A DNA stretch of 64,000 nucleotides. Source: Verrucomicrobiia bacterium (lineage in GTDB: Bacteria; Verrucomicrobiota; Verrucomicrobiia; Palsa-1439). Both the position numbers and the translations under genes were made by a program. Location of the stretch: assembly GCA_049510215.1 (NCBI GenBank), contig JBEKZD010000003.1:24544-88543 (forward strand), read 5' to 3'. The notes beneath the pieces were generated by a model. That model made no database searches and was not told the origin of the DNA. It was given only the letters and a program-made list of their open reading frames with translations. This document shows, piece by piece, positions 1 to 64,000 of this stretch (position 1 is its first letter; the number at the start of each line of letters is the position of its first letter).

Positions 1-791
1 TGATAGCCGTCGTGTTGTGTGATCGCGAGGCCGATCACGTTCTCACCCGGACCGAGCGCCGCTGTGAGATCGACCGGTCGTATTTGCTCCCAGCGGGTGA
101 CTTTGCCGGCAGGTTTGCCGTTGACCGTGATCGTGCAGACCTGGTCCGGCGAAAGCGCCAGTCCGGCGCGGGCCAACTTTTTATCCGGCGGTAGCGTCAG
201 CACGCCGCGGACAAACGCCGCGAGCGGCGCCGTTTTCGACTCGTCCAGCGGAGCATAAGCCCATCGCTGCTTTTGCAGGCGAGCCCGGGCCTCGTTGCTG
301 AGCTCCGTCCCGTCAGCCGGTGCGGGCGTGTCGAATCCGATCCACTGCGCCTGCCAGTCGGCCGGCTGCACCAGGCCCATGCTCCAGCGGGCCGGTGCGC
401 TCCAGGCCGACTCGCGGCCGGCCTCGTCCCACACGCGGACCTGCCACCAGCATCGCTGGCGCGAACCGAGTGGCTTTCCGGCGTAGACAATCTGCTGCGT
501 CGCGTCGGAGGCGACTTTGACGGTATCCCACAGGTCGCCGCGGCCGCCCGCGAGCAGTTCGACCGACGAGGCAACGAGGATCCGATAGGCAGTCTGGCGG
601 ACGCCGCGGGCGTCGGCCTCCGCCTCCAATCCCCAGCCGAGACGTGGCGCCGGCTCGCTAATGCCCTCAGGATCGACGCGATACTCGCACCGCAAGCGGG
701 TCGGCGTCAGGGCGCCGGATGCGCCCGGCGCGGCAAGACCGACAACGCCGGCCAGGAGAAGAACGAGGCGACAAACACATTGATGGTTCAT
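1..791 (-). CDS. alpha-L-rhamnosidase (GH78), N-terminal part; the C-terminus runs off the window start
   Basis: Hand translation of the minus frame that is open to position 1 (not in the ORF track because it has no stop): MNHQCVCRLVLLLAGVVGLAAPGASGALTPTRLRCEYRVDPEGI...WQAQWIGFD. Signal peptide, plus LRCEY and WxAxWI motifs typical of the Bac_rhamnosid_N domain. ATG at 789-791. Confidence 0.5.
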   Translation of the reverse strand, partial: MNHQCVCRLVLLLAGVVGLAAPGASGALTPTRLRCEYRVDPEGISEPAPRLGWGLEAEADARGVRQTAYRILVASSVELLAGGRGDLWDTVKVASDATQQIVYAGKPLGSRQRCWWQVRVWDEAGRESAWSAPARWSMGLVQPADWQAQWIGFDTPAPADGTELSNEARARLQKQRWAYAPLDESKTAPLAAFVRGVLTLPPDKKLARAGLALSPDQVCTITVNGKPAGKVTRWEQIRPVDLTAALGPGENVIGLAITQHDGY

Positions 792-845
792 GGGTCAGAT
801 CTATCCATTATTCAATTCCTTTATAGCCTGCTGTATTGAACTTAA

Positions 846-2282
846 TCATCGAAAGCTTTCGGCGAGGGCGACGGCTTTGATCATGGCTTTGGCTTTGTTG
901 ACGGTCTCGTTGAATTCGTATTGCGGATCGCTGTCGGCCACGATGCCGCCGCCGGCCTGCACGTACGCGATGCCGTCCTTCAGCAACGCGGTGCGCAGCG
1001 TGATGCAACTGTCGAGGTTGCCGTTGAAGCTGAAGTAGCCGACCGCGCCCGCGTACGGGCCGCGCTGCGTGGCTTCGAGTTCGCTGATGATCTGCATCGC
1101 GCGAATCTTGGGCGCGCCGCTGACGGTGCCGGCGGGAAACGTGGCCCGCATCAGATCGTACACGTTGCGGTGCCCATGCAATTTGCCGGTCACGTTGGAG
1201 ACGATGTGCATCACGTGTGAGTAACGTTCCACCACCATGAACTCGTCCACTTTCACGCTGCCGTAATCGCAAACGCGGCCGATGTCGTTGCGCGCCAGAT
1301 CAACGAGCATCAGGTGCTCGGCGCGCTCTTTCTCATCCGCCAGCAATTCCTTTTCGAGCCTGGCGTCTTCCTCGGGCGTCTTTCCTCTCCAACGCGTCCC
1401 CGCGATGGGACGAATCTCGACGTTGCGCTCCTCGCAGCGGACGTGCACTTCAGGCGACGCGCCGACAAGTTGAAAATCTCCGAAGTCGAGCAGGAACATA
1501 TACGGCGATGGATTCACGGAGCGTAACGCGCGATAAACGTCCAACGCCGACGCGTTGGTATGCGCCTGAAACCGTTGCGCCAGCACGACCTGAATGATGT
1601 CGCCAGCCCGGATGTATTCCTTGGCGCGTTTGACCATGTCGGCATGGCGATCGGGCATCATGTTCGAGTCCACGTGGACCGGCTTCGGCTCGCGTTGAAA
1701 TTCCAGAACGCGCGCGGCGATGGGTTGTTCTAACTGCGTTATGATTTCATCAATCCGCGCGCATGCGCCCTCATAAGCCGCTTCGGGCTTACCGTCGATG
1801 AGCGCGTTGGCGACGATCTTGATCGTCTGTCGCAGGCGGTCAAAGATCAGAATCGTGTCGGCGATCATGAAACAGAGCGACGGCGTATGCAGATCGTTTC
1901 GCGCCGGCGCGTGCACGGTCGGCTCGATATGATGAATGTATTCGTAGCCAACGAACCCGACTGCGCCACCCGTGAACCGGGGCAGGTCGGGCACGCTGAC
2001 GGGTGTGAACTTGGCCATCTCTTCTTCAACCGAGCGCAACGGATCGCCGGTCGCGCCCGCTTCGGCGCGAATCACCTTGCGCGGGCGCGTGCCGAGAAAC
2101 GAATAACGTCCGATGTGCTCGCCGCCCTCGACCGATTCGAGCAGGAACGAGCCGCCGCTCTTGCGAAGTTTCTGAAACGCCGACACCGGCGTCTCCGCGT
2201 CCGCCAGAATCTCGCGATACACGGGGATCAGGTTGCCGCGCTCTGCCAGTTTCAAGAATTCAGTTTTGGATGGAGTGAACAT
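846..2282 (-). CDS. trpE: anthranilate synthase component I
   Basis: 509-aa ORF. The conserved TrpE core is present (LLESVEGGE...; chorismate-binding C-terminus GAVGYFSFNGNLDSCITLRTA...). Start trimmed to the internal ATG MFTPSKTEF at 2282. Confidence 0.85.
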   Translation of the reverse strand: MFTPSKTEFLKLAERGNLIPVYREILADAETPVSAFQKLRKSGGSFLLESVEGGEHIGRYSFLGTRPRKVIRAEAGATGDPLRSVEEEMAKFTPVSVPDLPRFTGGAVGFVGYEYIHHIEPTVHAPARNDLHTPSLCFMIADTILIFDRLRQTIKIVANALIDGKPEAAYEGACARIDEIITQLEQPIAARVLEFQREPKPVHVDSNMMPDRHADMVKRAKEYIRAGDIIQVVLAQRFQAHTNASALDVYRALRSVNPSPYMFLLDFGDFQLVGASPEVHVRCEERNVEIRPIAGTRWRGKTPEEDARLEKELLADEKERAEHLMLVDLARNDIGRVCDYGSVKVDEFMVVERYSHVMHIVSNVTGKLHGHRNVYDLMRATFPAGTVSGAPKIRAMQIISELEATQRGPYAGAVGYFSFNGNLDSCITLRTALLKDGIAYVQAGGGIVADSDPQYEFNETVNKAKAMIKAVALAESFR

Positions 2283-2420
2283 TTTTTCCGTGTCATTCCA
2301 AGCGAAGTGAGCCGAAGCCCTGAGTCCGCGAAGGGGAAGAACCTCTGCATCGAAAATCCGCGCGTGGGCAAACATTCAGAGGCCCTTCGCTACGCTCAGG
2401 GTGACAAACTGGAGCCGACC

Positions 2421-2804
2421 TCATTTTTTTCCGTACACCTTCTCCGGATCTACCAACCGCGGCTCCGTGACTCTCACTTCTCCTTTCACGATGCTGCGGA
2501 AGAAACAGGATTTGTAGCCTTCGTGGCAGGCTGCGCCGGTCTGCTCGACCTGAATCAGCAGCGCATCCTTGTCGCAATCGAACGCGATGTCCTTCACCTT
2601 CTGCGTGTGCCCGCTCGTCGCGCCCTTGTGCCAGAGTTCCTTGCGTGACCGGCTCCAGAACACCGTCTCACCGATCTCCAGCGTCTTCTTCAGCGATTCC
2701 TTGTTCATCCACGCCACCATCAACACGCGCCCCGTACCCGCTTCCTGCACAATGGCCGGAATCAACCCGTTCGCGTCGTACTTCAATTCATTAACGATGC
2801 TCAT
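2421..2804 (-). CDS. hisI: phosphoribosyl-AMP cyclohydrolase
   Basis: 127-aa C-terminal part of the ORF ([38 protein letters not shown]...HEGYKSCFF) matches the PRA-CH family. The start overlaps the hisF stop by 4 nt (ATGA). Confidence 0.8.
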
Positions 2805-3595
2805 AATCGCACCGGTATTCCCTTCTGCCTCAAAAACTGTTTTACCTGCAGCACGGTGTACTCGCCAAAGTGGAAAATCGACGCCGCCAGCACCGCGTCG
2901 GCCTTGCCTTCGCCCAGCACGTCGGCCATGTGTTCCAGAGTTCCCGCGCCGCCGCTGGCAATAACCGGAATCGACACCGCTTCGCTGACCGCCCGCGTCA
3001 ACTCGACGTCGTAGCCGCGCTTTGTCCCATCCGTGTCCATGCTTGTCAACAGGATTTCGCCCGCCCCGAGAGCTTCCACGCGACGCGCCCACTCGATGGC
3101 ATCAAGCCCCGTGGGTTTCCGGCCGCCATGCGTGAATACTTCCCAGCGGGAGGCGCTGGAGTGTTGGAGTGTTGGAGTGTTGGGGTGAATGCGCTTGGCG
3201 TCGATGGCGACCACGATGCACTGACTGCCGAATCGCTCCGCGCCCGCTCGCACCAGGTCCGGATTCTGCACTGCCGCGGTGTTAACGCTGGTCTTGTCAG
3301 CGCCGGCCTTGAGCATCGCACGGACGGCTTCGACGCTGCGAATGCCGCCGCCGACCGTCAGCGGCATGAAACATTCGCTCGCAGTGCGCTCGACCACGTC
3401 GATCATCGTAGCGCGATTCTCGGCGCTGGCCGTGATGTCCAGAAAGACCAATTCATCGGCTCCCTGCCGATCATATTCCTTCGCACACTCAACCGGATCG
3501 CCGGCGTCGCGCAGGTTCAAGAATTTCGTTCCCTTCACCACGCGCCCGCGATCCACATCGAGACATGGAATGATTCGTTTGGCTAACATAGGCAA
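2801..3595 (-). CDS. hisF: imidazole glycerol phosphate synthase, cyclase subunit
   Basis: [20 protein letters not shown]...GGGIRS...VAIDAKR...[20 protein letters not shown]...ASGGAG are canonical HisF motifs. Contains an in-frame octamer tandem repeat at 3157-3187. Confidence 0.9.
3157..3187. repeat. 8-bp tandem repeat (TGGAGTGT x3 plus a degenerate fourth copy) inside the hisF CDS
   Basis: Plus-strand sequence tggagtgt tggagtgt tggagtgt tggggtg. On the minus strand it encodes PNTPTLQHS, lengthening the loop between the AIDAKR and WEVFTHGG segments of HisF. Confidence 0.8.
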
Positions 3596-3676
3596 GAGAA
3601 TACACCAACGCCTTCGGGTTTGTCATCCGCAGCGCGTCCCAGGATTTGGAAGGAAGCTGCCGCGCCGTTTGGGAAT

Positions 3677-3697
3677 CTGCGCTTCATAGAAGCGCAG
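3677..3697. repeat. perfect 9-bp-stem palindrome CTGCGCTTC-ATA-GAAGCGCAG (copy 1 of 2)
   Basis: An identical 21-mer followed by CTACA recurs at 29867-29887. Confidence 0.7.
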
Positions 3698-4010
3698 CTA
3701 CAACAAACTCCAGACCGTCAATGTAGGGGCGCTTCTGTGAAGCGCCATCGACCGTCTAATCACTCGTCGGCCCGGCGTTTCGCTTCTGTCGGTCGCCGCC
3801 GCCTTCTCAGTTCCCTTCGCCGCGACGCTGGCCACGCTCTTGTTGGTCGCGTCTCTCCTCGCCTTTGGGCGGCTGACTGTAGCGTCTGATTTGTTTGGCG
3901 AGGCGGTGACACTCAGCGGGGGCGGTGTTGAGGAGGCGCGGTTCGGGCACGCCGTGCTTGCTCGCGTAGTCGGTCCTGCCCCTGACGATTCTGAGTGAGG
4001 CGGACTGTTG

Positions 4011-4508
4011 TTATTTGCCGCCCAACCGAGTGGGCGGGAGACGTTCTTCGGTCATCTGGCGGACGGTCTGGCCGTAGTGCTGGTGCCGTTCGACGGGGTC
4101 GGCAATATCTTTGCATTTGAGCAGGGCGCGGACGCGGAGGCACAGGTCCTGCACGTCGATGGGCTTGCAAACAAGGTCGTCGGCGCCCGCAGTCATGGAT
4201 CCCTCAATCTCTTCACGCGAAGTGGACCCCGTGATGACAAGGATGGGGATGTGTTCCGTCTTCTTGTTCGTCCGAATCGCCTTGCAGACAGCCACCCCGT
4301 CCGGGGCGGGCATGCGCAGGTCGAGGAGGATCAAATCCGGCTTGTTGGTGATCGCTTGTTGGATGCCGTCGTCGCCAGTGGCCGCTGTGAGGACAGACAT
4401 ACCCTCGGTCGCTAGAACTTTCTTCAGAAAGCCCCGCATCTCTGCGTCGTCCTCTACGACTAGTAGTGTTGGTTCGTTCAAGGGCTGCGACCCCCTTGCC
4501 GATTGCAC
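4011..4508 (-). CDS. response regulator receiver-domain protein (CheY-like, no recognisable output domain)
   Basis: LLVVEDDAEMRGFL...LILLDLRMPAPDGVAVCKAIR...IPILVITG... carries the phospho-acceptor Asp and the conserved Lys of REC domains. No cognate kinase is adjacent. Confidence 0.7.
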   Translation of the reverse strand: MQSARGSQPLNEPTLLVVEDDAEMRGFLKKVLATEGMSVLTAATGDDGIQQAITNKPDLILLDLRMPAPDGVAVCKAIRTNKKTEHIPILVITGSTSREEIEGSMTAGADDLVCKPIDVQDLCLRVRALLKCKDIADPVERHQHYGQTVRQMTEERLPPTRLGGK

Positions 4509-4739
4509 CTATTTACCCCAGCGTGGGGCGGCTTGGCAAGCGTATTTTTCGAAATAACCTCCGGCAAGCCTCGAAGAGGATCCGAGGTGAACTCATGACA
4601 GACGAGGGAGAGCGGCTCGGCGGCGGCGTGGCGGGCAATGATGTCCATCGTGTTTACGGAACTGTCGGGTGGACGCTAGACGGAGTGGATCGAACACGGT
4701 GCCGTGACGATCTGACAAACTCGTCGGTCGATCAGCCTG

Positions 4740-5153
4740 TTGAAAAGCTTCGCGCCCGACAGTAGAAGTGAGGATAATCCAGACATGGATACACCGCCCA
4801 AACTGCAGAAGCGAAAGAGCCTGCGATTCGCTGCAACGCTGAACTTTGTCGTGCCCGGCGCGGGTCAGTTCTATCTCGGCCAGCGCGTGTTCGGCGGCAT
4901 GTTGGCGGTGACATTCCTCACCTGCTTCGTGGCGATGATCGCGCTCTTTTTGCGCGGCTACGGGGAATACATTCAGGCCGTTACCGGCGGTGACATTTTT
5001 CAGTCCGACGTTTTGGAACGATTGGGCACTGTTTTCCACGTCCGTTGGCTCATCGGCTTGCTCGTTGCGTCCCTCGTGATTTTCGTAGTGTCAATGGTTG
5101 GCCTCGCAGTTGCATCCAAAAGCGCGAGCAACGACCGGACCGCTGACCGCTGA
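4740..5153 (+). CDS. TM2-domain-like small membrane protein
   Basis: NFVVPGAGQFYLGQRVFGGMLAVTF... followed by a second transmembrane segment. The start is uncertain; the alternative ATG MDTPPK is at 4785. Confidence 0.4.
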   Translation: MKSFAPDSRSEDNPDMDTPPKLQKRKSLRFAATLNFVVPGAGQFYLGQRVFGGMLAVTFLTCFVAMIALFLRGYGEYIQAVTGGDIFQSDVLERLGTVFHVRWLIGLLVASLVIFVVSMVGLAVASKSASNDRTADR

Positions 5154-5167
5154 CTGCTCAGCCGCCC

Positions 5168-6148
5168 TCAGCCTTCGACATCGCCGACGATTTCCTCGAC
5201 GATGTCTTCGATGGTGACAATGCCGAGATGTTGCCCCTCGGGGTTGATGACGACACTGATGGGATTATGGCTGGCGCGCAGCACAGGCAGGACACGATCG
5301 ATCCGGTCCGTCGAACGCACAAACTGCGCATTCTGCATCAGTTCATGCGCGGTCTTGCCATCGCGCGCGACGTTTTCAAAGAGAATCTCGTACACGTTCA
5401 CAACGCCTGAAATCTTGTCGCCCTCGCGCACGGGAAGCCGCGCGTAGCCCGTGCGCTGCGAGATCTCGAACAACTCCCGGATCGGCGTATCTCGCGCGAC
5501 GGTCACAGTCCGTGACAGTGGGACCATGATCTCGTGAACCGTTTTGTACGGGAAATCGAAAACCCCGTCGATCATCTGGCGTTCATCGGTCGTGAGCGCG
5601 CCGCCCGCCTCCCCCTCCTTGGCGAGTTGCTTGAGTTCCTCGCGCGTCACAAAAAAGCTTCTTGGCTGTTCCGCCCTCCTCCCCACCCGAGCGATCGCTC
5701 GCATCAGCACGCCGAACAGCCCTGCCAACGGCGCAAACAACCACGCCGTCGCGTTCAGGACATCGGCGCACGTCATGCACAAGCGATGCGTGTAATGGCG
5801 AAACAGCGTCTTCGGTGTGATCTCGCTGAGGATAAGGAGCACCGAAGAAGCGACAACGGTCGCGGCAAGCCCGATCAGCGCGTTTGCGCCGAACAGATGC
5901 GTCGCCAGCACCGAGGCCGAAACCGCCACGGCCACGTTGGCCAGATTCGTGCCGATCAGCGTCGTGCCCAGGAGCCGCTCGGTGTTCTCGACGAATGTGC
6001 TGAGGATCATCGCGCGACGGTTCCTGCGTTCGACTTCGTGACGAAGACGCACACGATTCAATGAAATCAAACCCGTCTCGATGCCGGAGAAGAACGCTGA
6101 CGCCAGGACACCGACAAGAATTGCGAGCCAATACCAGTAGAGCGCCAT
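5168..6148 (-). CDS. CNNM/CorC-family protein (DUF21 transmembrane domain plus CBS pair)
   Basis: N-terminal DUF21 membrane region (LASAFFSGIETGLISLN) followed by CBS-like segments. Start trimmed to MALYWYW, 1 nt downstream of the preceding stop. Confidence 0.7.
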   Translation of the reverse strand: MALYWYWLAILVGVLASAFFSGIETGLISLNRVRLRHEVERRNRRAMILSTFVENTERLLGTTLIGTNLANVAVAVSASVLATHLFGANALIGLAATVVASSVLLILSEITPKTLFRHYTHRLCMTCADVLNATAWLFAPLAGLFGVLMRAIARVGRRAEQPRSFFVTREELKQLAKEGEAGGALTTDERQMIDGVFDFPYKTVHEIMVPLSRTVTVARDTPIRELFEISQRTGYARLPVREGDKISGVVNVYEILFENVARDGKTAHELMQNAQFVRSTDRIDRVLPVLRASHNPISVVINPEGQHLGIVTIEDIVEEIVGDVEG

Positions 6149-6149
6149 C

Positions 6150-7427
6150 TCAGTTGTCCTCGACCACGAAAGTTTCGGGGTCAATCTGCAACACCACTTC
6201 TCGAACGCGGTTCTTGACCACTTTGCGCGCGGTCACGCGCACGTTGTCGACCTTCACTTGCTCGCCGTCCTTCGGCAGCGAACCGAGTTGGGCGATCAGC
6301 CAGCCCGCGATCGTTTCCACATCGGCGGCCCGCAGTGAAAGGCCGCACTGTTCGTTTACCAATTCCAGCCGCGCCTTGCCGTTGATGAGATAGCGCTGCT
6401 TGTCCAGCTTCTGCACCATGATTTCGCTGGCGTCGAATTCATCCTCGATCTCGCCGATGATCTCCTCCAGAATGTCTTCCAGCGTCACCATGCCATGCGT
6501 GCCGCCGTACTCATCAACGACAATCGCGACGGGATGTTCTTGCTTGCGGAAATTCTTCAGCAACTTCGCCACGCTCATCGTGTCGGGCACGAAATTCGGC
6601 AGTTCGACCACTTCATCGAGTTCGCGCTCGGGATGGATTAGGAACTCCTTTACGTTCAGGATGCCTTCGACGGTGTCGGGCGAATCATGGATGATCGGGA
6701 CACGGCGGTGTTTGATCTTGCGCAAGGCAGCCGCCATTTCTTCTCGACTCAGGGCGTCCTCGACACATTGCATGTCCACGCGAGGGGTCATGATCTCCTT
6801 GACCTGCATGTTTTCCAGGGCGAGGATCTTGTTGACCATATCGCGCTCTTCTTTGCGCACTACGCCCGCGCGTTCGCTGACTTTTAGCAATGTGCGGTAC
6901 TCGTCTTCCGTTGGTGCACTGGTGCGTGCCTGGCGCGCGGAGAAATACGGGAGGCGCTCGATCCATCGCACCAGAAGTTCTGACGCAGCCTCGGCCACGC
7001 GACGGAGGCGCGACGTCGAGGCAACCATCCAATGTGTGATCTGCGCCAAATGCACGGCGCAAAACTCAGGGCTGCGGATGACCAGTGTTTTGGGGGTCAC
7101 TTCCCCAAACAGCAGAATCAGAAGGGTCATCACGGGGACTGCCAGCTCTTCGGCTTGGAGCGGCCAGACGGCTGCGATGATGTTGAAGCCGACGACAGCC
7201 GCCGCGACGTTGGCGACGGTGTTGCCGAGCAAAATGGTGGAGAGCAGGCGATGCGGCTGATCAAGCAGTTCACTGATCTGCTGTCCCTGCCGCGGATGCT
7301 CCTGACGCAGTCGCCGCACCTGCAGCTTGCTCAAGGAGAAAAGGGCAATCTCGGTTCCGGAGAAGAATGCCGAGAGCGCCAGCAATCCTCCCAGAACCAG
7401 CAATTCGAAAATCGCGGTTGTCAGCAT
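6150..7427 (-). CDS. HlyC/CorC-family transporter (DUF21-CBS-CorC_HlyC)
   Basis: LALSAFFSGTEIALFSL (DUF21), a CBS pair, and a C-terminal CorC/HlyC transporter-associated domain (ETIAGWLIAQLGSLPKDGEQV). Tandem paralog of the gene at 5168-6148. Confidence 0.8.
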   Translation of the reverse strand: MLTTAIFELLVLGGLLALSAFFSGTEIALFSLSKLQVRRLRQEHPRQGQQISELLDQPHRLLSTILLGNTVANVAAAVVGFNIIAAVWPLQAEELAVPVMTLLILLFGEVTPKTLVIRSPEFCAVHLAQITHWMVASTSRLRRVAEAASELLVRWIERLPYFSARQARTSAPTEDEYRTLLKVSERAGVVRKEERDMVNKILALENMQVKEIMTPRVDMQCVEDALSREEMAAALRKIKHRRVPIIHDSPDTVEGILNVKEFLIHPERELDEVVELPNFVPDTMSVAKLLKNFRKQEHPVAIVVDEYGGTHGMVTLEDILEEIIGEIEDEFDASEIMVQKLDKQRYLINGKARLELVNEQCGLSLRAADVETIAGWLIAQLGSLPKDGEQVKVDNVRVTARKVVKNRVREVVLQIDPETFVVEDN

Positions 7428-7535
7428 GCGCTGGTTAAGAAGTCTATGAAACTTCCCACGTCAGCGTCAATCGCCCGGCGGCGGGCCCGGCGGTCGCGTC
7501 CTACCACGGCGCATCAAATGAGATGTGACAGAGCA

Positions 7536-8678
7536 CTACGGCTTCGGTGCCGTCACTGCGGGCTTTCCCGCCGTAGGCGGTGCCTGCGAAGGAATTGCAC
7601 TCGGCTTGGAATCGCCGGGCACAGCTTCGATGGGCTTCAGGAAGACCTCGACCTTCGTCTTGTCGCGCAGGCCCTTGATGTGTTGTTGGGCGACTTCAGT
7701 GCTCTTGGTGGAACGCAGGAATTTTTCGATGTCGCCTTTGACTTCATCGAGCGTTGCTTCCCGCTCGGGTTTGCGATCGGTGACCATCAACAGGTGATAA
7801 CCATATTGCGTGGTCACAACATCGCTCAATTCGTTTGTCCGAAGGGAAAAGGCTACGGCTTCGAACTGCGGCACCATCTGGCCGCGCGTGAAAAAGCCGA
7901 GATCGCCGCTGTTGCTGGCACTGCCCGGGTCTTCCGACACCTTTCGAGCTATGTCCGCGAATTTTTCTCCGCCTTTGATCAACGAACGGGCTGCTTCGAT
8001 CTGCGCCAGCTTTGCCGCCTTGGTCTCTTCAGATGCGTCGGGCGACATGCGGATGAGGATGTGGCTGGCCCGGACTGCTTCGGGTTGCTTCATTTTCTCG
8101 CGATTGCTATCGTAGTATGCCTTGATTTCCTCTGGCGTGACCTTGATTTCGCGGTCGAACACGCTTCGCATCGTCTCTTGAATGATCACGTTTTCGCGCG
8201 TGCGCTTGGCGTATTCGTCGGGCGTCACACCAGCCTCCTGCAACGCTTTCGTCAGACCTTCCTCGCCGCCGAGTTGCGATTTAACTCTGTCGAGTTGCTG
8301 CTGAACCTTCACGTCAACGTCAGGGGGGACATGGGCAAGCCCTTCCTGCAATATCAACTCGTGGTTGATCATGTCGTCGATGATCTGATGTTCGAGCACC
8401 GGAATCTGTTGCTGCGGAAACGAACGTCCGCCTTGCGCAAGCCGGGTTTCCACGGTTTGCACGGCCAAATCCAATTCCTTGCGCTTGACTTCGTGGCTGC
8501 CGATGCGCGCGACGACTTCATCGAGATTGTGTGCAGGTGCCGGCGTCACCGCCGGCGCTGCCGCCTGCTGGGTTGCTTTCGGAGCGGGTTCGGCGGAACC
8601 AACGGTCTTGTCTTCACCAACCACTGGCTTTGCGGCGAGGGCGACGGCAAAAACGATGAGGGCACATGTGATTTTCAT
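7536..8678 (-). CDS. periplasmic peptidyl-prolyl cis-trans isomerase, SurA/PrsA (parvulin) type
   Basis: Signal peptide, SurA-like N-terminal domain, and parvulin rotamase core (ASHILIRM...GDLGFFTRGQMVPQFEAVAFSL...). Confidence 0.75.
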   Translation of the reverse strand: MKITCALIVFAVALAAKPVVGEDKTVGSAEPAPKATQQAAAPAVTPAPAHNLDEVVARIGSHEVKRKELDLAVQTVETRLAQGGRSFPQQQIPVLEHQIIDDMINHELILQEGLAHVPPDVDVKVQQQLDRVKSQLGGEEGLTKALQEAGVTPDEYAKRTRENVIIQETMRSVFDREIKVTPEEIKAYYDSNREKMKQPEAVRASHILIRMSPDASEETKAAKLAQIEAARSLIKGGEKFADIARKVSEDPGSASNSGDLGFFTRGQMVPQFEAVAFSLRTNELSDVVTTQYGYHLLMVTDRKPEREATLDEVKGDIEKFLRSTKSTEVAQQHIKGLRDKTKVEVFLKPIEAVPGDSKPSAIPSQAPPTAGKPAVTAPKP

Positions 8679-8817
8679 TTAGGATACTTTCTTGAGTTTC
8701 GGATTCCTTCTGCGTCTGGTTGTTTCAAAGCTGTAAACGGAGGCACGCTAACACGCGCGGCGGGAATCGTCAACACTCACGCGGACGAGCGCGGGCGTTC
8801 ATAATTGTGCAGGTTTA

Positions 8818-9066
8818 TTAACGAAAATGGCCGCTATGCCAACTGTGGGCCAGTTCGCGCGGAGTCAGGGGTTGTTCCGCACCCGCCAGCAATGCTCGCA
8901 ACGCCTCATAGGCCACTGCATCGATTTCCTCGTCCGTCACCCCCGCCTTCATGGCAACCGCCACCAGATGCTCGTAGCGCCAAGTCGCTCCCTCCACAAT
9001 CGCAATCCTGAGCGCCTTCAACGCGCTGCTCTTTTCGGTGCGCGGACTGGCTTTGAGTTGCTTCAT
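8818..9066 (-). CDS. hypothetical small protein
   Basis: 82-aa ORF in typical high-GC codon usage. No recognisable motif. Confidence 0.3.
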   Translation of the reverse strand: MKQLKASPRTEKSSALKALRIAIVEGATWRYEHLVAVAMKAGVTDEEIDAVAYEALRALLAGAEQPLTPRELAHSWHSGHFR

Positions 9067-9190
9067 CGGTTACGTGCCAGCCAAAGCACTGCCCGCGCCA
9101 ACTCTCGAGGCGTCAAGCAAGAAAACTGCATGCCTTTACAGCACGATGGCCTCGCCGTATGTTTAGAGTGGGCACGGAGGGAAAAGAAAA

Positions 9191-9754
9191 ATGGAAAGCA
9201 ACTGGTTCAACAAATACTTTCCCTGCCTCCTCACCCTTCTGGCGGCTGCGAGTGTGGGGCTCGCGCCGTCTGCAACGATGCAAGGCCAGCAATCACAGTT
9301 GCTGGTGGACTACGTGCCGCCTTCGTTCGCGCAAACGAATCACATCTCCGCCGTTTCATCGCTGCCCGAGCTCTTCCCCGCCGATTCAACGAATCGCACA
9401 ATCGCCAGCGCCCCCACGCGGCACACCCCGGTGGATCGCTGGGAGGAATTTGAAGCTGAATTTGGCATCAAGAAAACGGAGCCGTCATTCGTGAAGAGCT
9501 CAATCGAATCCACGAAATACAAACTGGACGAGACCGTCTTCGCCGCGAAGGAGTTTGTGGAGAGTTTTCGATACGACGTATATCTGAAAGATTTGATGAC
9601 CAGTTCCAGTTCGACTGCCCCGTTGCGACGGTACTATTCCGATCCGATCCTGGACTCCTTGGAAAACGCGCAGATCAGGTCCGGCGTCGACTGGGATGCG
9701 CACGCCGGCCGTGCCTTTGTGGGCGTCAGGCTGGTGTTGCCGCTCGGAGATTAA
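9191..9754 (+). CDS. hypothetical secreted protein
   Basis: N-terminal signal-peptide-like segment (LLTLLAAASVGLAPSA). Its stop overlaps the convergent GT2 gene stop (TTAA). Confidence 0.4.
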   Translation: MESNWFNKYFPCLLTLLAAASVGLAPSATMQGQQSQLLVDYVPPSFAQTNHISAVSSLPELFPADSTNRTIASAPTRHTPVDRWEEFEAEFGIKKTEPSFVKSSIESTKYKLDETVFAAKEFVESFRYDVYLKDLMTSSSSTAPLRRYYSDPILDSLENAQIRSGVDWDAHAGRAFVGVRLVLPLGD

Positions 9755-10518
9755 TGACTGGTCGTAGAGGGCGACGGAGAAGAGCGCGCGCTTTTCGAAG
9801 GAGCGCGTCGGAACCCGTGCGAAAACGCTAGCAACCACACCATCCATAGCGCCTCGCGCACAATCTTTCCCGACATTTTGGACTGTCCTGCATACCGATC
9901 GACAAACGTAATGGGAGTCTCCGCGACGCGAAAACCCTTCATCCAAGCTTTATAGGTCATTTCGACCTGGAACGCGTAGCCATTGCTCCGCACTTTGTCG
10001 AGTTCGATGGCTTCCAACACTTCCCGACGAAAACACTTGAAACCGCCCGTTGGGTCTGTCACCGGCAATCCCGTTATCAATCGGACATACCAGGCTGCTC
10101 CTTTGCTCAACATCAGGCGCGACAACGGCCAGTTGATCACGCGAATCCCGTTCCAGTAACGCGATCCCAGCACCAGATCCGCCTCTTCGATCTTCTTCAG
10201 AAAATTCGGAATCTCATTCGGATCGTGGGAGAAATCCGCGTCCATCTCCATCAAATAGTCGTAGCCCCGCGTCAGTCCCCATTTGAATCCTGCGATGTAG
10301 GCCGTGCCCAGTCCCAGTTTGCCTGCGCGCCGCAGCAGGTGCAACCGCGGCTGCTTCCGCGACATCTCTTCGACAATGTCCCCCGTGCCGTCGGGCGAAT
10401 TGTCGTCAACAATCAACAAGTCGATGTCAGGCGACTGCTGCAGGGCCATCTCAACAATGCCGTGCATGTTTTCGCTTTCGTTGTACGTCGGAATGATGAC
10501 TAACGTTCGTTTCTCCAT
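9751..10518 (-). CDS. GT2 polyprenyl-phosphate glycosyltransferase (Dpm1/ArnC-like)
   Basis: VIIPTYNESENM...LLIVDDNSPDGT...MDADFSHDP...GGFKCFRREVLE are GT2 DPM1-family motifs (DxD present). Confidence 0.8.
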   Translation of the reverse strand: MEKRTLVIIPTYNESENMHGIVEMALQQSPDIDLLIVDDNSPDGTGDIVEEMSRKQPRLHLLRRAGKLGLGTAYIAGFKWGLTRGYDYLMEMDADFSHDPNEIPNFLKKIEEADLVLGSRYWNGIRVINWPLSRLMLSKGAAWYVRLITGLPVTDPTGGFKCFRREVLEAIELDKVRSNGYAFQVEMTYKAWMKGFRVAETPITFVDRYAGQSKMSGKIVREALWMVWLLAFSHGFRRAPSKSARSSPSPSTTSH

Positions 10519-10551
10519 TTGCCTTTGTTCAGCCTTTCATTGTTGTGTTGG

Positions 10552-12213
10552 CTACGCGAATCGCGGATTCGCCAGCACGATGTAGGCTCCATGATGGAAC
10601 ACGACCGCCCACTTTTCGTTTTGGGTCTGCTGCACCACTTCCCGCACGCCCCGCAGCACGGGTAAGGTATACACCGCGTCGATGCCGACTGGCAACTGCA
10701 TGCGGCGACCGTCGGGGAGCGTTCGTTCCTCCACCCCGTACTCCAAGACGAGGAACTTCGCCTGCTGCAAGCGGCAATCGAACCAGAACAGTTCACGCGG
10801 AATGTGCGCCGGCACGGGCGTGTCGTTGTCCACGCCCTCGTAACGGGCGCAGAACGTCAGCATGCTGCGCCGCCCGCACCGCGCAAGCCAGTAGATCTGC
10901 TTCGGCACAATCACGAAGTCGTCCTTCGTAGTGTGCGCGTTGACGAACGCCATTGCCGCCTCGGCGTCGGCAGCGGACTGCTGCGTCCACATGTCGATTC
11001 GGGTGTGGAAACGTCCCAACGCCCCTGATGCCGACTCCAGACCGAAGCCGGCCAACACGACGACTGCGATTGCCACAGGCAACACGTTGCCCAGCTTCGG
11101 CGCGACGCGTTTGGCCAGTCCCCCCGCCCATGCCAGCACGCCCGCGAAGCCCACCGCCATCAGCGGCAGGAAGATGGTCGCCGGATAGAAGAACAGCGGC
11201 ACGTTGTTGAGCTTCTTGAACACGCCATACATCAGCACCAGCAGCCAGAACGGCATCCACAACCGCAGCCGCCAATCTCGCGTTGGCAGGAACACAAACC
11301 CGATTGTTGCCACCGTCAGCCACCAATCATGTCCCGACCACGGCAACGGTGGCCCTTGCGTCGGCGTCTTGAATCCGAGGTTCCACACGTTCTCCGCGAA
11401 CCGCGCCGCTTCTCCCATCAACGTCGGCTGCGTTTCGTTGCTGGCGACGCTGGTCAACAAGGCGACGTGGGACCGAAGTTGCACCGCGCCGTGGACCGCC
11501 ACATACCACAACACGAATAAGGCTCCGTACGCGCCCGCCGTCGCGCCCGCCACCAACACCCGCACCAACCGCCGCTTCAGCGTCTGTGGGAGCGGCGTTC
11601 CCGCCCCGACCGGATTCACCAGCGCCGCTGTCACCACCACTGCACCGATCAACGGATACGTGAAGTAGTTCGTTGCTGTCGCCAGCGAACACATGACTCC
11701 GGCCCACGTGATGTCGCGTCCCCGCCTCTCCTGCACATAACGGATGAGAAACCCAACTGACGCCAGCGCGAACGTCCCCGCCATCGGATGCGAGCGCACC
11801 CAACGGAAATTGACGTTCGCTTCGCTGTAAACCAGAAACGCCGCGGCGCAAAGGAAGCCAAAATTCTTGTCGCGCAGCCGCGACCCGACCCAAAACAAAA
11901 TCGCCGCCGCCGCCAACGCTGTCACCGCGCCGAGCGCGCGGCCCATGACGATGTCATCGCCAAAGACACGCAGCAGCGCGCCGTTGACCAGCATGTACAA
12001 CGGCGGATACGGATACGGGAAAACGAAGTCGTCGATGATCGGCCCGACGCGCGGCGTGCCGTGAATGAAGGTCCAGCACTTTTCCATCCATTCGCCTTCG
12101 TCGCCGTACCAGTTCGGATTCGTCCGCAGATTCGGCAGAAACAAAAAAGCCCACAGTGCTACCAAAGCGATGGTGACGTTGCGTTCCCAGTTTGTCTCGA
12201 AAGGCAGCTTCAT
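10552..12213 (-). CDS. GT-C fold membrane glycosyltransferase (GT39/PMT_2/ArnT-like)
   Basis: 553 aa with more than 10 predicted transmembrane segments. Loop-1 acidic motif YGDEGEW and hydrophobic architecture typical of the GT39/GT83 dolichyl-/undecaprenyl-phosphate sugar transferases. Confidence 0.7.
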   Translation of the reverse strand: MKLPFETNWERNVTIALVALWAFLFLPNLRTNPNWYGDEGEWMEKCWTFIHGTPRVGPIIDDFVFPYPYPPLYMLVNGALLRVFGDDIVMGRALGAVTALAAAAILFWVGSRLRDKNFGFLCAAAFLVYSEANVNFRWVRSHPMAGTFALASVGFLIRYVQERRGRDITWAGVMCSLATATNYFTYPLIGAVVVTAALVNPVGAGTPLPQTLKRRLVRVLVAGATAGAYGALFVLWYVAVHGAVQLRSHVALLTSVASNETQPTLMGEAARFAENVWNLGFKTPTQGPPLPWSGHDWWLTVATIGFVFLPTRDWRLRLWMPFWLLVLMYGVFKKLNNVPLFFYPATIFLPLMAVGFAGVLAWAGGLAKRVAPKLGNVLPVAIAVVVLAGFGLESASGALGRFHTRIDMWTQQSAADAEAAMAFVNAHTTKDDFVIVPKQIYWLARCGRRSMLTFCARYEGVDNDTPVPAHIPRELFWFDCRLQQAKFLVLEYGVEERTLPDGRRMQLPVGIDAVYTLPVLRGVREVVQQTQNEKWAVVFHHGAYIVLANPRFA

Positions 12214-13838
12214 GGTCTGCTGATGACGTATATTCGCATCGGACCGAAGTTGGTGCTCAATCCACCGAAGTTCACCCGACTGGCGTCAAAACTCGTCCGA
12301 TTGTCATCCACGACGAGCACGAGTGAATTGGTCCCCAACTGACCACCCTGGCCATGCAACATGGCCAAAAAAGGCACATCCAACTGCGCCGGTTCCACCC
12401 GCTGCCAATGATCCATCTGTAGCAGCCGGTTCTCTTTGAAAAGCCTGTCAACGTCCGCGCGTGCAGACACAAATTCCGCCGCCTCCCGCTTAAAACCAAG
12501 CCCCGATCCGTACGTGCCTTGTGCCCCACCATACCGGTTCAAATAGCGATTCGCATCAAGCATGAAAATGACGTTGCCCACCACAAAGATTGCCACCCCC
12601 GCAATCACGATCTTCGCCGGCAACGCGCGCTGGCCAAGCGCCCCAAAAATCAGGAAATGTACCGGGTACAAAATGACGTAGTAAGACAAATACGTCCACA
12701 GCCCGGCCACGAGATATACGCCCAAAGGCACTACAAACCACAGCGCCAAAATCCATGCCCTCTTCGATTCCTCATCCGCCGTCACTTCCCGGCGGAGAAC
12801 GGCCCTCAGAGACTTCGCCACCACCACGCAGAACCACACCAACGCCGCGAGAAACGCCAGCCGTTGCGTCGCCGGCAACCAATCACTCATCGTCAGCGAC
12901 GACTCAAAATACCGGTTCTGTCCCGCGCCCTTGCCGACCCAAATTCGATTCGGGTCAAACTTCTCGCTTGTGCTCAATCCGAACACATCCTCGATCTCGC
13001 CAGCATTCATGATCGCCAACGCATGTTGCCACGCCTCCGTTGGCCGCCGCGGAAACGGGTAACCGCTCTGCGGATTGATCGTCATTCCCGGCGGAAGTTG
13101 CTCCCATTGACGGCTGCTGCGCTCTTCCGACATCCGCTTCCACCCGGCCCAGCCGGTCTTCTGTTGCTCGATCACGTAGGGCAATGCCAACATCACTGCC
13201 GCCGCCACGCCGGCGATCGCCAGCCGCCAGTCAATCTTCGGACGCAACAACAAAAGAATCGCCACGGCCGCCGCCGTCAAAGCAAACCCGCTGTAGTGAA
13301 TCTGAATCACGCACAACGGCAGGCACAACACCCAAAACACCGCTTTCGGTTTCTTCCCCAGGACGAGCGCATGCACTGCCCACATCGTCGCCGTCGCGAA
13401 CACGGGCACGAAATCCTGCGCCCAAATTTTCCGGGAATAAATGACCGCCCACGGCGACGTTGCGAACAATGCCGCTGCCACCAAGCCGGTCAATGGGCCG
13501 TAGTATTTCCGCCCGATCCACCATGTGGCGACAACCGCGGCCAGCCCCAACCCGGCGATCATGCAGCACACCACCGCGACGTTCGACGTGACGAAAAACA
13601 TCGGAATCAACAGCCAGATGAACAGCGGCGGATTCGTCACACCCACGCTCGACATCAAACCCGACGTCGGCAGCTTGCCGCCCCGCACGAACTCCAGCGC
13701 CCGATTCGCCGCAAACGCCTCGTCACCTTTGAACTCCAGCAGATCGAGATGCGAGAACCGCAGCCAGGCACCGGCGGTGACGATGAGAGCCAGAAGAATC
13801 CATTCGCGCGCCGTGATGTTGGCGGGCGTTCGCGCCAT
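12210..13838 (-). CDS. GT-C fold membrane glycosyltransferase (GT39/PMT_2/ArnT-like), paralog
   Basis: Start trimmed to MARTPANITAREW at 13838 (ATGA overlap with the upstream GT2 stop). Loop-1 KGDEA motif and polytopic membrane architecture. Confidence 0.7.
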   Translation of the reverse strand: MARTPANITAREWILLALIVTAGAWLRFSHLDLLEFKGDEAFAANRALEFVRGGKLPTSGLMSSVGVTNPPLFIWLLIPMFFVTSNVAVVCCMIAGLGLAAVVATWWIGRKYYGPLTGLVAAALFATSPWAVIYSRKIWAQDFVPVFATATMWAVHALVLGKKPKAVFWVLCLPLCVIQIHYSGFALTAAAVAILLLLRPKIDWRLAIAGVAAAVMLALPYVIEQQKTGWAGWKRMSEERSSRQWEQLPPGMTINPQSGYPFPRRPTEAWQHALAIMNAGEIEDVFGLSTSEKFDPNRIWVGKGAGQNRYFESSLTMSDWLPATQRLAFLAALVWFCVVVAKSLRAVLRREVTADEESKRAWILALWFVVPLGVYLVAGLWTYLSYYVILYPVHFLIFGALGQRALPAKIVIAGVAIFVVGNVIFMLDANRYLNRYGGAQGTYGSGLGFKREAAEFVSARADVDRLFKENRLLQMDHWQRVEPAQLDVPFLAMLHGQGGQLGTNSLVLVVDDNRTSFDASRVNFGGLSTNFGPMRIYVISRP

Positions 13839-14593
13839 CAAGTCCTCACCTTCAGCGGCCAGCCGATGCGCTGCGCCCGCCGGATTCGGAACAACTCTGC
13901 CCAGATGCGCAGCGCGCGCCGCAAGTTGTACGGGATGCGCGTGTCGGGGTCGTGCACCCATTGCACCGGCAGTTCGGCAACGCGACAGCCTTCGCGCGTC
14001 GCAACCACCAGCATCTCGATGTCGAATATCGCCGTGTTTGATGTGACCTGCGGAAAAACCTTCTGCGCCACCTCGCGTTTCATGCACTTGAAACCGCACT
14101 GCGTGTCATGGAAGCCGCGAACGCAGAGCAATCGCGTGCCGACGCCGAACAGTTTGCCGGCGAGCGCCCGATACCATACTTGTGGCTGCTCGACCTCCGC
14201 GCCGGGAATCGAGCGCGAACCCATCGCCATGTCATAGCCGTCGTGCTCCAGCTTGACCAGGAGCTTGTCCACCTCGCCAATCGGTGTACTCTGGTCGGCG
14301 TCCGTGAACAACACGTAGCGGCCTCGCGCGTCGAGCATCCCCGCTTTCACTGCCCCGCCCTTGCCGCGGTTGGGCTGCAGATCGATCAGCCGCACCATCG
14401 GGTGGCTCTTCGCCAGTTCGCGTGCGACTGCTGCCGTGTCGTCCTTGCTGCCGTCGTTGACAACGATAATCTCGAATCTCAAATTCTTCCCTGACAAATA
14501 AGCAACAATCCCCGGCACCTGTTTCCGCAGCCGCTCCTGCTCGTTATAGGCGGGAATAACGACGGAGAGATAAGGCGCGGAGTCCGTTTCCAT
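13838..14593 (-). CDS. GT2 polyprenyl-phosphate glycosyltransferase (Dpm1-like)
   Basis: LSVVIPAYNEQERL...IIVVNDGSKDDT...FTDADQSTP...CGFKCMKREV are GT2 motifs. Confidence 0.8.
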   Translation of the reverse strand: METDSAPYLSVVIPAYNEQERLRKQVPGIVAYLSGKNLRFEIIVVNDGSKDDTAAVARELAKSHPMVRLIDLQPNRGKGGAVKAGMLDARGRYVLFTDADQSTPIGEVDKLLVKLEHDGYDMAMGSRSIPGAEVEQPQVWYRALAGKLFGVGTRLLCVRGFHDTQCGFKCMKREVAQKVFPQVTSNTAIFDIEMLVVATREGCRVAELPVQWVHDPDTRIPYNLRRALRIWAELFRIRRAQRIGWPLKVRT

Positions 14594-15718
14594 TCAGCTG
14601 GCTTTCTTCAACGCACCGAGTTTGCGCAGCGTGGCCAGCGCTTCGGCCGCGTAATCCTTGTCGAGTTTCTGCTTCCGGATCCATTCAACGTACTCGCGAA
14701 CACTGTCACGCGGCGTTTTGGTCGGTTGCCAGCCGAGCCGTTGCAGTTTGGAAATATCCGACACGCTGTGCCGCGTGTCGCCGACACGGTACTCCCCCGT
14801 GATGCTGGGCTTGAACTCCTTGCCCAACACCTCCGCGACGATCCGCGCAAACTCCAGTACCGTGTAGCCGCGTCCGCCGCCGACGTTGAACACTTCGAAA
14901 TTCGCCTCGTCGCGTTCGAGAATGAGCAAATTGGCGCGGGCGACATCGGAGACGTTCACGTAATCGCGGAGTTGCTGGCCGTCCTCAAACACGCTGGGCG
15001 GCTGGCCTTGGAGCATCTGCAGTGTGAAAATGCGCAGTACGCCGGAGTAGGCGTTGCGAAACGACTGACGCGAACCTTGCACGATCGAGTAGCGCATCGC
15101 GGCGCTGGGAATCCCGTAGTTCCTACCCAGCGCGATCGCCATCAACTCCTGCGAGTATTTGGCTATAGAATACTGGTTCCTCGGATTCGCGTGCGTCTCG
15201 AGCAGCGGCAGCGGCTTGATTGCGCCGCCACACTTTGGACAAACCGGTTCCCACAAACCGTTCGCCAGCCGTTGCGGATCCCGGCCGTCGGGAAACACTT
15301 CACCATTCTTGGCGCATCGGTAGCGGCCTTCGCCATAAACGAACTGCGTGCTGGCAACCACAACTTTGCGCACCGGCAGTTTCTCGGCAACGATCAACTC
15401 GTACAGCAGCGCCGTTCCGACGGAGTTGACGTGGAAAAACTGCGAGAAGTTTGGAAGCAAATCTTGGTACGCCGCAAGATGGAATACCACGTCCACTCCG
15501 TTCAGCGCCTTGTGCCAGTCGTCGCGATTGCGTACGTCGCCGTGCACCCGCTCCACGTGCTGCGAGAGCCACGCGGGCCATTCGCTGGTGGAGGCATGCA
15601 CGGGCGTCGTGAGACTGTCCAACGCGCGCACGTCGTAGCCTGCGCGCAGCAGTTCCTCCGCTGTGTGCGATCCGATGAACCCTGCTCCCCCGGTGATGAG
15701 AGCCAACCCTTTGCTCAT
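14594..15718 (-). CDS. NAD-dependent epimerase/dehydratase (extended SDR) with an inserted CxxC...CPKC zinc ribbon
   Basis: Rossmann fold (ITGGAGFIGSH) and catalytic YxxxK (YSIAKY). An unusual ~40-aa insertion carries RYRCAKNG...CPKCGG. Its stop abuts the GT2 start. Confidence 0.8.
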   Translation of the reverse strand: MSKGLALITGGAGFIGSHTAEELLRAGYDVRALDSLTTPVHASTSEWPAWLSQHVERVHGDVRNRDDWHKALNGVDVVFHLAAYQDLLPNFSQFFHVNSVGTALLYELIVAEKLPVRKVVVASTQFVYGEGRYRCAKNGEVFPDGRDPQRLANGLWEPVCPKCGGAIKPLPLLETHANPRNQYSIAKYSQELMAIALGRNYGIPSAAMRYSIVQGSRQSFRNAYSGVLRIFTLQMLQGQPPSVFEDGQQLRDYVNVSDVARANLLILERDEANFEVFNVGGGRGYTVLEFARIVAEVLGKEFKPSITGEYRVGDTRHSVSDISKLQRLGWQPTKTPRDSVREYVEWIRKQKLDKDYAAEALATLRKLGALKKAS

Positions 15719-15850
15719 GGCGAAATCGTTAAAAGGGTTAAAAGGTCAAGAAGGTTAAAATCGTTAAAACGGGTAAAAGGTGAAGACACGCCAACACGCA
15801 CAATCCACCTGCTAACTGTTTTAACCTTTCTAACGATTTTAACGATTCTC
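15719..15850. repeat. intergenic short-tandem-repeat hairpin (GTTAAAAGG direct copies followed by CCTTTTAAC-type inverted copies)
   Basis: cgttaaaagggttaaaaggtcaagaaggttaaaatcgttaaaacgggtaaaagg ... ctgttttaacctttctaacgattttaacgatt. Confidence 0.7.
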
Positions 15851-16444
15851 CCCTTTCAGCTTTTCGTACAGGTAACCGGTGATGATGTGATCCAGGATCA
15901 TATGAACATCTTCGACAGGACCGTAGCCATCGGATGGAACAATAAACGCCACGTCAGCCAGCTTCGCCAGTTTGCCGCCACCGAAACCGGTCAAGCCGAC
16001 CACGCGAACGCCCATTTGCTTCGCGGCCTCAACGGCGGCGAGGACGTTCGGCGAATTACCGGACGCCGAGATCGCGACAAGCAGGTCGCCAGCCCGCGCC
16101 AGGTTCTTCAGCGGCTCGCTGAAGATGTGGTTGTAGTCAGTGTCGTTGGCCCACGCGGTCATTAGCGAGACGTTATCGGTGAGCGCGATAACGCGGAAAC
16201 GCTTCCGCCCCGACGAGCCTTCCTTGTCGGGGTTGTGGCCCAGCGTGCCTTTGCACAAATCGTTCATCATGTGCGACGCCGTCGCCGCGCTGCCGCCGTT
16301 GCCAATGACAAAAATCTGTTTACCGGCCGTGTGCGCCGCTTCAATGGCTTCCACCGTGCGATCCACTGCATCGAGTGGCAGCCGATCCAAAACCGCTTTC
16401 AGTCCGTCAACGTACTTCCGCGCATATTCCGAGGCTTTTACCAT
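15839..16444 (-). CDS. gmhA: D-sedoheptulose 7-phosphate isomerase
   Basis: SIS domain (IFVIGNGGSAATASHMMNDL...ALTDNVSLMTAWANDTDY...LVAISASGNSPNVL) matching GmhA. Confidence 0.8.
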   Translation of the reverse strand: MVKASEYARKYVDGLKAVLDRLPLDAVDRTVEAIEAAHTAGKQIFVIGNGGSAATASHMMNDLCKGTLGHNPDKEGSSGRKRFRVIALTDNVSLMTAWANDTDYNHIFSEPLKNLARAGDLLVAISASGNSPNVLAAVEAAKQMGVRVVGLTGFGGGKLAKLADVAFIVPSDGYGPVEDVHMILDHIITGYLYEKLKGENR

Positions 16445-16509
16445 AATTTTATCACCACGAAGCTCACGAAGAGCACGAAGTCTTCATGGACTTCGTGTCC
16501 TTCGTGGTT
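16445..16509. repeat. intergenic short-tandem-repeat hairpin (CACGAAG x3, then CTTCGTG x2)
   Basis: caccacgaagctcacgaagagcacgaagtcttcatggacttcgtgtccttcgtggtt. Confidence 0.7.
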
Positions 16510-17490
16510 CTAATACCGTTGCATGTTGAACACAACCCGGCTACCGCCGCGTTCGAGCCGAAACGGCATCTCGCGCAGGTTGGAAAGCGCCTGCCGCACC
16601 GCTTGGCGTTTGTCGCTCGGCACGCAGAGCAGGAAAAATCCGCCACCACCGGCGCCGGAAATTTTGCCGCCGAGCGCGCCCGCTTTCACTGCCCGCTCAT
16701 ATATCTTATCCATTTCGTTGTTGCTGATCGACTGCGCCAGCTTCCGTTTAGCCTCCCACCCCTGATGCAACAGTCGCCCCAACCCTTGGACGTCCCCCGT
16801 CTCAATGATCTGGCGCGCTTCCTGCGCTTGCCGCGCCATCGCGCGCAATACGTCCAACTTCCCGCCGATGTTCGACTTCTGCTCGGAGAGAATCGTGGCG
16901 GCGCTGCGGGTCCTGCCCGTGTAAAACAGCATGAGCATGTTGTCCATGTCCTCAAGAACTGCGCGGGACATCTTCACGGCGTTCACCTTGATGTCGGGGC
17001 CCGGCCCGAACTGAAAGCAGCGCAGGCCGCCGTACGCTGCGATGTACTGGTCTTGCACGCCGATTGGCTTCTTCAGAATCTCGATTTCGATCTCACACGC
17101 CTCGCGCGCCAATTGCTCGGTCGTCGGGGTTTCGTCCACGAGGTGGTACAAGGCGTTGAGAACGCCGACCGTCACGCTGCTGGACGAACCCAGGCCTGAA
17201 CCCTCGGCGGGAATGTCGGAAAGGAAGGAAATCTCCACTGCTTTCGTCACGCCGACCTTGCGCATCGCCTCGCGCACGAGTTCGTGCTCCAGTTGGTCCA
17301 CGGAATCAACGATCTCCTTCTTCGAGTAACTGACGTAAATCTTGTCGTCGAATCGCTCCTTGACAATGCAGTAAACAAACTTGTCGATCGCCGAGCTGAC
17401 GACGCAGCCGCCGTGCTTTTCAAAGAAATCGCGGAAATCCGTGCCACCGCCGGCAAACGACACGCGCAAGGGTGTCTGGGTGATGATCAT
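16510..17490 (-). CDS. hddA: GHMP kinase, D-glycero-alpha-D-manno-heptose 7-phosphate kinase-like
   Basis: MIITQTPLRVSFAGGGTDF... and the GHMP ATP-binding motif PAEGSGLGSSSSVTV. Overall similarity to HddA. Start trimmed to MIITQ (17490). Confidence 0.65.
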   Translation of the reverse strand: MIITQTPLRVSFAGGGTDFRDFFEKHGGCVVSSAIDKFVYCIVKERFDDKIYVSYSKKEIVDSVDQLEHELVREAMRKVGVTKAVEISFLSDIPAEGSGLGSSSSVTVGVLNALYHLVDETPTTEQLAREACEIEIEILKKPIGVQDQYIAAYGGLRCFQFGPGPDIKVNAVKMSRAVLEDMDNMLMLFYTGRTRSAATILSEQKSNIGGKLDVLRAMARQAQEARQIIETGDVQGLGRLLHQGWEAKRKLAQSISNNEMDKIYERAVKAGALGGKISGAGGGGFFLLCVPSDKRQAVRQALSNLREMPFRLERGGSRVVFNMQRY

Positions 17491-17581
17491 GGCCGGAATG
17501 GAGTACTGGGGAATTGGAGCACTGGAGTACAGGGACAAACTTCTTTCCCACATCTCCACTCTCCATCACTCCACAACTCCA
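17491..17581. repeat. intergenic short-tandem-repeat hairpin (GGAGTACTGG-type direct copies, then CCATCACTCC inverted copies)
   Basis: ggaatggagtactggggaattggagcactggagtacaggg ... ctccactctccatcactccacaactccatcactccatcactcc. The related motif TGGAGT also occurs in the hisF repeat and at 19160-19200. Confidence 0.7.
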
Positions 17582-18298
17582 TCACTCCATCACTCCTTCC
17601 TCGTAGTCTTTCTGCGCCTTGGCTAATCGCTCGGGCGTGCCGACATCCTGCACGTATGCCTCTGGTTTCATCGCGTACAACGGTTTCCTCTCCGCCAGCA
17701 GTTTGGGAAACAAATCCTTCCCGAAGTCATAAAACTGACCCGCGGAAATCTCGTTCAACACTTGCGGCTCGACCACAAAAATACCAGCACTAATGAGGTT
17801 TGTCGAAACCTGTTTTGGATCGGGCTTTTCGATGAACCGCAAGACTCGCCCCGCCGCATCCGTCTCCACTACCCCACCCGTCCACGGCTCAGGCGACTCG
17901 AATAAGGCGATCGTCGCCAATGCTTTCCGCGCGCGGTGAAACTCCAGCAGCGGCGCGAACCGGATGCGCACGAGATTGTCCCCGTAAAACACGATGAACG
18001 GGCCATCGCGCAGCAAATGCTCCATCTTTTTTACCGCGCCGGCCGTGCCCAGCAGCTTCGGTTCAAGCGAGTAGGTGATCGCTACACCAAACTTGCTCCC
18101 GTCCCCGAAATAGCTCGTGATCTTTTCTGGCATGTAGTGGAGGTTGATGATGAGCTCACTAATCCCCTGCTCGCGAAACAACTCGATGTGGTGCTGCAAC
18201 ACCGGCTTGCCGCCGATCGGCACCATCACTTTGGGCACATCCAGCCCCAGCGACCGCAACCGCGTCCCCAACCCCGCCGCGAGGATAAAGGCTTTCAT
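17582..18298 (-). CDS. hddC: D-glycero-alpha-D-manno-heptose 1-phosphate guanylyltransferase-like nucleotidyltransferase
   Basis: MKAFILAAGLGTRLRSLGLDVPKVMVPIGGKPVL...YFGDGSKFGV...LGTAGAV is the NTP-transferase fold, sized like HddC (238 aa). Confidence 0.7.
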   Translation of the reverse strand: MKAFILAAGLGTRLRSLGLDVPKVMVPIGGKPVLQHHIELFREQGISELIINLHYMPEKITSYFGDGSKFGVAITYSLEPKLLGTAGAVKKMEHLLRDGPFIVFYGDNLVRIRFAPLLEFHRARKALATIALFESPEPWTGGVVETDAAGRVLRFIEKPDPKQVSTNLISAGIFVVEPQVLNEISAGQFYDFGKDLFPKLLAERKPLYAMKPEAYVQDVGTPERLAKAQKDYEEGVME

Positions 18299-18470
18299 GG
18301 AGAGGACGGCAATGAGGTTAAAAAGGTTGAAGAAGTTAAAGAAGTTGAAGAAGTAAAAAGCGTTAGACAGATTGAGAACGTTGAAACTCTGAAGTGAGCG
18401 TGTGGCCGGCGGTCTTTAACCCTTTCAACCACTTTAACCGTTTTAACCTCTTTAACGGTTTCGCCGATCT
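18299..18470. repeat. intergenic short-tandem-repeat hairpin (GTTAAAGAAG/GTTGAAGAAG direct copies, then CTTTAACC inverted copies)
   Basis: ggttaaaaaggttgaagaagttaaagaagttgaagaagtaaaaag ... ctttaaccctttcaaccactttaaccgttttaacctctttaacggtt. Confidence 0.7.
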
Positions 18471-19073
18471 TCATTGCCGCTCCCTCAAATACCGGGACAA
18501 AACCGCCCACGCCTTTTGCAGCGCCTTCGCGCGATGGCTGATTCGGTTCTTCACGTCAGGCGACAGTTCTCCGAACGTCTTTACCTGCCCGTCGGCAATG
18601 AAGAGCGGGTCGTAACCGAAACCGCCTCCGCCGCGTTCCTCCTCGATGATCGTGCCATTGCAGATGCCCTCGACCGTCTCGACCAACCCGTTTTCGTCCG
18701 CAATCGCGGCGACGCAACGAAACCGCGCGGCGCGTTTTTCCATCGCTACGCCTTTCAACAATCCCAACAACTTCTTGTTGTTCTCGTGATAGCTTCCGTC
18801 GTCGCCTGCGAACCGCGCCGAGCGCACACCCGGTTCGCCGTTGAGCGCGTCCACTTCGAGTCCCGTGTCGTCGGCAAGCGTCAACATCCGGGCCGCCTTC
18901 GCCGTCTCGACCGCCTTCTTGACGGCGTTGTCCCGAATCGTCGCGCCGTCCTCGTCGATTTGCGGCAATCCCTTGACGTCCGCCGCCGAGACGACTTCCA
19001 ACTTCAAGTCAGCCAGAAGCGCCTGAATCTCCTTCAACTTGTCCTTGTTCCGCGTCGCTACCAAAACTTGCAT
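18471..19073 (-). CDS. rdgB: non-canonical purine NTP pyrophosphatase (dITP/XTP pyrophosphatase)
   Basis: MQVLVATRNKDKLKEI...ADDTGLEVDALNGEPGVRSARFAG...GFGYDPLF are Ham1/RdgB motifs. Confidence 0.85.
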   Translation of the reverse strand: MQVLVATRNKDKLKEIQALLADLKLEVVSAADVKGLPQIDEDGATIRDNAVKKAVETAKAARMLTLADDTGLEVDALNGEPGVRSARFAGDDGSYHENNKKLLGLLKGVAMEKRAARFRCVAAIADENGLVETVEGICNGTIIEEERGGGGFGYDPLFIADGQVKTFGELSPDVKNRISHRAKALQKAWAVLSRYLRERQ

Positions 19074-19321
19074 GGGCGGGGATTATAGTTGCGCCTGTGA
19101 AAAAATGAAGGATAGATTGCGAGCTGCGACAAATGGGGCGCTGGGGCATTGCAGTGATGGAGTACTGGATTACGCCGCCATCGCTCCACTGCTCAGGCGT
19201 CATCGTATTCTCAATGTTGGGTAGTGTCCTGATTTGCAGTTTGGAGGGACGCGCTCCGTCGCGTCCGTTCGCGAAATGCGGCCACGACAGAGCGTGGCCC
19301 TCCAGATTAGGACACTGCCCA

Positions 19322-20512
19322 ATGTTGAACCAGCTTTACATTCTCTACCTCGTGTCGTTGTTGATGGACATGAGCGTGGCAGGGGTGTCGTTTGCGATCA
19401 GCCGACGCGCCGCCGAGCTCGGCGCCAGCGCGTCGGAACTCGGCTGGCTGGCGGCGGTGTGGATCGGCGTGTACGGCGCGCTGGTGCTCCTGACAGGCCA
19501 CCTGTCGGACCGGGTAGGCCGTCGCAAGCTGGCCGTCATCGGTTGTCTCATTGCGTCGAGCATGACGTTGATTTGTTCGTTCACGACGCGCGTGCCGTTG
19601 CTGCTCTGGTTCAGCGCGGGAATCGGCGCCGGCATCGCGTGTTTCTGGCCGTCGATCATCGCGTGGCTCGGCGAAGGATTGAGCGGCGCGCAATTGGCGA
19701 AACGGTTGACCACTTTCGGCGTGGCATGGAACGCCGGTCTCCTCTTGGGTTTCGGCTGCACCGGAGTCATTTTCAAGCACTGGCCGCAGCCGGCATTCTA
19801 TGCGCCGGCAGGCGTGATCTTGCTCATTGCCGCGCTGTTGTTCATGCATGTTGAAGGTAGGGCTCGACCGCCGGGCGAGCTGAACGACTCGGACGGCCCG
19901 GCGGTCCGTCCCTACCAAAAACCTCACGTGCCGGCCGGTCGTGGATTCCGCAAAACGGCCTGGCTGGCGCTGTTCGCGACGAACTTCGCGCTCAACGGCA
20001 CAGCCGCGCTGTTCCCGCAACTGGCGACGCATCTCGGCATCAGCGCTGACGTGCACGGTGCATTGTTGGCAGCGGGACGCGGTGCCGCCCTGGCGGCATT
20101 TGTCGCACTGCAACTGCTGACGTTCTGGCGAACGCGGCTGTGGCCATTGTGGGTGGCGCAGGCGTGTTGCGCAACCAGCATCGTGTGGATCGGCCTGGCT
20201 AACGCGACGTGGATGTTCGCAACGGCGTGGGTGATCGGCGGCGTGGTATCAGGTTACGCGTATCAGGCGAGCATCTACTTCACGCTCGAAGAGATGAGTG
20301 AAAAAGGCAAAGGCAGCGGCTTCCACGAAGCGATGCTCGGCAGCGGGATGTTTTTCGGGCCGATGTTGGCGGGCTGGGTCGGCAACAATCACGGGTTGCG
20401 CACCCCGTACTTGTTCTGCGCCGCGGCGCTGCTGGCGCTCATCGTGGCTCAGATGATTCTTGTCTTTTGGAGACGCACCGCAGCCGCGAACGCCATCCTC
20501 CGCCACGACTGA
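19322..20512 (+). CDS. MFS transporter
   Basis: Twelve-TM-like hydrophobic pattern with the MFS signature GHLSDRVGRRK. Start trimmed to MLNQLYILY (19322). Contains an in-frame MITE-like insertion at 19856-19916. Confidence 0.7.
   Translation: MLNQLYILYLVSLLMDMSVAGVSFAISRRAAELGASASELGWLAAVWIGVYGALVLLTGHLSDRVGRRKLAVIGCLIASSMTLICSFTTRVPLLLWFSAGIGAGIACFWPSIIAWLGEGLSGAQLAKRLTTFGVAWNAGLLLGFGCTGVIFKHWPQPAFYAPAGVILLIAALLFMHVEGRARPPGELNDSDGPAVRPYQKPHVPAGRGFRKTAWLALFATNFALNGTAALFPQLATHLGISADVHGALLAAGRGAALAAFVALQLLTFWRTRLWPLWVAQACCATSIVWIGLANATWMFATAWVIGGVVSGYAYQASIYFTLEEMSEKGKGSGFHEAMLGSGMFFGPMLAGWVGNNHGLRTPYLFCAAALLALIVAQMILVFWRRTAAANAILRHD
19856..19916. mobile_element. MITE-like palindromic element, family 2 (GGTAGGG...CGGACGGCCCGGCGGTCCGTCCCTACC), inside the MFS CDS
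   Basis: Terminal inverted repeats GGTAGGG/CCCTACC plus internal hairpin GGACGG...CCGTCC. Near-identical copies at 41051-41123 and 31312-31378. Here it encodes a loop (...[12 protein letters not shown]...). Confidence 0.65.
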
Positions 20513-20521
20513 CTCGCCTCG

Positions 20522-21142
20522 CTAGAACGGGAACGGGAAGCTGCTGCCGCCGCCGCCCTTGCTCGTGTTCTGCGTGCGGGCACCGCCGGTCAGGAAAATC
20601 TTCGCGCCGCCGGGGTTGTCGGTCTGGATCATGCCGACCGCCTTGCCTTTGGTGTCGCCCGAGATGACGATCGCGTACGTCTCGGCGCCTTCCAACGTTT
20701 CACAACCGCTCAACGGCGTGCCGTTGCCGGACTTGCAGGAGTTGATGTCCGCTGCCGAGGGCGCGTTGATCGTCATCGTGCCCGTGCCGTCGCCGTTGGT
20801 GCTCACGCTGTAGGTGCCGGTCCAGTTGTAGTCGATCACGACCGTGGATATTCCATCGTCGGTGGTGGAAATCGTCCGCCCGGTCAAATTGCCTTTCCCA
20901 TCGGAGGCGAACACGCCGACCCGCAGGATGTCCTGACGCGGCGCGGTGGCGATGCCGGAATTCGTTTTGCCCGCCGTGCCGTCGTAGAACGGCGCGAAGC
21001 TCGTCACGCCGTGAAGCTGAAAGACGAACGCCCCCTTCAAGCTACTGGCCTTAAACTTTGCCGCTTCGCTCGCTGTGGCGACGGCCAGAGCCAGCGCTGC
21101 GAACCCGAGATATTTCACCGCTCTCAACATAATGATTTGCAT
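20522..21142 (-). CDS. hypothetical secreted protein (Gly/Thr-rich)
   Basis: Signal peptide (MLRAVKYLGFAALALAVATA) on a Gly/Thr-rich mature region. The long N-terminal extension of the ORF overlaps the next gene and was trimmed. Confidence 0.4.
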   Translation of the reverse strand: MQIIMLRAVKYLGFAALALAVATASEAAKFKASSLKGAFVFQLHGVTSFAPFYDGTAGKTNSGIATAPRQDILRVGVFASDGKGNLTGRTISTTDDGISTVVIDYNWTGTYSVSTNGDGTGTMTINAPSAADINSCKSGNGTPLSGCETLEGAETYAIVISGDTKGKAVGMIQTDNPGGAKIFLTGGARTQNTSKGGGGSSFPFPF

Positions 21143-21241
21143 CGAAGTCTCCTCGTAGTAAAAGGTTGTTGCCAGCCAGTCTATTAAGACACAACTCGCT
21201 GGAGATTGCTCGTTAAATCTTCTTGCACTAGACTCTGCGCC

Positions 21242-21670
21242 ATGAACGTTCCCAACCTCCGCAGTTGCCACGATACGGTCGGCGGCATCGTTTACTTCGG
21301 GCGCATGCTCGACAAAATCCGCCTCCACGCCCAAGGCAAACTCCCCGCTGATTACCACGAAAACCTCGGCAAAGGCTTCGACGGCCGCTGCTGCAGTTTT
21401 CTCCACGTCGCACACGACGGCGTCGTCTCGCGCGTCAAACAAGGCGGCACCGACGAAGAGATTTTGCGCTGGTGTTTCGCCCACGGCCGCAAACCGACCG
21501 ACGAAGAAATCGAAATCTGGAACGATTACATGCGGAAACGCGGCTGGCGCGATTCCTCGAGCAAACGATTGGCCGAACGCCTCAAGGAAAGCGGCCTCTC
21601 CCACCGCACCGACATCCAGACCTTCTTCGACTACATCGACGCCGACGAAGGCCGCGAATTGCGGACCTAA
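21242..21670 (+). CDS. DUF5069-like hypothetical protein
   Basis: MNVPNLRSCHDTVGGIVYFGRMLDKIRLHAQGKLPADY resembles the conserved DUF5069 N-terminus. Start trimmed to MNVPN. Confidence 0.45.
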   Translation: MNVPNLRSCHDTVGGIVYFGRMLDKIRLHAQGKLPADYHENLGKGFDGRCCSFLHVAHDGVVSRVKQGGTDEEILRWCFAHGRKPTDEEIEIWNDYMRKRGWRDSSSKRLAERLKESGLSHRTDIQTFFDYIDADEGRELRT

Positions 21671-21836
21671 AGGTGTTAGCAAGACCGTTTTGACTCGTGG
21701 GAGCGACATTCCTGTCGCGATCTTTCGCCGTGATTCCGGTCGGGGCAGGAATGCCCCTCCTACAAGGTCGTCCGCAGCATCTTCGTGATTTCGGCTGGCG
21801 TTCGCGGCGGGCTGTCGGTATTTTCCCGCCCACCGA

Positions 21837-23363
21837 ATGGCGACCAGAAAACCCAAGAAGAGGACCTCAAAAAGGGCAAAGGAAACGTTGCGCGTGCTGT
21901 TTGTCGCGTCGGAATGCACGCCGTACGCTAAAACGGGAGGACTCGGCGACGTCGTTGCGGGTTTGTCGAAGGCGTTGCGTCAACTCGGGCACGACGCGCG
22001 CGTGCTGGTTCCGCTGTATTCGTCGATCGACCGCGCGAAGTACGGCCTGAAGCCCGCACCGGGCGCCTGCGTGCACATGGGCGGTGGCATCGAGCATTGG
22101 GTCGGGCTGCAAGAGGCCCGGCTGGACGACATCGTGCCGGTGTGGTTCCTCGATTACAATTCGTACTTCGGGCGGCCTGGAATTTACGACGGGCCTTTCG
22201 GGCAGTATCACGACAACGCGTTCCGGTTCGCGCTCCTGTCGAAGGCGGCCCTCCAAATCTGCAAAGACCAGCAATGGATCCCGCACGTGATGCACGGGCA
22301 CGATTGGCCGGGCGCGCTGGTGCCCGTGTTTCTTAAAACGTGGGACCACGTTCTCTCGCCGCTGTCGAACACGGCCAGCGTGTTGACCATCCATAATATC
22401 GGCTACCCCGGCGTGTACGACGCGAACGTCCTGCCGTACGCAGGTCTTGGCAGCCAGTATTTCACGCCCGACATCTTCGAAGACCACGGCAAGGCGAATC
22501 TGTTGAAGGCGGGCATTTGGTTCGCCGACGCGTTGACGACTGTTTCGCCGACGCACGCGAAGGAGATTCTCGATCCTGTCGGCGGCATGGGACTGACCCC
22601 GTATGTCAGCAACCGACGCGCCGATTTCTTCGGCATCCTCAACGGCGCCGATTACTCGCTCTGGAATCCCGAAACCGACCGCCATCTTCCCGCGCGCTTT
22701 TCGGCGAATGACATCAGCGGCAAGGCGGTCTGCAAACGCGCCCTGCAGGAACATTTCCACCTCGAAGTCACTGACAAGCTGCCGCTCTTTGGGATCGTCA
22801 GCCGGTTCGCGTACCAGAAAGGGTTCAGCCTGTTGCGCGACGCGCTGCCCGCGGCGCTCGACGACATGCTGATGCAGTTGGTCGTGCTCGGCAACGGCGA
22901 TCCCGACACGGAGGATTTCTTCCGTTGGTTGCGTTCGGCGTATCCGGGACGCGTCGGCGCGCACATTGGGTTCTCGATTGAACTCAGTCATCTCATCGAG
23001 GCGGGCAGCGATTTCTTTCTCATGCCGTCGCTCTACGAACCGTGCGGACTCAATCAGATTTACTCGTTGAAGTACGGCACGTTGCCTGTCGTTCGCGCCA
23101 CGGGCGGCCTCGACGACACCGTACAGAACTATAACGAGGGCACGGGAGACGGGACAGGGTTCAAGTTCTGGGAACCGTCAGCTCGCGCGCTGTACTACAC
23201 GATTGGCTGGGCCGCCGCGACTTGGTTTGACCGCCCGCAGCACATCACCAAGCTCCGCCAACAAGCCATGGCGCAGAACTTTGATTGGCGCACCGCCGCC
23301 CAACACTACATCGATGTCTACCACCGCGCCCTGCGCAACAAGCAAGCTGCGGCGCTGGGTTAA
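21837..23363 (+). CDS. glgA: glycogen/starch synthase (GT5, ADP-glucose type)
   Basis: LFVASECTPYAKTGGLGDVVAGL is the hallmark GlgA KTGGL motif. C-terminal GT-B domain present (SRFAYQKG...VVLGNGD...PSLYEPCGL). Confidence 0.85.
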   Translation: MATRKPKKRTSKRAKETLRVLFVASECTPYAKTGGLGDVVAGLSKALRQLGHDARVLVPLYSSIDRAKYGLKPAPGACVHMGGGIEHWVGLQEARLDDIVPVWFLDYNSYFGRPGIYDGPFGQYHDNAFRFALLSKAALQICKDQQWIPHVMHGHDWPGALVPVFLKTWDHVLSPLSNTASVLTIHNIGYPGVYDANVLPYAGLGSQYFTPDIFEDHGKANLLKAGIWFADALTTVSPTHAKEILDPVGGMGLTPYVSNRRADFFGILNGADYSLWNPETDRHLPARFSANDISGKAVCKRALQEHFHLEVTDKLPLFGIVSRFAYQKGFSLLRDALPAALDDMLMQLVVLGNGDPDTEDFFRWLRSAYPGRVGAHIGFSIELSHLIEAGSDFFLMPSLYEPCGLNQIYSLKYGTLPVVRATGGLDDTVQNYNEGTGDGTGFKFWEPSARALYYTIGWAAATWFDRPQHITKLRQQAMAQNFDWRTAAQHYIDVYHRALRNKQAAALG

Positions 23364-23416
23364 CGCACGGCTCTTGCCAGCGCTTCGCCGCGCCGATATA
23401 GTCGCAGCCTGATTCC

Positions 23417-26410
23417 ATGCCCGAAATCCGAAAGAAATATCCGTTCGACAAGATCGAGCCGAAGTGGCAACGCTATTGGGCCGAGCACAAGACGTTTGCT
23501 GCCGTTGACCAGTCACCGATCCCCAGTCACCAATCACCGAAGTTGTACGTCCTAGACATGTTCCCGTACCCCAGCGGCGCAGGGCTGCACGTCGGCCATC
23601 CCGAAGGCTACACCGCCACCGACATTTACTGCCGATTCAAACGGATGCGCGGATTCAACGTGCTGCATCCGATGGGCTGGGACGCGTTCGGTCTTCCCGC
23701 CGAACAATACGCCATCGACACCGGCACTCAGCCCGCCGTCACGACGCGCAAGAACATCGACACCTTTCGCCGCCAAATCCAGATGCTCGGCTTTTCCTAC
23801 GATTGGGACCGCGAAGTGGACACGACCGACCCGAATTACTTCAAGTGGACGCAGTGGATTTTCCTCCAGCTCTACAACAGCTACTTTGACTTCGAACTCG
23901 AGAGGGCGACGCCGATTTCGCTCCTCGAAGATGCTCTCTCCGAGACTCCGCAGCGCGAGACCGAGTGGAAGGACAATGCTTTCCTCTCTGGAACCCGCGC
24001 GGGCTTCTTCAAACGGCCACGCCACGAGCACGACAACCTGCGCTGTTCATTTATCCGCAACATGCGCCTCGCCCGCGAGGCCGAAGTACCCGTCTGGTGG
24101 TGTGAAGGCTGCAAAGCCGTTCTCGCCAACGAGGAAGTCAACGCCGACGGCACGTGCGACCGCAAAGGTCACAAGGAAGTTTATCGCCGTCCCCTTCGAC
24201 AATGGATTCTCAAGATCACCGCCTACGCGGAGCGATTGCTGAAAGATTTGGAGTTGGTCAACTGGCCAGAATCCATCAAGGAACAGCAGCGCAACTGGAT
24301 TGGGCGGAGTGAGGGGGCGGAAGTAGACTTCCAAATTGCCGGTGGCACAGGCGTCCCTGCCTGTGACAAGATTCGTGTGTTCACCACACGACCTGACACA
24401 CTCTTCGGCGCGACGTACATGGTGCTCGCACCGGAGCACCCGCTCGTCGAGAAAGTCACGACATCCGAACAGCGCGCTACCGTGATCGCCTACCGCGAGG
24501 AAGCTCAACGCAAGAGTGAGCTGGAACGCACGCAGTTGGAGAAGGAAAAGACCGGCGTGTTTACCGGCGGCTACGCCATCAATCCGGTGAACGACGAGAA
24601 GATTCCGATTTGGGTCGCCGATTACGTGATGATGAGCTACGGCACAGGCGCCATCATGGCCGTGCCAGCGCACGACACGCGTGACTTCGAGTTCGCGAAG
24701 AAATTTGGTTTGGAGATTCTTCTGGTAGTAAAACCCCTTTTTGAGAATGCAGAGCATCTCAAGCGTAACGCCGAGTTTTGGGCACGTTTCGACGAGGATT
24801 ATCAAAGCGAGGAAGAGTTCGCGAATGCTATCAGAAAGGAGGAGAGATCCTGGGGTAAGGGTGAAACACTGCTGAGCCAGATTGTTGACAAGAATACTGG
24901 TGAGGTTCTCTCTCCTTTCGTCGGGGACGGCACGTGCTTCAACTCTCCAAACAAGAAAGATGCCGAAGCGTGGAGGCGTGAAGGCCGAAGCTTTTGTGAA
25001 ATCACCGGCCTGCCCACTCCCGAAGCCAAGAAGAAGATCACTGCTTGGCTCGAAGAGCGCGGCCTCGGCAAGGCAACCGTGCAATACAAGCTGCGCGACT
25101 GGTTGTTCTCGCGGCAACGGTACTGGGGCGAGCCGATTCCGATTGTCCATTGCGAGGGATGCGGAACGGTTGCCGTGCCTGAGAGCGACTTGCCGCTCAC
25201 GTTACCGGAGATGAAGGATTACACGCCGACGGGCAATGCCGAGCCGCCGTTGGCCAAGGCAACGGATTGGGTCAACACGAAATGTCCGCAGTGTGGCGGC
25301 CCAGCCCGGCGCGAGACGAACACGATGCCGCAGTGGGCGGGATCGTGCTGGTATTACCTCCGTTACATTGACCCGAAAAACAAGGCAGCGTTCGTCGGGA
25401 AAGAGAAGGAGAAGTACTGGATGCCGGTCGATCTCTACGTCGGTGGCGCGGAGCACGCGGTGTTGCATCTGCTTTACTCGCGATTCTGGCACAAGGTGCT
25501 GTTCGATCTCGGCCACGTCTCGACGCCGGAGCCGTTCGTGCGGTTGGTCAACCAGGGCATGATTCTCGGCGAAGACAACCAGAAGATGTCGAAGTCGCGC
25601 GGCAACGTGATCAATCCCGACGACGTGGTGCGCGAGTGCGGCGCGGATGCGTTCCGCATGTACGAGATGTTCATGGGGCCGCTCGAAGCGACGAAACCGT
25701 GGAGCACGGAAGGGTTGCAGGGCGTGTATCGGTTCCTCGGCCGCGTCTGGCGACTGTTCTGCGATGAGGACGGCAATCTCATCGTGGACGACGAACCGAA
25801 TCCCCCTCACCTTGATCCTCTCCCCCAAACGACGGGGGAGAGGAAACAGCAAGGAATCCCCTCGCCCTTGCCGTCCAAGGGAGAGGTTTACCCGCCGCAG
25901 GCGGCGCCAAAGGCGACCAAGGGTCAGGGTGAGGGTTCCGTTGATCCCAAGCTGCTCAAAGCGCTCCATCAGACGATCAAGAAAGTCGGCGAAGACACCG
26001 ACACACTCAACTTCAACACCGCGATCTCGCAGATGATGATCTTCGTCAACGAAGTCACGGCGCAGACGGCCCGTCCACGCAAACTTCTCGAACCGTTCGT
26101 GCTGGTGCTCGCGCCGTACGCGCCGCATCTGGTCGAGGAACTCTGGGAAAAGTTAGGGCACAAGCAATCGCTCGCCCAAGAACCGTGGCCGAAGTACGAC
26201 GCCGCGTTGCTGGTGGAGAGCACCGTCACGGTCATTCTACAGGTCAACGGCAAGTTGCGCGACCGCATCGAAGTGCCGGCCAACGCATCGCAGTCGGAAC
26301 TCGAAACGCTGGCGCTCGCCAACGACCGCGTGAAGGAATTCCTCGCCGGCAAGCAAATCAAGAAAGTCATCGTCGTCCCCGGCAAACTGGTCAACATCGC
26401 GGCGGGTTGA
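23417..26410 (+). CDS. leuS: leucyl-tRNA synthetase
   Basis: [12 protein letters not shown] (HIGH) and KMSKSRGN (KMSKS) are present, with the editing domain and anticodon-binding domain. Carries a 47-aa in-frame insertion encoded by a MITE-like element at 25805-25934. Confidence 0.95.
25805..25934. mobile_element. MITE-like palindromic element, family 1 (TIR CCTCACCTTGATCC ... GGTCAGGGTGAGG), inserted in frame in leuS
   Basis: Internal hairpins TCTCCCCCAAACGACGGGGGAGA and CCCTCGCCCTTGCCGTCCAAGGGAGAGG. Related copies at 42725-42808 (intergenic) and 38098-38148 (short variant). Translated as [47 protein letters not shown]. Confidence 0.7.
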
Positions 26411-26538
26411 ATCCCGGTCCCGCCAAGGCGAGGCAAACGCGCGCGCAAAAAAAGTGGTTGTGATGCCGGGGAAGTTGGCTGATATTGGTGTGTGCGAAGG
26501 TGGAGATAGGGTTATGGCTGGGTTACAGTCAGCAAATG

Positions 26539-26682
26539 TTCAAACTTACCAGGCAAGAGCAAATGATTGTGGCGTTCCTCGTGGGAGCAATCCTGCTCGG
26601 CACAGTCGTTCGGCAATGGCGTGCGCGGACCGGTTCCAAGGAGGCGCCGGCCGCCGTAACCATGGAGAAGAGGGATAGATAG
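26539..26682 (+). CDS. possible small membrane protein
   Basis: MFKLTRQEQMIVAFLVGAILLGTVV. Its TAG stop directly abuts the ATG of the next gene (TAGATG). Weak evidence. Confidence 0.25.
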   Translation, partial: FKLTRQEQMIVAFLVGAILLGTVVRQWRARTGSKEAPAAVTMEKRDR

Positions 26683-27177
26683 ATGCAAAAGCCTAGTTTT
26701 TACGAATCGGTCGATGAGATTTTGCAGAGGGACGGACGTTACGATCGGGACTCCTACTACTTTGTGCGGGAAGGATTGGATTACACGCTGAAGATGCTCA
26801 GGAAAAACGCACACACGCAGCCCGCTCTTCGCCACGTCACGGGACAGGAATTACTGGAAGGGCTGCGGCGCTACGCACTCGATCAATTCGGCCCAATGGC
26901 GAAGACGGTGCTGGCCTACTGGGGCATACGTCGGTGCGACGATTTTGGCGAGATCGTCTTCAACATGGTCGAAAAAGGCATCCTCGGAAGGACCGAGCAA
27001 GACTCCCGCGAAGATTTCAAAGGCGGTTATGATTTTGATGAAGTGTTCGTTAAGCCGTATCAGCCGCTTGCGCGGGCCGCCGGCAGCCGTCCAGTCACCG
27101 CCCACGCCAATCCCGATCGCTTTCGTGACAAGAGTCGCAGTTCGGGCGCGGAAAAACTGAGCGGCGGTTCCAACTAG
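26683..27177 (+). CDS. conserved hypothetical protein
   Basis: 164-aa ORF with good codon usage and no diagnostic motif that I can name. Confidence 0.5.
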   Translation: MQKPSFYESVDEILQRDGRYDRDSYYFVREGLDYTLKMLRKNAHTQPALRHVTGQELLEGLRRYALDQFGPMAKTVLAYWGIRRCDDFGEIVFNMVEKGILGRTEQDSREDFKGGYDFDEVFVKPYQPLARAAGSRPVTAHANPDRFRDKSRSSGAEKLSGGSN

Positions 27178-27191
27178 CTGTCTCATTCGAC

Positions 27192-29795
27192 ATGCGATTC
27201 AATCCCGTCGCTTGTTGTCTGATGGCAGCCTTGGCCGCAATGGCGACCAATTCCATGGCAATCACGCAGACAAACCATACGTTATCGGCGCGCAAAACGA
27301 TTCTCGACAACGGGCTGACCCTTCTCGTCAAAGAAGACCACAGCGCGCCCGTCGTGAGCGCCCAAGCCTGGTGTCGCGCGGGCAGCATTACGGAAGGCCG
27401 TTGGATGGGCGCGGGCTTGTCGCACGTGCTGGAGCACATGCTCTTCAAGGGCACGACCACGCGCGGCGTCGCGCAGATTGCGCAGGAGATTGAAGACAAG
27501 GGCGGCTACATCAACGCCTATACCTCCTTCCAGCAGACCGTTTTCCACATCAACATCCCGTCGGAAAATTGGAAGACCGCTGTCGACATTCTCGCCGACT
27601 GCATGATGAACGCCACCATTCCCGAGGAGGAACTGCTCAAGGAGAAGCAAGTCATCCTCCGCGAAATGGCGATGAACGTGGACGATCCCGGTCGTCGCTC
27701 CTCGCTGATGCTGTGGGCAACGGCGTACACGACGCATCCGTTTCGGCATCCCGTCATCGGTTATCCCGACATTTACAATCGCATTACGCGCGACGACGTG
27801 GTGGCGTATTACAAGGAACATTACGTGCCGAACAACCTCATCTTCGTCGTCGTGGGCGACATCAATGCCGACGAGATCGAAGCGCGCGTCCGCGAGTTGA
27901 CGAAAGATTTCAAGATGGGTGCGATCGAGCCGGCGACGGTTCTGCCCGAGCCGCCGCAGCTCAGCACGCGCGAACGCCACGAGGAAGCGCCGATTCAACT
28001 CTCCAACATTCATCTCGCCTGGCACATTCCCGCGTTGACGAATCCCGACGTGTATCCGCTGGACGTGTTGGCGATCATCCTCGGCCAGGGCAAAAGCTCG
28101 CGCCTGTACCGCGAGGTGCGGCAGAAACGCGGTCTCGTGCATGCGATCGACGCCAGCAGTTACACGCCGTCTTATCCCGGCGTTTTCGAGATTGAAGCGA
28201 TCGCCGACGCGGAGAAGCGCGACGAAGCCATCGCCGCGATTCGAGGCGAGGTCAGGAAACTGATCGCCGAATCCGTCACCGACGCAGAATGCCAGAAAGC
28301 GATCAAAGCCTCCGTCAACAATCATCTCGAAACGTTCAAGACGATGGAAGGCCAGGCGGTCGACCTGGCGCAGAGCGAAATTCTCGTGGGCGACCCGAAT
28401 TTCTCGACGGTTTATCTGGACCGCGTTCGCCAGGTCACACCGGCGGACATTCGCCGCGTCGTGGCGCAGTATTTTGCCGATGCCAATCTGACGATCACGT
28501 CGCTCGATCCCGAAGGCACGGAAGCGAAGCCGCCGGCAGAGAAAACGGCCAGGACCGAAATCAAGATTCAGAAGTTCGAGTTCCCGAACGGCCTGCGATT
28601 GCTCGTGCGCGAAGACCACAAGCTGCCGTTCCTCGATCTGCGCGCGTTGATGAAGGGCGGCGTCATCGCCGAGACCGGCGCCGACAACGGCATCACCAAA
28701 CTCACCGCGCGAATGATGTTGAAGGGAACGAAGACCCGCACGGCCAACCAGATTGCCGACGCCATCGAATCGGTTGGCGGCGACATCAGCTACATGTCCG
28801 GCAACAACAGTTTCGGCGTGTCCGCGCACGTGATGGATGAAGACCTGGATCTGGCGCTGGACGTGTTGGCCGATGTGTTGCAGAACCCGACGTTCCCGGA
28901 GGACATGCTCAAGCGCGAGCGCGACGTGCAACTGGCCGAGATCAGGGCGGAGCAGGACCAGGTTTTGCGCGCGGGCCAGCAGTTGTTGCGCGAGGCGATG
29001 TACGCGCATCACCCGTATCGCTTGAACCCGCTCGGCAAAGCCGAGACGGTCCAGAAACTGACGCGCGCGGACGCGGTGGATTTCCACCGGCGCTACGTCG
29101 TGCCGAACAACATGGTGTTGACCGTTTTTGGCGACGTGAATGCCGAGGAGATCCGCCGGAAGGTGGAAGCTAAGTTCGGCGGCATGAAATCGGTGAAACC
29201 GGAGTTTCCGCGCACCGGCCCCGAGAAGCTGGCTGCCTCGTCGGAGAAAATCGAGAACAAACCGAAGGAGCAGGCGGTGCTCCTGATAGGTTTCAGCGGC
29301 ACCGACATGTTCAGCAATGACCGCTTCGCCTTGGAACTTCTCGACGAAGCGTACTCCGGGCTAGGCTCGCGACTGTTCCTGCGGATTCGGGATGAGTTGG
29401 GTCTGGCGTATTACGTCGGCGCGTACCAACAGCCCGGACTCGATCCCGGTTATTTTGCGTTTTACGTGGGAACGATGCCCGAGAAGGTCGATCTCTGTAA
29501 GAAGGAAATCTTCGCCGAACTCGACAAGCTCAAACAAGACGGTCTCAGCGCGAAGGAGCTTGAGCGCGCCAAGAACAGCCTCATCGGCCAGCGCAAAGTC
29601 CGGATGCAGGATAACGCGGATTTGAGCCTGATGGTTGGCCTCGACGAGTTGTACGGGCTCGGCTATAATTTCTTCCAGTCGATGGACGAAAAATACAACG
29701 CCGTCACTGCTGACGACATCAAGCGCGTGGCAAACAGGTATTTCACCGATCAGCCGCACGCCGTCGTGGTGATCAAACCCGTGGAGAAACAATGA
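27192..29795 (+). CDS. M16-family zinc metallopeptidase (tandem insulinase-like halves)
   Basis: Signal peptide. HVLEHMLFKGT is the inverted zincin HxxEH motif. Two M16 / M16_C repeats give 867 aa. Confidence 0.85.
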   Translation: MRFNPVACCLMAALAAMATNSMAITQTNHTLSARKTILDNGLTLLVKEDHSAPVVSAQAWCRAGSITEGRWMGAGLSHVLEHMLFKGTTTRGVAQIAQEIEDKGGYINAYTSFQQTVFHINIPSENWKTAVDILADCMMNATIPEEELLKEKQVILREMAMNVDDPGRRSSLMLWATAYTTHPFRHPVIGYPDIYNRITRDDVVAYYKEHYVPNNLIFVVVGDINADEIEARVRELTKDFKMGAIEPATVLPEPPQLSTRERHEEAPIQLSNIHLAWHIPALTNPDVYPLDVLAIILGQGKSSRLYREVRQKRGLVHAIDASSYTPSYPGVFEIEAIADAEKRDEAIAAIRGEVRKLIAESVTDAECQKAIKASVNNHLETFKTMEGQAVDLAQSEILVGDPNFSTVYLDRVRQVTPADIRRVVAQYFADANLTITSLDPEGTEAKPPAEKTARTEIKIQKFEFPNGLRLLVREDHKLPFLDLRALMKGGVIAETGADNGITKLTARMMLKGTKTRTANQIADAIESVGGDISYMSGNNSFGVSAHVMDEDLDLALDVLADVLQNPTFPEDMLKRERDVQLAEIRAEQDQVLRAGQQLLREAMYAHHPYRLNPLGKAETVQKLTRADAVDFHRRYVVPNNMVLTVFGDVNAEEIRRKVEAKFGGMKSVKPEFPRTGPEKLAASSEKIENKPKEQAVLLIGFSGTDMFSNDRFALELLDEAYSGLGSRLFLRIRDELGLAYYVGAYQQPGLDPGYFAFYVGTMPEKVDLCKKEIFAELDKLKQDGLSAKELERAKNSLIGQRKVRMQDNADLSLMVGLDELYGLGYNFFQSMDEKYNAVTADDIKRVANRYFTDQPHAVVVIKPVEKQ

Positions 29796-29802
29796 TGTAG
29801 TG

Positions 29803-29851
29803 GCGCTTCCCTGCCCCGAAGGCTTTCGGGGTGAACGAAGCGCCGCGAATT
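29803..29851. repeat. nested GC-rich hairpin downstream of the M16 gene (GGCGCTTC...CCCCGAA-ggct-TTCGGGG...GAAGCGCC)
   Basis: The inner 18-mer CCCCGAAGGCTTTCGGGG recurs inside the FGGY-kinase CDS at 43779-43797. There is no U-tract, so terminator function is uncertain. Confidence 0.5.
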
Positions 29852-29866
29852 AACAACTGCGCTTCA

Positions 29867-29887
29867 TAGAAGCGCAGCTACACCGAG
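29867..29887. repeat. perfect palindrome CTGCGCTTC-ATA-GAAGCGCAG (copy 2 of 2)
   Basis: Identical to 3677-3697, including the following CTACA. Confidence 0.7.
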
Positions 29888-29896
29888 AGAATCAAC

Positions 29897-30337
29897 ATGG
29901 CTGAAGTCCAAAAAGACACCGTCGGTTCGCGCGAGGACACGCTGCGATTTCTCGACATGGTTGGCCTGTTCGGCAGCCAGGCGATGATTTGCCTCGGCAA
30001 GCTCGCCAATCCCATGACCGGCAAAGCCGAGAAGAATCTTCCCGCCGCGCGCCTGTTCATCGACACGTTGGAAATGCTGGAGCGCAAAACGCAAGGCAAT
30101 CTCACTGCTGACGAAACCAAAGTCTTGCACGCCACGCTCACCGATCTGCGGCTGATGTACGTCGAAGAATCGAAACAGCCCGAAGAGCGAGGAGCGAAGA
30201 GCGAAGAGCGTCCCTCAGCCCCGGAACAAGGAAAGCCAGACGTGTCCGCCGAAGCCTCGGCGAAGCCGGACGTGTCCGCCGAAGCCTCGGCGAAGGCGGA
30301 CGAGTCCAAGGTCAGGTTCCGCAAGACCTACGAGTAA
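29897..30337 (+). CDS. DUF1844-like protein with a duplicated 10-aa segment
   Basis: RFLDMVGLFGSQAMICLGKL...IDTLEMLERKTQGNLTADE resembles DUF1844. A 30-bp perfect tandem duplication at 30235-30294 encodes KPDVSAEASA twice. Confidence 0.5.
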   Translation: MAEVQKDTVGSREDTLRFLDMVGLFGSQAMICLGKLANPMTGKAEKNLPAARLFIDTLEMLERKTQGNLTADETKVLHATLTDLRLMYVEESKQPEERGAKSEERPSAPEQGKPDVSAEASAKPDVSAEASAKADESKVRFRKTYE

Positions 30338-30522
30338 TACGACCGCCCTTGGCTTATGCTGAGAGTCAATCGTTGGCCCGCTCACACTGCTGTCCGCAGA
30401 TTTCATAAAGAGTAAGGCTTCGCCCATCCCGCGCCTTGGCTCAGCGATCCGCCTTGACAGATCAGGCGGCATTCGGGGATTGTCTCATCCGCTGGGAGAC
30501 GGCAAACCGAGGAGGAATGAAT

Positions 30523-31302
30523 ATGGGGCAATTGCCTTCAGAACAAGCCGGACCAACCGCACCCCAGTCGTCGCTGATGGGACGGCTGGCGAATGTTTAC
30601 GCCGCACCGGGCGAGGTCTTCGATCAAGTCAAAGCCAGCCCGCCTTCCACCGCCAACTGGCTCGCACCGGTTCTGATCTTTATCGTCGTGGGTTGGGTGG
30701 GAGGGTGGCTCGTCCTCTCGCAAGCCTCGGTCAAACAACAGTTGCGCGACATCCAGGAACAGGCCATCCAGAAACAGGTGGACAAAGGCCGTCTGTCCCA
30801 GAAGCAGGCCGACTCCGCAATGCAGGCAGGGGAGAAGTTCGCCAACATCGGCGCCATAGCTGGCGTCGCGGTTGTAACACCACTCGCCGCCTTCGCCTCT
30901 CCGCTTTTATGGGGCCTGGCCGTCTGGCTGGTCGGCGTCAAGATCTTGAAAGGCAACTTCACTTACATGAAAGCCTTGGAAGTCGCGGGCTTGGCCAACA
31001 TGATCGGCGTGCTGGGTTCCATCGTCTGGACGCTGCTCATCCTGATCACGGGCAACTTCTTTGCTTCACCCGGCCTGATGCTGCTCGTCAAGGATTTCGA
31101 TCCGCAAAATAGCCTCCACTCCGTTCTCGCCGCGATCAACGTCATGACTTTCTGGGGGCTGGCCGTGAAAGCGATCGGACTGTCGCGCCTGAGCGGCGCA
31201 TCGTTTGGCAAGGCCGCAGTGTGGATCTTCGTGATTTGGGCCGCTTGGACCGGCTCGATGATTGGCATCGGTGCCGCATTCCGTGCTGCCTTTGGCGGGT
31301 AA
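30523..31302 (+). CDS. Yip1-domain membrane protein
   Basis: Five-TM Yip1-like topology. Start set to the ATG 7 nt after GGAGG. About 70% identical to the downstream paralog. Confidence 0.55.
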   Translation: MGQLPSEQAGPTAPQSSLMGRLANVYAAPGEVFDQVKASPPSTANWLAPVLIFIVVGWVGGWLVLSQASVKQQLRDIQEQAIQKQVDKGRLSQKQADSAMQAGEKFANIGAIAGVAVVTPLAAFASPLLWGLAVWLVGVKILKGNFTYMKALEVAGLANMIGVLGSIVWTLLILITGNFFASPGLMLLVKDFDPQNSLHSVLAAINVMTFWGLAVKAIGLSRLSGASFGKAAVWIFVIWAAWTGSMIGIGAAFRAAFGG

Positions 31303-31311
31303 CGCCTTCGG

Positions 31312-31378
31312 GGTAGGGTGCGCTCGCTGAGCGTGCCGCTCCGGAGGTTCGGGCAGCCCGGCGGTCTGCCCCTACCAA
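31312..31378. mobile_element. MITE-like element, family 2 copy (GGGGTAGGG...CCCCTACC)
   Basis: ggggtagggtgcgctcgctgagcgtgccgctccggaggttcgggcagcccggcggtctgcccctacc. Confidence 0.6.
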
Positions 31379-31517
31379 CACCTGTCAGATCAACTTTGAC
31401 AGAAGCCCGCTCGCGCAATCACCAACGACTTTTTCAACAGCTTCATCCGTCTTGACAGAACCGTCAGCATCAGGGGATTGTCTCACTCGCTGGGACGGCA
31501 AGCCGCCGGGAAACACC

Positions 31518-32285
31518 ATGGATCAATTGCCTTCAGACCAAACCGGGCCAACCGTTCCCCGGTCATCCCTCATCGGACGGCTGGCGAATGTTTACGCCAC
31601 ACCGGGCGAGGTCTTCGACCAAGTCAAAGCCAGTCCGCGTTCCATCCTCAACTGGCTCGTGCCGTGCCTGATCCTCCTGCTCGTGGGTTGGCTGGGAACG
31701 CGGTTCGCCCTCTCCCAAGCCGTCATCAAACAACAGTTGCGCGACTACGAGGAACAAGGCGTCCAGAGACTGGTGGACAAAGGCCGAATACCGAAGGAGC
31801 AGGCTGACGCTGCCCAGGAAGCGGGGCAGGCCAGCCTCAATGTCCGTATCTCGTCTGAACCACTGTACAACGCGATCGCAGTCCCGTTTTTGTGGGCCGT
31901 GCTCTTCTGGCTCGTCGGGACCGTGCCCTTGAAAGGCAATTTCACCTACCTGAAAGCCTTGGAAGTCGTCGGCTTGGCAAGCATGATTACCGTGCTGGGT
32001 TCCGTCGTCAGAACGCTGCTCATCCTGGCCACGGGAAACTTCTTTGCCTCACCCGGCCTGATGCTGGTGGTCAAGGAATTCGATCCGCAGAACACGCTCC
32101 ACTCCGTTCTCGCCGCGATCAACATCATGACCTTCTGGGCGCTGGCCGTGAAAGCGATCGGGCTGTCGCGGTTGAGCGGCGCATCGTTCGGCAAGGCGGC
32201 AATCTGGGTCTTCGTGCTTTGGGGCACTTGGACGGCCCTGCTGATTACCGTCAGCGCCGGAGCCCGCATCGCCTTCGGCGGATAA
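31518..32285 (+). CDS. Yip1-domain membrane protein (tandem paralog)
   Basis: Collinear with 30523-31302. The upstream 90 bp is also duplicated. Confidence 0.55.
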   Translation: MDQLPSDQTGPTVPRSSLIGRLANVYATPGEVFDQVKASPRSILNWLVPCLILLLVGWLGTRFALSQAVIKQQLRDYEEQGVQRLVDKGRIPKEQADAAQEAGQASLNVRISSEPLYNAIAVPFLWAVLFWLVGTVPLKGNFTYLKALEVVGLASMITVLGSVVRTLLILATGNFFASPGLMLVVKEFDPQNTLHSVLAAINIMTFWALAVKAIGLSRLSGASFGKAAIWVFVLWGTWTALLITVSAGARIAFGG

Positions 32286-32509
32286 CGCCGGGTGTAAGGC
32301 AATCAGTTGGCAGCGGTCGTGGAGAAAGTGCGGCGGCAATTATTTCGTAACGAGACCTGACCCGATTACTGCTCCAGCCGTGCCCGCTCAGGCCGCCGTG
32401 TTCTACAATGGCAACTAGGTCTTCAGCGGCGGGTCGATTCTCGCGTGGCGAACACAGACATCCTCTTAGCGTTCTATTAGGGGAATGTCCATGGTCTGAC
32501 AATTGGGTA

Positions 32510-32539
32510 TTGACAAGTCCCTTATTATTCGGTATAAAT
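32510..32539 (+). promoter_or_regulatory. sigma70-like promoter (TTGACA, 17 nt, TATAAA) upstream of the first small HTH gene
   Basis: ttgacaagtcccttattattcggtataaat. The consensus is borrowed from proteobacteria, so function in this lineage is unproven. Confidence 0.4.
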
Positions 32540-32591
32540 CACACGCACAGTGAATATGGAAGGTGTGACTTAAAACTAAGGAGGAAGCTCA

Positions 32592-32813
32592 ATGGAAGGC
32601 GATGTGCTTAAGAGGATCGACCGCAAGCTTTCAGCCGTCATGGCGCTTATGGTCGAAGCGCGAGAAACTCGAACGGATGCGGAGTTGGATAAGATCGAGC
32701 TACTTTTGGGGCGGTGTGGGTTGAGCGCACCCGAAATATCGGAAATCGTGGACAAATCGACCGAAGCAGTACGGAAGGCGATTCAAAGGGGACGGAAAGC
32801 GAAACGGACATAG
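32592..32813 (+). CDS. small HTH protein (paralog 1 of 4), low-GC island
   Basis: 73 aa with a strong SD (GGAGGAAGC). C-terminal HTH-like SAPEISEIVDKSTEAVRKAIQRGRKAKR. Confidence 0.5.
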   Translation: MEGDVLKRIDRKLSAVMALMVEARETRTDAELDKIELLLGRCGLSAPEISEIVDKSTEAVRKAIQRGRKAKRT

Positions 32814-32822
32814 GAATGTAAT

Positions 32823-33038
32823 ATGGACGAACAAACAAAAACGGAAGCATTGCTGGAGGAAGCGGTTCGTCTGCTTGCCATCCTGGCCAAGCGAGGCATG
32901 AATCAAACGGCGACAATCGCTGAGCTAAGTAATGCAGGCTTTCAGCCGAAGCGGATTGCAGAGCTTCTCGGGACGACGGCGAACACTGTAAGCGTCACCC
33001 TGGCCACATCGCGAAAGCGGAAGAAGGGTAAGCGGTAG
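32823..33038 (+). CDS. small HTH protein (paralog 2 of 4)
   Basis: 71 aa. C-terminus IAELLGTTANTVSVTLATSRKRKKGKR is a sigma-70 region-4/LuxR-like HTH. Confidence 0.5.
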   Translation: MDEQTKTEALLEEAVRLLAILAKRGMNQTATIAELSNAGFQPKRIAELLGTTANTVSVTLATSRKRKKGKR

Positions 33039-33064
33039 ACGTAGGTAAATCCGGATGAAAGTAG

Positions 33065-33283
33065 GTGGTTGGAATGAGTAAAGCCAAAAGCGATAATGAG
33101 CTATTAGAGGAAATCGGCGGGAAACTAGATCTAGTAATCGCGTTGCTTGCGATTCAAGGTAAGGAGCAGGGTGCACAGATTAAGATCCTGTATTCTCTCG
33201 GCTTTGATTCGAACACGATTGGCCGCTTGGTTGGCATGTCAGGAACCGCAGTCAGAGTGAGGAAATTCCGCGGACGTAAGTGA
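33065..33283 (+). CDS. small HTH protein (paralog 3 of 4)
   Basis: C-terminus IGRLVGMSGTAVRVRKFRGRK. N-terminal LLEEIGGKLDLVIALLAIQGKEQ shares the pattern seen in paralogs 1, 2 and 4. Confidence 0.5.
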   Translation: MVGMSKAKSDNELLEEIGGKLDLVIALLAIQGKEQGAQIKILYSLGFDSNTIGRLVGMSGTAVRVRKFRGRK

Positions 33284-33301
33284 GGTTCCGCGTCAGGCAT
33301 C

Positions 33302-34105
33302 ATGGACTTACAGGAGATGATTCTTCGCGGGCGCTTTATTTTTTCGGGGGCTGGCCAGCGCCTCAGGGTATATGAACTGGTAAACGGTAAGCGGAACACT
33401 GCCGAAATCGCCAGACTTGTTAAGCGTCATGTGAACAACGTCCGTCGGGATCTTACGATTATCAATGATGCAGAGCTGATCCAACCAAAGATGAAAAATG
33501 GTCAGTCGTTAGAGTCGAATGGCTTTCCGGTCTACGAAAAAGTGCCGCTTGGTAGGACTGTCCCCCTCAGCTACTTCGAGGGGCCGCCGGCACGCCTTCC
33601 CGCTTCCTCGGTAACGGCCACAGCGAAATCATCTTCGAAGGGTTATGTGACCAAGAAGCCCTCCGCTCTCGGGCTGCCAAGCGAGACGGAAATTCTGGAT
33701 ATCTGTAGGAACGGCGAGGATCAGATTTCCGAGTTCAAGGGACAAGGAACTGACTTTAATAAGATTAGCCGTGAGGTGGCCGCAATGCTCAATACTCGGG
33801 AGGGAGGCAGGGTTTTTTACGGAATCGACGACGCGGGCACAATTCAAGGCAGCGACATTTCTCGGCAACAATTCGACCAAGGGCTGCAGAATTCTATTCG
33901 AAATACAATTTCTCCGGCTGCGACGGTGAGACTACACTCCGTGTCCGTCGTGGGCTCGGAGGTCCTTGTGGTCATCGTGCCTCCGTGGAACAGAAGTGAT
34001 GTATATCAATTCGAAGGGCGTGTTCTCCTTCGAAAGGGCACAAATGTCTTCTTCGCGAAACCGGAAGAAAGCAAGAAACTTCACAAGGGGATTTACGTCG
34101 TCTGA
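33302..34105 (+). CDS. winged-helix HTH plus Schlafen-like AlbA_2 domain protein
   Basis: N-terminal ArsR/MarR-like HTH (NTAEIARLVKRHVNNVRRDL). C-terminal ISEFKGQGTDFNKISREVAAMLNTREGGRVFYGIDDAGTIQG...VLVVIVPPW matches the AlbA_2 (PF04326) consensus. Confidence 0.6.
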   Translation: MDLQEMILRGRFIFSGAGQRLRVYELVNGKRNTAEIARLVKRHVNNVRRDLTIINDAELIQPKMKNGQSLESNGFPVYEKVPLGRTVPLSYFEGPPARLPASSVTATAKSSSKGYVTKKPSALGLPSETEILDICRNGEDQISEFKGQGTDFNKISREVAAMLNTREGGRVFYGIDDAGTIQGSDISRQQFDQGLQNSIRNTISPAATVRLHSVSVVGSEVLVVIVPPWNRSDVYQFEGRVLLRKGTNVFFAKPEESKKLHKGIYVV

Positions 34106-34128
34106 CATGAGAGGAGGTTATTCTACCA

Positions 34129-34326
34129 ATGCCGAAGACTAAGAGAAACTCCACGCGAGAAGATCCAGCACTCAAAGAGTTGCAGCGGATCAGAAATCTG
34201 CTGATGCTTTGCTTAATTAAGTTGGGGGCCGATTCAAAGGAGCTTGATTTGGCTGTCGGGATGGGGTCCAGCAACATTCGAGCGATGCTCCCGATCAAGC
34301 AAATTGAGAAAATTCTAAAGGACTAG
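34129..34326 (+). CDS. small HTH protein (paralog 4 of 4)
   Basis: 65 aa with SD GAGGAGG. LKELQRIRNLLMLCLIKLGADSKELDLAVGMGSSNIRAM follows the same pattern as paralogs 1-3. Confidence 0.45.
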   Translation: MPKTKRNSTREDPALKELQRIRNLLMLCLIKLGADSKELDLAVGMGSSNIRAMLPIKQIEKILKD

Positions 34327-34396
34327 TCACGCTGCAATAAGGCGGTTCAAGGAGTTCTTGGGCGAGGCGTTGCTTCCCTGTTCTCTCCCGTCCGGC

Positions 34397-35884
34397 CTAG
34401 ACCTTCCCGGTTTCGAGGCCGAAGTAATCTTTCGCGTTGCCGAAGCAGATGTTGCGGACCATCGTGCCGAGCATTTTCATGTCGCGGGGTAGTTCGCCGT
34501 TGACGACGTCGCGGCCGAGGAGGTTGCAGAGCAGACGGCGGAAGTATTCGTGCCGCGAATAACTCAGGAAACAGCGCGAGTCGGTCAGCATGCCGACGAA
34601 CCGGCTGAGCAGACCGAGGTTGGACAGCGCGTTGATCTGCCATTCCATCGCTTCCTTCTGATCGAGAAACCACCAGCCGCTGCCGAACTGGATTTTGCCG
34701 GGCACGCTGCCGTCCTGGAAATTGCCGAGCATCGTGGCGAAGGCGTAGTTATCGGCGGGATTCAAGTTGTAGAGGATCGTTTTCGGGAAACGATTGGTCG
34801 AGTCGAGCCGGTCGAGATAACGCGCCAATGCCTCGGCCTGCGGCCAGTCGCCGATCGAGTCGAACCCCGTGTCGGCGCCGAGCGTGCGCATCAGGCGTGT
34901 GTTGTTGTTGCGCAACGCGCCGAGGTGCAATTGCATGACCCAGCCGCGCGCGGCGTAGAGTTCGCCCACAAACAGCAGCATGAAGCTGCGGAACTTGTTG
35001 GCCTCCGCTGGGGAGACCTTCTTTCCACTGCGGGCGTCTGCGAAAATGCGCGCCGCCTCGGCTTCGGTGCAATCGTCGGCATACACGTGATTCAACCCGT
35101 GATCGGAAAGGCGGCAGCCGTTGTCGTGAAAGTAACGATGCCGTTTCCTGAGCGCGTCGAGAAAGCCGCTCAAACTGCGGCATTCCACGCCACTCACCTG
35201 CCCGAGCTTGTCCACCCAGGCGTTGAACGCGGCTGGCTGGTCCACCGTCAACGCCTTGTCGGGCCGGAACGCCGGGTACACCCGCGTACCCAGTGGTTTG
35301 GTGGCGCGGGCGTCCCTGCCTGCGGATTGTGATTCGCGGATCTTCCGGTGATGTTCGAGCGAGTCGGTCGGATCGTCCGTCGTGCAGACGACCGCGACGC
35401 GATTTGTTTCAAGGATCGTGTGCACGGGCATTTTGGACAGCTTGGCGTTGGCCGTATCCCAAATCTCTTTCGCGGTGGACTCGTCAAGCAACTTGGTGAT
35501 GCCGAAGAACCGTTTCAATTCGAGGTGCGTCCAGTGATAGAGCGGATTGCGCAGCGTGTACGGCACCGTACGGGCGAAGGCGAGGAACTTCTCCCAGTCG
35601 CTGGCGTCGCCGGTGCAATACTTCTCCGACACGCCGTTGGAACGCATCGCGCGCCACTTGTAATGATCGCCCCCCAGCCAGACTTCATAAAGGTTGCGGA
35701 ATACTTTGTTGGCCGCAATCTGGTCGGGCGGCAGATGCGTGTGATAATCGAAGATCGGCTCGTGCTTGGCGTGGTCGTGGTACAACTCCCGCGCCACGTC
35801 ATTCTGCAGCAGAAAATCATCCGTAAGAAAAGTTCTGGTCGTCTTGGTTGTCTTGGCCGCTGGTTTGGTCTTGGTGCGTTTCAT
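34397..35884 (-). CDS. uxaC: glucuronate isomerase
   Basis: DFLLQNDVARELYHDHAKHEPIFDYHTHL is the UxaC N-terminal signature. Full-length conservation, with a short Lys/Thr-rich N-terminal extension. Confidence 0.85.
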   Translation of the reverse strand: MKRTKTKPAAKTTKTTRTFLTDDFLLQNDVARELYHDHAKHEPIFDYHTHLPPDQIAANKVFRNLYEVWLGGDHYKWRAMRSNGVSEKYCTGDASDWEKFLAFARTVPYTLRNPLYHWTHLELKRFFGITKLLDESTAKEIWDTANAKLSKMPVHTILETNRVAVVCTTDDPTDSLEHHRKIRESQSAGRDARATKPLGTRVYPAFRPDKALTVDQPAAFNAWVDKLGQVSGVECRSLSGFLDALRKRHRYFHDNGCRLSDHGLNHVYADDCTEAEAARIFADARSGKKVSPAEANKFRSFMLLFVGELYAARGWVMQLHLGALRNNNTRLMRTLGADTGFDSIGDWPQAEALARYLDRLDSTNRFPKTILYNLNPADNYAFATMLGNFQDGSVPGKIQFGSGWWFLDQKEAMEWQINALSNLGLLSRFVGMLTDSRCFLSYSRHEYFRRLLCNLLGRDVVNGELPRDMKMLGTMVRNICFGNAKDYFGLETGKV

Positions 35885-35904
35885 GGTTGCCTCCTAAATC
35901 TTAA

Positions 35905-36040
35905 GCAGTAAATCCGAAATCCGAATCTCGAAATCCGAAAATGAAAATCCGACCAGCGTGGCCCTATCCCTGCCGTCGTTTGTAAAATTGTAGTTTTCCT
36001 GACTTCCACTTGTTTCGGATTTTGTGCTTCGAGTTTTCCC
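35905..36040. repeat. short-tandem-repeat hairpin upstream of uxaC (AAATCCGA x5 direct, TCGGATTT inverted)
   Basis: gtaaatccgaaatccgaatctcgaaatccgaaaatgaaaatccga ... gtttcggattttgtg. Confidence 0.65.
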
Positions 36041-36161
36041 CTACTGGCTCCTGCGGTAGATCGCTCCGAAGATGGTCATCGGTTTCTCGCTGGTGGCGTC
36101 ACTGTACATTTCCGAGCGCGCACTGGCGCCGACCGACGGCGTACCGTTTGCGGTTCACAGC

Positions 36162-37340
36162 TTAGCCCTTGCTCAAGAGAGAGAGATGCTTGCTGAGGTG
36201 TTTGTCGAGCAACTCCTCGTGCAACGCCGCGTTCTTCTGGAGGACACCGAGGATGCGCGGCTTGAACTGCGGGTTGGTCAGCACCGAGCCGAACGTGACG
36301 TGCAGTAACTGCCGCCCCGGTATCTCGTCGAGAAACACAGGCTCATCCTTCGGCCCGCTGTACTTGGGCAGCGCCTTCACCTGTGCCAGGGTCGTCGAGA
36401 TGTGATAGCTCGCGCGATCCGTGTCGAACCTTCCGCGGCAGAACTCGACGATCTCACCAAACAGTTTTGTGTCCGTGCGTGCCACCACCCGCAACGCTTC
36501 CAGGTAACTCGTGCCCGCAGTCTTCACGTGCAACAGGTCGCCGCAGACGCGGCCGAAGATCGGATACACTGCGAATTTGTCCGAGCCGCTGTGGACGCTC
36601 ATCTTGTACGGGCCGCAGTGCTTCGCGATGGCGGCGTGTTGCACCAATGCTTCCTCGAACTTCTTCAGGTCGCCCTTGTAATCAATCCCTTTCTCAAAAT
36701 CGCCGATGAATCGCGGAGCGACGCTCACAACGTTCGGCACCTTGTGCCGCTTGAGTTCCATGCCGATGAATAAATGCTCCAGCACGCTCGTCGGTTCGTC
36801 GGTCTCGTCCACGCTGACTTCGATCTCAAACGGGCGCGCGCCCATGGTCTTCGCGATGTGACGGCCCATGGCGCCGACGTGCTCCAGCGCGGCAGCGTAC
36901 TTCGCCGCGGCGCGCTGCAGCGATGCGCGGTCAAACTGCGCCGTGGCAACCCCCGGCACGTCGAACTTCTTGCCGACGTAGAGCGACTCCAGTTCGGCAG
37001 TCAGCGTGCCCTTGCCGACGTACGCCGACGGATCAATCGTGAAAAAGCAGAAGCCTGCCGCCGCAGTCCGATCCACGTGTTCCGGCAACTTCAGGTGATC
37101 GGCGTCGGCGCCCCACGGCTTGGTATAGCCGAGTTTTGCCAGCGCGGTCTGGGCCGCTTTCATCACCTCTTCGGGTGAACGCTGGGTGCGCTCCATTTCG
37201 CGGATGGACTGCTGCGCGAAGATCGGAGCAAAATCATATTTCTTTGAAGCACTGAGATGACCGGGAGTCGCCAAGCCGGTGCGATCGCCGAAGCCAAAAG
37301 ATTTCTTGAGTCCCAAAGGAACAGCGTTGGTAATATTCAT
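36162..37340 (-). CDS. tagaturonate/fructuronate epimerase-like (UxaE family)
   Basis: SFGFGDRTGLATPGHL...PIFAQQSIREMERTQRSP...GADADHLK resembles the UxaE family signature. Sits between uxaC and araD. Confidence 0.5.
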   Translation of the reverse strand: MNITNAVPLGLKKSFGFGDRTGLATPGHLSASKKYDFAPIFAQQSIREMERTQRSPEEVMKAAQTALAKLGYTKPWGADADHLKLPEHVDRTAAAGFCFFTIDPSAYVGKGTLTAELESLYVGKKFDVPGVATAQFDRASLQRAAAKYAAALEHVGAMGRHIAKTMGARPFEIEVSVDETDEPTSVLEHLFIGMELKRHKVPNVVSVAPRFIGDFEKGIDYKGDLKKFEEALVQHAAIAKHCGPYKMSVHSGSDKFAVYPIFGRVCGDLLHVKTAGTSYLEALRVVARTDTKLFGEIVEFCRGRFDTDRASYHISTTLAQVKALPKYSGPKDEPVFLDEIPGRQLLHVTFGSVLTNPQFKPRILGVLQKNAALHEELLDKHLSKHLSLLSKG

Positions 37341-37385
37341 TGCAGTTGCATCCTAAGCGATGTGGCTCGTCATGCCAATTCCTAA

Positions 37386-38084
37386 TTATACGCGCTTCTG
37401 TCCGTAATACGCGCCCGGCCCGTGCTTGCGCAGAAAATGTTTGTCGAGCAGGACCTTCTGCATGGGTCTGACCGATGGTTTGACCCGCAATGTCTCGCTC
37501 GCCAGACGCGCCAGGTGTTCGAGCACGGCCGCGTTCTCGACCGCCTTCTCAACCGTTTCGCCCCATGCAAACGGTGCATGGCTGGCCACCAACACGCCGG
37601 GGAAACGAAGCGGGTCAACCTTCCTGAACTTCTCAACAATCACGTGCCCGGTGTTCGCTTCATACTCGGATTTGATTTCCCGGGCCGTGAGCAACCGCGT
37701 GCACGGTACCGGCCCGTGGAAATAATCCGCGTGCGTCGTTCCTAGCGGCGGAATCTCGCGCCGCGCCTGCGCCCACGCGGTGGCGTACAGGCTGTGCGTG
37801 TGCACGACGCCGCCGATACTCTTGAAGGCACGGTAAAGAATGCGGTGCGTCGGCGTATCGGAACTGGGCTTCAGATCGCCCTCGACGACCCTGCCTGTTT
37901 CCAGCGACACGACCACCATGTGCCCGGGTTTCATCCTGTCGTAAGGCACACCCGAGGGCTTGATCACCATGTTGCCGCTGGCGCGGTCAACGCCGCTGAC
38001 GTTGCCCCAGGTCTGGATGACCAGTCCCTCGGCAACCAGTTTCAGGTTCGCCTCACAAACTCGCTTCTTCAGTTCTTCAAGCAT
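37386..38084 (-). CDS. araD: L-ribulose-5-phosphate 4-epimerase (class II aldolase/adducin fold)
   Basis: [34 protein letters not shown]...[13 protein letters not shown] matches the AraD family. Start trimmed to MLEEL. Confidence 0.8.
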
Positions 38085-38097
38085 CGCAAAACCTTTC

Positions 38098-38148
38098 CCC
38101 TTCACCTTGATCCTCTCCCTTGTTCAAAGGAGTGGGTCAGGGTGATGG
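38098..38148. mobile_element. short variant of MITE-like family 1 (CCTTCACCTTGATCC...GGTCAGGGTGATGG)
   Basis: Intergenic between araD and araB. Confidence 0.5.
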
Positions 38149-38154
38149 TTCGTG

Positions 38155-39816
38155 TCACTTTCTCACTTGCATCCGTATCTCCAACAGCTTCTTCATCACG
38201 TCGTACAGGTTGCCGTTCCACTCTTTGGTGCCGAAGGCATCATGAAGCTTTCGGTACAGCGGGTAAAGTTCACGATAGACGCTATGCGCCTGCGGATTCG
38301 GCGTGAAGACGCGCTTCTTGACGCCGGTCATCGCCTTCTGGGCATCGGCGTAATTCCTGTGCGCTCCCGCAACCACCGCACCCGCGATGGCGGCTCCGAG
38401 CGCGCACGTCTGGGCGGAGCGGGAGACTTTCATCGGACGGCCCGTCACGTCGGCGTAGATTTGCATCACCAGCGGATTCTTCTCCGCAATGCCGCCGCAG
38501 TTGACGATCTGCGCGACTTTCACACCATATTCTTCGAACCGGTTGATGATCGTCAGAGCGCCGAACGCCGTTGCCTCGATCAACGCGCGGTAAATCTCGG
38601 CGGGCGTCGTGTAGAGAGTCTGACCGAGCAGCAAGCCCGTGAGCCGCTGGTCCACAAGGATCGTGCGGTTGCCGTTGTTCCAGTCCAACGCCAGCAGCCC
38701 TGACTCGCCGGGTTTGAGTTTCGCCGCACCGGTGGTGAGATTTTCGTGGCTGCCGGCGCGGATGTAGTTCACAAACCAGTTGAAGATGTCGCCGACCGCC
38801 GACTGGCCGGCTTCAAGCCCGTAAAATCCGGGTAAGATGCTGCCGTTGACGATGCCGCAAAGGCCGGGGATATCAGCGAGCGGTTCTCCAACGGGCGCAA
38901 CCATCATGTCGCACGTGCTGGTGCCGATGATCTTCACCAGCGTGCCCGGCGCAATCCCCGCGCCGACACCGCCAAGATGCGCATCAAACGCGCCGACGGC
39001 CACGGGCGTGCCGGCCCGCAAACCGGTGCGCTTCGCCCAGTCCGCCGTCAATTTGCCGACGGCGCGGTCAATCGTGTGCGCTTTCGGACGAAGCCGCGCA
39101 CGCAGTTCGCCAAGCTTCGGATGCAACGAACCGAGGAATTCGGCATCGGGGTAGCCGCCCCAGTTGTCGTTGTACATCGCCTTGTGGCCAGCGGCGCAGA
39201 CGCCCACGGTCAACCTGTCGGGTGCTTCCGTGCCCGTCAGCATCGCGGGAATCCAGTCGGCGCATTCGACCCACGTGTGTGCCGCATCGAACACCGCCGC
39301 GTCCGTGCGCAGGCAATGGAGGACCTTGCTGAAAAACCATTCGCTCGAGTACGTCCCACCGCACTTGGCGAGATACTGCGGACGCATCTGTCGCGCGCGC
39401 TCCGTGATCTCCACCGCCTCCGCCACACCGGTGTGGTCTTTCCAGAGCCACGCCATCGCGTTCGGGTTCCTGGCAAACCGTTTGTCCAACGCCAACGGCC
39501 GACCGTTGCGATCCACGGGAATCGGTGTGCTGCCCGTCGTGTCCACGCCGATACCGACGATTTGCTCGGCCTTGAAGCTCTTCACAGCGCGCTTGGCCTG
39601 CGCCAGCGCTTTCTTGATCGTCGTCTCCGCACCCGTGACGTAATCGGCAGGGTGCTGGCGGGCGAGATTCGGGTCACGGGACAAAATCACGCCATGCGTC
39701 CCGTGCGCGTACTCCCAAACCGCCGTGCCCACCTCGCGGCCGTTGCTCGCGTCCACAATCAGGCAGCGGACGGTGTTCGTTCCGTAGTCCAAACCGATGG
39801 AGTATTTGGCGCTCAT
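38155..39816 (-). CDS. araB: ribulokinase (FGGY family)
   Basis: MSAKYSIGLDYGTNTVRCLIVD... N-terminus and FGGY C-terminal domain typical of AraB. SD AAGGAGA upstream of the ATG at 39816. Confidence 0.8.
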   Translation of the reverse strand: MSAKYSIGLDYGTNTVRCLIVDASNGREVGTAVWEYAHGTHGVILSRDPNLARQHPADYVTGAETTIKKALAQAKRAVKSFKAEQIVGIGVDTTGSTPIPVDRNGRPLALDKRFARNPNAMAWLWKDHTGVAEAVEITERARQMRPQYLAKCGGTYSSEWFFSKVLHCLRTDAAVFDAAHTWVECADWIPAMLTGTEAPDRLTVGVCAAGHKAMYNDNWGGYPDAEFLGSLHPKLGELRARLRPKAHTIDRAVGKLTADWAKRTGLRAGTPVAVGAFDAHLGGVGAGIAPGTLVKIIGTSTCDMMVAPVGEPLADIPGLCGIVNGSILPGFYGLEAGQSAVGDIFNWFVNYIRAGSHENLTTGAAKLKPGESGLLALDWNNGNRTILVDQRLTGLLLGQTLYTTPAEIYRALIEATAFGALTIINRFEEYGVKVAQIVNCGGIAEKNPLVMQIYADVTGRPMKVSRSAQTCALGAAIAGAVVAGAHRNYADAQKAMTGVKKRVFTPNPQAHSVYRELYPLYRKLHDAFGTKEWNGNLYDVMKKLLEIRMQVRK

Positions 39817-39991
39817 GTGAAATCTCCTTTCCAATCCACAGGGTTGTCACCCTGATCCCGCCGTAGCGGGAGAATGGTCTCTGTTGTTTCTGTCCAGACG
39901 ACTGAGATTTGCCGTCGCGCGACAGACGGCCCGCAGCGGTTTCGCTCCGCTCAGAATGACAAGTGGACAGGATATACGATGAATCAGGATG

Positions 39992-41038
39992 TTAGTGCTC
40001 AATCATCACCTTCACCACCTTGTCCCCGTACGCCGCATTCAGCTTGAACGCCTCCGTAGCACGCTCCAGCGGAAAACGGTGGCTGATGAGACTTTGTAAA
40101 TCAACACGTCCCCGTACTGCCAGTTCAATCGCGCGCGGGTAGACGTGTTTCATCCGTCGGCTCATCATAATCGTCAGACCTTTGCGACGGGCAGTTGAAT
40201 GTTTCATCTCGAACCGGTCGTCTGAGGGGATGCCCACCGCAACCAGTCGCCCCCCCAGCCGCGCCATCTCGGCAGCCTGCTGAAGCGAATGACCAGCCCA
40301 CGCCGCTTCAAAGGCCATGTCCACACCATGCCCATCGGTTTCCTTCAATACACGCTGAACAGGATCTTCCGAATCGCAGTTGATCGGAATCCCACCGAAA
40401 TGCTCAGCCAATTGCAGACGCCACGAAAACTTGTCGGAGATGAAAACCAGTCCCACACCGGACAGTTTCACGACCTGCAGGATCAACAACCCAATCGGCC
40501 CCGCGCCAAGTATCGCCACGCTGTTGGCCACGCGAATCCTGGCGAGATCGACAGCGTGCATCGCAACGCCGAGCGGTTCGAGCATCGCAGCAGCTTCATC
40601 ATCGAGTTCGTCCGGCACGGGAAAGCAACTCCGTGCCGGCATGTGCATCCACTGGCACAGGCTGCCGTTGTCGGGATAATTCCCGCAGAAGTGCAGCCGA
40701 CGGCAGAGATTCGGATGCCCCCGTTCGCAGAGGTCGCAACGACCGCATGGTTGCGCGGGATCGACGGCCACGCGGGCGCCGATGCGCAACGGCTCGAAAT
40801 TGCCGTCGACCGAATCGGGCCCGACTGCCTCGACCACACCGGCAAATTCGTGGCCGAGAATCAATGGCGACTTCACAACGCTGTCGCCGATGCAGCCGTC
40901 CTGATAAGAGTGCAGGTCGCTACCACAAATGCCCGTGGCGGTCACGCGCAAAAGCACTTCGCCACGTCCGGGCGGCCCGGGGTGTGGCACTTTCTCGACG
41001 CGCAAATCCTTGGATCCATGAAGCCGTGCAGCCAACAT
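39992..41038 (-). CDS. zinc-dependent sugar-alcohol dehydrogenase (MDR family; sorbitol/xylitol/L-arabinitol DH-like)
   Basis: [10 protein letters not shown]...GHEFAGVV... catalytic zinc ligands, a CGRCDLC structural zinc site, and the Rossmann motif GAGPIGL. Confidence 0.75.
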
Positions 41039-41050
41039 TCGACGTATTGT

Positions 41051-41123
41051 GGTAGGGCGCGACCGCCGGGCGCGCCGCTTCTGTTGTTCTCGGTTTCGGA
41101 CGGCCCGGCGGTCCGTCCCTACC
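41051..41123. mobile_element. MITE-like element, family 2 copy
   Basis: ggtagggcgcgaccgccgggcgcgccgcttctgttgttctcggtttcggacggcccggcggtccgtccctacc. Confidence 0.65.
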
Positions 41124-41128
41124 AACGG

Positions 41129-42550
41129 CTATTGGTGATGATAAACTTCCCAGCCCAGGTACTTCGTCAGCGCTTCCTTGACGCCTGCAGCGGTGTGCGT
41201 GGCGTTGATCGCGACGTGATGTTCGAATCCGTTCTCGCAAATGTAGGCCAGCAGTTTCTGGAAATTCGGGATGTGGACGACGCCGTAGCCGCCGAACGTT
41301 TTCAGCGGATCATCGGTCAGTTCGCCTTCGCCGATGTAAGCGCGCACTTTACCCGCAGCATCGTCGGTACTGACGCGCAGATAGGTGAACGGCGCGGCTT
41401 TGACGCGGCCGACAATCGTGCCGTAGGTGTTGGCCTTGCCGACGGTGCCGGCGATGATCTCCTGATAATCCATCACGGGTTTGCCTTCGCCCCTTTCGAC
41501 GAAAATGTCCTTCGGCAGGTTGCTGCAATGGAACACGACGCCTTTGTCGGGATCGTCGCCGTAGTTGTTGTTCCAGTCCACCAACGCGCTCGGTCGGCCG
41601 CTGCCATGCGCCATCGCGTACATCGCCACCGTGCCCATGATGTCCACTTCACACGCGCTCGACATCAGCGTGTTGCTCATCATGCTCATCAACGTGCACG
41701 GCACCACGCCGAAGAATTCCTCCATCGCCGTCCAGCACTGGACGGCGGTAGCGTTGAGCTTGGTCCGCTCCATCCAACTGTCCACGGCGACGCCGAACTT
41801 GGCCATCTTCAGCAATGACGCCGGCGGAACGGCTTTGGCGTTGACGTACTCGCCGATCTGCTTGAGCTTGGCCTTCACCGCCTTGTCGTCGTCCTTCAGT
41901 TTGCCGACCCAGCCAAACAACTCGAACAGGTCGAGGGTCTCGATGCTGATACCGCTTTGTTCGAGCAACTTCTCGCTGTAGCGAACTGTGTTGAATGCTG
42001 TCGGCCGAGCGCCGAGAGCGCCGATGCGCAGGTTGCGCAGGCCGCGCACCACACGGCAGGTCACGGCGAAATCGGCGAGGTCCTGTTTGAAACTGTTGCT
42101 CTTCGGATCCGTCGTGTGCAGCCGCGTGAGTGTGAAGGGGATGTTGTACTGGCGCAGATTGTTGCAGACCGACATCTTGCCGCAAAAGCTGTCACGCCGG
42201 TTGTCGATCAGCATGCTGCCCGGCACATCGGGGAACGCGTGGATCAAAACCGGCACCCGCAGGTCCGCCCAGCGCAGCGCGTTGGCGACTGCGCGCTCGT
42301 CTCCGAAATTGGGCAACGTGACGAGAATGCCGTCGATCTCATTGCGGTGTCTGCCGAACAGGTCGGCGCACTTGCGCGCGTCGTTGTGACTTTCGATGCT
42401 GCCGTACTTCGTTTTCTTCGGAGCGAGCGCGACGACTTCGAAGCCCGCTTTTTCCAGCACTTCCAGAATGAGCGCCCGGCCCTTTTCACAAAGATGAGCG
42501 GGAAAAAAGCCGCGGTTGCCGACCATCAAGCCTAACGTGACAGGTTTCAT
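41129..42550 (-). CDS. L-fucose/L-arabinose isomerase family protein (probable L-arabinose isomerase given the araBD context)
   Basis: FucI-like N-terminal domain plus the C-terminal L-fucose-isomerase-type domain (about 473 aa after trimming to MKPVTLG). Not the canonical AraA fold family. Confidence 0.7.
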   Translation of the reverse strand: MKPVTLGLMVGNRGFFPAHLCEKGRALILEVLEKAGFEVVALAPKKTKYGSIESHNDARKCADLFGRHRNEIDGILVTLPNFGDERAVANALRWADLRVPVLIHAFPDVPGSMLIDNRRDSFCGKMSVCNNLRQYNIPFTLTRLHTTDPKSNSFKQDLADFAVTCRVVRGLRNLRIGALGARPTAFNTVRYSEKLLEQSGISIETLDLFELFGWVGKLKDDDKAVKAKLKQIGEYVNAKAVPPASLLKMAKFGVAVDSWMERTKLNATAVQCWTAMEEFFGVVPCTLMSMMSNTLMSSACEVDIMGTVAMYAMAHGSGRPSALVDWNNNYGDDPDKGVVFHCSNLPKDIFVERGEGKPVMDYQEIIAGTVGKANTYGTIVGRVKAAPFTYLRVSTDDAAGKVRAYIGEGELTDDPLKTFGGYGVVHIPNFQKLLAYICENGFEHHVAINATHTAAGVKEALTKYLGWEVYHHQ

Positions 42551-42724
42551 GTTGCTCTCCTTTGACACCGGGTAATCCATAAACTTATGCACTGGGTTTT
42601 CAACAGGCTCTCGCAAGACGCCGAAAATCCGGTTCATCTTTTGCCATATTCCTGCTACAAACAGCAATACCAATCTCACTGATGGATGCGATCAAAAGTG
42701 GCGGACGCCAAGCACACTCAACCT

Positions 42725-42808
42725 CCTCACCTTGATCCTCTCCTCCGACGAACGGAGGAGAGGAAATCCCCTCTCCCTTGCCGTTCAAGGGAGAGGGTCA
42801 GGGTGAGG
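42725..42808. mobile_element. MITE-like element, family 1 copy (intergenic)
   Basis: cctcaccttgatcctctcctccgacgaacggaggagaggaaatcccctctcccttgccgttcaagggagagggtcagggtgagg. Confidence 0.7.
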
Positions 42809-42846
42809 GTTCCGGGCCGCCGCTGCACGTGATGCGGGAGGCAGTT

Positions 42847-44502
42847 ATGGCACGCTTGTTCCTCGGACTCGATTCCAGCACGCAGAGCCTGTCGGCCATC
42901 GTGATCGATCACGATACGCGGAAGGCCGTGTACGAAGCGTCGCTGAACTTCGACCAATCGCTCTCGCACTACGGCACGCAGAACGGCACGTTGCGCAACA
43001 AAGACCCGCTGGTCGTGCACAGTCCGCCGTTGATGTGGGCGGAAGCGCTCGACCTGATGTTCGTGCAAATGAAGAATGACGGCCTGCCGCTCGGCGACAT
43101 CCTGGCCATAAGCGGCAGCGGTCAGCAACATGGGTCGGTCTATCTCAACGACCGTGTTGCCGATGCACTAGCCAATCTCGACCCGGCCAAGAGCCTCGTG
43201 GAGAATCTCAGCGGCACATTTGCACGGGCAACGTCGCCGATCTGGATGGATTCCTCAACCAGTGCCGAGTGCGCCGAGATCCGCCAGAAACTTGGCGGCA
43301 TCAAGGCCACGGCGCAACTGACAGGCTCAGACACTTTCGAGCGATTCACCGGGCCGCAGATCCGCAAGTTCTACAAGACCGAGCCGGAGAACTACGAGCG
43401 AACCGCGAGCATCGCGCTCGTGAGTTCGTTCATGGCGTCCATCATCGCCGGGAAGATCGCACCGATCGATCACGGCGACGGCGCGGGCATGAACCTGATG
43501 GACATCAGGAAGAAGACGTGGCATCCCGACGCGCTCAAAGCCACCGCGCCGCGCTTGAAACAGAAGCTTCCGCCGCTCGCCGAGTCATCGAGAATCATCG
43601 GTTCGGTCAGTCCGTATTTCGTGAAGAAGTACGGACTCAATCCTGATGCACAGGCGCTGGTCTGGTCGGGTGACAACCCGTGCAGCCTCATCGGCCTCGG
43701 CCTTATCAAGGAAGGCATGGTCGCCATCAGCCTCGGCACCAGCGACACCTATTTCGGTTTCATGAAACGCTGCCCCGAAGGCTTTCGGGGCGAAGGTCAC
43801 GTGTTCGGATCTCCTACTGGTGACTACATGACGCTCATCTGTTTCAAGAACGGCTCGCTCGCCCGCGAAAAGATCCGCGACCAGTACGGCCTCGACTGGA
43901 ACGGTTTCAACCGCGCGCTGGCCAGCACGCCACCCGGCAACAACGGCGGCATTCTCCTGCCGTGGTTCGAAGCCGAGATCGTCCCGCGTGTCAACAAGCC
44001 CGGCATCCACCGTTTCGACCTCGACGAACGCGACGCCGCCGTGAACTGCCGGGCGGTCGTCGAAGCGCAGATGATGTCGATGCGCCTCCACTCGCAATGG
44101 ATGAAAGTCGCACCGAAGCGCATCTACGCCACCGGCGGCGCCTCGATGAACACCGCGATCCTTCAAGTGATGGCCGACGTGATGAACTGTCCCGTCCTGC
44201 GCATCGAGGTCGCTAAGAGTGCCGCGCTTGGCGCCGCGTTGCGCGGCGCCCACGGGTACTTGGTAGCGCAAGCCTCCGCGCTTGCGAAAAGGGGAAAGAT
44301 GGTAGGAAGGGATCACCGCCGAGGCGGGACAGGCGCCCGCGCCACCAATCTCTGGCAGGAAATCGTCGCCGGCTTCACCAACCCGATCACCAACAGCGAA
44401 ATCAAACCCAACCGGAACTCCGCCGAGGTTTACGACAAGCTAATCGGGAAGTATGCCTCGTGCGAACGGCGGGTTCTCCAAGCCTGTCAGAACGAAGTGT
44501 GA
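42847..44502 (+). CDS. FGGY-family sugar kinase (xylulokinase-like)
   Basis: MARLFLGLDSSTQSLSAIVID... N-terminus and FGGY C-terminal domain (ATGGASMN). Carries a C-terminal tail beyond typical XylB length. The internal 18-mer CCCCGAAGGCTTTCGGGG is shared with 29821-29838. Confidence 0.7.
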   Translation: MARLFLGLDSSTQSLSAIVIDHDTRKAVYEASLNFDQSLSHYGTQNGTLRNKDPLVVHSPPLMWAEALDLMFVQMKNDGLPLGDILAISGSGQQHGSVYLNDRVADALANLDPAKSLVENLSGTFARATSPIWMDSSTSAECAEIRQKLGGIKATAQLTGSDTFERFTGPQIRKFYKTEPENYERTASIALVSSFMASIIAGKIAPIDHGDGAGMNLMDIRKKTWHPDALKATAPRLKQKLPPLAESSRIIGSVSPYFVKKYGLNPDAQALVWSGDNPCSLIGLGLIKEGMVAISLGTSDTYFGFMKRCPEGFRGEGHVFGSPTGDYMTLICFKNGSLAREKIRDQYGLDWNGFNRALASTPPGNNGGILLPWFEAEIVPRVNKPGIHRFDLDERDAAVNCRAVVEAQMMSMRLHSQWMKVAPKRIYATGGASMNTAILQVMADVMNCPVLRIEVAKSAALGAALRGAHGYLVAQASALAKRGKMVGRDHRRGGTGARATNLWQEIVAGFTNPITNSEIKPNRNSAEVYDKLIGKYASCERRVLQACQNEV

Positions 44503-44539
44503 CACGGCGCCGCTGCTGATTGACAACCGGAAGGGAATC

Positions 44540-45361
44540 TTAACGTCCACCAACCGACGGATTGAAACCCACGTCCTCCGGTTTGCTGCCCGACCTCACC
44601 TGGTTCACATAGGTGACATAGGCCTTGTCCGAGTCGTCCCGGTAAATGCCGAACGTGAGATACGGCCCGACATCGTCGTTGTAGCCAACGGGGCCATGGT
44701 ATTGCACTACCGGTTTGCCCTGCCACCAAACGTTAATGAATCCATCTTCTTCAAAGGACCACTTTGCTTGCACCACAAAATCGTTCCATTCATTGAGAGG
44801 AAATGAGTTCGTTCCGAATAGTTCCTTGGATAGGACGGCGTCAGCGTCGCGAACCACGCGCTCGGCACTGTGCCGTAACGTGATGAAAAAGCGTCCGCTC
44901 CGGTACCGAAATGCCAGGACCGGGCTTCTGCCCACTTCTCCCAGATACGTCTTGTCTTCCCCATGCCATTGGGCCAGCACCAACCGGTTATTCTCGATGG
45001 GGAAGTCTTGCGGCAGGTAAAGATCGAGCCGGTACCATCGCACGGATTTCATTGGGGGGTACTCGTCGGTATCCACCTCCGTACGAAAGGTCCTCGACCC
45101 GCTTCTGTTCGCCCAATCTTCTCCCTTCCTCAACTCAAACCGCAGTGAATCCTCTCCATGGAGCGAGGGTTGTGAGACTCTTTGAATGGACCAGGGCTTG
45201 GCGGGAGACTTCAAAACCCATTTGGAACCGAACGGCTTCAACCATCCGCTGTTGGCGTCCTTCGACGGCGTCGCGGCCGACCCTGCGTCTCGCGCCAACA
45301 GCCAAATCGCCACCAGCGAGAGAAGCGCCCCGACTGTTGCACGACGGAAGCATGTGTTCAT
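44540..45361 (-). CDS. secreted concanavalin-like polysaccharide lyase family protein
   Basis: Signal peptide. The WHGED...FRYRSGRFFI...WNDFVVQAKWS...INVWWQGKPVV...GPYLTFGIYR pattern resembles the Polysacc_lyase (PF14099; heparinase I / PL20-like) fold. Confidence 0.45.
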   Translation of the reverse strand: MNTCFRRATVGALLSLVAIWLLARDAGSAATPSKDANSGWLKPFGSKWVLKSPAKPWSIQRVSQPSLHGEDSLRFELRKGEDWANRSGSRTFRTEVDTDEYPPMKSVRWYRLDLYLPQDFPIENNRLVLAQWHGEDKTYLGEVGRSPVLAFRYRSGRFFITLRHSAERVVRDADAVLSKELFGTNSFPLNEWNDFVVQAKWSFEEDGFINVWWQGKPVVQYHGPVGYNDDVGPYLTFGIYRDDSDKAYVTYVNQVRSGSKPEDVGFNPSVGGR

Positions 45362-45546
45362 CGTTATCCATCCAGAAGTCGATTGGGTTTTCAGGTTGAA
45401 ACGGATGCGCTTGTAACAGGAAGGCGTTGCAAGAACAACCCAATAACTGGCTTTGGCGGTTCACGGTTGATCGTAACCCAGAACCTTTACCCCGAGTCCT
45501 TTTCGGCGCTGGACGCGGCAACCCCAGGCCAAGGCGTCAGCCTCCT

Positions 45547-46308
45547 TTAGAGTAGCGATTTCGCTTGTACTCGAATACGAGCAAGCCCCAAAACGGTTGA
45601 ATTGTAACGGCTAGGCATGGCCTTTCCAAACAATGCTTGGTCGATAGGATCGTCCAGAGGCAGAGGCTTGGTGTGGCCGCCCGTCATTGTTTTTACACCC
45701 GCCCGACGAATCCGGTAGGCCAGCAGATCGGCTGCTTGGAGGGGCAGTCCTTCTAGCGCCCTTTTGTCGCGGAAACGGATTTCGGTAATTCTACGATCAA
45801 CCGCCTTGAAATCAGAATATGTATCGTGGATCAAGTGCTTCCAACTTTTGTCCGTGGTGTCGTCAAAAATAAAGGTGAAGTTTTCAGTACACAGTGGCCA
45901 GCGGTCATTCACTTCTTGGAGGAAGGACTCAAAAAAAAGTTTGGGACATGATCTGCGCGGGTCTCCCTTCGATGCCAGCCGATGAAGGCTCCTGACGTTG
46001 ATTAAACCGCCAATATGAAATCTCGGCCACCTACCGGCAATCTCTGCCAGTTCTACAAGGAAGGAATCAACCCGCGCTTGGGGCCATGCGTGATATATTG
46101 ACTTCCTATCTCTGTCCCTGAACCTAATCTCGCGGTAATGAAAGTATGGGGGTCCGTATTCACCCAGCTTGCTTTGCCACTCGCGGCAAAAATTCAGCCA
46201 GTCTCCGCGCCACGCCACGAATCCAGCCAGTGCCGCGACCTTTGATCCCGGCTCCATGCCTTCACGGTCATGTATTCCCGATTCATCGGCGTAAATGTCA
46301 ATGCTCAC
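45547..46308 (-). CDS. DUF3800-family protein (low-GC accessory gene)
   Basis: (V)SIDIYADESG matches the DUF3800 N-terminus. GTG start with GGAAG 7 nt upstream. Local GC is about 50% versus about 62% in the flanks. Confidence 0.5.
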   Translation of the reverse strand: MSIDIYADESGIHDREGMEPGSKVAALAGFVAWRGDWLNFCREWQSKLGEYGPPYFHYREIRFRDRDRKSIYHAWPQARVDSFLVELAEIAGRWPRFHIGGLINVRSLHRLASKGDPRRSCPKLFFESFLQEVNDRWPLCTENFTFIFDDTTDKSWKHLIHDTYSDFKAVDRRITEIRFRDKRALEGLPLQAADLLAYRIRRAGVKTMTGGHTKPLPLDDPIDQALFGKAMPSRYNSTVLGLARIRVQAKSLL

Positions 46309-46357
46309 TATCAAGCTTCCTGAAAACTCTGGAGCAAATCTTTGTGGAGAGACGAGA

Positions 46358-47773
46358 TTACTTCTTCCGTCTCGGCGGGGCGTGGACGCAAGTGCCATGG
46401 AGGGCGTGAGCGGCTTCCATCCATGCTTCGCTGAACGTCGGATGCGCGTGAATGGTCTTGCCGAGTTCGGCAGCGGTAAACTCGGCGCGGATGGCCGTCG
46501 TCGCTCCGGCGATCAACTCCGTGGCGTGCGGACCGATCGCGGCTGCACCGAGCAGTTGATCGGTTGCAGCGTCGGCGATCCATTTGACGAAGCCGACCGT
46601 TTCGTTAACTGCCATGGCGCGGCCCAAACCGCTGAAGCGAAACTTGCCGGTCTTGACGGCGCGGTTCTGTTTCTTCGCGTCTTCCTCGGTGATGCCCACC
46701 AGCGCGACTTCGGGTGACGTGAAGATGACGCCCGGCACGAGCGTGTCGTGTCTCTGCAGCCGATGGCCGCAGGCATTGGACGCAGCAGCAATGGCTTGCG
46801 CCGTCGCGTAGTGCGCCAGTTGCACCTTGCCCGTGACGTCGCCGATGGCATAGACCGTGGCGACGGCAGTGCGACCGTACTCGTCGGCCTCGATGAATCC
46901 CCGATCATTCGTCTTCAGCCCGGCGTTCTCCAGTTTCAGGCCGTCCGTGACCGGCTTCCGCCCGACCGAGACCAGCAACAACTTCGCTTCAAGCATTTCG
47001 TCACCGCACAGGCCGCGCACACCGTTGTCGTCCGCAGCAATTTTCTCCAGCGCTTTGCCGGTGAGCACGCGAATACCGAGCTGTTGCTCCATGTGCGCGC
47101 GGACTTCGCGGCGCACGTCGGCGTCGAGCAACAGAAGGATATCCTCCAGCAATTCAACAATCGTCACCTTTGCTCCGCATTGCGCCGCCATGCAGGCCAG
47201 TTCGCAGCCGATGTAACCGCCGCCGAGAACCAGCAGCGATTCCGGCAGCTTGTCGAGATCGAGGAACGCGCGGCTTTCGACCACGCGGGAGTGTTTGGGC
47301 AGAAACCCGGGCACGGCAGAGGTTGAGCCGGTGGCGATGATCGTCTTCTTCGCGCCAATTTGAATGGTGGCACAGGCCTCCGTGCCTGTGGCAGTACTGC
47401 CAGTAATCTCAATCGTGTTGCGGTCCTTGAACGATGCCGTGCCGCTGAATTGTTTCACGCCATTGGCGGTGAGCAACTGCTTGACTCCGCCCCGCAACTG
47501 GTCGACCACCTTGTTCTTGTGGGCGATCATAGCCGCGTAATCGACCGACGCATCTTTGACCGTGATCCCGAGCGCGTCGGCGTGGCGGATGTGTTGATAG
47601 AGATCGGCGGCGGCGATCAGCGCCTTGGTCGGGATACAGCCCCAGTTAAGGCAAGTGCCGCCGAGTTGTTCCTTCTCGACGATAGCGACGGACGCGCCGA
47701 GTTGCGCCGCGCGGATGGCCGCGGGATACCCCCCCGGCCCAGCGCCGATGACGACGATGTCAAATGTGTCCAT
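46358..47773 (-). CDS. lpdA: dihydrolipoyl dehydrogenase (E3)
   Basis: MDTFDIVVIGAGPGGY... FAD motif and redox disulfide GGTCLNWGCIPTK. C-terminal dimerisation domain with HAHPTFSEA. Confidence 0.9.
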   Translation of the reverse strand: MDTFDIVVIGAGPGGYPAAIRAAQLGASVAIVEKEQLGGTCLNWGCIPTKALIAAADLYQHIRHADALGITVKDASVDYAAMIAHKNKVVDQLRGGVKQLLTANGVKQFSGTASFKDRNTIEITGSTATGTEACATIQIGAKKTIIATGSTSAVPGFLPKHSRVVESRAFLDLDKLPESLLVLGGGYIGCELACMAAQCGAKVTIVELLEDILLLLDADVRREVRAHMEQQLGIRVLTGKALEKIAADDNGVRGLCGDEMLEAKLLLVSVGRKPVTDGLKLENAGLKTNDRGFIEADEYGRTAVATVYAIGDVTGKVQLAHYATAQAIAAASNACGHRLQRHDTLVPGVIFTSPEVALVGITEEDAKKQNRAVKTGKFRFSGLGRAMAVNETVGFVKWIADAATDQLLGAAAIGPHATELIAGATTAIRAEFTAAELGKTIHAHPTFSEAWMEAAHALHGTCVHAPPRRKK

Positions 47774-47788
47774 GTTACTGTTCCTCAG

Positions 47789-47850
47789 TTTGTAGCCGCG
47801 AAACTCTTTCGCGGCCCTTTTCCCGCCGCGAATACGATTCGCGGCTACAA
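47789..47850. repeat. palindromic intergenic element TTGTAGCCGCGAA...TTCGCGGCTACAA (copy 1 of 2)
   Basis: ttgtagccgcgaaactctttcgcggcccttttcccgccgcgaatacgattcgcggctacaa. Two GCCGCGAA-N5-TTCGCGG hairpins inside 13-nt terminal inverted repeats. Second copy at 59817-59880. Confidence 0.75.
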
Positions 47851-47866
47851 AATCAGAGCGACGGTG

Positions 47867-49216
47867 CTACGCCGTCAGCCGTTTCCACAATTCCAAATCC
47901 TCCAATTTCTGTTTCACGGCGTTGGTGAACCGCGCGCCGAGCGCCCCGTCCACGATGCGGTGATCGCACGACAGCGTCATCTTCATCATCTGGCGCACGA
48001 CGATCTGGCCATCCCGCACGACGGGCTGCGGTTTGGTGCTGGCGACGGCGAGGATGGCGCCCTCGCCGGGGTTGATGATCGCGCCGAAGTTCTCCACATC
48101 CAGCATGCCCATGTTGGTAATGGTGAACGTACCGCCGCTGAGATCGTCGGGCGTCGCTTTGCCGGCGCGCGCTTTCTCGGCGAGTTCCTTCGACCGCTGA
48201 CAAAGTTCCAGCAGCGGCAATTGCTCGGCGGCGCGCACCACCGGCACGACGAGGCCCTGATCGAGCGAGACGGCAATGCCGAGATTGACGTGGCTGTGCC
48301 ACCACGCGGTCTTGCCGTCGGTGGAACTGTTCACGCCGGGGAACTCCTGCAACGTCAGCACCACGGCCTCGGCAATGAAATCCGTGACCGTGTACGGCGC
48401 GCCCGCCGCCTTGAGCTGGTTTCGATAAGCGATCAGGCCGGTCATGTCCACCGCGACCGTGACGTAGAAATGTGGCGTGTCGCGGAAACTCTGCGTCAAC
48501 CGCTGCGCAATCACCTGCCGCATCTTCGACATCGCTTTCGGTTTCTCGGCGACGGCGCGCTGCACATCGGCGACGGCAATGCGCCCGCCATCGCCCGGGG
48601 TGACGCCGAGCAGGTCGATGTTCTCCTTGGCCGCGAGTTCCTTCGCGGCGGGACTGACGCGGAGCTTGTCGTAGCCGCGCGACTCCAGGTACGCTTTCAC
48701 GTCCTTCTCGACGACGCGCCCCTCGGGCCCGGTGCCGACAATCTTCGTCGGATCGATCACCACCTCTCGCACCAGCGCCCGCGCGCGCGGAGAAATGCGG
48801 AAAACTTCTGGAGTTGTGGCCGCGCTTGTGACAAGCGCGGGGGCCGCAGTCTTTGGAGGGCTCGGCTCCTGCCGAGCCGACGGAGTGACCGGTCGCGGCG
48901 GGGACGCCGCTCCCACAGATGGTTCAACTTTTTTGGGAACTGCCGGTGCGGGCGCCGTCACTTCCGGAATCGGCTCGCCGGGGTTGCCGATAAAACCAAC
49001 CGTGGTCTGCACGGGGACGCTGACACCGGGCGGCACGACGATTTTCAACAGTGTGCCGTCGCTGAATGCTTCGACATCCATCACCGATTTGTCCGTCTCG
49101 ACGGTGAAAAGAACGTCGCCCCTGGCGATCTTGTCCCCTTCCTTCTTGCGCCACTCGACGATGGCGCTCTCCTCGGTCATCTGACCGAACTTAGGCATGG
49201 TAATGGGCGTGGGCAT
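47867..49216 (-). CDS. 2-oxoacid dehydrogenase E2 (dihydrolipoamide acyltransferase)
   Basis: Lipoyl domain (VETDKSVMDVEA), E3-binding domain (ISPRARALVRE), and catalytic domain with DHRIVDGA. The exact start is uncertain (MPTPITMPKF versus MPKF). Confidence 0.9.
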   Translation of the reverse strand: MPTPITMPKFGQMTEESAIVEWRKKEGDKIARGDVLFTVETDKSVMDVEAFSDGTLLKIVVPPGVSVPVQTTVGFIGNPGEPIPEVTAPAPAVPKKVEPSVGAASPPRPVTPSARQEPSPPKTAAPALVTSAATTPEVFRISPRARALVREVVIDPTKIVGTGPEGRVVEKDVKAYLESRGYDKLRVSPAAKELAAKENIDLLGVTPGDGGRIAVADVQRAVAEKPKAMSKMRQVIAQRLTQSFRDTPHFYVTVAVDMTGLIAYRNQLKAAGAPYTVTDFIAEAVVLTLQEFPGVNSSTDGKTAWWHSHVNLGIAVSLDQGLVVPVVRAAEQLPLLELCQRSKELAEKARAGKATPDDLSGGTFTITNMGMLDVENFGAIINPGEGAILAVASTKPQPVVRDGQIVVRQMMKMTLSCDHRIVDGALGARFTNAVKQKLEDLELWKRLTA

Positions 49217-49231
49217 GATTAGTAATCTAGG

Positions 49232-49732
49232 CTAGTCTGTGATTTTAATTCCCTTATCAGTCGCTTTCACCAGCCCTGACCAACTCGCGCCGTCCGAAGG
49301 TGTTGGCTGACTGGTGTGCGCAGCCTTGAGTATGTACTTACCGGCTTTCTTGATATCGTAGTAATTGTTGAAGTTGAATCTTGATTCGACACTCTTACCG
49401 GGTTCAACAGTAGCCCAAGATGGAGGAAAGTCCTTGAATGGGCCTGCATAACGAACGCTCTCCCCGTCCCGTACCACGGCAAACGTCCACAACTCATCCG
49501 CCTGCCCGTCCGACTTAACAACTCCAACACCTGCACCCGGTGCATGCAATTGCGCGACCGTGACTTTGTTAGTAGATGTGTTGGTCAACCTCAGTATAAC
49601 CATTACATATTCGCCGACACGATAAGAATCCTTGTCTGTAAGTATCTCGTATCGGAAAGGAACATCGTCGGTTGCTGCATTGGCAGGAACATGACAAATC
49701 AGTACGAGCAGAGCGAGTGTGATGATTCTCAT
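49232..49732 (-). CDS. hypothetical secreted protein embedded in the dehydrogenase operon
   Basis: Signal peptide (MRIITLALLVLICHVPANA). Lower GC than its neighbours. Lies between the E1 and E2 genes on the same strand. Confidence 0.45.
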   Translation of the reverse strand: MRIITLALLVLICHVPANAATDDVPFRYEILTDKDSYRVGEYVMVILRLTNTSTNKVTVAQLHAPGAGVGVVKSDGQADELWTFAVVRDGESVRYAGPFKDFPPSWATVEPGKSVESRFNFNNYYDIKKAGKYILKAAHTSQPTPSDGASWSGLVKATDKGIKITD

Positions 49733-49747
49733 GTGGCCATAATCTCC

Positions 49748-52051
49748 TCACAAAATTGCGTTGGCAGCCTGCATCAGGTCGTTGACGTTCGGCAGGAATG
49801 CCGCTTCGAGGATGTGCGACTGCGGCGCGATGCCGTTCTTGGCACCGACGCGTTTGACCGGCGCATCGAGGTAGTCGAAGGCCGCGTCCTGAATCGTCGA
49901 GGCAACCTCGGCGGTGTAACTGCCAATATGGATCGCCTGGCTGGCCACAATGCACCGGCCCGTCTTTTGGACGGAGCGGACAATCGTGTCCACGTCCAGC
50001 GGCACGAGGCTGCGCAGGTCAACAACCTCGGCGCTGACGCCGCGCTCCGCCTTGAGTTTGTCGGCTGCTTTGAGGCAATCGTGGACGACGGGGCCCCATG
50101 CGACGAACGTGAGATCGCTCCCCTCGCGTTTCACGTCAGCCACGCCCAGCGGGACGAGGTATTCGCCCTCGGGCACCGGGCCTTTGACGCCGTAGAGGCC
50201 TTGCGACTCGACGAACATGACCGGGTTGTTGTCGCGGATGGCCGCCTTCATCATGCCCTTGGCGTCGTAGGGCGTGGCCGGATAAACGACGTAGAGGCCG
50301 GGGATGTGGCAGAAAACGGATTCCAACGTCTGGCTGTGCTGGCCGCCGTAACCTTTGCCGGCGCCGACCGACGCGCGGATGACCAGCGGCACTTCGATCT
50401 GCGCGCCACTCATGTAATGCCACTTGGCGGCCTGATTGCTGATCTGGTCGGAAGACATCAACGCAAAATCCATGTACATCAACTCGACCACGGGCCGCAG
50501 TCCTTTCATGGCGGCGCCGACCGCCGTGCCGCAGATGCAGGCTTCGCTGATCGGCGTGTTGAATACACGATCACGCCCGAACGCCTCCAGCAAACCCTTG
50601 GTCAGCTTGAACGCGCCGCCATACTCGGCCACGTCTTCGCCATAGAAAATCACGCGGGCATCGCGTTTCATCTCCTCAACCAACGCCTCCTTGATGGCGT
50701 CGCGGTAGGTGATCTGGCCATCGGTGCGTTTCACCACGGGCAATGCACCGACCAACGTGACCTTCTGGAACCCGACCGGCACGGTCTCGCACTTTGTGTC
50801 GGTGTACATGTATTTGATCACGTCGGCGGCCGGAGGATCGGCGGCGGCGGCCGCGCGTTTGGCGGCGCGGGTGTTCCGGTCGCGAACGCGCTGCTCGACG
50901 GCTTCAATTCCAGCTTTGGCGAGCGCCTTGCAGTCGAGCAGTTGTTTCTTGAATGTCTCGATGGGGTCCACGGCCTTCCACGCGGCTTCCTCTTCCTTGG
51001 TGCGATACTCGTTGCGCGGGTCGCTGAGCGAGTGTCCCCAGTAACGATACGTGTCCACGTCGAGCAACACCGGCCCTTTGCCTTCGCGGCAGAGCTTGGC
51101 CGCCCGCTGCACGGCGTCGCGAACGGCGAGCACGTCCATGCCGTTGACAATCTCGGCGTGCATGTTGTTGTTGGCAAACCCCGCCCCGCGCCGCGCCATC
51201 TGGTCAATGCCCATCACCTCGTCGTCGCTGCGGTGGGTCATGCCGTAGTGGTTGTTGACGATGAGGTAAATGATCGGCATACCGAACTTGTGGTCGCCGG
51301 CCAGGTAGTTGGTGAACTGCGCTTGCGTGGACCAGTTGAGCGACTCGAGCACCACGCCGTTGGCAAACGCGCCGTCGCCCGCAAAACAGCACACCACGCT
51401 GTCGGCCCGCAGATAACGGTTGGCCAGCGCCGCGCCCGTGGCAATCGGCACGCCGCCGCCGACGATGGCGTTGGCGCCGAGGTGGCCGACGGTGAAATCC
51501 GCGATGTGCATGCTGCCGCCCCGGCCTTTGCAGTAACCGTCGTCCTTGCCGAACAACTCGCAGATCGTCCGGTAAAGGTGTTCTTCGAGCGCCGCTTCAA
51601 GCAATTCCTCGCGCGTCGTGGCCGTGCAACCCGGCACGCGCGCCTTGAGCTGCTCGGCGCTCATGTTACGGATGGCCACCGTGCCTTTGGCGAGCGATTC
51701 GCCGTGGCCGCGGTGCGTGCTGGTGATGTTGTCCACAATCCGCAACGCCGCGCACGCGCCCACCGCCGTGCCTTCCTGCCCGACCGATACATGCGTCGGC
51801 CCGCGGTAATCATAGGCCGGCAACGGTTCGTAGCCGCCCGACCGCAACCTGACGATCATCTCCTCCAACTCGCGGACGATCAGCATGTCCTCCAACAGCG
51901 CGACGGCCTCTTCCTTGGCGATCGTCTTGGCCTTCAATGCGCTCTTCAGATCGCCGGCGTAGCGGTAAGCGGGGATTTTGCCGCAATTGATTTCAAACGG
52001 CTCGAAGTCCGGCCGCATGTCGCTCAGATAAACTGGTGATGCTGCTTCCAT
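49748..52051 (-). CDS. 2-oxoacid dehydrogenase E1 component, fused alpha and beta subunits (TPP-dependent)
   Basis: 767 aa. N-terminal E1-alpha TPP-binding region (GDGAFANG..., NNHYGM) and C-terminal transketolase-like E1-beta region (ISEACICGTAVGAAMKG). SD AAAGGAA 7 nt before the ATG. Confidence 0.85.
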   Translation of the reverse strand: MEAASPVYLSDMRPDFEPFEINCGKIPAYRYAGDLKSALKAKTIAKEEAVALLEDMLIVRELEEMIVRLRSGGYEPLPAYDYRGPTHVSVGQEGTAVGACAALRIVDNITSTHRGHGESLAKGTVAIRNMSAEQLKARVPGCTATTREELLEAALEEHLYRTICELFGKDDGYCKGRGGSMHIADFTVGHLGANAIVGGGVPIATGAALANRYLRADSVVCCFAGDGAFANGVVLESLNWSTQAQFTNYLAGDHKFGMPIIYLIVNNHYGMTHRSDDEVMGIDQMARRGAGFANNNMHAEIVNGMDVLAVRDAVQRAAKLCREGKGPVLLDVDTYRYWGHSLSDPRNEYRTKEEEAAWKAVDPIETFKKQLLDCKALAKAGIEAVEQRVRDRNTRAAKRAAAAADPPAADVIKYMYTDTKCETVPVGFQKVTLVGALPVVKRTDGQITYRDAIKEALVEEMKRDARVIFYGEDVAEYGGAFKLTKGLLEAFGRDRVFNTPISEACICGTAVGAAMKGLRPVVELMYMDFALMSSDQISNQAAKWHYMSGAQIEVPLVIRASVGAGKGYGGQHSQTLESVFCHIPGLYVVYPATPYDAKGMMKAAIRDNNPVMFVESQGLYGVKGPVPEGEYLVPLGVADVKREGSDLTFVAWGPVVHDCLKAADKLKAERGVSAEVVDLRSLVPLDVDTIVRSVQKTGRCIVASQAIHIGSYTAEVASTIQDAAFDYLDAPVKRVGAKNGIAPQSHILEAAFLPNVNDLMQAANAIL

Positions 52052-52076
52052 GATATGTTCCTTTGGGTCGCCTGGG

Positions 52077-52856
52077 TCAGGCGCGCACGATTTTGATTCC
52101 TTTCTTGATCAGTTCTTTTGCGAAATTCTTGTCCACCCGTTTGTCCGTGATCAGCACGTGCACGTGGTCCAATCGTCCCGTGCGCGCGAACGACACTTTA
52201 CCAATTTTGCTGCTGTCAGCCAGCAGAATCACCTGCCGGGCCTGGCTCATGACCAATTCCTTTGTGTACGCCTCGCTCGGGTCGGTCGTCGTCACCCCTT
52301 CTTTCAATGTCAATCCGATCGTCCCCATGAACGCTTTGTCCACGTGCAACTCCGCCAAGGTCAGTCGCGTCAACGGTCCGACCATCGTTTGGCTCAGCCG
52401 CCGCAGTTCGCCGCCGATCAAGATCAGCCGCGGCCCGCGCCCCGCGAGTTCGTGCGCGGCGCGCAAGGAGTTGGTGACGACCGTGATATTGGTCCGGTCG
52501 CGCAACAGCCGCGCAAACTCCAGCACCGTGCTGCCGCCGTCGAGATAGATCGTATCGCCCGCCGCGACATAATCGAGCGCCGCCCGGGCAATCCGCTGCT
52601 TCTCCTTCGTGGACATGGAGGCCTTGTCGTCAAACAGCGGCTCGTCCATCCGGCTGTCCATGCTGACCGCGCCGCCGTGCACGCGCTGGATTTCGCCCAG
52701 TTCCTCCAGCCGCGCCAGGTCGCGGCGCACCGTCGCGGGCGAAGCGTGCAGCTCGCGGCACAGATCCTCCACGCGGACGACCCGGTTTTGGCGCAACGCC
52801 GAGCGCAGCCGGTCCCACCGTTGCGGCGCGAGGTCTTTTTGATCAAGCCCAGTCAT
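52077..52856 (-). CDS. DeoR/GlpR-family transcriptional regulator
   Basis: N-terminal HTH (RVEDLCRELHASPATVRRDLARLEELG) plus DeoR C-terminal sugar-phosphate-binding domain. Confidence 0.85.
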   Translation of the reverse strand: MTGLDQKDLAPQRWDRLRSALRQNRVVRVEDLCRELHASPATVRRDLARLEELGEIQRVHGGAVSMDSRMDEPLFDDKASMSTKEKQRIARAALDYVAAGDTIYLDGGSTVLEFARLLRDRTNITVVTNSLRAAHELAGRGPRLILIGGELRRLSQTMVGPLTRLTLAELHVDKAFMGTIGLTLKEGVTTTDPSEAYTKELVMSQARQVILLADSSKIGKVSFARTGRLDHVHVLITDKRVDKNFAKELIKKGIKIVRA

Positions 52857-52877
52857 GATTACTTGTGATTAGTTACG

Positions 52878-53078
52878 CGCAAATCCAATCACAGTCAATC
52901 ATAAAATACCGGACGCTAACCGCTGATTACGCCGAATCCGCGCAATCCGTGAAATCCGCGGTTTAACTCATTCTTCGGCCGCCGGTATTAACCACTGATT
53001 ACGCCGATGACGCTGATCGGCCGAATCCGTGCGATCTGCGAAATCCGTGGTTTAATCCATCTCCTGACTGCCGGGCCT
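52878..53078. repeat. ~95-bp repeat family, two tandem copies (left flank of the R-M/GHKL island)
   Basis: Unit approximately ...CTGATTACGCCGA(A/T)..CGCTGAT.GGCCGAATCCG.GC.ATC.G.GAAATCCG.GGTT.AA.TCATT.CT..GCCGCCGGTATTAACC. Further copies at 57555-57690, 58405-58575 and 58940-59030. Confidence 0.75.
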
Positions 53079-53414
53079 GCCCGCGCGAGGGGTGGATTCC
53101 TTTTCTTCGTGCTTGAAAGTCATCGCCCTGAAGCACAGACTCGCGGTGATGGCGGCAATGTTTCAGGAAATCAAACAGTCCCTCCATCGGCTGTACGGCG
53201 AAGATGCTCACCCGTGGATGATGAGGTTGAGCAGCAGGAGCACTGGCACCGTCGTCGAACGCGACAAAGCCAGCGAAGGTTTGCTCGCTGCCGGCGACGA
53301 ACGCATGGAAGACATGATCGCCTTCCGCGACCCCGCCAACGGCTTGAAGCCGTCCGGCACCAGTGAATCAGATGACGCTTGGTATTTCGTACAAGCGATC
53401 TGAAAGGACGTAGC

Positions 53415-54047
53415 ATGGCAATCAAAGATGAAATTCGGACGATGGCCAACCGGTACGCTGCGGAGCTCAAAACCAGCATTGATGCGCGCGTTGTCGAGAT
53501 GGAGCAGGATGACCGCTCCCACGTCCTTATTTACCGAGTGCTTGGGATTAGTGAACCGGAAGGCAAGCTCATTGACGTTTATCAGAACAAGGGACGGTTC
53601 GTTTACAAGTATGCTGGCTCATTCCTTGAAGAGGCTGCAAAGCTTTGCTTCAAGAAGAACTTCCCGCAGTCGGGATCGCTACGCGTCCCAAACACCCACG
53701 GGCAACGACCGAAAACATTTGAGATTGATTGCTTGGTTGGCACTGACGCTTTGGAAATCAAGTGGAGGGATGCAACGACAGACGGCGATCATATCACGAA
53801 AGAGCACACTCGGATAAAGGCGATATGCGACGCTGGGTACAAGCCAATCCGAGTGATGTTCTATTATCCGAATCGTGACCAAGCGATCCGGATTCAGCAA
53901 GCGTTGGAGAGTATATACAAGGGCGTGCATGGAGAGTATTATTACTCAGACACTGCATGGGATTATGTGAAACGGCGAACAGAAATTGACCTGCTCGGAA
54001 TCCTTAAGCAACTTGCTGGGGAAAGGAGCGCACAACGTGAGCAGTGA
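53415..54047 (+). CDS. putative type II restriction endonuclease (PD-(D/E)xK-like)
   Basis: FEIDCLVGTDALEIKWRD fits a D...ExK catalytic motif. About 210 aa. The 3' end overlaps the methyltransferase start by 11 nt. Low GC. Family not identified. Confidence 0.4.
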   Translation: MAIKDEIRTMANRYAAELKTSIDARVVEMEQDDRSHVLIYRVLGISEPEGKLIDVYQNKGRFVYKYAGSFLEEAAKLCFKKNFPQSGSLRVPNTHGQRPKTFEIDCLVGTDALEIKWRDATTDGDHITKEHTRIKAICDAGYKPIRVMFYYPNRDQAIRIQQALESIYKGVHGEYYYSDTAWDYVKRRTEIDLLGILKQLAGERSAQREQ

Positions 54048-55245
54048 GGTCCGGCAAGGTGACTGCCTGGAGGTTCTGCAGAGACTGGATTCTCAGTCGG
54101 CTGATCTCATTTATGTTGACCCGCCTTTTTTCACCCAGAAGACGCACGCTCTGGTCACTCGTGACCGTACCGCGACTTTTCAGTTTAGCGACGAATGGAA
54201 TTCCCGCGACGAATATTTGAACTTCCTTCGTGATCGTTTGGTTGAGTTCAACCGTGTGCTCAAGCGCACCGGCTCGATTTTCTTTCATTGTGACACGAAC
54301 GCATCCCACCACATCCGCTGCCTGCTTGATCGTGTATTTGGAGAAAGTATGTTCCGCTCCGAAATCATCTGGCACTATCGTCGTTGGTCAAACTCCCAGC
54401 GCTGTCCGCTGCCGTCGCATCAGACCATCTACTTCTACAGCAAGTCGGACGACTACAAGTACAATCAGGTTTTCGAAAAATACTCGCCCTCGACAAATGT
54501 TGACCAGATTTTGCAGCGCCGTCGACGCGATGAACATGGCAAATCCGCTTACGCACGCGACGAGAACGGCAATATCATCTATGATGGGCACAAGAAGGGC
54601 GTGCCAATGTCTGACGTGTGGGACATCCCCTTCCTGAATCCCAAGGCAAGGGAGCGAGTCGGTTATCCGACTCAGAAGCCAATTCTGCTACTCGAACGCA
54701 TCATCTCTCCGGTCACGAACAAGGGTGATTTCGTGCTCGACCCCTTTTGCGGCAGCGGCACAACGCTTGTCGCTGCCGAACTTCTTGGACGGAATTCACT
54801 TGGCATCGACATCGCCGCCGAAGCTGTGAAACTTGCTGCGGAGCGATTGAAGCAGCCGATAAAGACATCGTCTGAGTTGCTGCGAAAAGGCCGCGATGCC
54901 TATGTTGAGTCCGACGAAGAGGCATTAGCCTATTTGCACGGTTTACAAATAGTAGCGGTTCAACGGAATCGCGGGATTGACGCGATCATTAAGACACCTC
55001 CAGGCGAGAATCCTGTTCTTATCCGAGTTCAGCGGCAGGGCGAGCTACTCCTCGATGCGGCAGAGCAACTCCACCGCGCCGGGCTGAGTAAACAGCCAGC
55101 CACACTTATACTTATCGCCACGGATGAGACGCAGTCAGCAGGGCTCTTTGACCTGCTGCCCACAGGAGTCACGGTTGTGAACTCGACGCGCAAGGAAGTC
55201 ATGGAACTACTGAACACTAAGGTGTTCAGCAACTTGTTCAGATGA
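54037..55245 (+). CDS. DNA methyltransferase, beta-class N6-adenine/N4-cytosine (N6_N4_Mtase), with a ~130-aa C-terminal extension
   Basis: Motif IV LIYVDPPF precedes motif I DPFCGSGTT (beta-class order). GTG start with AAAGGAG 7 nt upstream (the ORF is open from 53986). The C-terminal extension (GIDAIIK...LIRVQRQGE) is not part of the MTase core. Confidence 0.8.
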   Translation: MSSEVRQGDCLEVLQRLDSQSADLIYVDPPFFTQKTHALVTRDRTATFQFSDEWNSRDEYLNFLRDRLVEFNRVLKRTGSIFFHCDTNASHHIRCLLDRVFGESMFRSEIIWHYRRWSNSQRCPLPSHQTIYFYSKSDDYKYNQVFEKYSPSTNVDQILQRRRRDEHGKSAYARDENGNIIYDGHKKGVPMSDVWDIPFLNPKARERVGYPTQKPILLLERIISPVTNKGDFVLDPFCGSGTTLVAAELLGRNSLGIDIAAEAVKLAAERLKQPIKTSSELLRKGRDAYVESDEEALAYLHGLQIVAVQRNRGIDAIIKTPPGENPVLIRVQRQGELLLDAAEQLHRAGLSKQPATLILIATDETQSAGLFDLLPTGVTVVNSTRKEVMELLNTKVFSNLFR

Positions 55246-55264
55246 CCCATCGCAGCATCATGCC

Positions 55265-57211
55265 ATGACAGAACTGAAACAAAGTCTCTTTGCTGAACTG
55301 CCTTTCATCTTCGGATCGGATTTCCTTCGCGACCATGCGGGGCATCTTATCTCAGAGCCGCGCATAGCCATCGTTGAGTTGATTGCCAATGCGTACGATG
55401 CCGGGGCAACCGAAGTGAAAATAGCGTGGCCTGACGAGGCAGGCGGTCACTTCGAGGTCGCTGACAACGGGACGGGGATGACAGCCGAGGAATTTCACCG
55501 CCGGTGGAGGACTCTGTGCTACAACCGCATGCACGAGCAAGGTCAAATTGTCCAGTTTCCTCCCGGAGTAAAACAGAAGAAGCGAATCGCATTCGGCACG
55601 AGCGGGAAAGGGCGGCACAGCGCATTTTGTTTTGCTGACTCTTATGAGGTCGAGACGTGGAAGGATGGAAGGTCAATCACTGCGCTCGTAAGAATGACAG
55701 AAGGCGGTAACGAGCCCTTCCACTGCGCGGTGCAAGGGGAAACCGACAAGAAGGGTCACGGAACAAGGCTCTCGGCGGAGGTTGCTCGACGGTTGATACC
55801 GGTCGAGCAGATACGGGAATGGGTCGGCTCGAAGTTCGCCGTCGATCCGTCCTTTGCAGTTGTTATCAATAGGCAGCGTCTACAACTACTCGATCTGAAG
55901 GCTCTCACGAGCAGTGAGATTGATGTCGAGTCGTATGGAAAGGTCGTGATTCACCAGATTGATGCCGCTGCCCAAGACCGGTCCACACGATTGCGGGGCA
56001 TTACATGGTGGGTCAACAAGCGAATGGTCGGACAGCCATCTTGGGACGGACTCGATGAGAGAGGCGCGATTCTGGATGGTCGAACGGCTGCGGCTAAGAG
56101 ATACAGCTTCGTTATCGAGGCGGACTTTCTGAAACCAGACCTGAAGGACGACTGGACTGGTTTTCGCGATACTCAACGGTCGAATGTGGTGCGGGAATCT
56201 GTGCGCACCCATGTGATCAGGTTGTTGAACGATCTGCTTGCTGGTACTCGCAAGGAAAGAAAGAAGGCTGCCTTGGCAGAGAACAGGAAGGCACTGGGCG
56301 AGCTTTCACGGCTTTCGCGGAAGGTCCTCGGGCATTTTGTAGATGAGATTCAAGAAAAGTGTCCAACGCTCTCCCAAGGAGATCTGGCCCGAACCGTAGA
56401 GGTGTTCACAAAGATGGAGCAGGCCCGAAGTGGCTATGACCTCCTATACCGGTTGGCAGCGTGTTCGCCCGATGATCTGGACACTTGGAATAGGCTGATG
56501 CAAGAATGGACCGCGAGCAATGCCGAGGTCGTTCTTAGAGAACTCGGCAGACGGCTTGAGCTAATCAAGCAGCTTCAGTCGCTCGTGCATACCGCGACGA
56601 CAGATGAACTGCACGACTTGCAGCCGCTATTCGCACGCGGGCTTTGGATATTTGGGCCAGAATACGAGGCGGTCGATTTCGCTTCCAATCGTGGCATGGC
56701 GTCGGTCATTCGTGAACTGCTTGGTGGGACGGAAACTGAGGTGGCTCGCCTCCGCCCCGATCTTGTGGCTTTACCAGACAGGTCTATCGGTGTGTATGCA
56801 GCCGATTCGTACGATGAAAGCGGTGAGGTGGCTGGCATCAGAAAGGTTTTGATCGTCGAACTCAAGAAGGGCGGCTTCACAATCACGCGTGAAGAGCTTC
56901 GACAAGGTGAAGACTATGCGCTCGAAGTCCGAAAAGCGAACTTGGTTCGTGCTGACACTGAGATAATCGTATATGTCTTAGGCGATTCATTAGGTGACGA
57001 TGCTCAAGAAAGAACTGTCGGAAAGGCGACGAAGCTCATACCGATGATGTACGACACAGTTCTCAAGAAAGCACACGCTAGGACGTTTAACCTCCAGAAG
57101 AAACTCGAAGCAAACCAGCTTCGGATTGAAACAGATGTAGAAGTCGAAGAAGTCCTTGCCCAACCGGAACAGCAGGAGCTTCCCGAACAGGCTAACTCAA
57201 TTCTTGGTTAA
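55265..57211 (+). CDS. MORC/MutL-like GHKL ATPase with a C-terminal PD...ExK nuclease-like motif
   Basis: Bergerat-fold motifs ELIANAYDAGATEVKI (N box) and VADNGTGMTAEEF (G1 box). C-terminal RPDLVALPDRS...KVLIVELKKGG resembles a PD-(D/E)xK site. Starts 20 nt after the MTase stop. Confidence 0.55.
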   Translation: MTELKQSLFAELPFIFGSDFLRDHAGHLISEPRIAIVELIANAYDAGATEVKIAWPDEAGGHFEVADNGTGMTAEEFHRRWRTLCYNRMHEQGQIVQFPPGVKQKKRIAFGTSGKGRHSAFCFADSYEVETWKDGRSITALVRMTEGGNEPFHCAVQGETDKKGHGTRLSAEVARRLIPVEQIREWVGSKFAVDPSFAVVINRQRLQLLDLKALTSSEIDVESYGKVVIHQIDAAAQDRSTRLRGITWWVNKRMVGQPSWDGLDERGAILDGRTAAAKRYSFVIEADFLKPDLKDDWTGFRDTQRSNVVRESVRTHVIRLLNDLLAGTRKERKKAALAENRKALGELSRLSRKVLGHFVDEIQEKCPTLSQGDLARTVEVFTKMEQARSGYDLLYRLAACSPDDLDTWNRLMQEWTASNAEVVLRELGRRLELIKQLQSLVHTATTDELHDLQPLFARGLWIFGPEYEAVDFASNRGMASVIRELLGGTETEVARLRPDLVALPDRSIGVYAADSYDESGEVAGIRKVLIVELKKGGFTITREELRQGEDYALEVRKANLVRADTEIIVYVLGDSLGDDAQERTVGKATKLIPMMYDTVLKKAHARTFNLQKKLEANQLRIETDVEVEEVLAQPEQQELPEQANSILG

Positions 57212-57280
57212 GTATGTGTCGAAGGATGCGTTTGTGGTCACGGCGTACCTGACCGATCAACCAAAAGCCGGAGAGGATTT

Positions 57281-57538
57281 ATGGCCGACAAAGTAAAAAT
57301 CTGGTTCGATGCGGAAGCGGATTACCTGGAGGTCCGGTTTGCCGGGGCCGCCGGCTATATGAAGGAAACCCAGCACGATGCCGTCATGGAGCGCGTGGAC
57401 GCCCAAGGCCGTGTGATTGGGTTCAGCGTTTTGGGCGTGAGCCGTTTCAAGAAGAACAAGCCATTGGAAGCCGAGCTAGTCTCCACTTTTCCCCCGGCAG
57501 TTGTGCGCGAGAAGCCTGGCAAGAAGTACGGGAAGTAA
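57281..57538 (+). CDS. DUF2283-family small protein
   Basis: MADKVKIWFDAEADYLEVRF matches the DUF2283 N-terminal pattern (x-Y/W-D-xEAD-x-LYI/LEV). Confidence 0.5.
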   Translation: MADKVKIWFDAEADYLEVRFAGAAGYMKETQHDAVMERVDAQGRVIGFSVLGVSRFKKNKPLEAELVSTFPPAVVREKPGKKYGK

Positions 57539-57554
57539 GGTTTCTCTTTTCGCC

Positions 57555-57690
57555 TATCCGCTCAATCAGCGAAATCCGTGGTTCAACTCATTTCCTAACC
57601 GCCGGTATATTAACCGCGGATCACGCCGATGACGCTGATTGGCCGAATCCGCACAATCTGTGAAATCCGTGGTTCAATTCAGAGAAGGGG
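57555..57690. repeat. ~95-bp repeat family, about 1.5 copies (right flank of the island)
   Basis: gcgaaatccgtggttcaactcatttcctaaccgccggtatattaaccgcggatcacgccgatgacgctgattggccgaatccgcacaatctgtgaaatccgtggttcaa. Confidence 0.75.
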
Positions 57691-57704
57691 GTCAAAAACG
57701 TCGC

Positions 57705-58400
57705 TCACTTCGGGCTGAACCGCCGGACGATGATCTCGGGCAGATCAATATTATCCGGCTGTTTGAGGAGGAAAACGACCATCGCGGCCACGTCGGCAGG
57801 ACGGATCATCTGCTGGCCTTTCAAGCGGTCGCCGAGGTAGGTGCCCTTGATGAAATCGGTGTCCACCCCGCCGGGACAGAGATTATAGACGTGGATGTTG
57901 TGCGGCTTGGCTTCGATTGCCAGGCTGCGCGCGAACCCGAGCAGGCCGTGTTTGCTTGCGCAATAGGCGGATTGATGCAGATATCCCTGCACGCTGGAGG
58001 TGCTGGCGAGGTTGATGATGCGTCCTTGTTTGCGGGCGATCATGTGCGGCAGCACCTCGCGGCAAATCAGGAACGGCGCAGTGAGATTGACGCGCATCAC
58101 TCGCTCCCAGTCAGGCAGCGAAATCGCCGGAACCTGTTTTTCGAGGAAGATACCGGCGTTGTTGACGAGAATGTCACAAGTGCCCAAGTGTTTCATCGCT
58201 TGAGTAACGGCGCCGGGGATCTGCTTCAAGTCGGCCAGATCGCATTTGATGAACTTGGCGCGGACCGTCGCTCGGGATTTGGTGCGCGATAACAGCGCGA
58301 GCCGCACGCCTTCCCGTGCCAACGCCTGTGCGATGGCCAGCCCGATCCCACGGCTTGCGCCGGTGACGATGGCAGTCTTGCCTTTTATTGATAACGACAT
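57705..58400 (-). CDS. SDR-family oxidoreductase
   Basis: TGASRGIG Rossmann motif. NNAG. Catalytic Y-x3-K (YCASK). Confidence 0.85.
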   Translation of the reverse strand: MSLSIKGKTAIVTGASRGIGLAIAQALAREGVRLALLSRTKSRATVRAKFIKCDLADLKQIPGAVTQAMKHLGTCDILVNNAGIFLEKQVPAISLPDWERVMRVNLTAPFLICREVLPHMIARKQGRIINLASTSSVQGYLHQSAYCASKHGLLGFARSLAIEAKPHNIHVYNLCPGGVDTDFIKGTYLGDRLKGQQMIRPADVAAMVVFLLKQPDNIDLPEIIVRRFSPK

Positions 58401-58404
58401 TTCT

Positions 58405-58575
58405 TTGACCGCGGATTACGCTGATGACGCTGATTGCGCCGAATCGGCGCCCTCATTGGTTATCCGTGCTATCTGCGTTATCCGTGGTTCGTTCCCTCTG
58501 CGTTCATTTCTTTAACTGCGGATAACGCTGATTGCGCCGAATCGGCGCAGTCAGTGGTCTGCGCTCCTAATCACG
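58405..58575. repeat. ~95-bp repeat family, two degenerate copies
   Basis: gcggattacgctgatgacgctgattgcgccgaatcggcgc ... gcggataacgctgattgcgccgaatcggcgc. Confidence 0.65.
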
Positions 58576-58937
58576 CGTTTCCACTCCAATTTGGCGCTCT
58601 TAAAGTTGAGCAGCAACGCCAGTTCAAGACCTGTGATGGCCAGATAACCGGTCATTTGCGCAATGTGCGCATCAATGAAAGCCGTGACGACCTTGGTATC
58701 CACGATCACAGCATTGTCCACGATTAAGTCGGGTACCATGGTGCCCACAAGTTTCCCGTCATAGTGAACAGGGAATTGACTCTGTTGCTCGACTCTGTGG
58801 CCACGTTTCTGAAGCTCAATGACCAAGGCGTTTTCGTAGAGTTTCTCGTCAAGACCGGGTTTCAGGATGTTCAGCACCTGCATTGCCGCGCCAATGATCT
58901 CACGACTGAGTTCCTCATGGATTAACTTTTGGTTCAT
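58551..58937 (-). CDS. GxxExxY-family protein (PD-(D/E)xK-like fold)
   Basis: LSREIIGAAMQVLNILKPGLDEKLYENALVIEL...PDLIVDNAVIVDTKV matches the GxxExxY family pattern. Start trimmed to MNQKLIHEEL. Confidence 0.6.
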   Translation of the reverse strand: MNQKLIHEELSREIIGAAMQVLNILKPGLDEKLYENALVIELQKRGHRVEQQSQFPVHYDGKLVGTMVPDLIVDNAVIVDTKVVTAFIDAHIAQMTGYLAITGLELALLLNFKSAKLEWKRVIRSADH

Positions 58938-58939
58938 CG

Positions 58940-59030
58940 CATCGCGCGGATAACGATTCGTTATCCGCGCCATCCGCGTGATCCGCGGTTCATTTCTCCG
59001 TCAATTCATTTCCTGGCCGCCGGTGACGCT
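58940..59030. repeat. ~95-bp repeat family, partial copy
   Basis: cgcggataacgattcgttatccgcgccatccgcgtgatccgcggttcatttctccgtcaattcatttcctggccgccggtga. Overlaps the 3' end of the SDR gene at 59001-59801. Confidence 0.6.
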
Positions 59031-59801
59031 GAGGGCGATGCCGGTGATGTACGAAGCCGCGTCGCTGGCGAGGAAGACGAGGGTGTTGCAGACGTCGTCG
59101 TAGGTACAACCGCGTTTCATGGGCACCTGGTTGACGTATGCCTGACGAACATCCTCGACGGACTTGGCACCCGGCACTTTGCCGGCGCGGAGATACTGGA
59201 CGAACAAACCTTTGTCGGGATCGGTCCAGAGCGGAGAGTCGAGCAGGTTGCCGGGACAGATGGCGTTGCAGCGGATGCCGTGAGGCGCCATTTCGAGCGC
59301 GACGCTTTGCACGAGGCCGATCCCGCCGAACTTCGTGGCGGCGTATGCGGAGTTGGCGGCGCTGCCTTTCTTGCCGGACTTGGAGTTGATCTGGATGATC
59401 GCGCCGCTGCGCTGCGGTTTCATGACGCGGCAGGCGTGCTTCATCGTGAGAAAATTGCCAAACAAGTTGACGTTCATCACCGCCCGCCACTTTTCGGCAT
59501 CCGCTTCGGCGATGGGTTCGGCGATGAGGATGGCGGCATTGGAGACGACAATGTCCACGCGCTTGAACGTCTCGACGGCCTTGTCGAACAGCGCCTTGAC
59601 CTGCGGCTCCTGTGTGACATCCACCTTGAAGGCGAAACTGCGGCCACCGATCTCCTTAGCGGTTTGTCTCGCCCCGTCCTCGTTCATGTCGGCGACCACA
59701 ACCTCACAACCTTCCTGCACGAGCCGTTGGCAGATGGCCTGGCCGAGTCCCTGCGCCCCGCCGGTGACGACGGCGATTTTGTTTTCGAGTGTTCTGTTCA
59801 T
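59001..59801 (-). CDS. SDR-family oxidoreductase (sorbitol-6-phosphate/polyol dehydrogenase-like)
   Basis: VTGGAQGLG...NAAI...YAATK with catalytic Tyr/Lys. 266 aa. Confidence 0.85.
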   Translation of the reverse strand: MNRTLENKIAVVTGGAQGLGQAICQRLVQEGCEVVVADMNEDGARQTAKEIGGRSFAFKVDVTQEPQVKALFDKAVETFKRVDIVVSNAAILIAEPIAEADAEKWRAVMNVNLFGNFLTMKHACRVMKPQRSGAIIQINSKSGKKGSAANSAYAATKFGGIGLVQSVALEMAPHGIRCNAICPGNLLDSPLWTDPDKGLFVQYLRAGKVPGAKSVEDVRQAYVNQVPMKRGCTYDDVCNTLVFLASDAASYITGIALSVTGGQEMN

Positions 59802-59816
59802 GATCGGTTTAGGAAT

Positions 59817-59880
59817 TTGTAGCCGCGAATCTCATTCGCGGTGAGTGGCAAGAAGCCGCGAAAATGTTTCGCGGCTACAA
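59817..59880. repeat. palindromic intergenic element TTGTAGCCGCGAA...TTCGCGGCTACAA (copy 2 of 2)
   Basis: ttgtagccgcgaatctcattcgcggtgagtggcaagaagccgcgaaaatgtttcgcggctacaa. Confidence 0.75.
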
Positions 59881-59901
59881 CATCGCTGGCAGAACCGTTC
59901 A

Positions 59902-61479
59902 TCATTTCTTGAATTGCTCCAGTAACGCTTTCTCAGCCTTTTCATTCCAGTGACCGTTTTCGAGCGGCAGTTTGCCGCCCAACTCGGTCAATGGCGTCAG
60001 TTTCAGCCCTTTGCACATCGGATAGACAATGATCTTGCCCGGCATGAGGTTTTTCTCCACCGCGCGGATGCCGTCGATTGCGCCGTCGATGCCGGACACG
60101 GCAGCCACGGAAAGATTCGTGTCGAGCTTGCGTGAAGCAACCTTCTTCAAGACGGCCTTCATGTCGTCCAGTGTCGAACCGCTTGTCCCGATGAAATAAC
60201 ACTGTTTCTCGATGTAGGCGTCGAGGTCAATTTCGCCGGTCACGTTCGCGGGAATACCGGCAAAAATATTAATGATCGCGCGCGGCGCGGCGTCCTTCAC
60301 TGCTTGTGCGACCAGAGCCGGCACGGGCGCCATGAGCACGATGTAGTTGAATTTTTCCGCAAGCTTGTCCTTCTGCGGATTGTAAGGGTGCAATGCCACC
60401 CCGTTCTTCTGTGCCAGCGGGGTTGCCAGTTTCTGAAGCATCGCCAAGCGCTCGTCGCTCAGGTCGCCGGCGAAGACGCTCACGCCGGCAACGCCCTGAC
60501 AAAGATCGCGGATGACGTGCATTGTGCCCATCGGACCGGCGGCGCCGATGATGTTGATCTTGTCGTTGGGACGAATCTCGGCGGTGGCGGGAATCGCAGC
60601 CAGGGCGGCGGCGGGGTCGTTGCCCGTCGTGCCTATGACGCGAATGCCGCCGTAGTGGACACGACCAATGGCGCTGAAGACCGGGCGTCCGAACTTCCTG
60701 CCGCACTGGGCAACAACGAACAAGCCGTTCGTTCCGACGTTGGCGAAGAGTTTTTCGGCGACAGCGGGATCGCTACCGAAATAAACCACGTCGTCGAACG
60801 TTCCGCTCGGGAGCGCGGATGGCTTGGCGCGGGTGACTGTTCCAACATTGGTGAGTTTCGGTTCGTCGTCCGCGACGATCAGCGTTTTACCGTCGCGTTT
60901 GAACACGCGGCGCTGTTTCTCGACGTACGCGTCTTCCACGCAGGCCCACGGCTCGCACAATGCGATGGCCGACGCGGACAAATCTTCGGGCGCGGGAATA
61001 AACATGGATTCACCGTCGGGCGCGGTGATGACGCGTTCATCCACCAGCACGTACTCTTGCAGTGCGCCCTCGAAATTGTAGCCAAACGCCGAGTTGGAGT
61101 TGGCCGTCGGCAGCCAGCGGTAGTCGGTCTGCACGAGGTAACGCTCGCCAACCTTGTGGCGGGTGACCTTGTTGCCGACCTTGACGATGCGGATCACCGT
61201 TTCGTGGCCGGGCACGGTCGGTTTATCACCCGGCACGTAGTGAGGCATATCCAGCAGCGCGTTCTGCTCGATTCCTCCGGTGATCTGCGATTTACGGGCA
61301 TGACCGGAAAACTGTTTCAGCAATTTGAGATCGGAGAAGCACAGCCCGACGACTTCGACCCGCCCCAAAATCTGGTGCGGGCCGGGTTGGAAGACAGACT
61401 TGGCCTCGTTGATTCTCAATTGATCCGGACCGACCAATTGCACGGCACGTTGTTGTTTAGGAATGGTCGCGGTTGCCAT
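59902..61479 (-). CDS. long zinc-binding dehydrogenase (MDR superfamily) protein
   Basis: GLCFSDL...GHE... zinc-ligand pattern near the N-terminus and a Rossmann-like GAAGPMG. 525 aa is unusually long for an MDR enzyme. Substrate unknown. Confidence 0.6.
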   Translation of the reverse strand: MATATIPKQQRAVQLVGPDQLRINEAKSVFQPGPHQILGRVEVVGLCFSDLKLLKQFSGHARKSQITGGIEQNALLDMPHYVPGDKPTVPGHETVIRIVKVGNKVTRHKVGERYLVQTDYRWLPTANSNSAFGYNFEGALQEYVLVDERVITAPDGESMFIPAPEDLSASAIALCEPWACVEDAYVEKQRRVFKRDGKTLIVADDEPKLTNVGTVTRAKPSALPSGTFDDVVYFGSDPAVAEKLFANVGTNGLFVVAQCGRKFGRPVFSAIGRVHYGGIRVIGTTGNDPAAALAAIPATAEIRPNDKINIIGAAGPMGTMHVIRDLCQGVAGVSVFAGDLSDERLAMLQKLATPLAQKNGVALHPYNPQKDKLAEKFNYIVLMAPVPALVAQAVKDAAPRAIINIFAGIPANVTGEIDLDAYIEKQCYFIGTSGSTLDDMKAVLKKVASRKLDTNLSVAAVSGIDGAIDGIRAVEKNLMPGKIIVYPMCKGLKLTPLTELGGKLPLENGHWNEKAEKALLEQFKK

Positions 61480-61488
61480 CGTTTCCTT

Positions 61489-62808
61489 TTAGCGAATCTT
61501 CGATAGTATCGTAGCCGGAGTGGCGTCGGCGGGCAAGCTGCGGAGATGATCTTCCTGCGCCGGTTGAAGTTTGCGGCCCAGCTTCTCGAAGAACTCATTC
61601 CTTGCGACCACCGACGCAAATGTCTTTCGCGCCCACGAGCTGAGATAACCGAAGCCGCTCTGCCGTTGCAGCACCGAGTGGGCATAAGCGATGTGCGCCC
61701 CCTTGAGGAATACCGGCACAAACGGATTCAGCTCCGCTGTCTCGAACGAGTCCACAAACTTGTTGCCCGGCGCGTTCATCTCCGTGCCGACGATGATCGG
61801 GAAGTGGTGCTTCTCTGCCAACGCGACCACGTCGCGCAGATTCTGCAGTTTCTGATCTTTCACGCCCGGCGTGTAATTGCGGTCCGGAATTATGTTCAGC
61901 GCTGCAGCCCCTGACGCCATCGCAACCTGGAAAAGTTCTTCGATGCACTTCTCTCCATCGGATGTGCCGTCGAGCCACGTCAACGTCGGGATCGCGCCGG
62001 CTTCAAGCACAAACCGGTTCATTTCGGCCATCAACGGAAACGATCCCTTGCCGGGCTGGACGTAGCCGACGCCGCCACGTTTCATTGTTTTGGCACGGAT
62101 CAGCGCCTGCAACTTGCCGCTTTCCGACGGACAATCACCGAGTTTTTCCCGCCAACACTTCTCCCGCGCGGCACGGTCGGGAAACATCGCTGCCGCTTTG
62201 CGCTCGTATGCCTCGCAGACGTGGCGCTCGGTGGCGTTGCCTTTCGGCGTCAGCGGCAACGCATCCTTTTCGTAATCCAGTTCGACGGGGCGCATGAACG
62301 TGTTGACGCGCGCGATCAACTCGCGGTTGCGTTGCTCCGCCGTGCGGCGCATCGAGGCGAGATACTCCGCCGCGTATCCCGATAACCTGGCTGAGGTGAA
62401 TCCGACGCCCATGTGGTAGGCAATGCCCGGCTCGCCGGGTGAGTTGATGACTCGCGTGGCAAACTCCGGCACGAACACGCGCGACTCCAGGCTCACGCAG
62501 GTCTTCAGACCGAGCAGACGTCCTGCTTCGAGGAATTCTTCCAGGCCGTCGAGCACATCAAAATCCACGATCCCTGCTGCTGTCAGTCCAGCTTTGCGCG
62601 CCAGCCACGCGAACTTCGACGGCGAGTAGCCGTAGGCGTTATAGGAGAATAAGGTGTGGCTGTGTAAATTGACGATGGGTTGAACGGTCGGCCAGAGGCC
62701 GCCCGTTGCCCTGGCGTGCTCGCATAACTGAAGCAACGCCTGTCTTCTGACGCTTGGCTTGAAATCATCAAGCGCTTGTTCCAGTTGACTGACTTCGTGA
62801 GTTTGCAT
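61489..62808 (-). CDS. PHP-domain metal-dependent phosphoesterase family protein
   Basis: VNLHSHTLFS (the PHP HxH motif) and downstream metal-ligand histidines. Start trimmed to MQTHEV. Confidence 0.55.
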   Translation of the reverse strand: MQTHEVSQLEQALDDFKPSVRRQALLQLCEHARATGGLWPTVQPIVNLHSHTLFSYNAYGYSPSKFAWLARKAGLTAAGIVDFDVLDGLEEFLEAGRLLGLKTCVSLESRVFVPEFATRVINSPGEPGIAYHMGVGFTSARLSGYAAEYLASMRRTAEQRNRELIARVNTFMRPVELDYEKDALPLTPKGNATERHVCEAYERKAAAMFPDRAAREKCWREKLGDCPSESGKLQALIRAKTMKRGGVGYVQPGKGSFPLMAEMNRFVLEAGAIPTLTWLDGTSDGEKCIEELFQVAMASGAAALNIIPDRNYTPGVKDQKLQNLRDVVALAEKHHFPIIVGTEMNAPGNKFVDSFETAELNPFVPVFLKGAHIAYAHSVLQRQSGFGYLSSWARKTFASVVARNEFFEKLGRKLQPAQEDHLRSLPADATPATILSKIR

Positions 62809-63134
62809 TGGGAAGATCAAGTTACGCCCAGCAAGTGGAAATGATATTCGCAAGGGGCGTGCGGCGCGTCAAGCACAAGCCCGTCGCTCAGCAACACGGC
62901 GAACGACTGACTTCAATGAGAGAAGTTGCGCGCCATTGACCAAATCCATCATGACGCGGCACAATGTGGTCGCATTGGACGCGCTTGAGCGGCTTGCCGT
63001 CCTTGGAAGCCATATTTCTGGACTTGGACGAAAACGTCAGGCAAAGACCGACGCGGGCCTCCACTTCCCTGACCGATTTCGTTTCCAAAGACCGTTATCT
63101 GCAAGAACTTCGGGTTTTTATAGCAAATTACGGC

Positions 63135-64000
63135 ATGTGTGGTGCTCTTAGTGCTGTCAAAGGAGCGAACGGAGTTTCGGTCAATCCAGTGAACATATTG
63201 GCGGAAACGGTCTTAACTCAATATGACCAGTCGGGTCTTCTGTTCCCGCCTGAGTGGGTCCGAGCCGCGTTGGTTCTGGCCCTGATCAGCATCTGGGTGG
63301 TAATCGGGCTCTTCGTCTACCTCAATCGCACCACCAAGGAATCCTATTTCAACCTCTGGACAGTCGCTTGGATGTTCTACTCCGTGTATTTGGCTGCCGC
63401 GATCGGCTTGGAGGAAACACCGGACACGCCGTTTCTCGTCATGGTGCGGCGCGCGTGCATCGGGATCAGTGCGCTGTTCATGTTCTGGGGCAGTTTTCAG
63501 CTCACGGGTCACAGCCGCAATCGATGGGAACTCGGCTCGGCGACAATCCTGATGCTGCTCTGGAGTTGCGTCGCAGCCTACAAGGTGCAAGCCCGACTCT
63601 GGATCACGACTCCCGTCTTTGTGCTGCTGTCGGCTGCGGGCATCTATACGGGCATCCTGTATATGCGCCACCGCAAACGACATCACGGCGCAAATATTCT
63701 GGCTGTGGGGTTTTTGCTCTGGGGCGTGCACCTCCTGGCGTTTCCATTCGTCGAACGATCGCCCGCGCTCCTGGCGGGAGGGTATCTGACTTCTGCCGCG
63801 CTGTCGCTATTGATTACGGTGGGCATGGTTGTCGAACATCAATTCACCCTGTCAGAGCAGAATTACCGGGAGCTGTTCGACTCGGCAGGCGACGCCATGT
63901 TTCTGGTGGATTATGAAACGTTGCGCATTCTGGAGGCAAATCCCTCCGCGCATCGGTTGGCGGGCCATGAAAATGCGAAGCTGATTGGTCGAAGCATCCT
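63135..64000 (+). CDS. membrane sensor protein with a PAS domain; the 3' end lies beyond the window
   Basis: Frame-0 reading from ATG 63135 has no stop before the window end, so it is absent from the ORF track. Five or six hydrophobic segments (LVLALISIWVVIGLFVYL...), then TLSEQNYRELFDSAGDAMFLVDYETLRILEANPSAHRLAGHENAKLIGRS (PAS). Confidence 0.45.
   Translation, partial: MCGALSAVKGANGVSVNPVNILAETVLTQYDQSGLLFPPEWVRAALVLALISIWVVIGLFVYLNRTTKESYFNLWTVAWMFYSVYLAAAIGLEETPDTPFLVMVRRACIGISALFMFWGSFQLTGHSRNRWELGSATILMLLWSCVAAYKVQARLWITTPVFVLLSAAGIYTGILYMRHRKRHHGANILAVGFLLWGVHLLAFPFVERSPALLAGGYLTSAALSLLITVGMVVEHQFTLSEQNYRELFDSAGDAMFLVDYETLRILEANPSAHRLAGHENAKLIGRSI

Follow-up and report, generated by a model that had tools for sequence, protein, structure and literature searches.

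A mobile five-gene operon with a predicted Schlafen RNase and four small HTH paralogs in a Verrucomicrobiia genome

In the genome of a Verrucomicrobiia bacterium we have identified a low-GC island, in which four small genes for helix-turn-helix proteins (s1-s4, collectively mini-HTH) accompany a gene for a 267-aa protein with a winged HTH (wHTH) and a Schlafen (AlbA_2) domain. The island is foreign, horizontally acquired and mobile. The small proteins are genuine HTH paralogs and are conserved, and the association of a mini-HTH cluster with a Schlafen gene is conserved across bacteria, CPR bacteria and archaea, i.e., it is not a one-off. With moderate confidence, we read the block as a self-contained, horizontally mobile conflict operon of five genes, serving phage or mobile-element defence or addiction, with a predicted RNase as effector and the mini-HTH array in control. 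Throughout the text, ‘window’ refers to the whole 64-kb stretch of DNA that was analysed.

The island and its insertion site

The island (32304..34377, unstranded) lies between the stop codons of Yip1-like paralog 2 (31452..32285, + strand) and uxaC, coding for glucuronate isomerase (34397..35884, − strand; Pfam UxaC, 3.6e-198). Both are host genes outside the cassette, and the former was used to locate the empty site. In the related genome L047 the two genes are ~50 bp apart, and the block between them is therefore an insertion; the match to relatives ends at 32302 on the left and restarts at ~34378 on the right. The composition of the inserted DNA is consistent with this: its GC content is 0.513 (32303-34377) against a window mean of 0.587 (s.d. 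0.023, 2,075-bp windows), the lowest of any ~2-kb stretch in the 64 kb, with 0.16% of such windows equally low, and GC3 values are 0.51-0.62 in the island genes vs 0.73-0.80 in the flanking ones. A low-GC island of about 2 kb between Yip1 and uxaC had been proposed from the letters of the DNA, and these values agree with it.

A different insert occupies the same Yip1-uxaC site in the relative L046. Its assignment to Panacea-like and IS110-like remnants, a guess from translations, has been withdrawn, as it had no Pfam support. In a further relative, L048, a gene for a Type ISP restriction enzyme is located directly downstream of the same Yip1 gene. No integrase was found at the island edges, where the flanks are Yip1 and uxaC, and the window is devoid of tRNA genes. 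Searches of the island for terminal direct or inverted repeats and for a target-site duplication returned chance-level matches only, e.g., a shared TAAGGC hexamer. An ordinary prophage remnant with integrase or att sites just outside, which the sequence-only reading had considered as a contrary outcome, is thus not what the island edges in the window show. The island is placed between housekeeping genes and outside a defence island, the nearest defence genes in the window (an ApaLI-like restriction system) being ~19 kb away.

The five genes follow one another in the order s1-s2-s3-Schlafen-s4 on the + strand, with short intergenic gaps. All of them have been called in public assemblies and coincide with the ORFs placed by the first inspection of the sequence. 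A sigma-70-type promoter, TTGACA-17-TATAAA, was read from the sequence ahead of them (32510..32538, + strand; −35 at 32510-32515, −10 at 32533-32538). A consensus promoter scan passed over this site, because the scanner demands that the −10 hexamer end in T (position 6). Both hexamers and their spacing are kept in the 78%-related cassette of L039, in which the spacer sequence has diverged. The near-consensus promoter noticed earlier is thereby confirmed in the sequence. A non-coding block upstream of the promoter, GCCGCCGTGTTyTAC (32387..32402, + strand), is likewise kept in L039 within diverged surroundings and is possibly an operator. No operator repeats could be demonstrated, the non-coding parts on either side of the genes folded into RNA structures no better than those of shuffles, and an Rfam scan of 31500-35000 gave no match.

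The L039 cassette corresponds to the operon in full, with 78% identity, and is situated at an unrelated chromosomal site. All five genes are equally diverged from it (74-78% identity), with dN/dS values of 0.08-0.16 in the four measurable genes (dS of s3 was not computable), i.e., they are under purifying selection. In L041, a homologous cassette resides in a conjugative-element-like region beside an integrase. Looking for the same block and insertion site in other genomes thus yielded an empty site in L047 and the operon elsewhere in L039, and the earlier suggestion of a mobile-element remnant holds by half: the empty site, the L039 copy and the L041 integrase speak for a mobile block, and the operon itself is intact and self-contained.

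The Schlafen protein and its small partners

The wHTH-Schlafen (AlbA_2) gene (33302..34105, + strand) encodes the predicted RNase effector of 267 aa, as judged by Pfam, AF2 and Foldseek. The Pfam profile SLFN_AlbA_2 (PF04326) matches aa 139-248 with an E-value of 8.3e-18 and 65.5 bits, against a cut-off of 25.3, and the N-terminal wHTH has a weak Pfam match. The AF2 model (pLDDT 86.7) comprises an ArsR/MarR-like wHTH (aa 1-92), a disordered linker (aa 96-116) and an AlbA_2 fold (aa 128-261); in Foldseek it matched 3lmm (2e-7), the N-domain of pig SLFN11 (1e-6), the SAMD9 tRNase domain (2e-5) and, further down, SLFN12 (8e-5) and SLFN14 (1e-3). The Schlafen motif Ex4ExK was read from the sequence at codons E139-D-Q-I-S-E144-F-K146 (33716..33739, + strand); at the start of the Schlafen domain, Ex4(E/D)xK has been defined as the catalytic motif (PMC13056530). 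Residues E139, E144 and K146 are invariant among 24 homologues, and EDQxxEFK (ESQxxEFK in one case) stands at the same position in 29 of the 33 other loci, the remaining four being explained by a regular-expression artefact that masked the motif (two loci) and by stop codons (two loci). Altogether, 579 homologues of the protein were retrieved. By its profile, motif, modelled fold and accessory fusion, the protein is a member of the prokaryotic Schlafen family (pSlfn), in line with the wHTH plus AlbA_2 architecture first read from the translation, and its catalytic motif is intact.

AlbA_2 has long been annotated as a DNA-binding domain. The block could accordingly be viewed as a purely regulatory cassette of a degraded mobile element, with all five products acting as transcription factors or nucleoid-associated proteins and an AlbA_2 domain that binds nucleic acid and is not a nuclease. 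Every one of the five proteins does contain an HTH; AlbA_2 of SAMD9 (7ksp, binds DNA) and 6rr9 were deposited as DNA- or DNA/RNA-binding, and several mammalian Schlafens lack the catalytic residues (PMC13462974). We nevertheless regard this reading as quite unlikely: the Ex4ExK residues remain invariant throughout Bacteria and Archaea, which is otherwise hard to explain and favours catalysis, the other effectors next to such arrays come from RNase families (see below), and the island holds no other element genes to regulate.

The small genes are each preceded by a ribosome-binding site in three cases read from the sequence: AAGGAGG for s1 (32592..32813, + strand; 73 aa; 74% identical to its L039 ortholog, dN/dS 0.095), AGGTGG for s3 (33074..33283, + strand) and GAGGAGG for s4 (34129..34326, + strand; 65 aa; NCBI locus tag ABSH21_02670; dN/dS 0.155). 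The gene callers start s3 at ATG 33074, giving 69 aa (72 aa from GTG 33065), and its L039 ortholog is 75% identical. The most widespread subtype is s2 (32823..33038, + strand; 71 aa; NCBI locus tag ABSH21_02655; dN/dS 0.10), with the conserved motif IAELLGTTANTV, 58 small homologues in a homology search and an AF2 model of four helices (pLDDT 91.5). A search with s4 only, by a word index of limited sensitivity, returned just s4 itself and its L039 ortholog.

That the four are paralogs, as had been stated at the outset, was confirmed. Smith-Waterman comparison against shuffles supports the pairs s1-s3 (z 6.8) and s2-s3 (z 8.6), for which 0/500 shuffles scored equally well; the similarity is weak for s1-s2 (z 2.4) and s3-s4 (z 3.6), and s1-s4 and s2-s4 are not significant in this test. 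In profile-profile comparison with hhalign the s4 type does match the other types (probability 88.6%, E 2.6e-6), and s4 is, by this profile match, a shortened subtype of the same family with ~13 residues missing.

Pfam matches of the mini-HTH proteins to Sigma70_r4_2 and HTH_23 are sub-threshold. The Sigma70_r4_2 cut-off of 25.7 bits was reached neither by s1 (24.5 bits) nor by s2 (16 bits), and s3 and s4 had no match; with scores below the Pfam cut-offs, these proteins are not Sigma70_r4_2 members by the curated test. The fold matches (SigR region 4, TraR and NarL) are local only and not significant by E-value. The models suggest a unit in which a long N-terminal helix leads into a three-helix HTH of the sigma-region-4 kind, with an additional basic tail in s1-s3. 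The N-terminal helices have the pattern LxxKLDxhIxLL in the small proteins and MDLQELIxRGRF in the effector. Likeness to Sigma-70 region 4 and LuxR-GerE HTH domains lies in sub-threshold sequence matches and local fold matches, whereas the mini-HTH, distinguished by their long N-terminal helix, stand alone as proteins of 55-100 aa, and have neither sigma region 2 nor a receiver or ligand domain. A natural fusion of two full-length mini-HTH units was found in P0309.

Short ORFs in an AT-richer intergenic stretch may arise by chance, and s4 has no Pfam match. Such an origin is refuted by dN/dS values of 0.10-0.16 for s1, s2 and s4, by the 75% identity of s3 to its ortholog, by the size of the family (3,020 clusters at 50% identity, in both prokaryotic domains), by a confident AF2 model and by synteny in 31 of 33 loci. 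The sequence-only reading had held that small ORFs without homologues would speak against it; homologues are abundant. None of the five proteins is covered by a PADLOC model, and PHROGs and NCBIfam returned nothing significant for them.

Distribution and gene neighbourhoods

Homologues of the Schlafen protein at 40-64% identity are present in Acidobacteriota, Chloroflexota, Actinomycetota, Gemmatimonadota, CPR bacteria and four archaeal lineages, and 33 homologous loci were collected from about ten phyla in both domains. The host of the present cassette is described as a peat-bog Verrucomicrobium. In 31 of the 33 loci a mini-HTH ORF occurs within 1.5 kb of the Schlafen gene, and the density of such ORFs is 0.97 per kb near that gene vs 0.018 per kb further away, a 54-fold enrichment. 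Most of the 93 nearby mini-HTH ORFs are on the same strand (89) and upstream (80). The number of mini-HTH genes per locus is four here and one to six elsewhere; in 10 other loci the s4 type immediately precedes the Schlafen gene, and here it is downstream. The small genes were first described as flanking the AlbA_2 gene, which is correct insofar as both sides are occupied; the arrangement is not symmetric, with three genes upstream and one downstream. The impression that such a cluster around AlbA_2 is unusual was borne out, and yet the cluster recurs in nearly all homologous loci. No paper describing this five-gene set was found in the literature.

Similar arrays adjoin or precede genes for HEPN_Swt1 and Hypoth_Ymh, both HEPN RNases, and for a 297-aa wHTH family. 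For the C-terminal domain of this 297-aa family, neither Pfam nor PDB gave a match by sequence. A common N-terminal domain of the Schlafen and 297-aa proteins was considered and rejected, as the two resemble each other only weakly and at the level of the wHTH (hhalign E 1e-3, probability 22%); the Schlafen N-terminal HMM did not match the HEPN and 252-aa effectors.

Among 29 genome loci, type I, II and ISP restriction-modification, AbiE, AAA_15/21 ATPases, Fic, RhuM and transposases recur in the neighbourhood. Restriction-modification, AbiE and AAA_15/21 genes do so within 5 kb, mixed with housekeeping genes, which are neighbours at many homologous loci. Neither the Schlafen nor the s2 profile has relatives in IMG/VR, neither family was found in 50,697 GenBank phages, and plasmids gave one marginal partial match.

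The absence of both components from these phage collections goes against the anti-defence option raised by the sequence-only reading and, more generally, against a phage-derived cassette, e.g., a prophage regulatory remnant with repressor- or excisionase-like small HTH proteins. Weak matches of s2 to PHROG phage HTH DNA-binding families (E 1e-4) would suit that origin, as would one homologous locus situated amid unannotated small ORFs with an Endonuclease_7 gene. The island is flanked by neither an integrase nor a tRNA gene, att-like repeats are missing from it, and it is intact and under purifying selection; we consider such an origin very improbable.

Proposed mechanism and comparison with known systems

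To our knowledge, bacterial Schlafen RNases were shown to be anti-phage effectors only in 2025-2026, in each case as one protein to which a sensor is fused. Perez Taboada et al. (Nat Microbiol 2026, PMC13056530) catalogued 5,930 pSlfn proteins, 8.8% of them with HTH fusions; as presented in that paper, the HTH-fused class is catalogued only and stands outside the seven systems tested. The tested RorSlfn5 (Ig-like sensor) and EcoSlfn7 (DUF262) are single-gene systems from Enterobacterales (PMC13056530), and two differently fused pSlfn members are demonstrated anti-phage tRNases (PMC13056530; PMC13462974). The protein described here resembles pSlfn in its single Schlafen/AlbA_2 domain with Ex4(E/D)xK and accessory fusion, and in a patchy distribution over bacterial and archaeal phyla, with what may be a partial association with defence genes; 69.6% of pSlfn genes are within 10 kb of a defence gene (PMC13056530). 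Unlike in the tested pSlfn, the accessory domain is an N-terminal wHTH, and separate mini-HTH genes accompany the Schlafen gene. We found no mention of mini-HTH genes in the main text of PMC13056530.

Another relevant system is Cash (CRISPR-associated Schlafen, Csx15-Slfn; PMC13462974), a tRNase effector with a fused dimerising sensor, which is inactive until signalled and cleaves tRNA loops. A Schlafen effector of the tRNase type, predicted in our case, would be under control in both; in contrast to Cash, the operon has no CRISPR, CARF or Csx15 element, and the partners are separate small HTH proteins.

The layout also resembles type II/IV toxin-antitoxin and Abi modules (AbiEi-AbiEii, HEPN modules; PMC3710099, PMC2701414), in which small DNA-binding genes lie upstream of a nucleic-acid-targeting toxin in one operon, and which are mobile, patchily distributed and near restriction-modification genes. 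This raises the question of whether the block might be an addiction module that stabilises a plasmid or element without any role in phage defence, where the Schlafen protein is the toxin, the mini-HTH are labile antitoxins or autorepressors, and loss kills the cell. A compact layout in which small DNA-binding genes precede a predicted nuclease gene would fit, so would the movement between unrelated sites and the conjugative-element-like region in L041, and the HEPN RNases with which the arrays also occur are classic toxins (PMC3710099). Against it stand the three to six diverged paralogs that replace the single antitoxin of a type II module, and the effector's own wHTH; the insertion hotspot and the restriction/Abi neighbourhoods suit defence at least equally. 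No relation of the small proteins to known antitoxin families was detected by sequence. Type II systems are defined by two genes, and the loci have the numbers of small genes given above; four partners per toxin fit the ordinary toxin-antitoxin pattern poorly. We consider pure addiction rather unlikely, though by no means negligible, and it overlaps with our main explanation, because one and the same module may serve both addiction and abortive-infection defence.

For the conflict operon that we favour, the following course of events can be envisaged. One promoter would drive s1-s2-s3-Schlafen-s4. The effector may be kept inactive until triggered, by analogy with RorSlfn5 and CbCash, and would then cleave tRNA or other RNA, so that translation stops and the infection is aborted. 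Conserved synteny suggests that the effector has the four mini-HTH proteins as its obligate partners. They would most likely assemble into a hetero-oligomer that binds DNA and represses the operon and/or restrains the RNase in an antitoxin-like manner, and their loss or displacement during infection would release the RNase.

We read the array, from its genomic context, as a probable front end for control or sensing that is reused with different effectors, because arrays of the same kind precede HEPN-Swt1, HEPN-Ymh and the 297-aa wHTH protein. A bolder version, which we put forward only tentatively and hold to be doubtful as yet, is that of a widespread and hitherto unrecognised modular conflict front end, which might hetero-oligomerise via the N-terminal helices, sense a nucleic-acid or protein cue and gate Schlafen, HEPN-Swt1, HEPN-Ymh and ‘X’ domain effectors.

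The cassette would represent a multi-gene Schlafen system, with an accessory array of tiny HTH paralogs common to HEPN RNases and the 297-aa effector. If the array is a sensor or control module, this architecture would be new and very widespread, as the number of clusters in both prokaryotic domains indicates. In that case it would also open a way into the study of defence in uncultured lineages of soil and peat (Verrucomicrobia, Acidobacteria, CPR bacteria and Bathyarchaeia), with a compact 2-kb operon amenable to synthesis and direct testing. If the bolder version is true, Bacteria, CPR bacteria and Archaea would have in common a new multi-gene family of defence systems in which specificity resides in separate, diversifying small proteins instead of fused sensor domains.

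A low-GC operon at a variable site

Five ORFs are encoded head to tail on the forward strand, with intergenic gaps of 9–35 nt, between a Yip1-like gene (window 31452–32285, forward) and uxaC (34397–35884, reverse strand, convergent with the operon). They comprise the mini-HTH genes s1 (32592–32813, 73 aa), s2 (32823–33038, 71 aa; ABSH21_02655) and s3 (33074–33283, 69 aa, or 72 aa if the GTG at 33065 is the start), a gene for a 267-aa wHTH-Schlafen protein (33302–34105) and s4 (34129–34326, 65 aa; ABSH21_02670), a shortened mini-HTH gene. A TTGACA-17 nt-TATAAA promoter can be read on the same strand at 32510–32538, and ribosome-binding sites precede s1 (AAGGAGG), s3 (AGGTGG) and s4 (GAGGAGG). 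Positions 32303–34377 have a GC content of 51.3% (window mean 58.7%, standard deviation 2.3% for windows of the same size) and form the lowest-GC stretch of their size within the 64 kb; the GC3 of the island genes is 0.51–0.62, versus 0.73–0.80 in flanking genes. The sequence-only reading had described a low-GC island with five ORFs and this promoter, and our ORF, GC and sequence checks found all of them where it had placed them.

Using the second Yip1 paralog as a query, we recovered relatives from metagenomes. In L047 (82% protein identity) about 50 bp separate the Yip1 stop from the uxaC stop, representing an empty site, and L046 (94%) carries a different, unannotated insert of 1.55 kb in precisely the same place (L046 5789–7335). 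In L048 (83%) Yip1 is followed by a 1,031-aa Type ISP restriction-modification enzyme (Type_ISP_C, E 3e-88; L048 5950–9045), and no similarity to uxaC was found in that locus. The limits of the island were set by homology to these relatives, which stops at 32302 and starts again near 34378. The island is an insertion, and what lies downstream of Yip1 paralog 2 differs from one relative to another. No integrase was found at the island, no tRNA genes across the whole window, and no terminal repeats above chance level at the island; the simplest guess is that the insert was exchanged through recombination in the flanking genes. The tandem Yip1-like membrane-protein paralogs (30436–31302 and 31452–32285), a pair also present in relatives, share about 77% nucleotide identity, as judged via L046.

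The whole operon occurs again, in identical gene order (74, 71, 69–73, 267 and 65 aa), on L039, a 116-kb metagenome contig. Its neighbours there, a tRNA methyltransferase gene on one side and a fatty-acid desaturase gene, are unrelated to the window flanks, and the nucleotide similarity of 73.8% is confined to window 32574–34328. All five proteins are 74–78% identical between the two copies, with dN/dS of 0.095 for s1, 0.10 for s2, 0.078 for the Schlafen gene and 0.155 for s4 (s3 was left out because its dS was saturated). L039 retains the two promoter hexamers and the distance between them around a diverged spacer sequence, as well as an upstream block, GCCGCCGTGTTyTAC (window 32387–32402). 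The island ORFs are real genes forming one unit. An identical copy of the 267-aa protein was found in 95 blocks of the assembly collection; three of the four displayed contigs carrying it derive from what we take to be peat-bog samples (JGI metagenomes).

The wHTH-Schlafen protein and the mini-HTH family

The 267-aa protein matches SLFN_AlbA_2 (Pfam, E 8e-18) over aa 139–248. Its AlphaFold model (pLDDT 86.7, alignment of 24 homologues) comprises a winged HTH (aa 1–92), a disordered linker (aa 96–116) and an alpha/beta domain (aa 128–261). Foldseek matched the N-terminal domain to ArsR/MarR repressors and the C-terminal domain to the bacterial AlbA_2 protein 3lmm, the SLFN11 N-domain, the SAMD9 tRNase domain, SLFN12 and SLFN14. 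The segment GEDQISEFK holds E139-x4-E144-x-K146, that is, the Ex4(E/D)xK motif, which Perez Taboada et al. reported as catalytic in human SLFN11 and 5,930 prokaryotic Schlafens, and whose mutation abolished RorSlfn5 defence (PMC13056530). All three residues are invariant in the homologue alignment, and of 33 other loci, 29 show the motif in the matching place; for a further two, the regular expression picked up a chance match located before it. The in-frame stops (2–11 per copy) at L029, L030, L032 and L033, three from Bathyarchaeota genomes and one from an Acidobacteriaceae genome, indicate that some Schlafen copies are decaying; these four look decayed, two of them still with the motif. The operon in the window is intact, selected and mobile; the largest protein it encodes is a wHTH-Schlafen protein bearing the catalytic motif.

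Among the small proteins, similarity is significant for s1–s3 (z 6.8) and s2–s3 (z 8.6), with none of 500 shuffles as good, and weak against shuffles for s3–s4 (z 3.6). A profile of 13 s4-type proteins matched the profile of the other types in hhalign (probability 88.6%, E 2.6e-6), and the s4 type lacks about 13 residues forming the first HTH-scaffold helix. We therefore consider all four to be paralogs, with s4 a shortened subtype. In the model of s2 (pLDDT 91.5), three helices follow an N-terminal helix of 21 residues; by E-value its fold matches are weak, and they are local, but they fall consistently on DNA-binding HTH units (TraR, NarL, SigR region 4, resolvase). Pfam matches of mini-HTH proteins to Sigma70_r4_2 and HTH_23 fall under the curated cut-offs. 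A profile search of 1.84 billion representatives yielded 3,020 mini-HTH clusters (E ≤ 1e-3), and nearly all of the best 150 are 55–110 aa in size; P0309 (156 aa) consists of two full-length units fused. Some larger proteins from this search (P0179, P0180, P0182, P0185, P0197 and others; 489–1,108 aa) contain 5–12 tandem repeats of a ~45-aa HTH unit, matching just the HTH part of the profile.

Mini-HTH arrays with Schlafen and other effectors

At least 579 proteins belong to the Schlafen subfamily, all of them 260–270 aa long. Sampling a single genome from each species yielded 29 good loci, from Acidobacteriota, Anaerolineae, Actinomycetota, Gemmatimonadota, Muproteobacteria and four CPR groups among bacteria, and from Micrarchaeota, Bathyarchaeia, Aenigmatarchaeota and Methanosarcinales among archaea; four metagenome loci brought the set to 33. 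At least one mini-HTH ORF (E ≤ 1e-5) lies within 1.5 kb of the Schlafen gene in 31 of the 33, at a density of 0.97 per kb versus 0.018 per kb at distances beyond 3 kb. The 93 nearby ORFs are mostly on the same strand (89) and upstream (80). Exceptions to the association are two Acidobacteriota loci with an intact Schlafen gene, L009 without a mini-HTH ORF and L007 with only a marginal one. Arrays number one to six genes, and the 111 small proteins group into 35 to 69 sequence clusters according to the cut-off used, with s2, s3 and s4 types recurring; in 10 other loci the Schlafen gene is immediately preceded by the s4 type. Searches of IMG/VR, GenBank phages and PLSDB plasmids found neither component, apart from one marginal, partial plasmid hit. 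The array–Schlafen association is conserved and very broad, and the wHTH-Schlafen operon is tightly and anciently linked to the mini-HTH array.

We also inspected the contexts of six s2 homologues; the Schlafen gene is absent from all of these loci. At three loci (L050 6158–7051, L052 5642–6535 and L053 6019–6912) a 297-aa protein whose N-terminal region is wHTH-like comes after the array, and a 292-aa homologue lies between array and Schlafen gene at L041 7119–7997. The C-terminal domain of the 297-aa protein has no sequence match in Pfam or PDB; in this 250–297-aa family the domain bears the motifs DWGGEKND ... KG ... LGKNGDQIQRLF and could represent a new effector domain. In L051, which matches L050 in other respects, the array leads into a Hypoth_Ymh gene, and the 297-aa gene is present in shortened form. 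In L056–L058 the array precedes a 226-aa HEPN_Swt1 protein, and in L054 it reaches the contig edge in a fragment that looks Swt1-like by eye; both the Ymh and the Swt1-like domain families are HEPN RNases (PMC3710099). The array of L059 leads into a 252-aa protein (5883–6641), by eye with the C-terminal domain of the 297-aa family, whose gene adjoins AAA_15/21 ATPase, integrase and excisionase-type HTH genes. The mini-HTH array thus appears to be a reusable module common to several effectors. HEPN- or 252-aa-effector arrays also include 99–100-aa proteins (L056 3634–4254, L059 7208–7507) with a similar N-terminal helix (xRLDxIxxxLQL) and an apparent winged HTH, not the three-helix HTH.

Relaxase, coupling-protein, serine-recombinase and tyrosine-integrase genes occur in the region of the L041 cassette. 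Families that recur in the 214 ORFs neighbouring the 29 genome loci include type I restriction-modification subunits, Eco57I, TdeIII, AbiEi/AbiEii, AAA_15/21, Fic, RhuM and transposases; housekeeping genes occur there too. The window itself encodes, at 53379–57211, an ApaLI-like restriction endonuclease (RE_ApaLI, E 5e-94), an overlapping N6_N4 DNA methyltransferase and a 648-aa GHKL (HATPase_c_3, MORC-like) ATPase; this region is probably a second acquired defence islet, given its GC of 52–53%, the second-lowest in the window. Immediately upstream of these restriction genes lie two long ORFs (831 and 272 aa; 49544–52868) without a Pfam match at E ≤ 0.01.

Proposed mode of action

Two prokaryotic Schlafen systems have been characterised (PMC13056530, PMC13462974); by analogy with them, the effector here would be a latent RNase, probably a tRNase, whose activation would stop translation and limit a phage or other invader. 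Synteny, the two-unit fusion and the start–stop overlaps frequent among array genes of other loci suggest that the mini-HTH proteins act together, likely as a hetero-oligomer that would bind DNA and repress the operon and/or restrain the effector; no operator sites for them could be shown. More speculatively, the candidate interface would be formed by the N-terminal helices, in which the small proteins share LxxKLDxhIxLL and the effector carries the nearly invariant MDLQELIxRGRF.

The effector belongs to the known pSlfn family, and its HTH-fused architecture class has already been catalogued. PADLOC holds no model for the operon proteins, and in the literature that could be searched we came across no account of mini-HTH arrays paired with Schlafen or HEPN effectors; other papers may exist. 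We regard the system as being of moderate-to-high interest, because its accessory array is conserved in both prokaryotic domains and is apparently a reusable module.

Follow-up and report, generated by a model that had tools for sequence, protein, structure and literature searches.

The block of four genes between positions 53415 and 57538 of the window (the whole 64,000-nucleotide stretch of DNA that was analysed) is most probably a composite defence island, in which an ApaLI-type restriction–modification (R-M) pair lies beside an independent single-gene GHKL nuclease. Both appear to be independent, horizontally mobile modules, which would have landed in a resident small gene pair of this Verrucomicrobiia genome. 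An earlier note on the same DNA had correctly placed the four co-directional open reading frames, and had proposed that the first three encode one integrated system.

The ApaLI-type restriction–modification pair

The first two genes form a canonical ApaLI-family type II R-M pair. The gene at 53415–54047 (plus strand) encodes a type IIP restriction endonuclease of 210 aa, described in the earlier note as a PD-(D/E)xK-like protein with an EID...ALEIKW motif. The motif is indeed present, its catalytic D105, E114 and K116 show no variation across 17 homologs, and the product matches Pfam RE_ApaLI (PF09499) at full length (2–189 of 189; E 4e-94; 314 bits, cutoff 25), as well as PADLOC REase_II (PDLC03586; E 2.7e-102). 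NCBI lists the identical protein under the name ‘ApaLI family restriction endonuclease [Verrucomicrobiia bacterium]’. The cognate beta-class amino-methyltransferase (402 aa, with DPPF and FCGSGTT motifs) is encoded on the plus strand at 54037–55245, and its gene overlaps that of the endonuclease by 11 nt, as had been reported. Its catalytic domain (residues 23–268; 54103–54840) matches Pfam N6_N4_Mtase, and the protein matches PADLOC MTase_II PDLC03339 (5–392 of 399; E 4.5e-166).

About 110 further residues lie past the catalytic domain (~residues 290–402; 54904–55242). The earlier note was right about this extension, which it took for an ‘extra’ domain, possibly Mrr-like. We found no similarity of this C-terminal domain in Pfam, in PDB or to Mrr_cat; indeed, its alignment by hhalign to Mrr_cat as found in a related methyltransferase (L053) had a probability of 0.15%. 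The full-length match to PDLC03339, and tblastn matches in other ApaLI loci that extend to residues 383–402, indicate instead that the domain is a fixed trait of its methyltransferase family.

A full-length homolog of the methyltransferase was found by tblastn directly 3′ of the ApaLI endonuclease gene in all 60 informative loci (those with enough room downstream, out of 80 surveyed). The window pair has the same order as R.ApaLI/M.ApaLI, endonuclease and then overlapping methyltransferase; both of its proteins match the family profiles at full length, with D...ExK conserved in the endonuclease and DPPF and FxGxG in the methyltransferase, and no structural difference from that type IIP system was found, the recognition site and methylated base of the window pair being predictions. 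From its membership of the ApaLI family, the pair is predicted to recognize GTGCAC or a site near it. With 16 GTGCAC sites observed in the window against ~18–20 expected, there is no signal of avoidance. The modification is probably N6-adenine methylation; the nearest solved structures to the methyltransferase are CcrM, M.RsrI and M.MboIIA, all of them N6-adenine enzymes, and the literature yielded nothing usable on which base M.ApaLI methylates. The endonuclease would cut unmethylated, GTGCAC-like sites, and the translationally coupled methyltransferase would shield the host DNA.

The GHKL nuclease and its relation to Shedu

The third gene (55265–57211, plus strand) encodes a stand-alone protein of 648 aa that joins a GHKL ATPase to a C-terminal PD-(D/E)xK nuclease, the composition that the earlier note had read from a PD...ExK motif. 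A GHKL domain (~55352–55834) is followed by an Hsp90/MORC-like middle domain (~55847–56164), a helical region (~56174–56674) and the nuclease (~56690–57109), all encoded on the plus strand. All 48 family members scanned match HATPase_c_3. Residues E38, N42, D45, D67, G69, G71, G114-K115-G116 and T167 in the ATPase part, and E466, D499, E532 and K534 in the nuclease part, are invariant in the family. Foldseek with the full-length model retrieved Hsp90/TRAP1 (N+M), the MORC3/4 ATPase and GyrB 43K at E values of 1e-11 to 1e-13, in alignments spanning 370–480 columns, which bears out the S5/transducer domain suspected earlier. The C-terminal domain had no match in a Pfam scan at E ≤ 10 or in a profile search against PDB sequences. 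MutL/MORC proper was considered as a placement and rejected, as NCBIfam MutL models cover residues 25–78 only (32 bits; cutoff 180) and PDB matches to MutL/PMS2 are N-terminal only.

At E ≤ 1e-30 the family comprises 467 clusters (50% identity) in Bacteria and Archaea, and is found in Verrucomicrobia, Planctomycetes, Acidobacteria, Cyanobacteria, Bacteroidetes and methanogens. We tested its homology to Shedu through plasmid proteins positive for SduA_C. The family profile aligned to a Sinorhizobium meliloti plasmid protein, which combines HATPase_c_3 with Pfam SduA_C above threshold, at 99.5% probability over 536 columns (hhalign; E 1.3e-22), and the alignment takes in the RPD, ExK and Q motifs of the nuclease. 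The SduA_C score of this protein is 27.9 bits, and that of an A. pusense plasmid protein 28.2 bits (cutoff 27); BLASTP to a Caballeronia homolog gave an E value of 2e-30. Because the profile homology to these SduA_C-carrying proteins is full length, profile comparison places the 648-aa protein as a divergent relative of type I-D GHKL-Shedu/paraMORC3. Unlike GHKL-Shedu, the window family carries inserted segments between its RPD and ExK motifs, and its nuclease falls below the existing models: Pfam SduA_C (PF14082, DUF4263) matched 0 of 48 members at E ≤ 0.1, and the PADLOC SduA models did not match the window protein.

VcSduA of Vibrio cholerae, a type I-D GHKL-Shedu, was validated experimentally in 2025 as a single-gene anti-phage nuclease, and its protection requires both the ATPase glutamate and the nuclease lysine (PMC12137116). 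The statement in the earlier note that GHKL ATPases of this kind have no characterised mechanism is, therefore, outdated. The window protein can be likened to VcSduA by architecture and residue positions. Both have ~600–650 aa and the same order of GHKL, Hsp90/MORC-like middle and C-terminal PD-(D/E)xK domains, and the catalytic glutamate (E38 here, E27 in VcSduA) and lysine (K534 here, K557 in VcSduA) occupy comparable positions. As in the GHKL-Shedu class of Gu et al. (10.1101/2023.08.10.552793), a single gene is present without a conserved partner. Anti-phage activity is an experimental result for VcSduA and a prediction for the window subfamily. By analogy, the window nuclease most likely acts alone, as an ATP-dependent dimeric clamp in which the GHKL and middle domains would gate the C-terminal nuclease, so that invading phage DNA may be cut.

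The protein also fits the description of paraMORC3 (Iyer, Abhiman & Aravind 2008; PMC2292703): intact GHKL ATP-binding motifs are followed by an S5/transducer-like middle domain and by a C-terminal RE-fold nuclease domain with E-D-ExK. Like the window family, the paraMORC3 genes have a patchy, laterally mobile distribution, and many of them stand alone without a conserved neighbourhood. However, their role was proposed within R-M operons with SF-II helicases; the window locus has no helicase, and the R-M pair adjoining the GHKL gene is an unrelated autonomous unit.

Insertion site, repeats and base composition

The fourth gene (57281–57538, plus strand) is a DUF2283 (YuzE-like) gene, as previously named, its product scoring 26.6 bits against Pfam DUF2283 (cutoff 23). 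Of its 2383 homologs, the named ones among the best matches are mostly from Verrucomicrobia, and the gene is absent from all other GHKL (78) and ApaLI (80) loci surveyed. In the related genome L173, and in L174 and L176, an intact 103-aa gene precedes and overlaps the DUF2283 gene. No such intact partner is present in the window, where tblastn detects residues 74–103 of it only (90% identity); the first 73 codons are absent, a 3′ remnant of the last 30 codons and the stop lies at 57204–57296 (plus strand), and DNA homology to L173 starts at 57205. The DUF2283 gene belongs to neither the R-M nor the GHKL unit; with the 30-codon fragment it is what survives of a resident two-gene module, broken by an insertion that deleted the first 73 codons of the partner. 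On the right, the acquired DNA ends at ~57205, within the truncated resident gene, and not at the right-hand repeat.

Direct repeats do flank the block (~136 nt, 52926–53059 and 57547–57681, ~80% identity), but they are not confined to its two ends. The repeat has a 28-nt core, ATCCGYGNNATCNGYGNNATCCGYGGTT, of which the window holds 10 copies, all inside 52936–58990. Three core copies (plus, minus, plus; at 52936, 52990 and 53025) make up a left cluster at 52909–53077, three in the same arrangement (at 57556, 57612 and 57647) a right cluster at 57556–57699, and further copies at 58407, 58462, 58514 and 58963 lie within 58398–59041. The repeat also brackets the next two genes, an SDR gene (57705–58400) and a low-GC PDDEXK_3 gene (58551–58973, minus strand), and the same repeat family is found in L173. 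The repeats on either side of the block belong to a dispersed, REP-like family, and the copies around the PDDEXK_3 gene show that it marks no boundary peculiar to the island.

The difference in base composition is smaller than the 50% against 62% GC noted earlier: we measured 53.4% in the island and 59.2% elsewhere in the window. The contrast is clearer in GC3, which is 0.57–0.61 in the island and 0.74–0.83 in the flanking genes. A small ORF on the plus strand between the left repeats and the endonuclease gene (53152–53403; 84 aa, or up to 103 aa from a GTG at 53092) is annotated as a gene in metagenomic records. It has no Pfam match, and tblastn found it in none of the 78 GHKL and 80 ApaLI loci, so that it is conserved neither with the R-M pair nor with the GHKL gene; the DNA at 53025–53195, which overlaps it, resembles intergenic DNA of L173. 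A search for an empty site through the identical DeoR neighbour found none, as each of the 24 contigs read carries the island.

Gene neighbourhoods and alternative readings

The GHKL gene occurs in 0 of 80 ApaLI-type loci, and the ApaLI endonuclease in 0 of 78 loci of GHKL homologs from other species. DNA similarity to R-M relatives is limited to 53419–55208 and that to GHKL relatives to 55294–57181, and no locus matched both blocks. The endonuclease, methyltransferase and GHKL genes are thus not co-conserved, and the three-part system fails the test that the earlier note had itself set for it, a survey of conserved neighbourhoods across genomes. Around GHKL homologs no neighbour family takes up more than 6 of the 53 upstream positions, and none more than 4 of the 58 downstream; per-protein checks agree. 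The immediate neighbours are mixed and include recA, LeuRS, pyruvate carboxylase, various methyltransferases, HsdR, SNF2 helicases, DarT, AIPR and AbiEii-like genes.

These counts largely refute one integrated, ATP-dependent, non-canonical restriction system, which we consider highly improbable, even though the packing in the window is tight (the 11-nt overlap and a 19-nt spacer), the three genes are similarly low in GC3, and paraMORC genes had been predicted within R-M operons (PMC2292703). In the 60 informative loci the two R-M genes make up a complete, autonomous unit, the methyltransferase C-terminal domain is a family feature and not an adaptor gained here, and VcSduA acts alone (PMC12137116). 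It is true that close GHKL relatives directly follow other R-M genes in two loci, an Eco57I-type methyltransferase with a PstI/BsuBI-type endonuclease in L085 and a different beta-methyltransferase in L001. However, these R-M genes come from unrelated families, which speaks against a specific protein–protein interface. Some coupling is nevertheless likely at the level of expression: the GHKL gene starts (55265) 19 nt after the methyltransferase stop (55245), where a 20-nt overlap had been reported, on the same strand and with no recognisable terminator in between, so that the two genes are likely co-transcribed, and the modules may yet cooperate in function. A promoter/terminator scan gave counts at chance level.

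A looser relationship, in which an autonomous GHKL nuclease is preferentially captured 3′ of diverse R-M operons and gains from that position, is unlikely in our view, but draws on the same loci. In the window, L001 and L085, which hold three of the five nearest members of the family, the GHKL gene lies 19–42 nt 3′ of R-M genes of three different families, and upstream of GHKL homologs methyltransferase and R-M families turn up most often (raw counts among 53: Eco57I 6, N6_Mtase 3, ResIII 3, N6_N4_Mtase 2). By family counts, R-M components account for no more than about a quarter of the genes upstream in the wider family. The nuclease might, for instance, act on ends or nicks that the endonuclease leaves in the DNA, or form a co-expressed second line of defence. 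However, most GHKL loci lack an adjoining R-M gene, those of the close relatives P0002, P0004 and P0059 among them, several neighbours are housekeeping genes, and enrichment of R-M genes beside any defence gene is the normal pattern of defence islands. Also unlikely is the bolder proposal that the GHKL nuclease is a recurrently recruited, second-stage ‘R-M booster’ 3′ of unrelated type II operons. The partner types under that proposal are ApaLI-type (window), PstI/BsuBI-type (L085) and other beta-methyltransferases (L001, L006 and L053). As a separate point of the same reading, the 467-cluster family would form a large branch of Shedu unseen by current Pfam and PADLOC models.

It is also very unlikely that the GHKL protein is a restriction endonuclease in its own right, either an HgiDII/BbrUII-like type II enzyme using a neighbouring methyltransferase or a modification-dependent type IV enzyme. 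Its N-terminal 180 residues do match both NCBIfam ‘BbrUII/HgiDII family restriction enzyme’ (NF050001) and PADLOC REase_II PDLC03419; in HgiDII/BbrUII enzymes the N-terminal GHKL domain is related and the overall length comparable. The NF050001 score, however, is 80 bits against a cutoff of 550 and covers the GHKL domain only. Enzymes of that kind are paired with a cognate m5C methyltransferase (for example a Pantoea plasmid relative, L168, directly 3′ of a Dcm methyltransferase), whereas the window family has no conserved methyltransferase neighbour, which a type II enzyme would need. No SRA, EVE, PUA or similar modified-base reader domain was detected in the protein, and the proteins to which it is homologous over its full length carry SduA_C and are not of the HgiDII type. 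We therefore reject HgiDII/BbrUII membership.

With the composite island as the preferred reading, the main value of the analysis is negative: an apparently exotic three-component machine would be two known, independent defence modules side by side. The recurrence of close GHKL relatives just 3′ of unrelated R-M operons raises the question of synergy between Shedu-type nucleases and restriction; if the booster proposal were true, the coupled nuclease would process ends or nicks made by endonucleases while bound to no single R-M family. The family to which the window protein belongs is homologous at full length to type I-D GHKL-Shedu, yet is missed by Pfam SduA_C and PADLOC SduA, and censuses of defence systems probably undercount the GHKL-Shedu-like class.

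Composition and boundaries of the island

All four co-directional ORFs described in the earlier note are present on the plus strand, and its observation was mostly confirmed. The REase gene (53415-54047, 210 aa) matches Pfam RE_ApaLI end to end (E 4e-94) and PADLOC REase_II. It is followed by a beta-class N6_N4 MTase gene (54037-55245, 402 aa), a gene for a GHKL protein with an N-terminal HATPase_c_3 domain (55265-57211, 648 aa) and a gene encoding a DUF2283 protein (57281-57538). The REase and MTase genes overlap by 11 nt, as described; the overlap described between the MTase and GHKL genes is in fact a 19-nt gap. The R-M pair and the GHKL gene probably share a transcript. The contrast in base composition holds, though with other figures: the island has 53.4% GC against 59.2% for the rest of the window, and its GC3 is 0.57-0.61 against 0.74-0.83 for flanking genes. 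The R-M and GHKL modules have similar GC3. The source is a Verrucomicrobiia MAG, and the same gene arrangement was found in every contig of this organism read.

In L173, L174 and L176, loci from other genomes, the gene for a DUF2283 protein 87-91% identical to that of the window is preceded by one for a 103-aa protein, with a 16-nt overlap between the two. In the window, a 3′ remnant of this partner gene lies at 57204-57296 (30 codons, 74-103 at 57204-57293, 90% identity), and its first 73 codons are absent from the whole window. DNA homology to L173 begins at 57205, where the GHKL ORF ends. An acquired block has thus taken the place of the 5′ portion of a resident gene. The block is about 3.8 kb long, comprises the R-M and GHKL genes (~53410-57205) and has its right junction at ~57205, marked by the remnant; the DUF2283 gene is a bystander.

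A small ORF of 84-103 aa (53092-53403) lies just upstream of the REase gene. It has no Pfam match and no homolog in other ApaLI or GHKL loci, and hence is no conserved C (controller) protein. In L173, DNA similar to the overlapping stretch 53025-53195 is intergenic, so the ORF may be spurious.

The direct repeats said to bracket the island are real (~136 nt, ~80% identity), but they do not mark a boundary specific to it. The 64-kb window contains 10 copies of a 28-nt core, itself built from three ATCCGYGNN units; every copy lies within 52936-58990, the copies are confined to four intergenic regions, and they alternate in orientation (+ - + or - + -). The repeats bracket three successive units, namely the R-M/GHKL/DUF2283 block, an SDR gene and a PDDEXK_3 gene, and the same family is found in the related genome L173 (3351-3426). 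Since the core also brackets the next two genes and occurs in L173, it is not an island-specific boundary, and it looks like a dispersed REP-like (REP/BIME-like) element or an insertion hot-spot. The PDDEXK_3 gene ('GxxExxY'-type; 58551-58973, minus strand) has a low GC of 0.51, the same repeats on both flanks and an SDR paralog-like gene on each side; it could be a further inserted cassette.

The ApaLI-type restriction-modification pair

An identical REase is annotated at NCBI as 'ApaLI family restriction endonuclease [Verrucomicrobiia bacterium]'. Among the best 120 of 5357 homologs, identity to it is 75-100% and the named ones span several phyla. With the catalytic residues D105, E114 and K116 invariant as well, the REase family is very conserved by these comparisons. 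The MTase aligns with positions 5-392 of the 399 in the PADLOC type II model PDLC03339 (E 4.5e-166).

We fetched 80 metagenome loci encoding ApaLI-type REases. In every locus with 1.3 kb or more of downstream sequence (60 in all), a homolog of the MTase directly follows the REase (51-78% identity), with matches reaching residues 383-402. The C-terminal 'extra' domain noted earlier in the MTase is therefore present but, rather than being peculiar to this system, is constant across the family. No Pfam or PDB entry matches it; it carries an invariant signature (QRNxGIDA...RVQR..E) and shows no similarity to an Mrr_cat domain, contrary to the suggestion of an Mrr-like fold. The nearest solved MTases are the N6-adenine enzymes CcrM, M.RsrI and M.MboIIA which, together with the DPPF motif, favours m6A as the predicted product. 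GTGCAC, the predicted target of the pair, is not avoided in the window (16 sites versus ~18-20 expected). Some other 6-bp palindromes are near-absent from the window (CCTAGG 0, CAGCTG 1, GCTAGC 1), and palindromes of the same composition reach 36 (TGCGCA).

Neighbourhoods of the R-M and GHKL genes

The earlier note proposed a three-part, ATP-dependent restriction or phage-defence system, to be abandoned if its genes were not co-conserved. No GHKL homolog was found in the 80 ApaLI-type loci, including 30 with at least 3.3 kb downstream. Reciprocally, neither an ApaLI REase nor a DUF2283 gene was present in 78 loci from different bacterial and archaeal species encoding GHKL homologs (35-66% identity), and only ~10 of these have any beta-class MTase within 8 kb. 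Pfam scans of immediate neighbours revealed no conserved partner of the GHKL homologs: the commonest upstream families were Eco57I (6/53), TaqI_C (5), N6_Mtase (3) and ResIII (3), and every downstream family was found in at most 4 of 58. The neighbours at single loci are varied: they include recA, leucyl-tRNA synthetase and pyruvate carboxylase, but also HsdR, HsdM, SNF2 helicases and AbiEii-like ATPases, with DarT, AIPR and SLATT proteins also seen downstream. DNA similarity to R-M relatives is limited to 53419-55208 and that to GHKL relatives to 55294-57181, and no locus matches both segments at the DNA level. The genes thus lack co-conservation, and a novel three-part restriction system is not supported by the comparative data.

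Among the five closest GHKL relatives, two start 30-45 nt after R-M genes that belong to other families: one (locus L085) follows an Eco57I-type MTase and a PstI/BsuBI-type REase, the other (L001) a different beta-MTase, 29% identical to that of the window. The close relatives P0002, P0004 and P0059 have no adjacent R-M gene. This adjacency fits ordinary clustering in defence islands; we see a modest chance of functional synergy between the R-M pair and the GHKL nuclease.

A large helicase of ~920-1070 aa follows the GHKL homolog in L013 (10010-12772; EcoEI-R-like) and in L018 (10026-13247), L020 (3856-7062) and L049 (10013-13195; all three SNF2/ResIII), with a 4-nt gene overlap in three of the four (L013, L020 and L049). 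Most of the loci with such a helicase come from Planctomycetota MAGs. Homolog and helicase may together form a two-gene system specific to a subclade, comparable to the operons of MORC and SF-II helicase genes described by Iyer et al. In L053, the gene just before the GHKL homolog encodes a beta-class MTase that carries an Mrr_cat / inactive-REase domain fused at its C-terminus (5805-7424); in L037, that position is taken by a second, different HATPase_c protein (6022-7848). Two GHKL homologs from unrelated MAGs, one of Verrucomicrobiota and one of Acidobacteriaceae, have recA immediately upstream in the same orientation (L010, 6856-7941, and L023, 6773-7891).

Placement of the GHKL protein

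The GHKL family has 467 representatives (50% identity) at E<=1e-30, nearly all of 630-690 aa. All 48 aligned members keep the GHKL motifs (E38, N42, D45, D67xGxG71, G114-K-G116 and T167) and the nuclease signature E466 / D499 / E532-x-K534, in agreement with the C-terminal nuclease motif first read from the sequence. An AlphaFold2 model (mean pLDDT 77.9) matched in Foldseek the N-terminal and middle domains of Hsp90/TRAP1, the ATPase cassettes of MORC3/4 and GyrB 43K (E 1e-11 to 1e-13, ~370-480 aligned columns). The protein thus carries a GHKL domain followed by a transducer-like middle domain.

GHKL + S5 + a C-terminal RE-fold nuclease is the definition of paraMORC3, many members of which are stand-alone (Iyer et al. 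2008, PMC2292703). VcSduA of Vibrio cholerae (VC_00276 in the numbering of that study) protects against phage as a single gene, for which its ATPase glutamate is required as well as its nuclease lysine; it combines GHKL with DUF4263 and is assigned to type I-D Shedu (Adams et al. 2025, PMC12137116). None of the 48 members of the window family reached Pfam SduA_C, and the PADLOC SduA models did not match the window protein, so it does not qualify as Shedu by the signature domain. More distant full-length relatives were found on plasmids by tblastn; a Caballeronia homolog scores E 2e-30 in BLASTP. Among these relatives, proteins of Sinorhizobium meliloti and Agrobacterium pusense combine HATPase_c_3 with SduA_C (27.9 and 28.2 bits, just passing the cutoff of 27). 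The family profile aligns with the S. meliloti protein over 536 columns (99.5% probability, E 1.3e-22), taking in the nuclease motifs RPD, ExK and Q, although the window family has two insertions between RPD and ExK. By this transitive full-length homology, we assign the 648-aa protein to the GHKL-Shedu / paraMORC3 lineage, as one of its divergent branches.

MutL and MORC models matched only the N-terminal GHKL part, far below cutoffs, as did that of HgiDII/BbrUII-type restriction enzymes; these assignments were rejected. On a Pantoea agglomerans plasmid (pPagL15_1, locus L168, 1926-4944), a gene for a Dcm-type MTase overlaps the 5′ end of one for a 661-aa GHKL protein with a match to PADLOC REase_II PDLC03419 (E 3e-49), with phage-like genes around; this pair looks like an HgiDII/BbrUII-type R-M system.

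Judged by its sequence relationships, the locus consists of a type II R-M system of known kind and, beside it, a new and divergent member of an already described class of single-gene defence systems.
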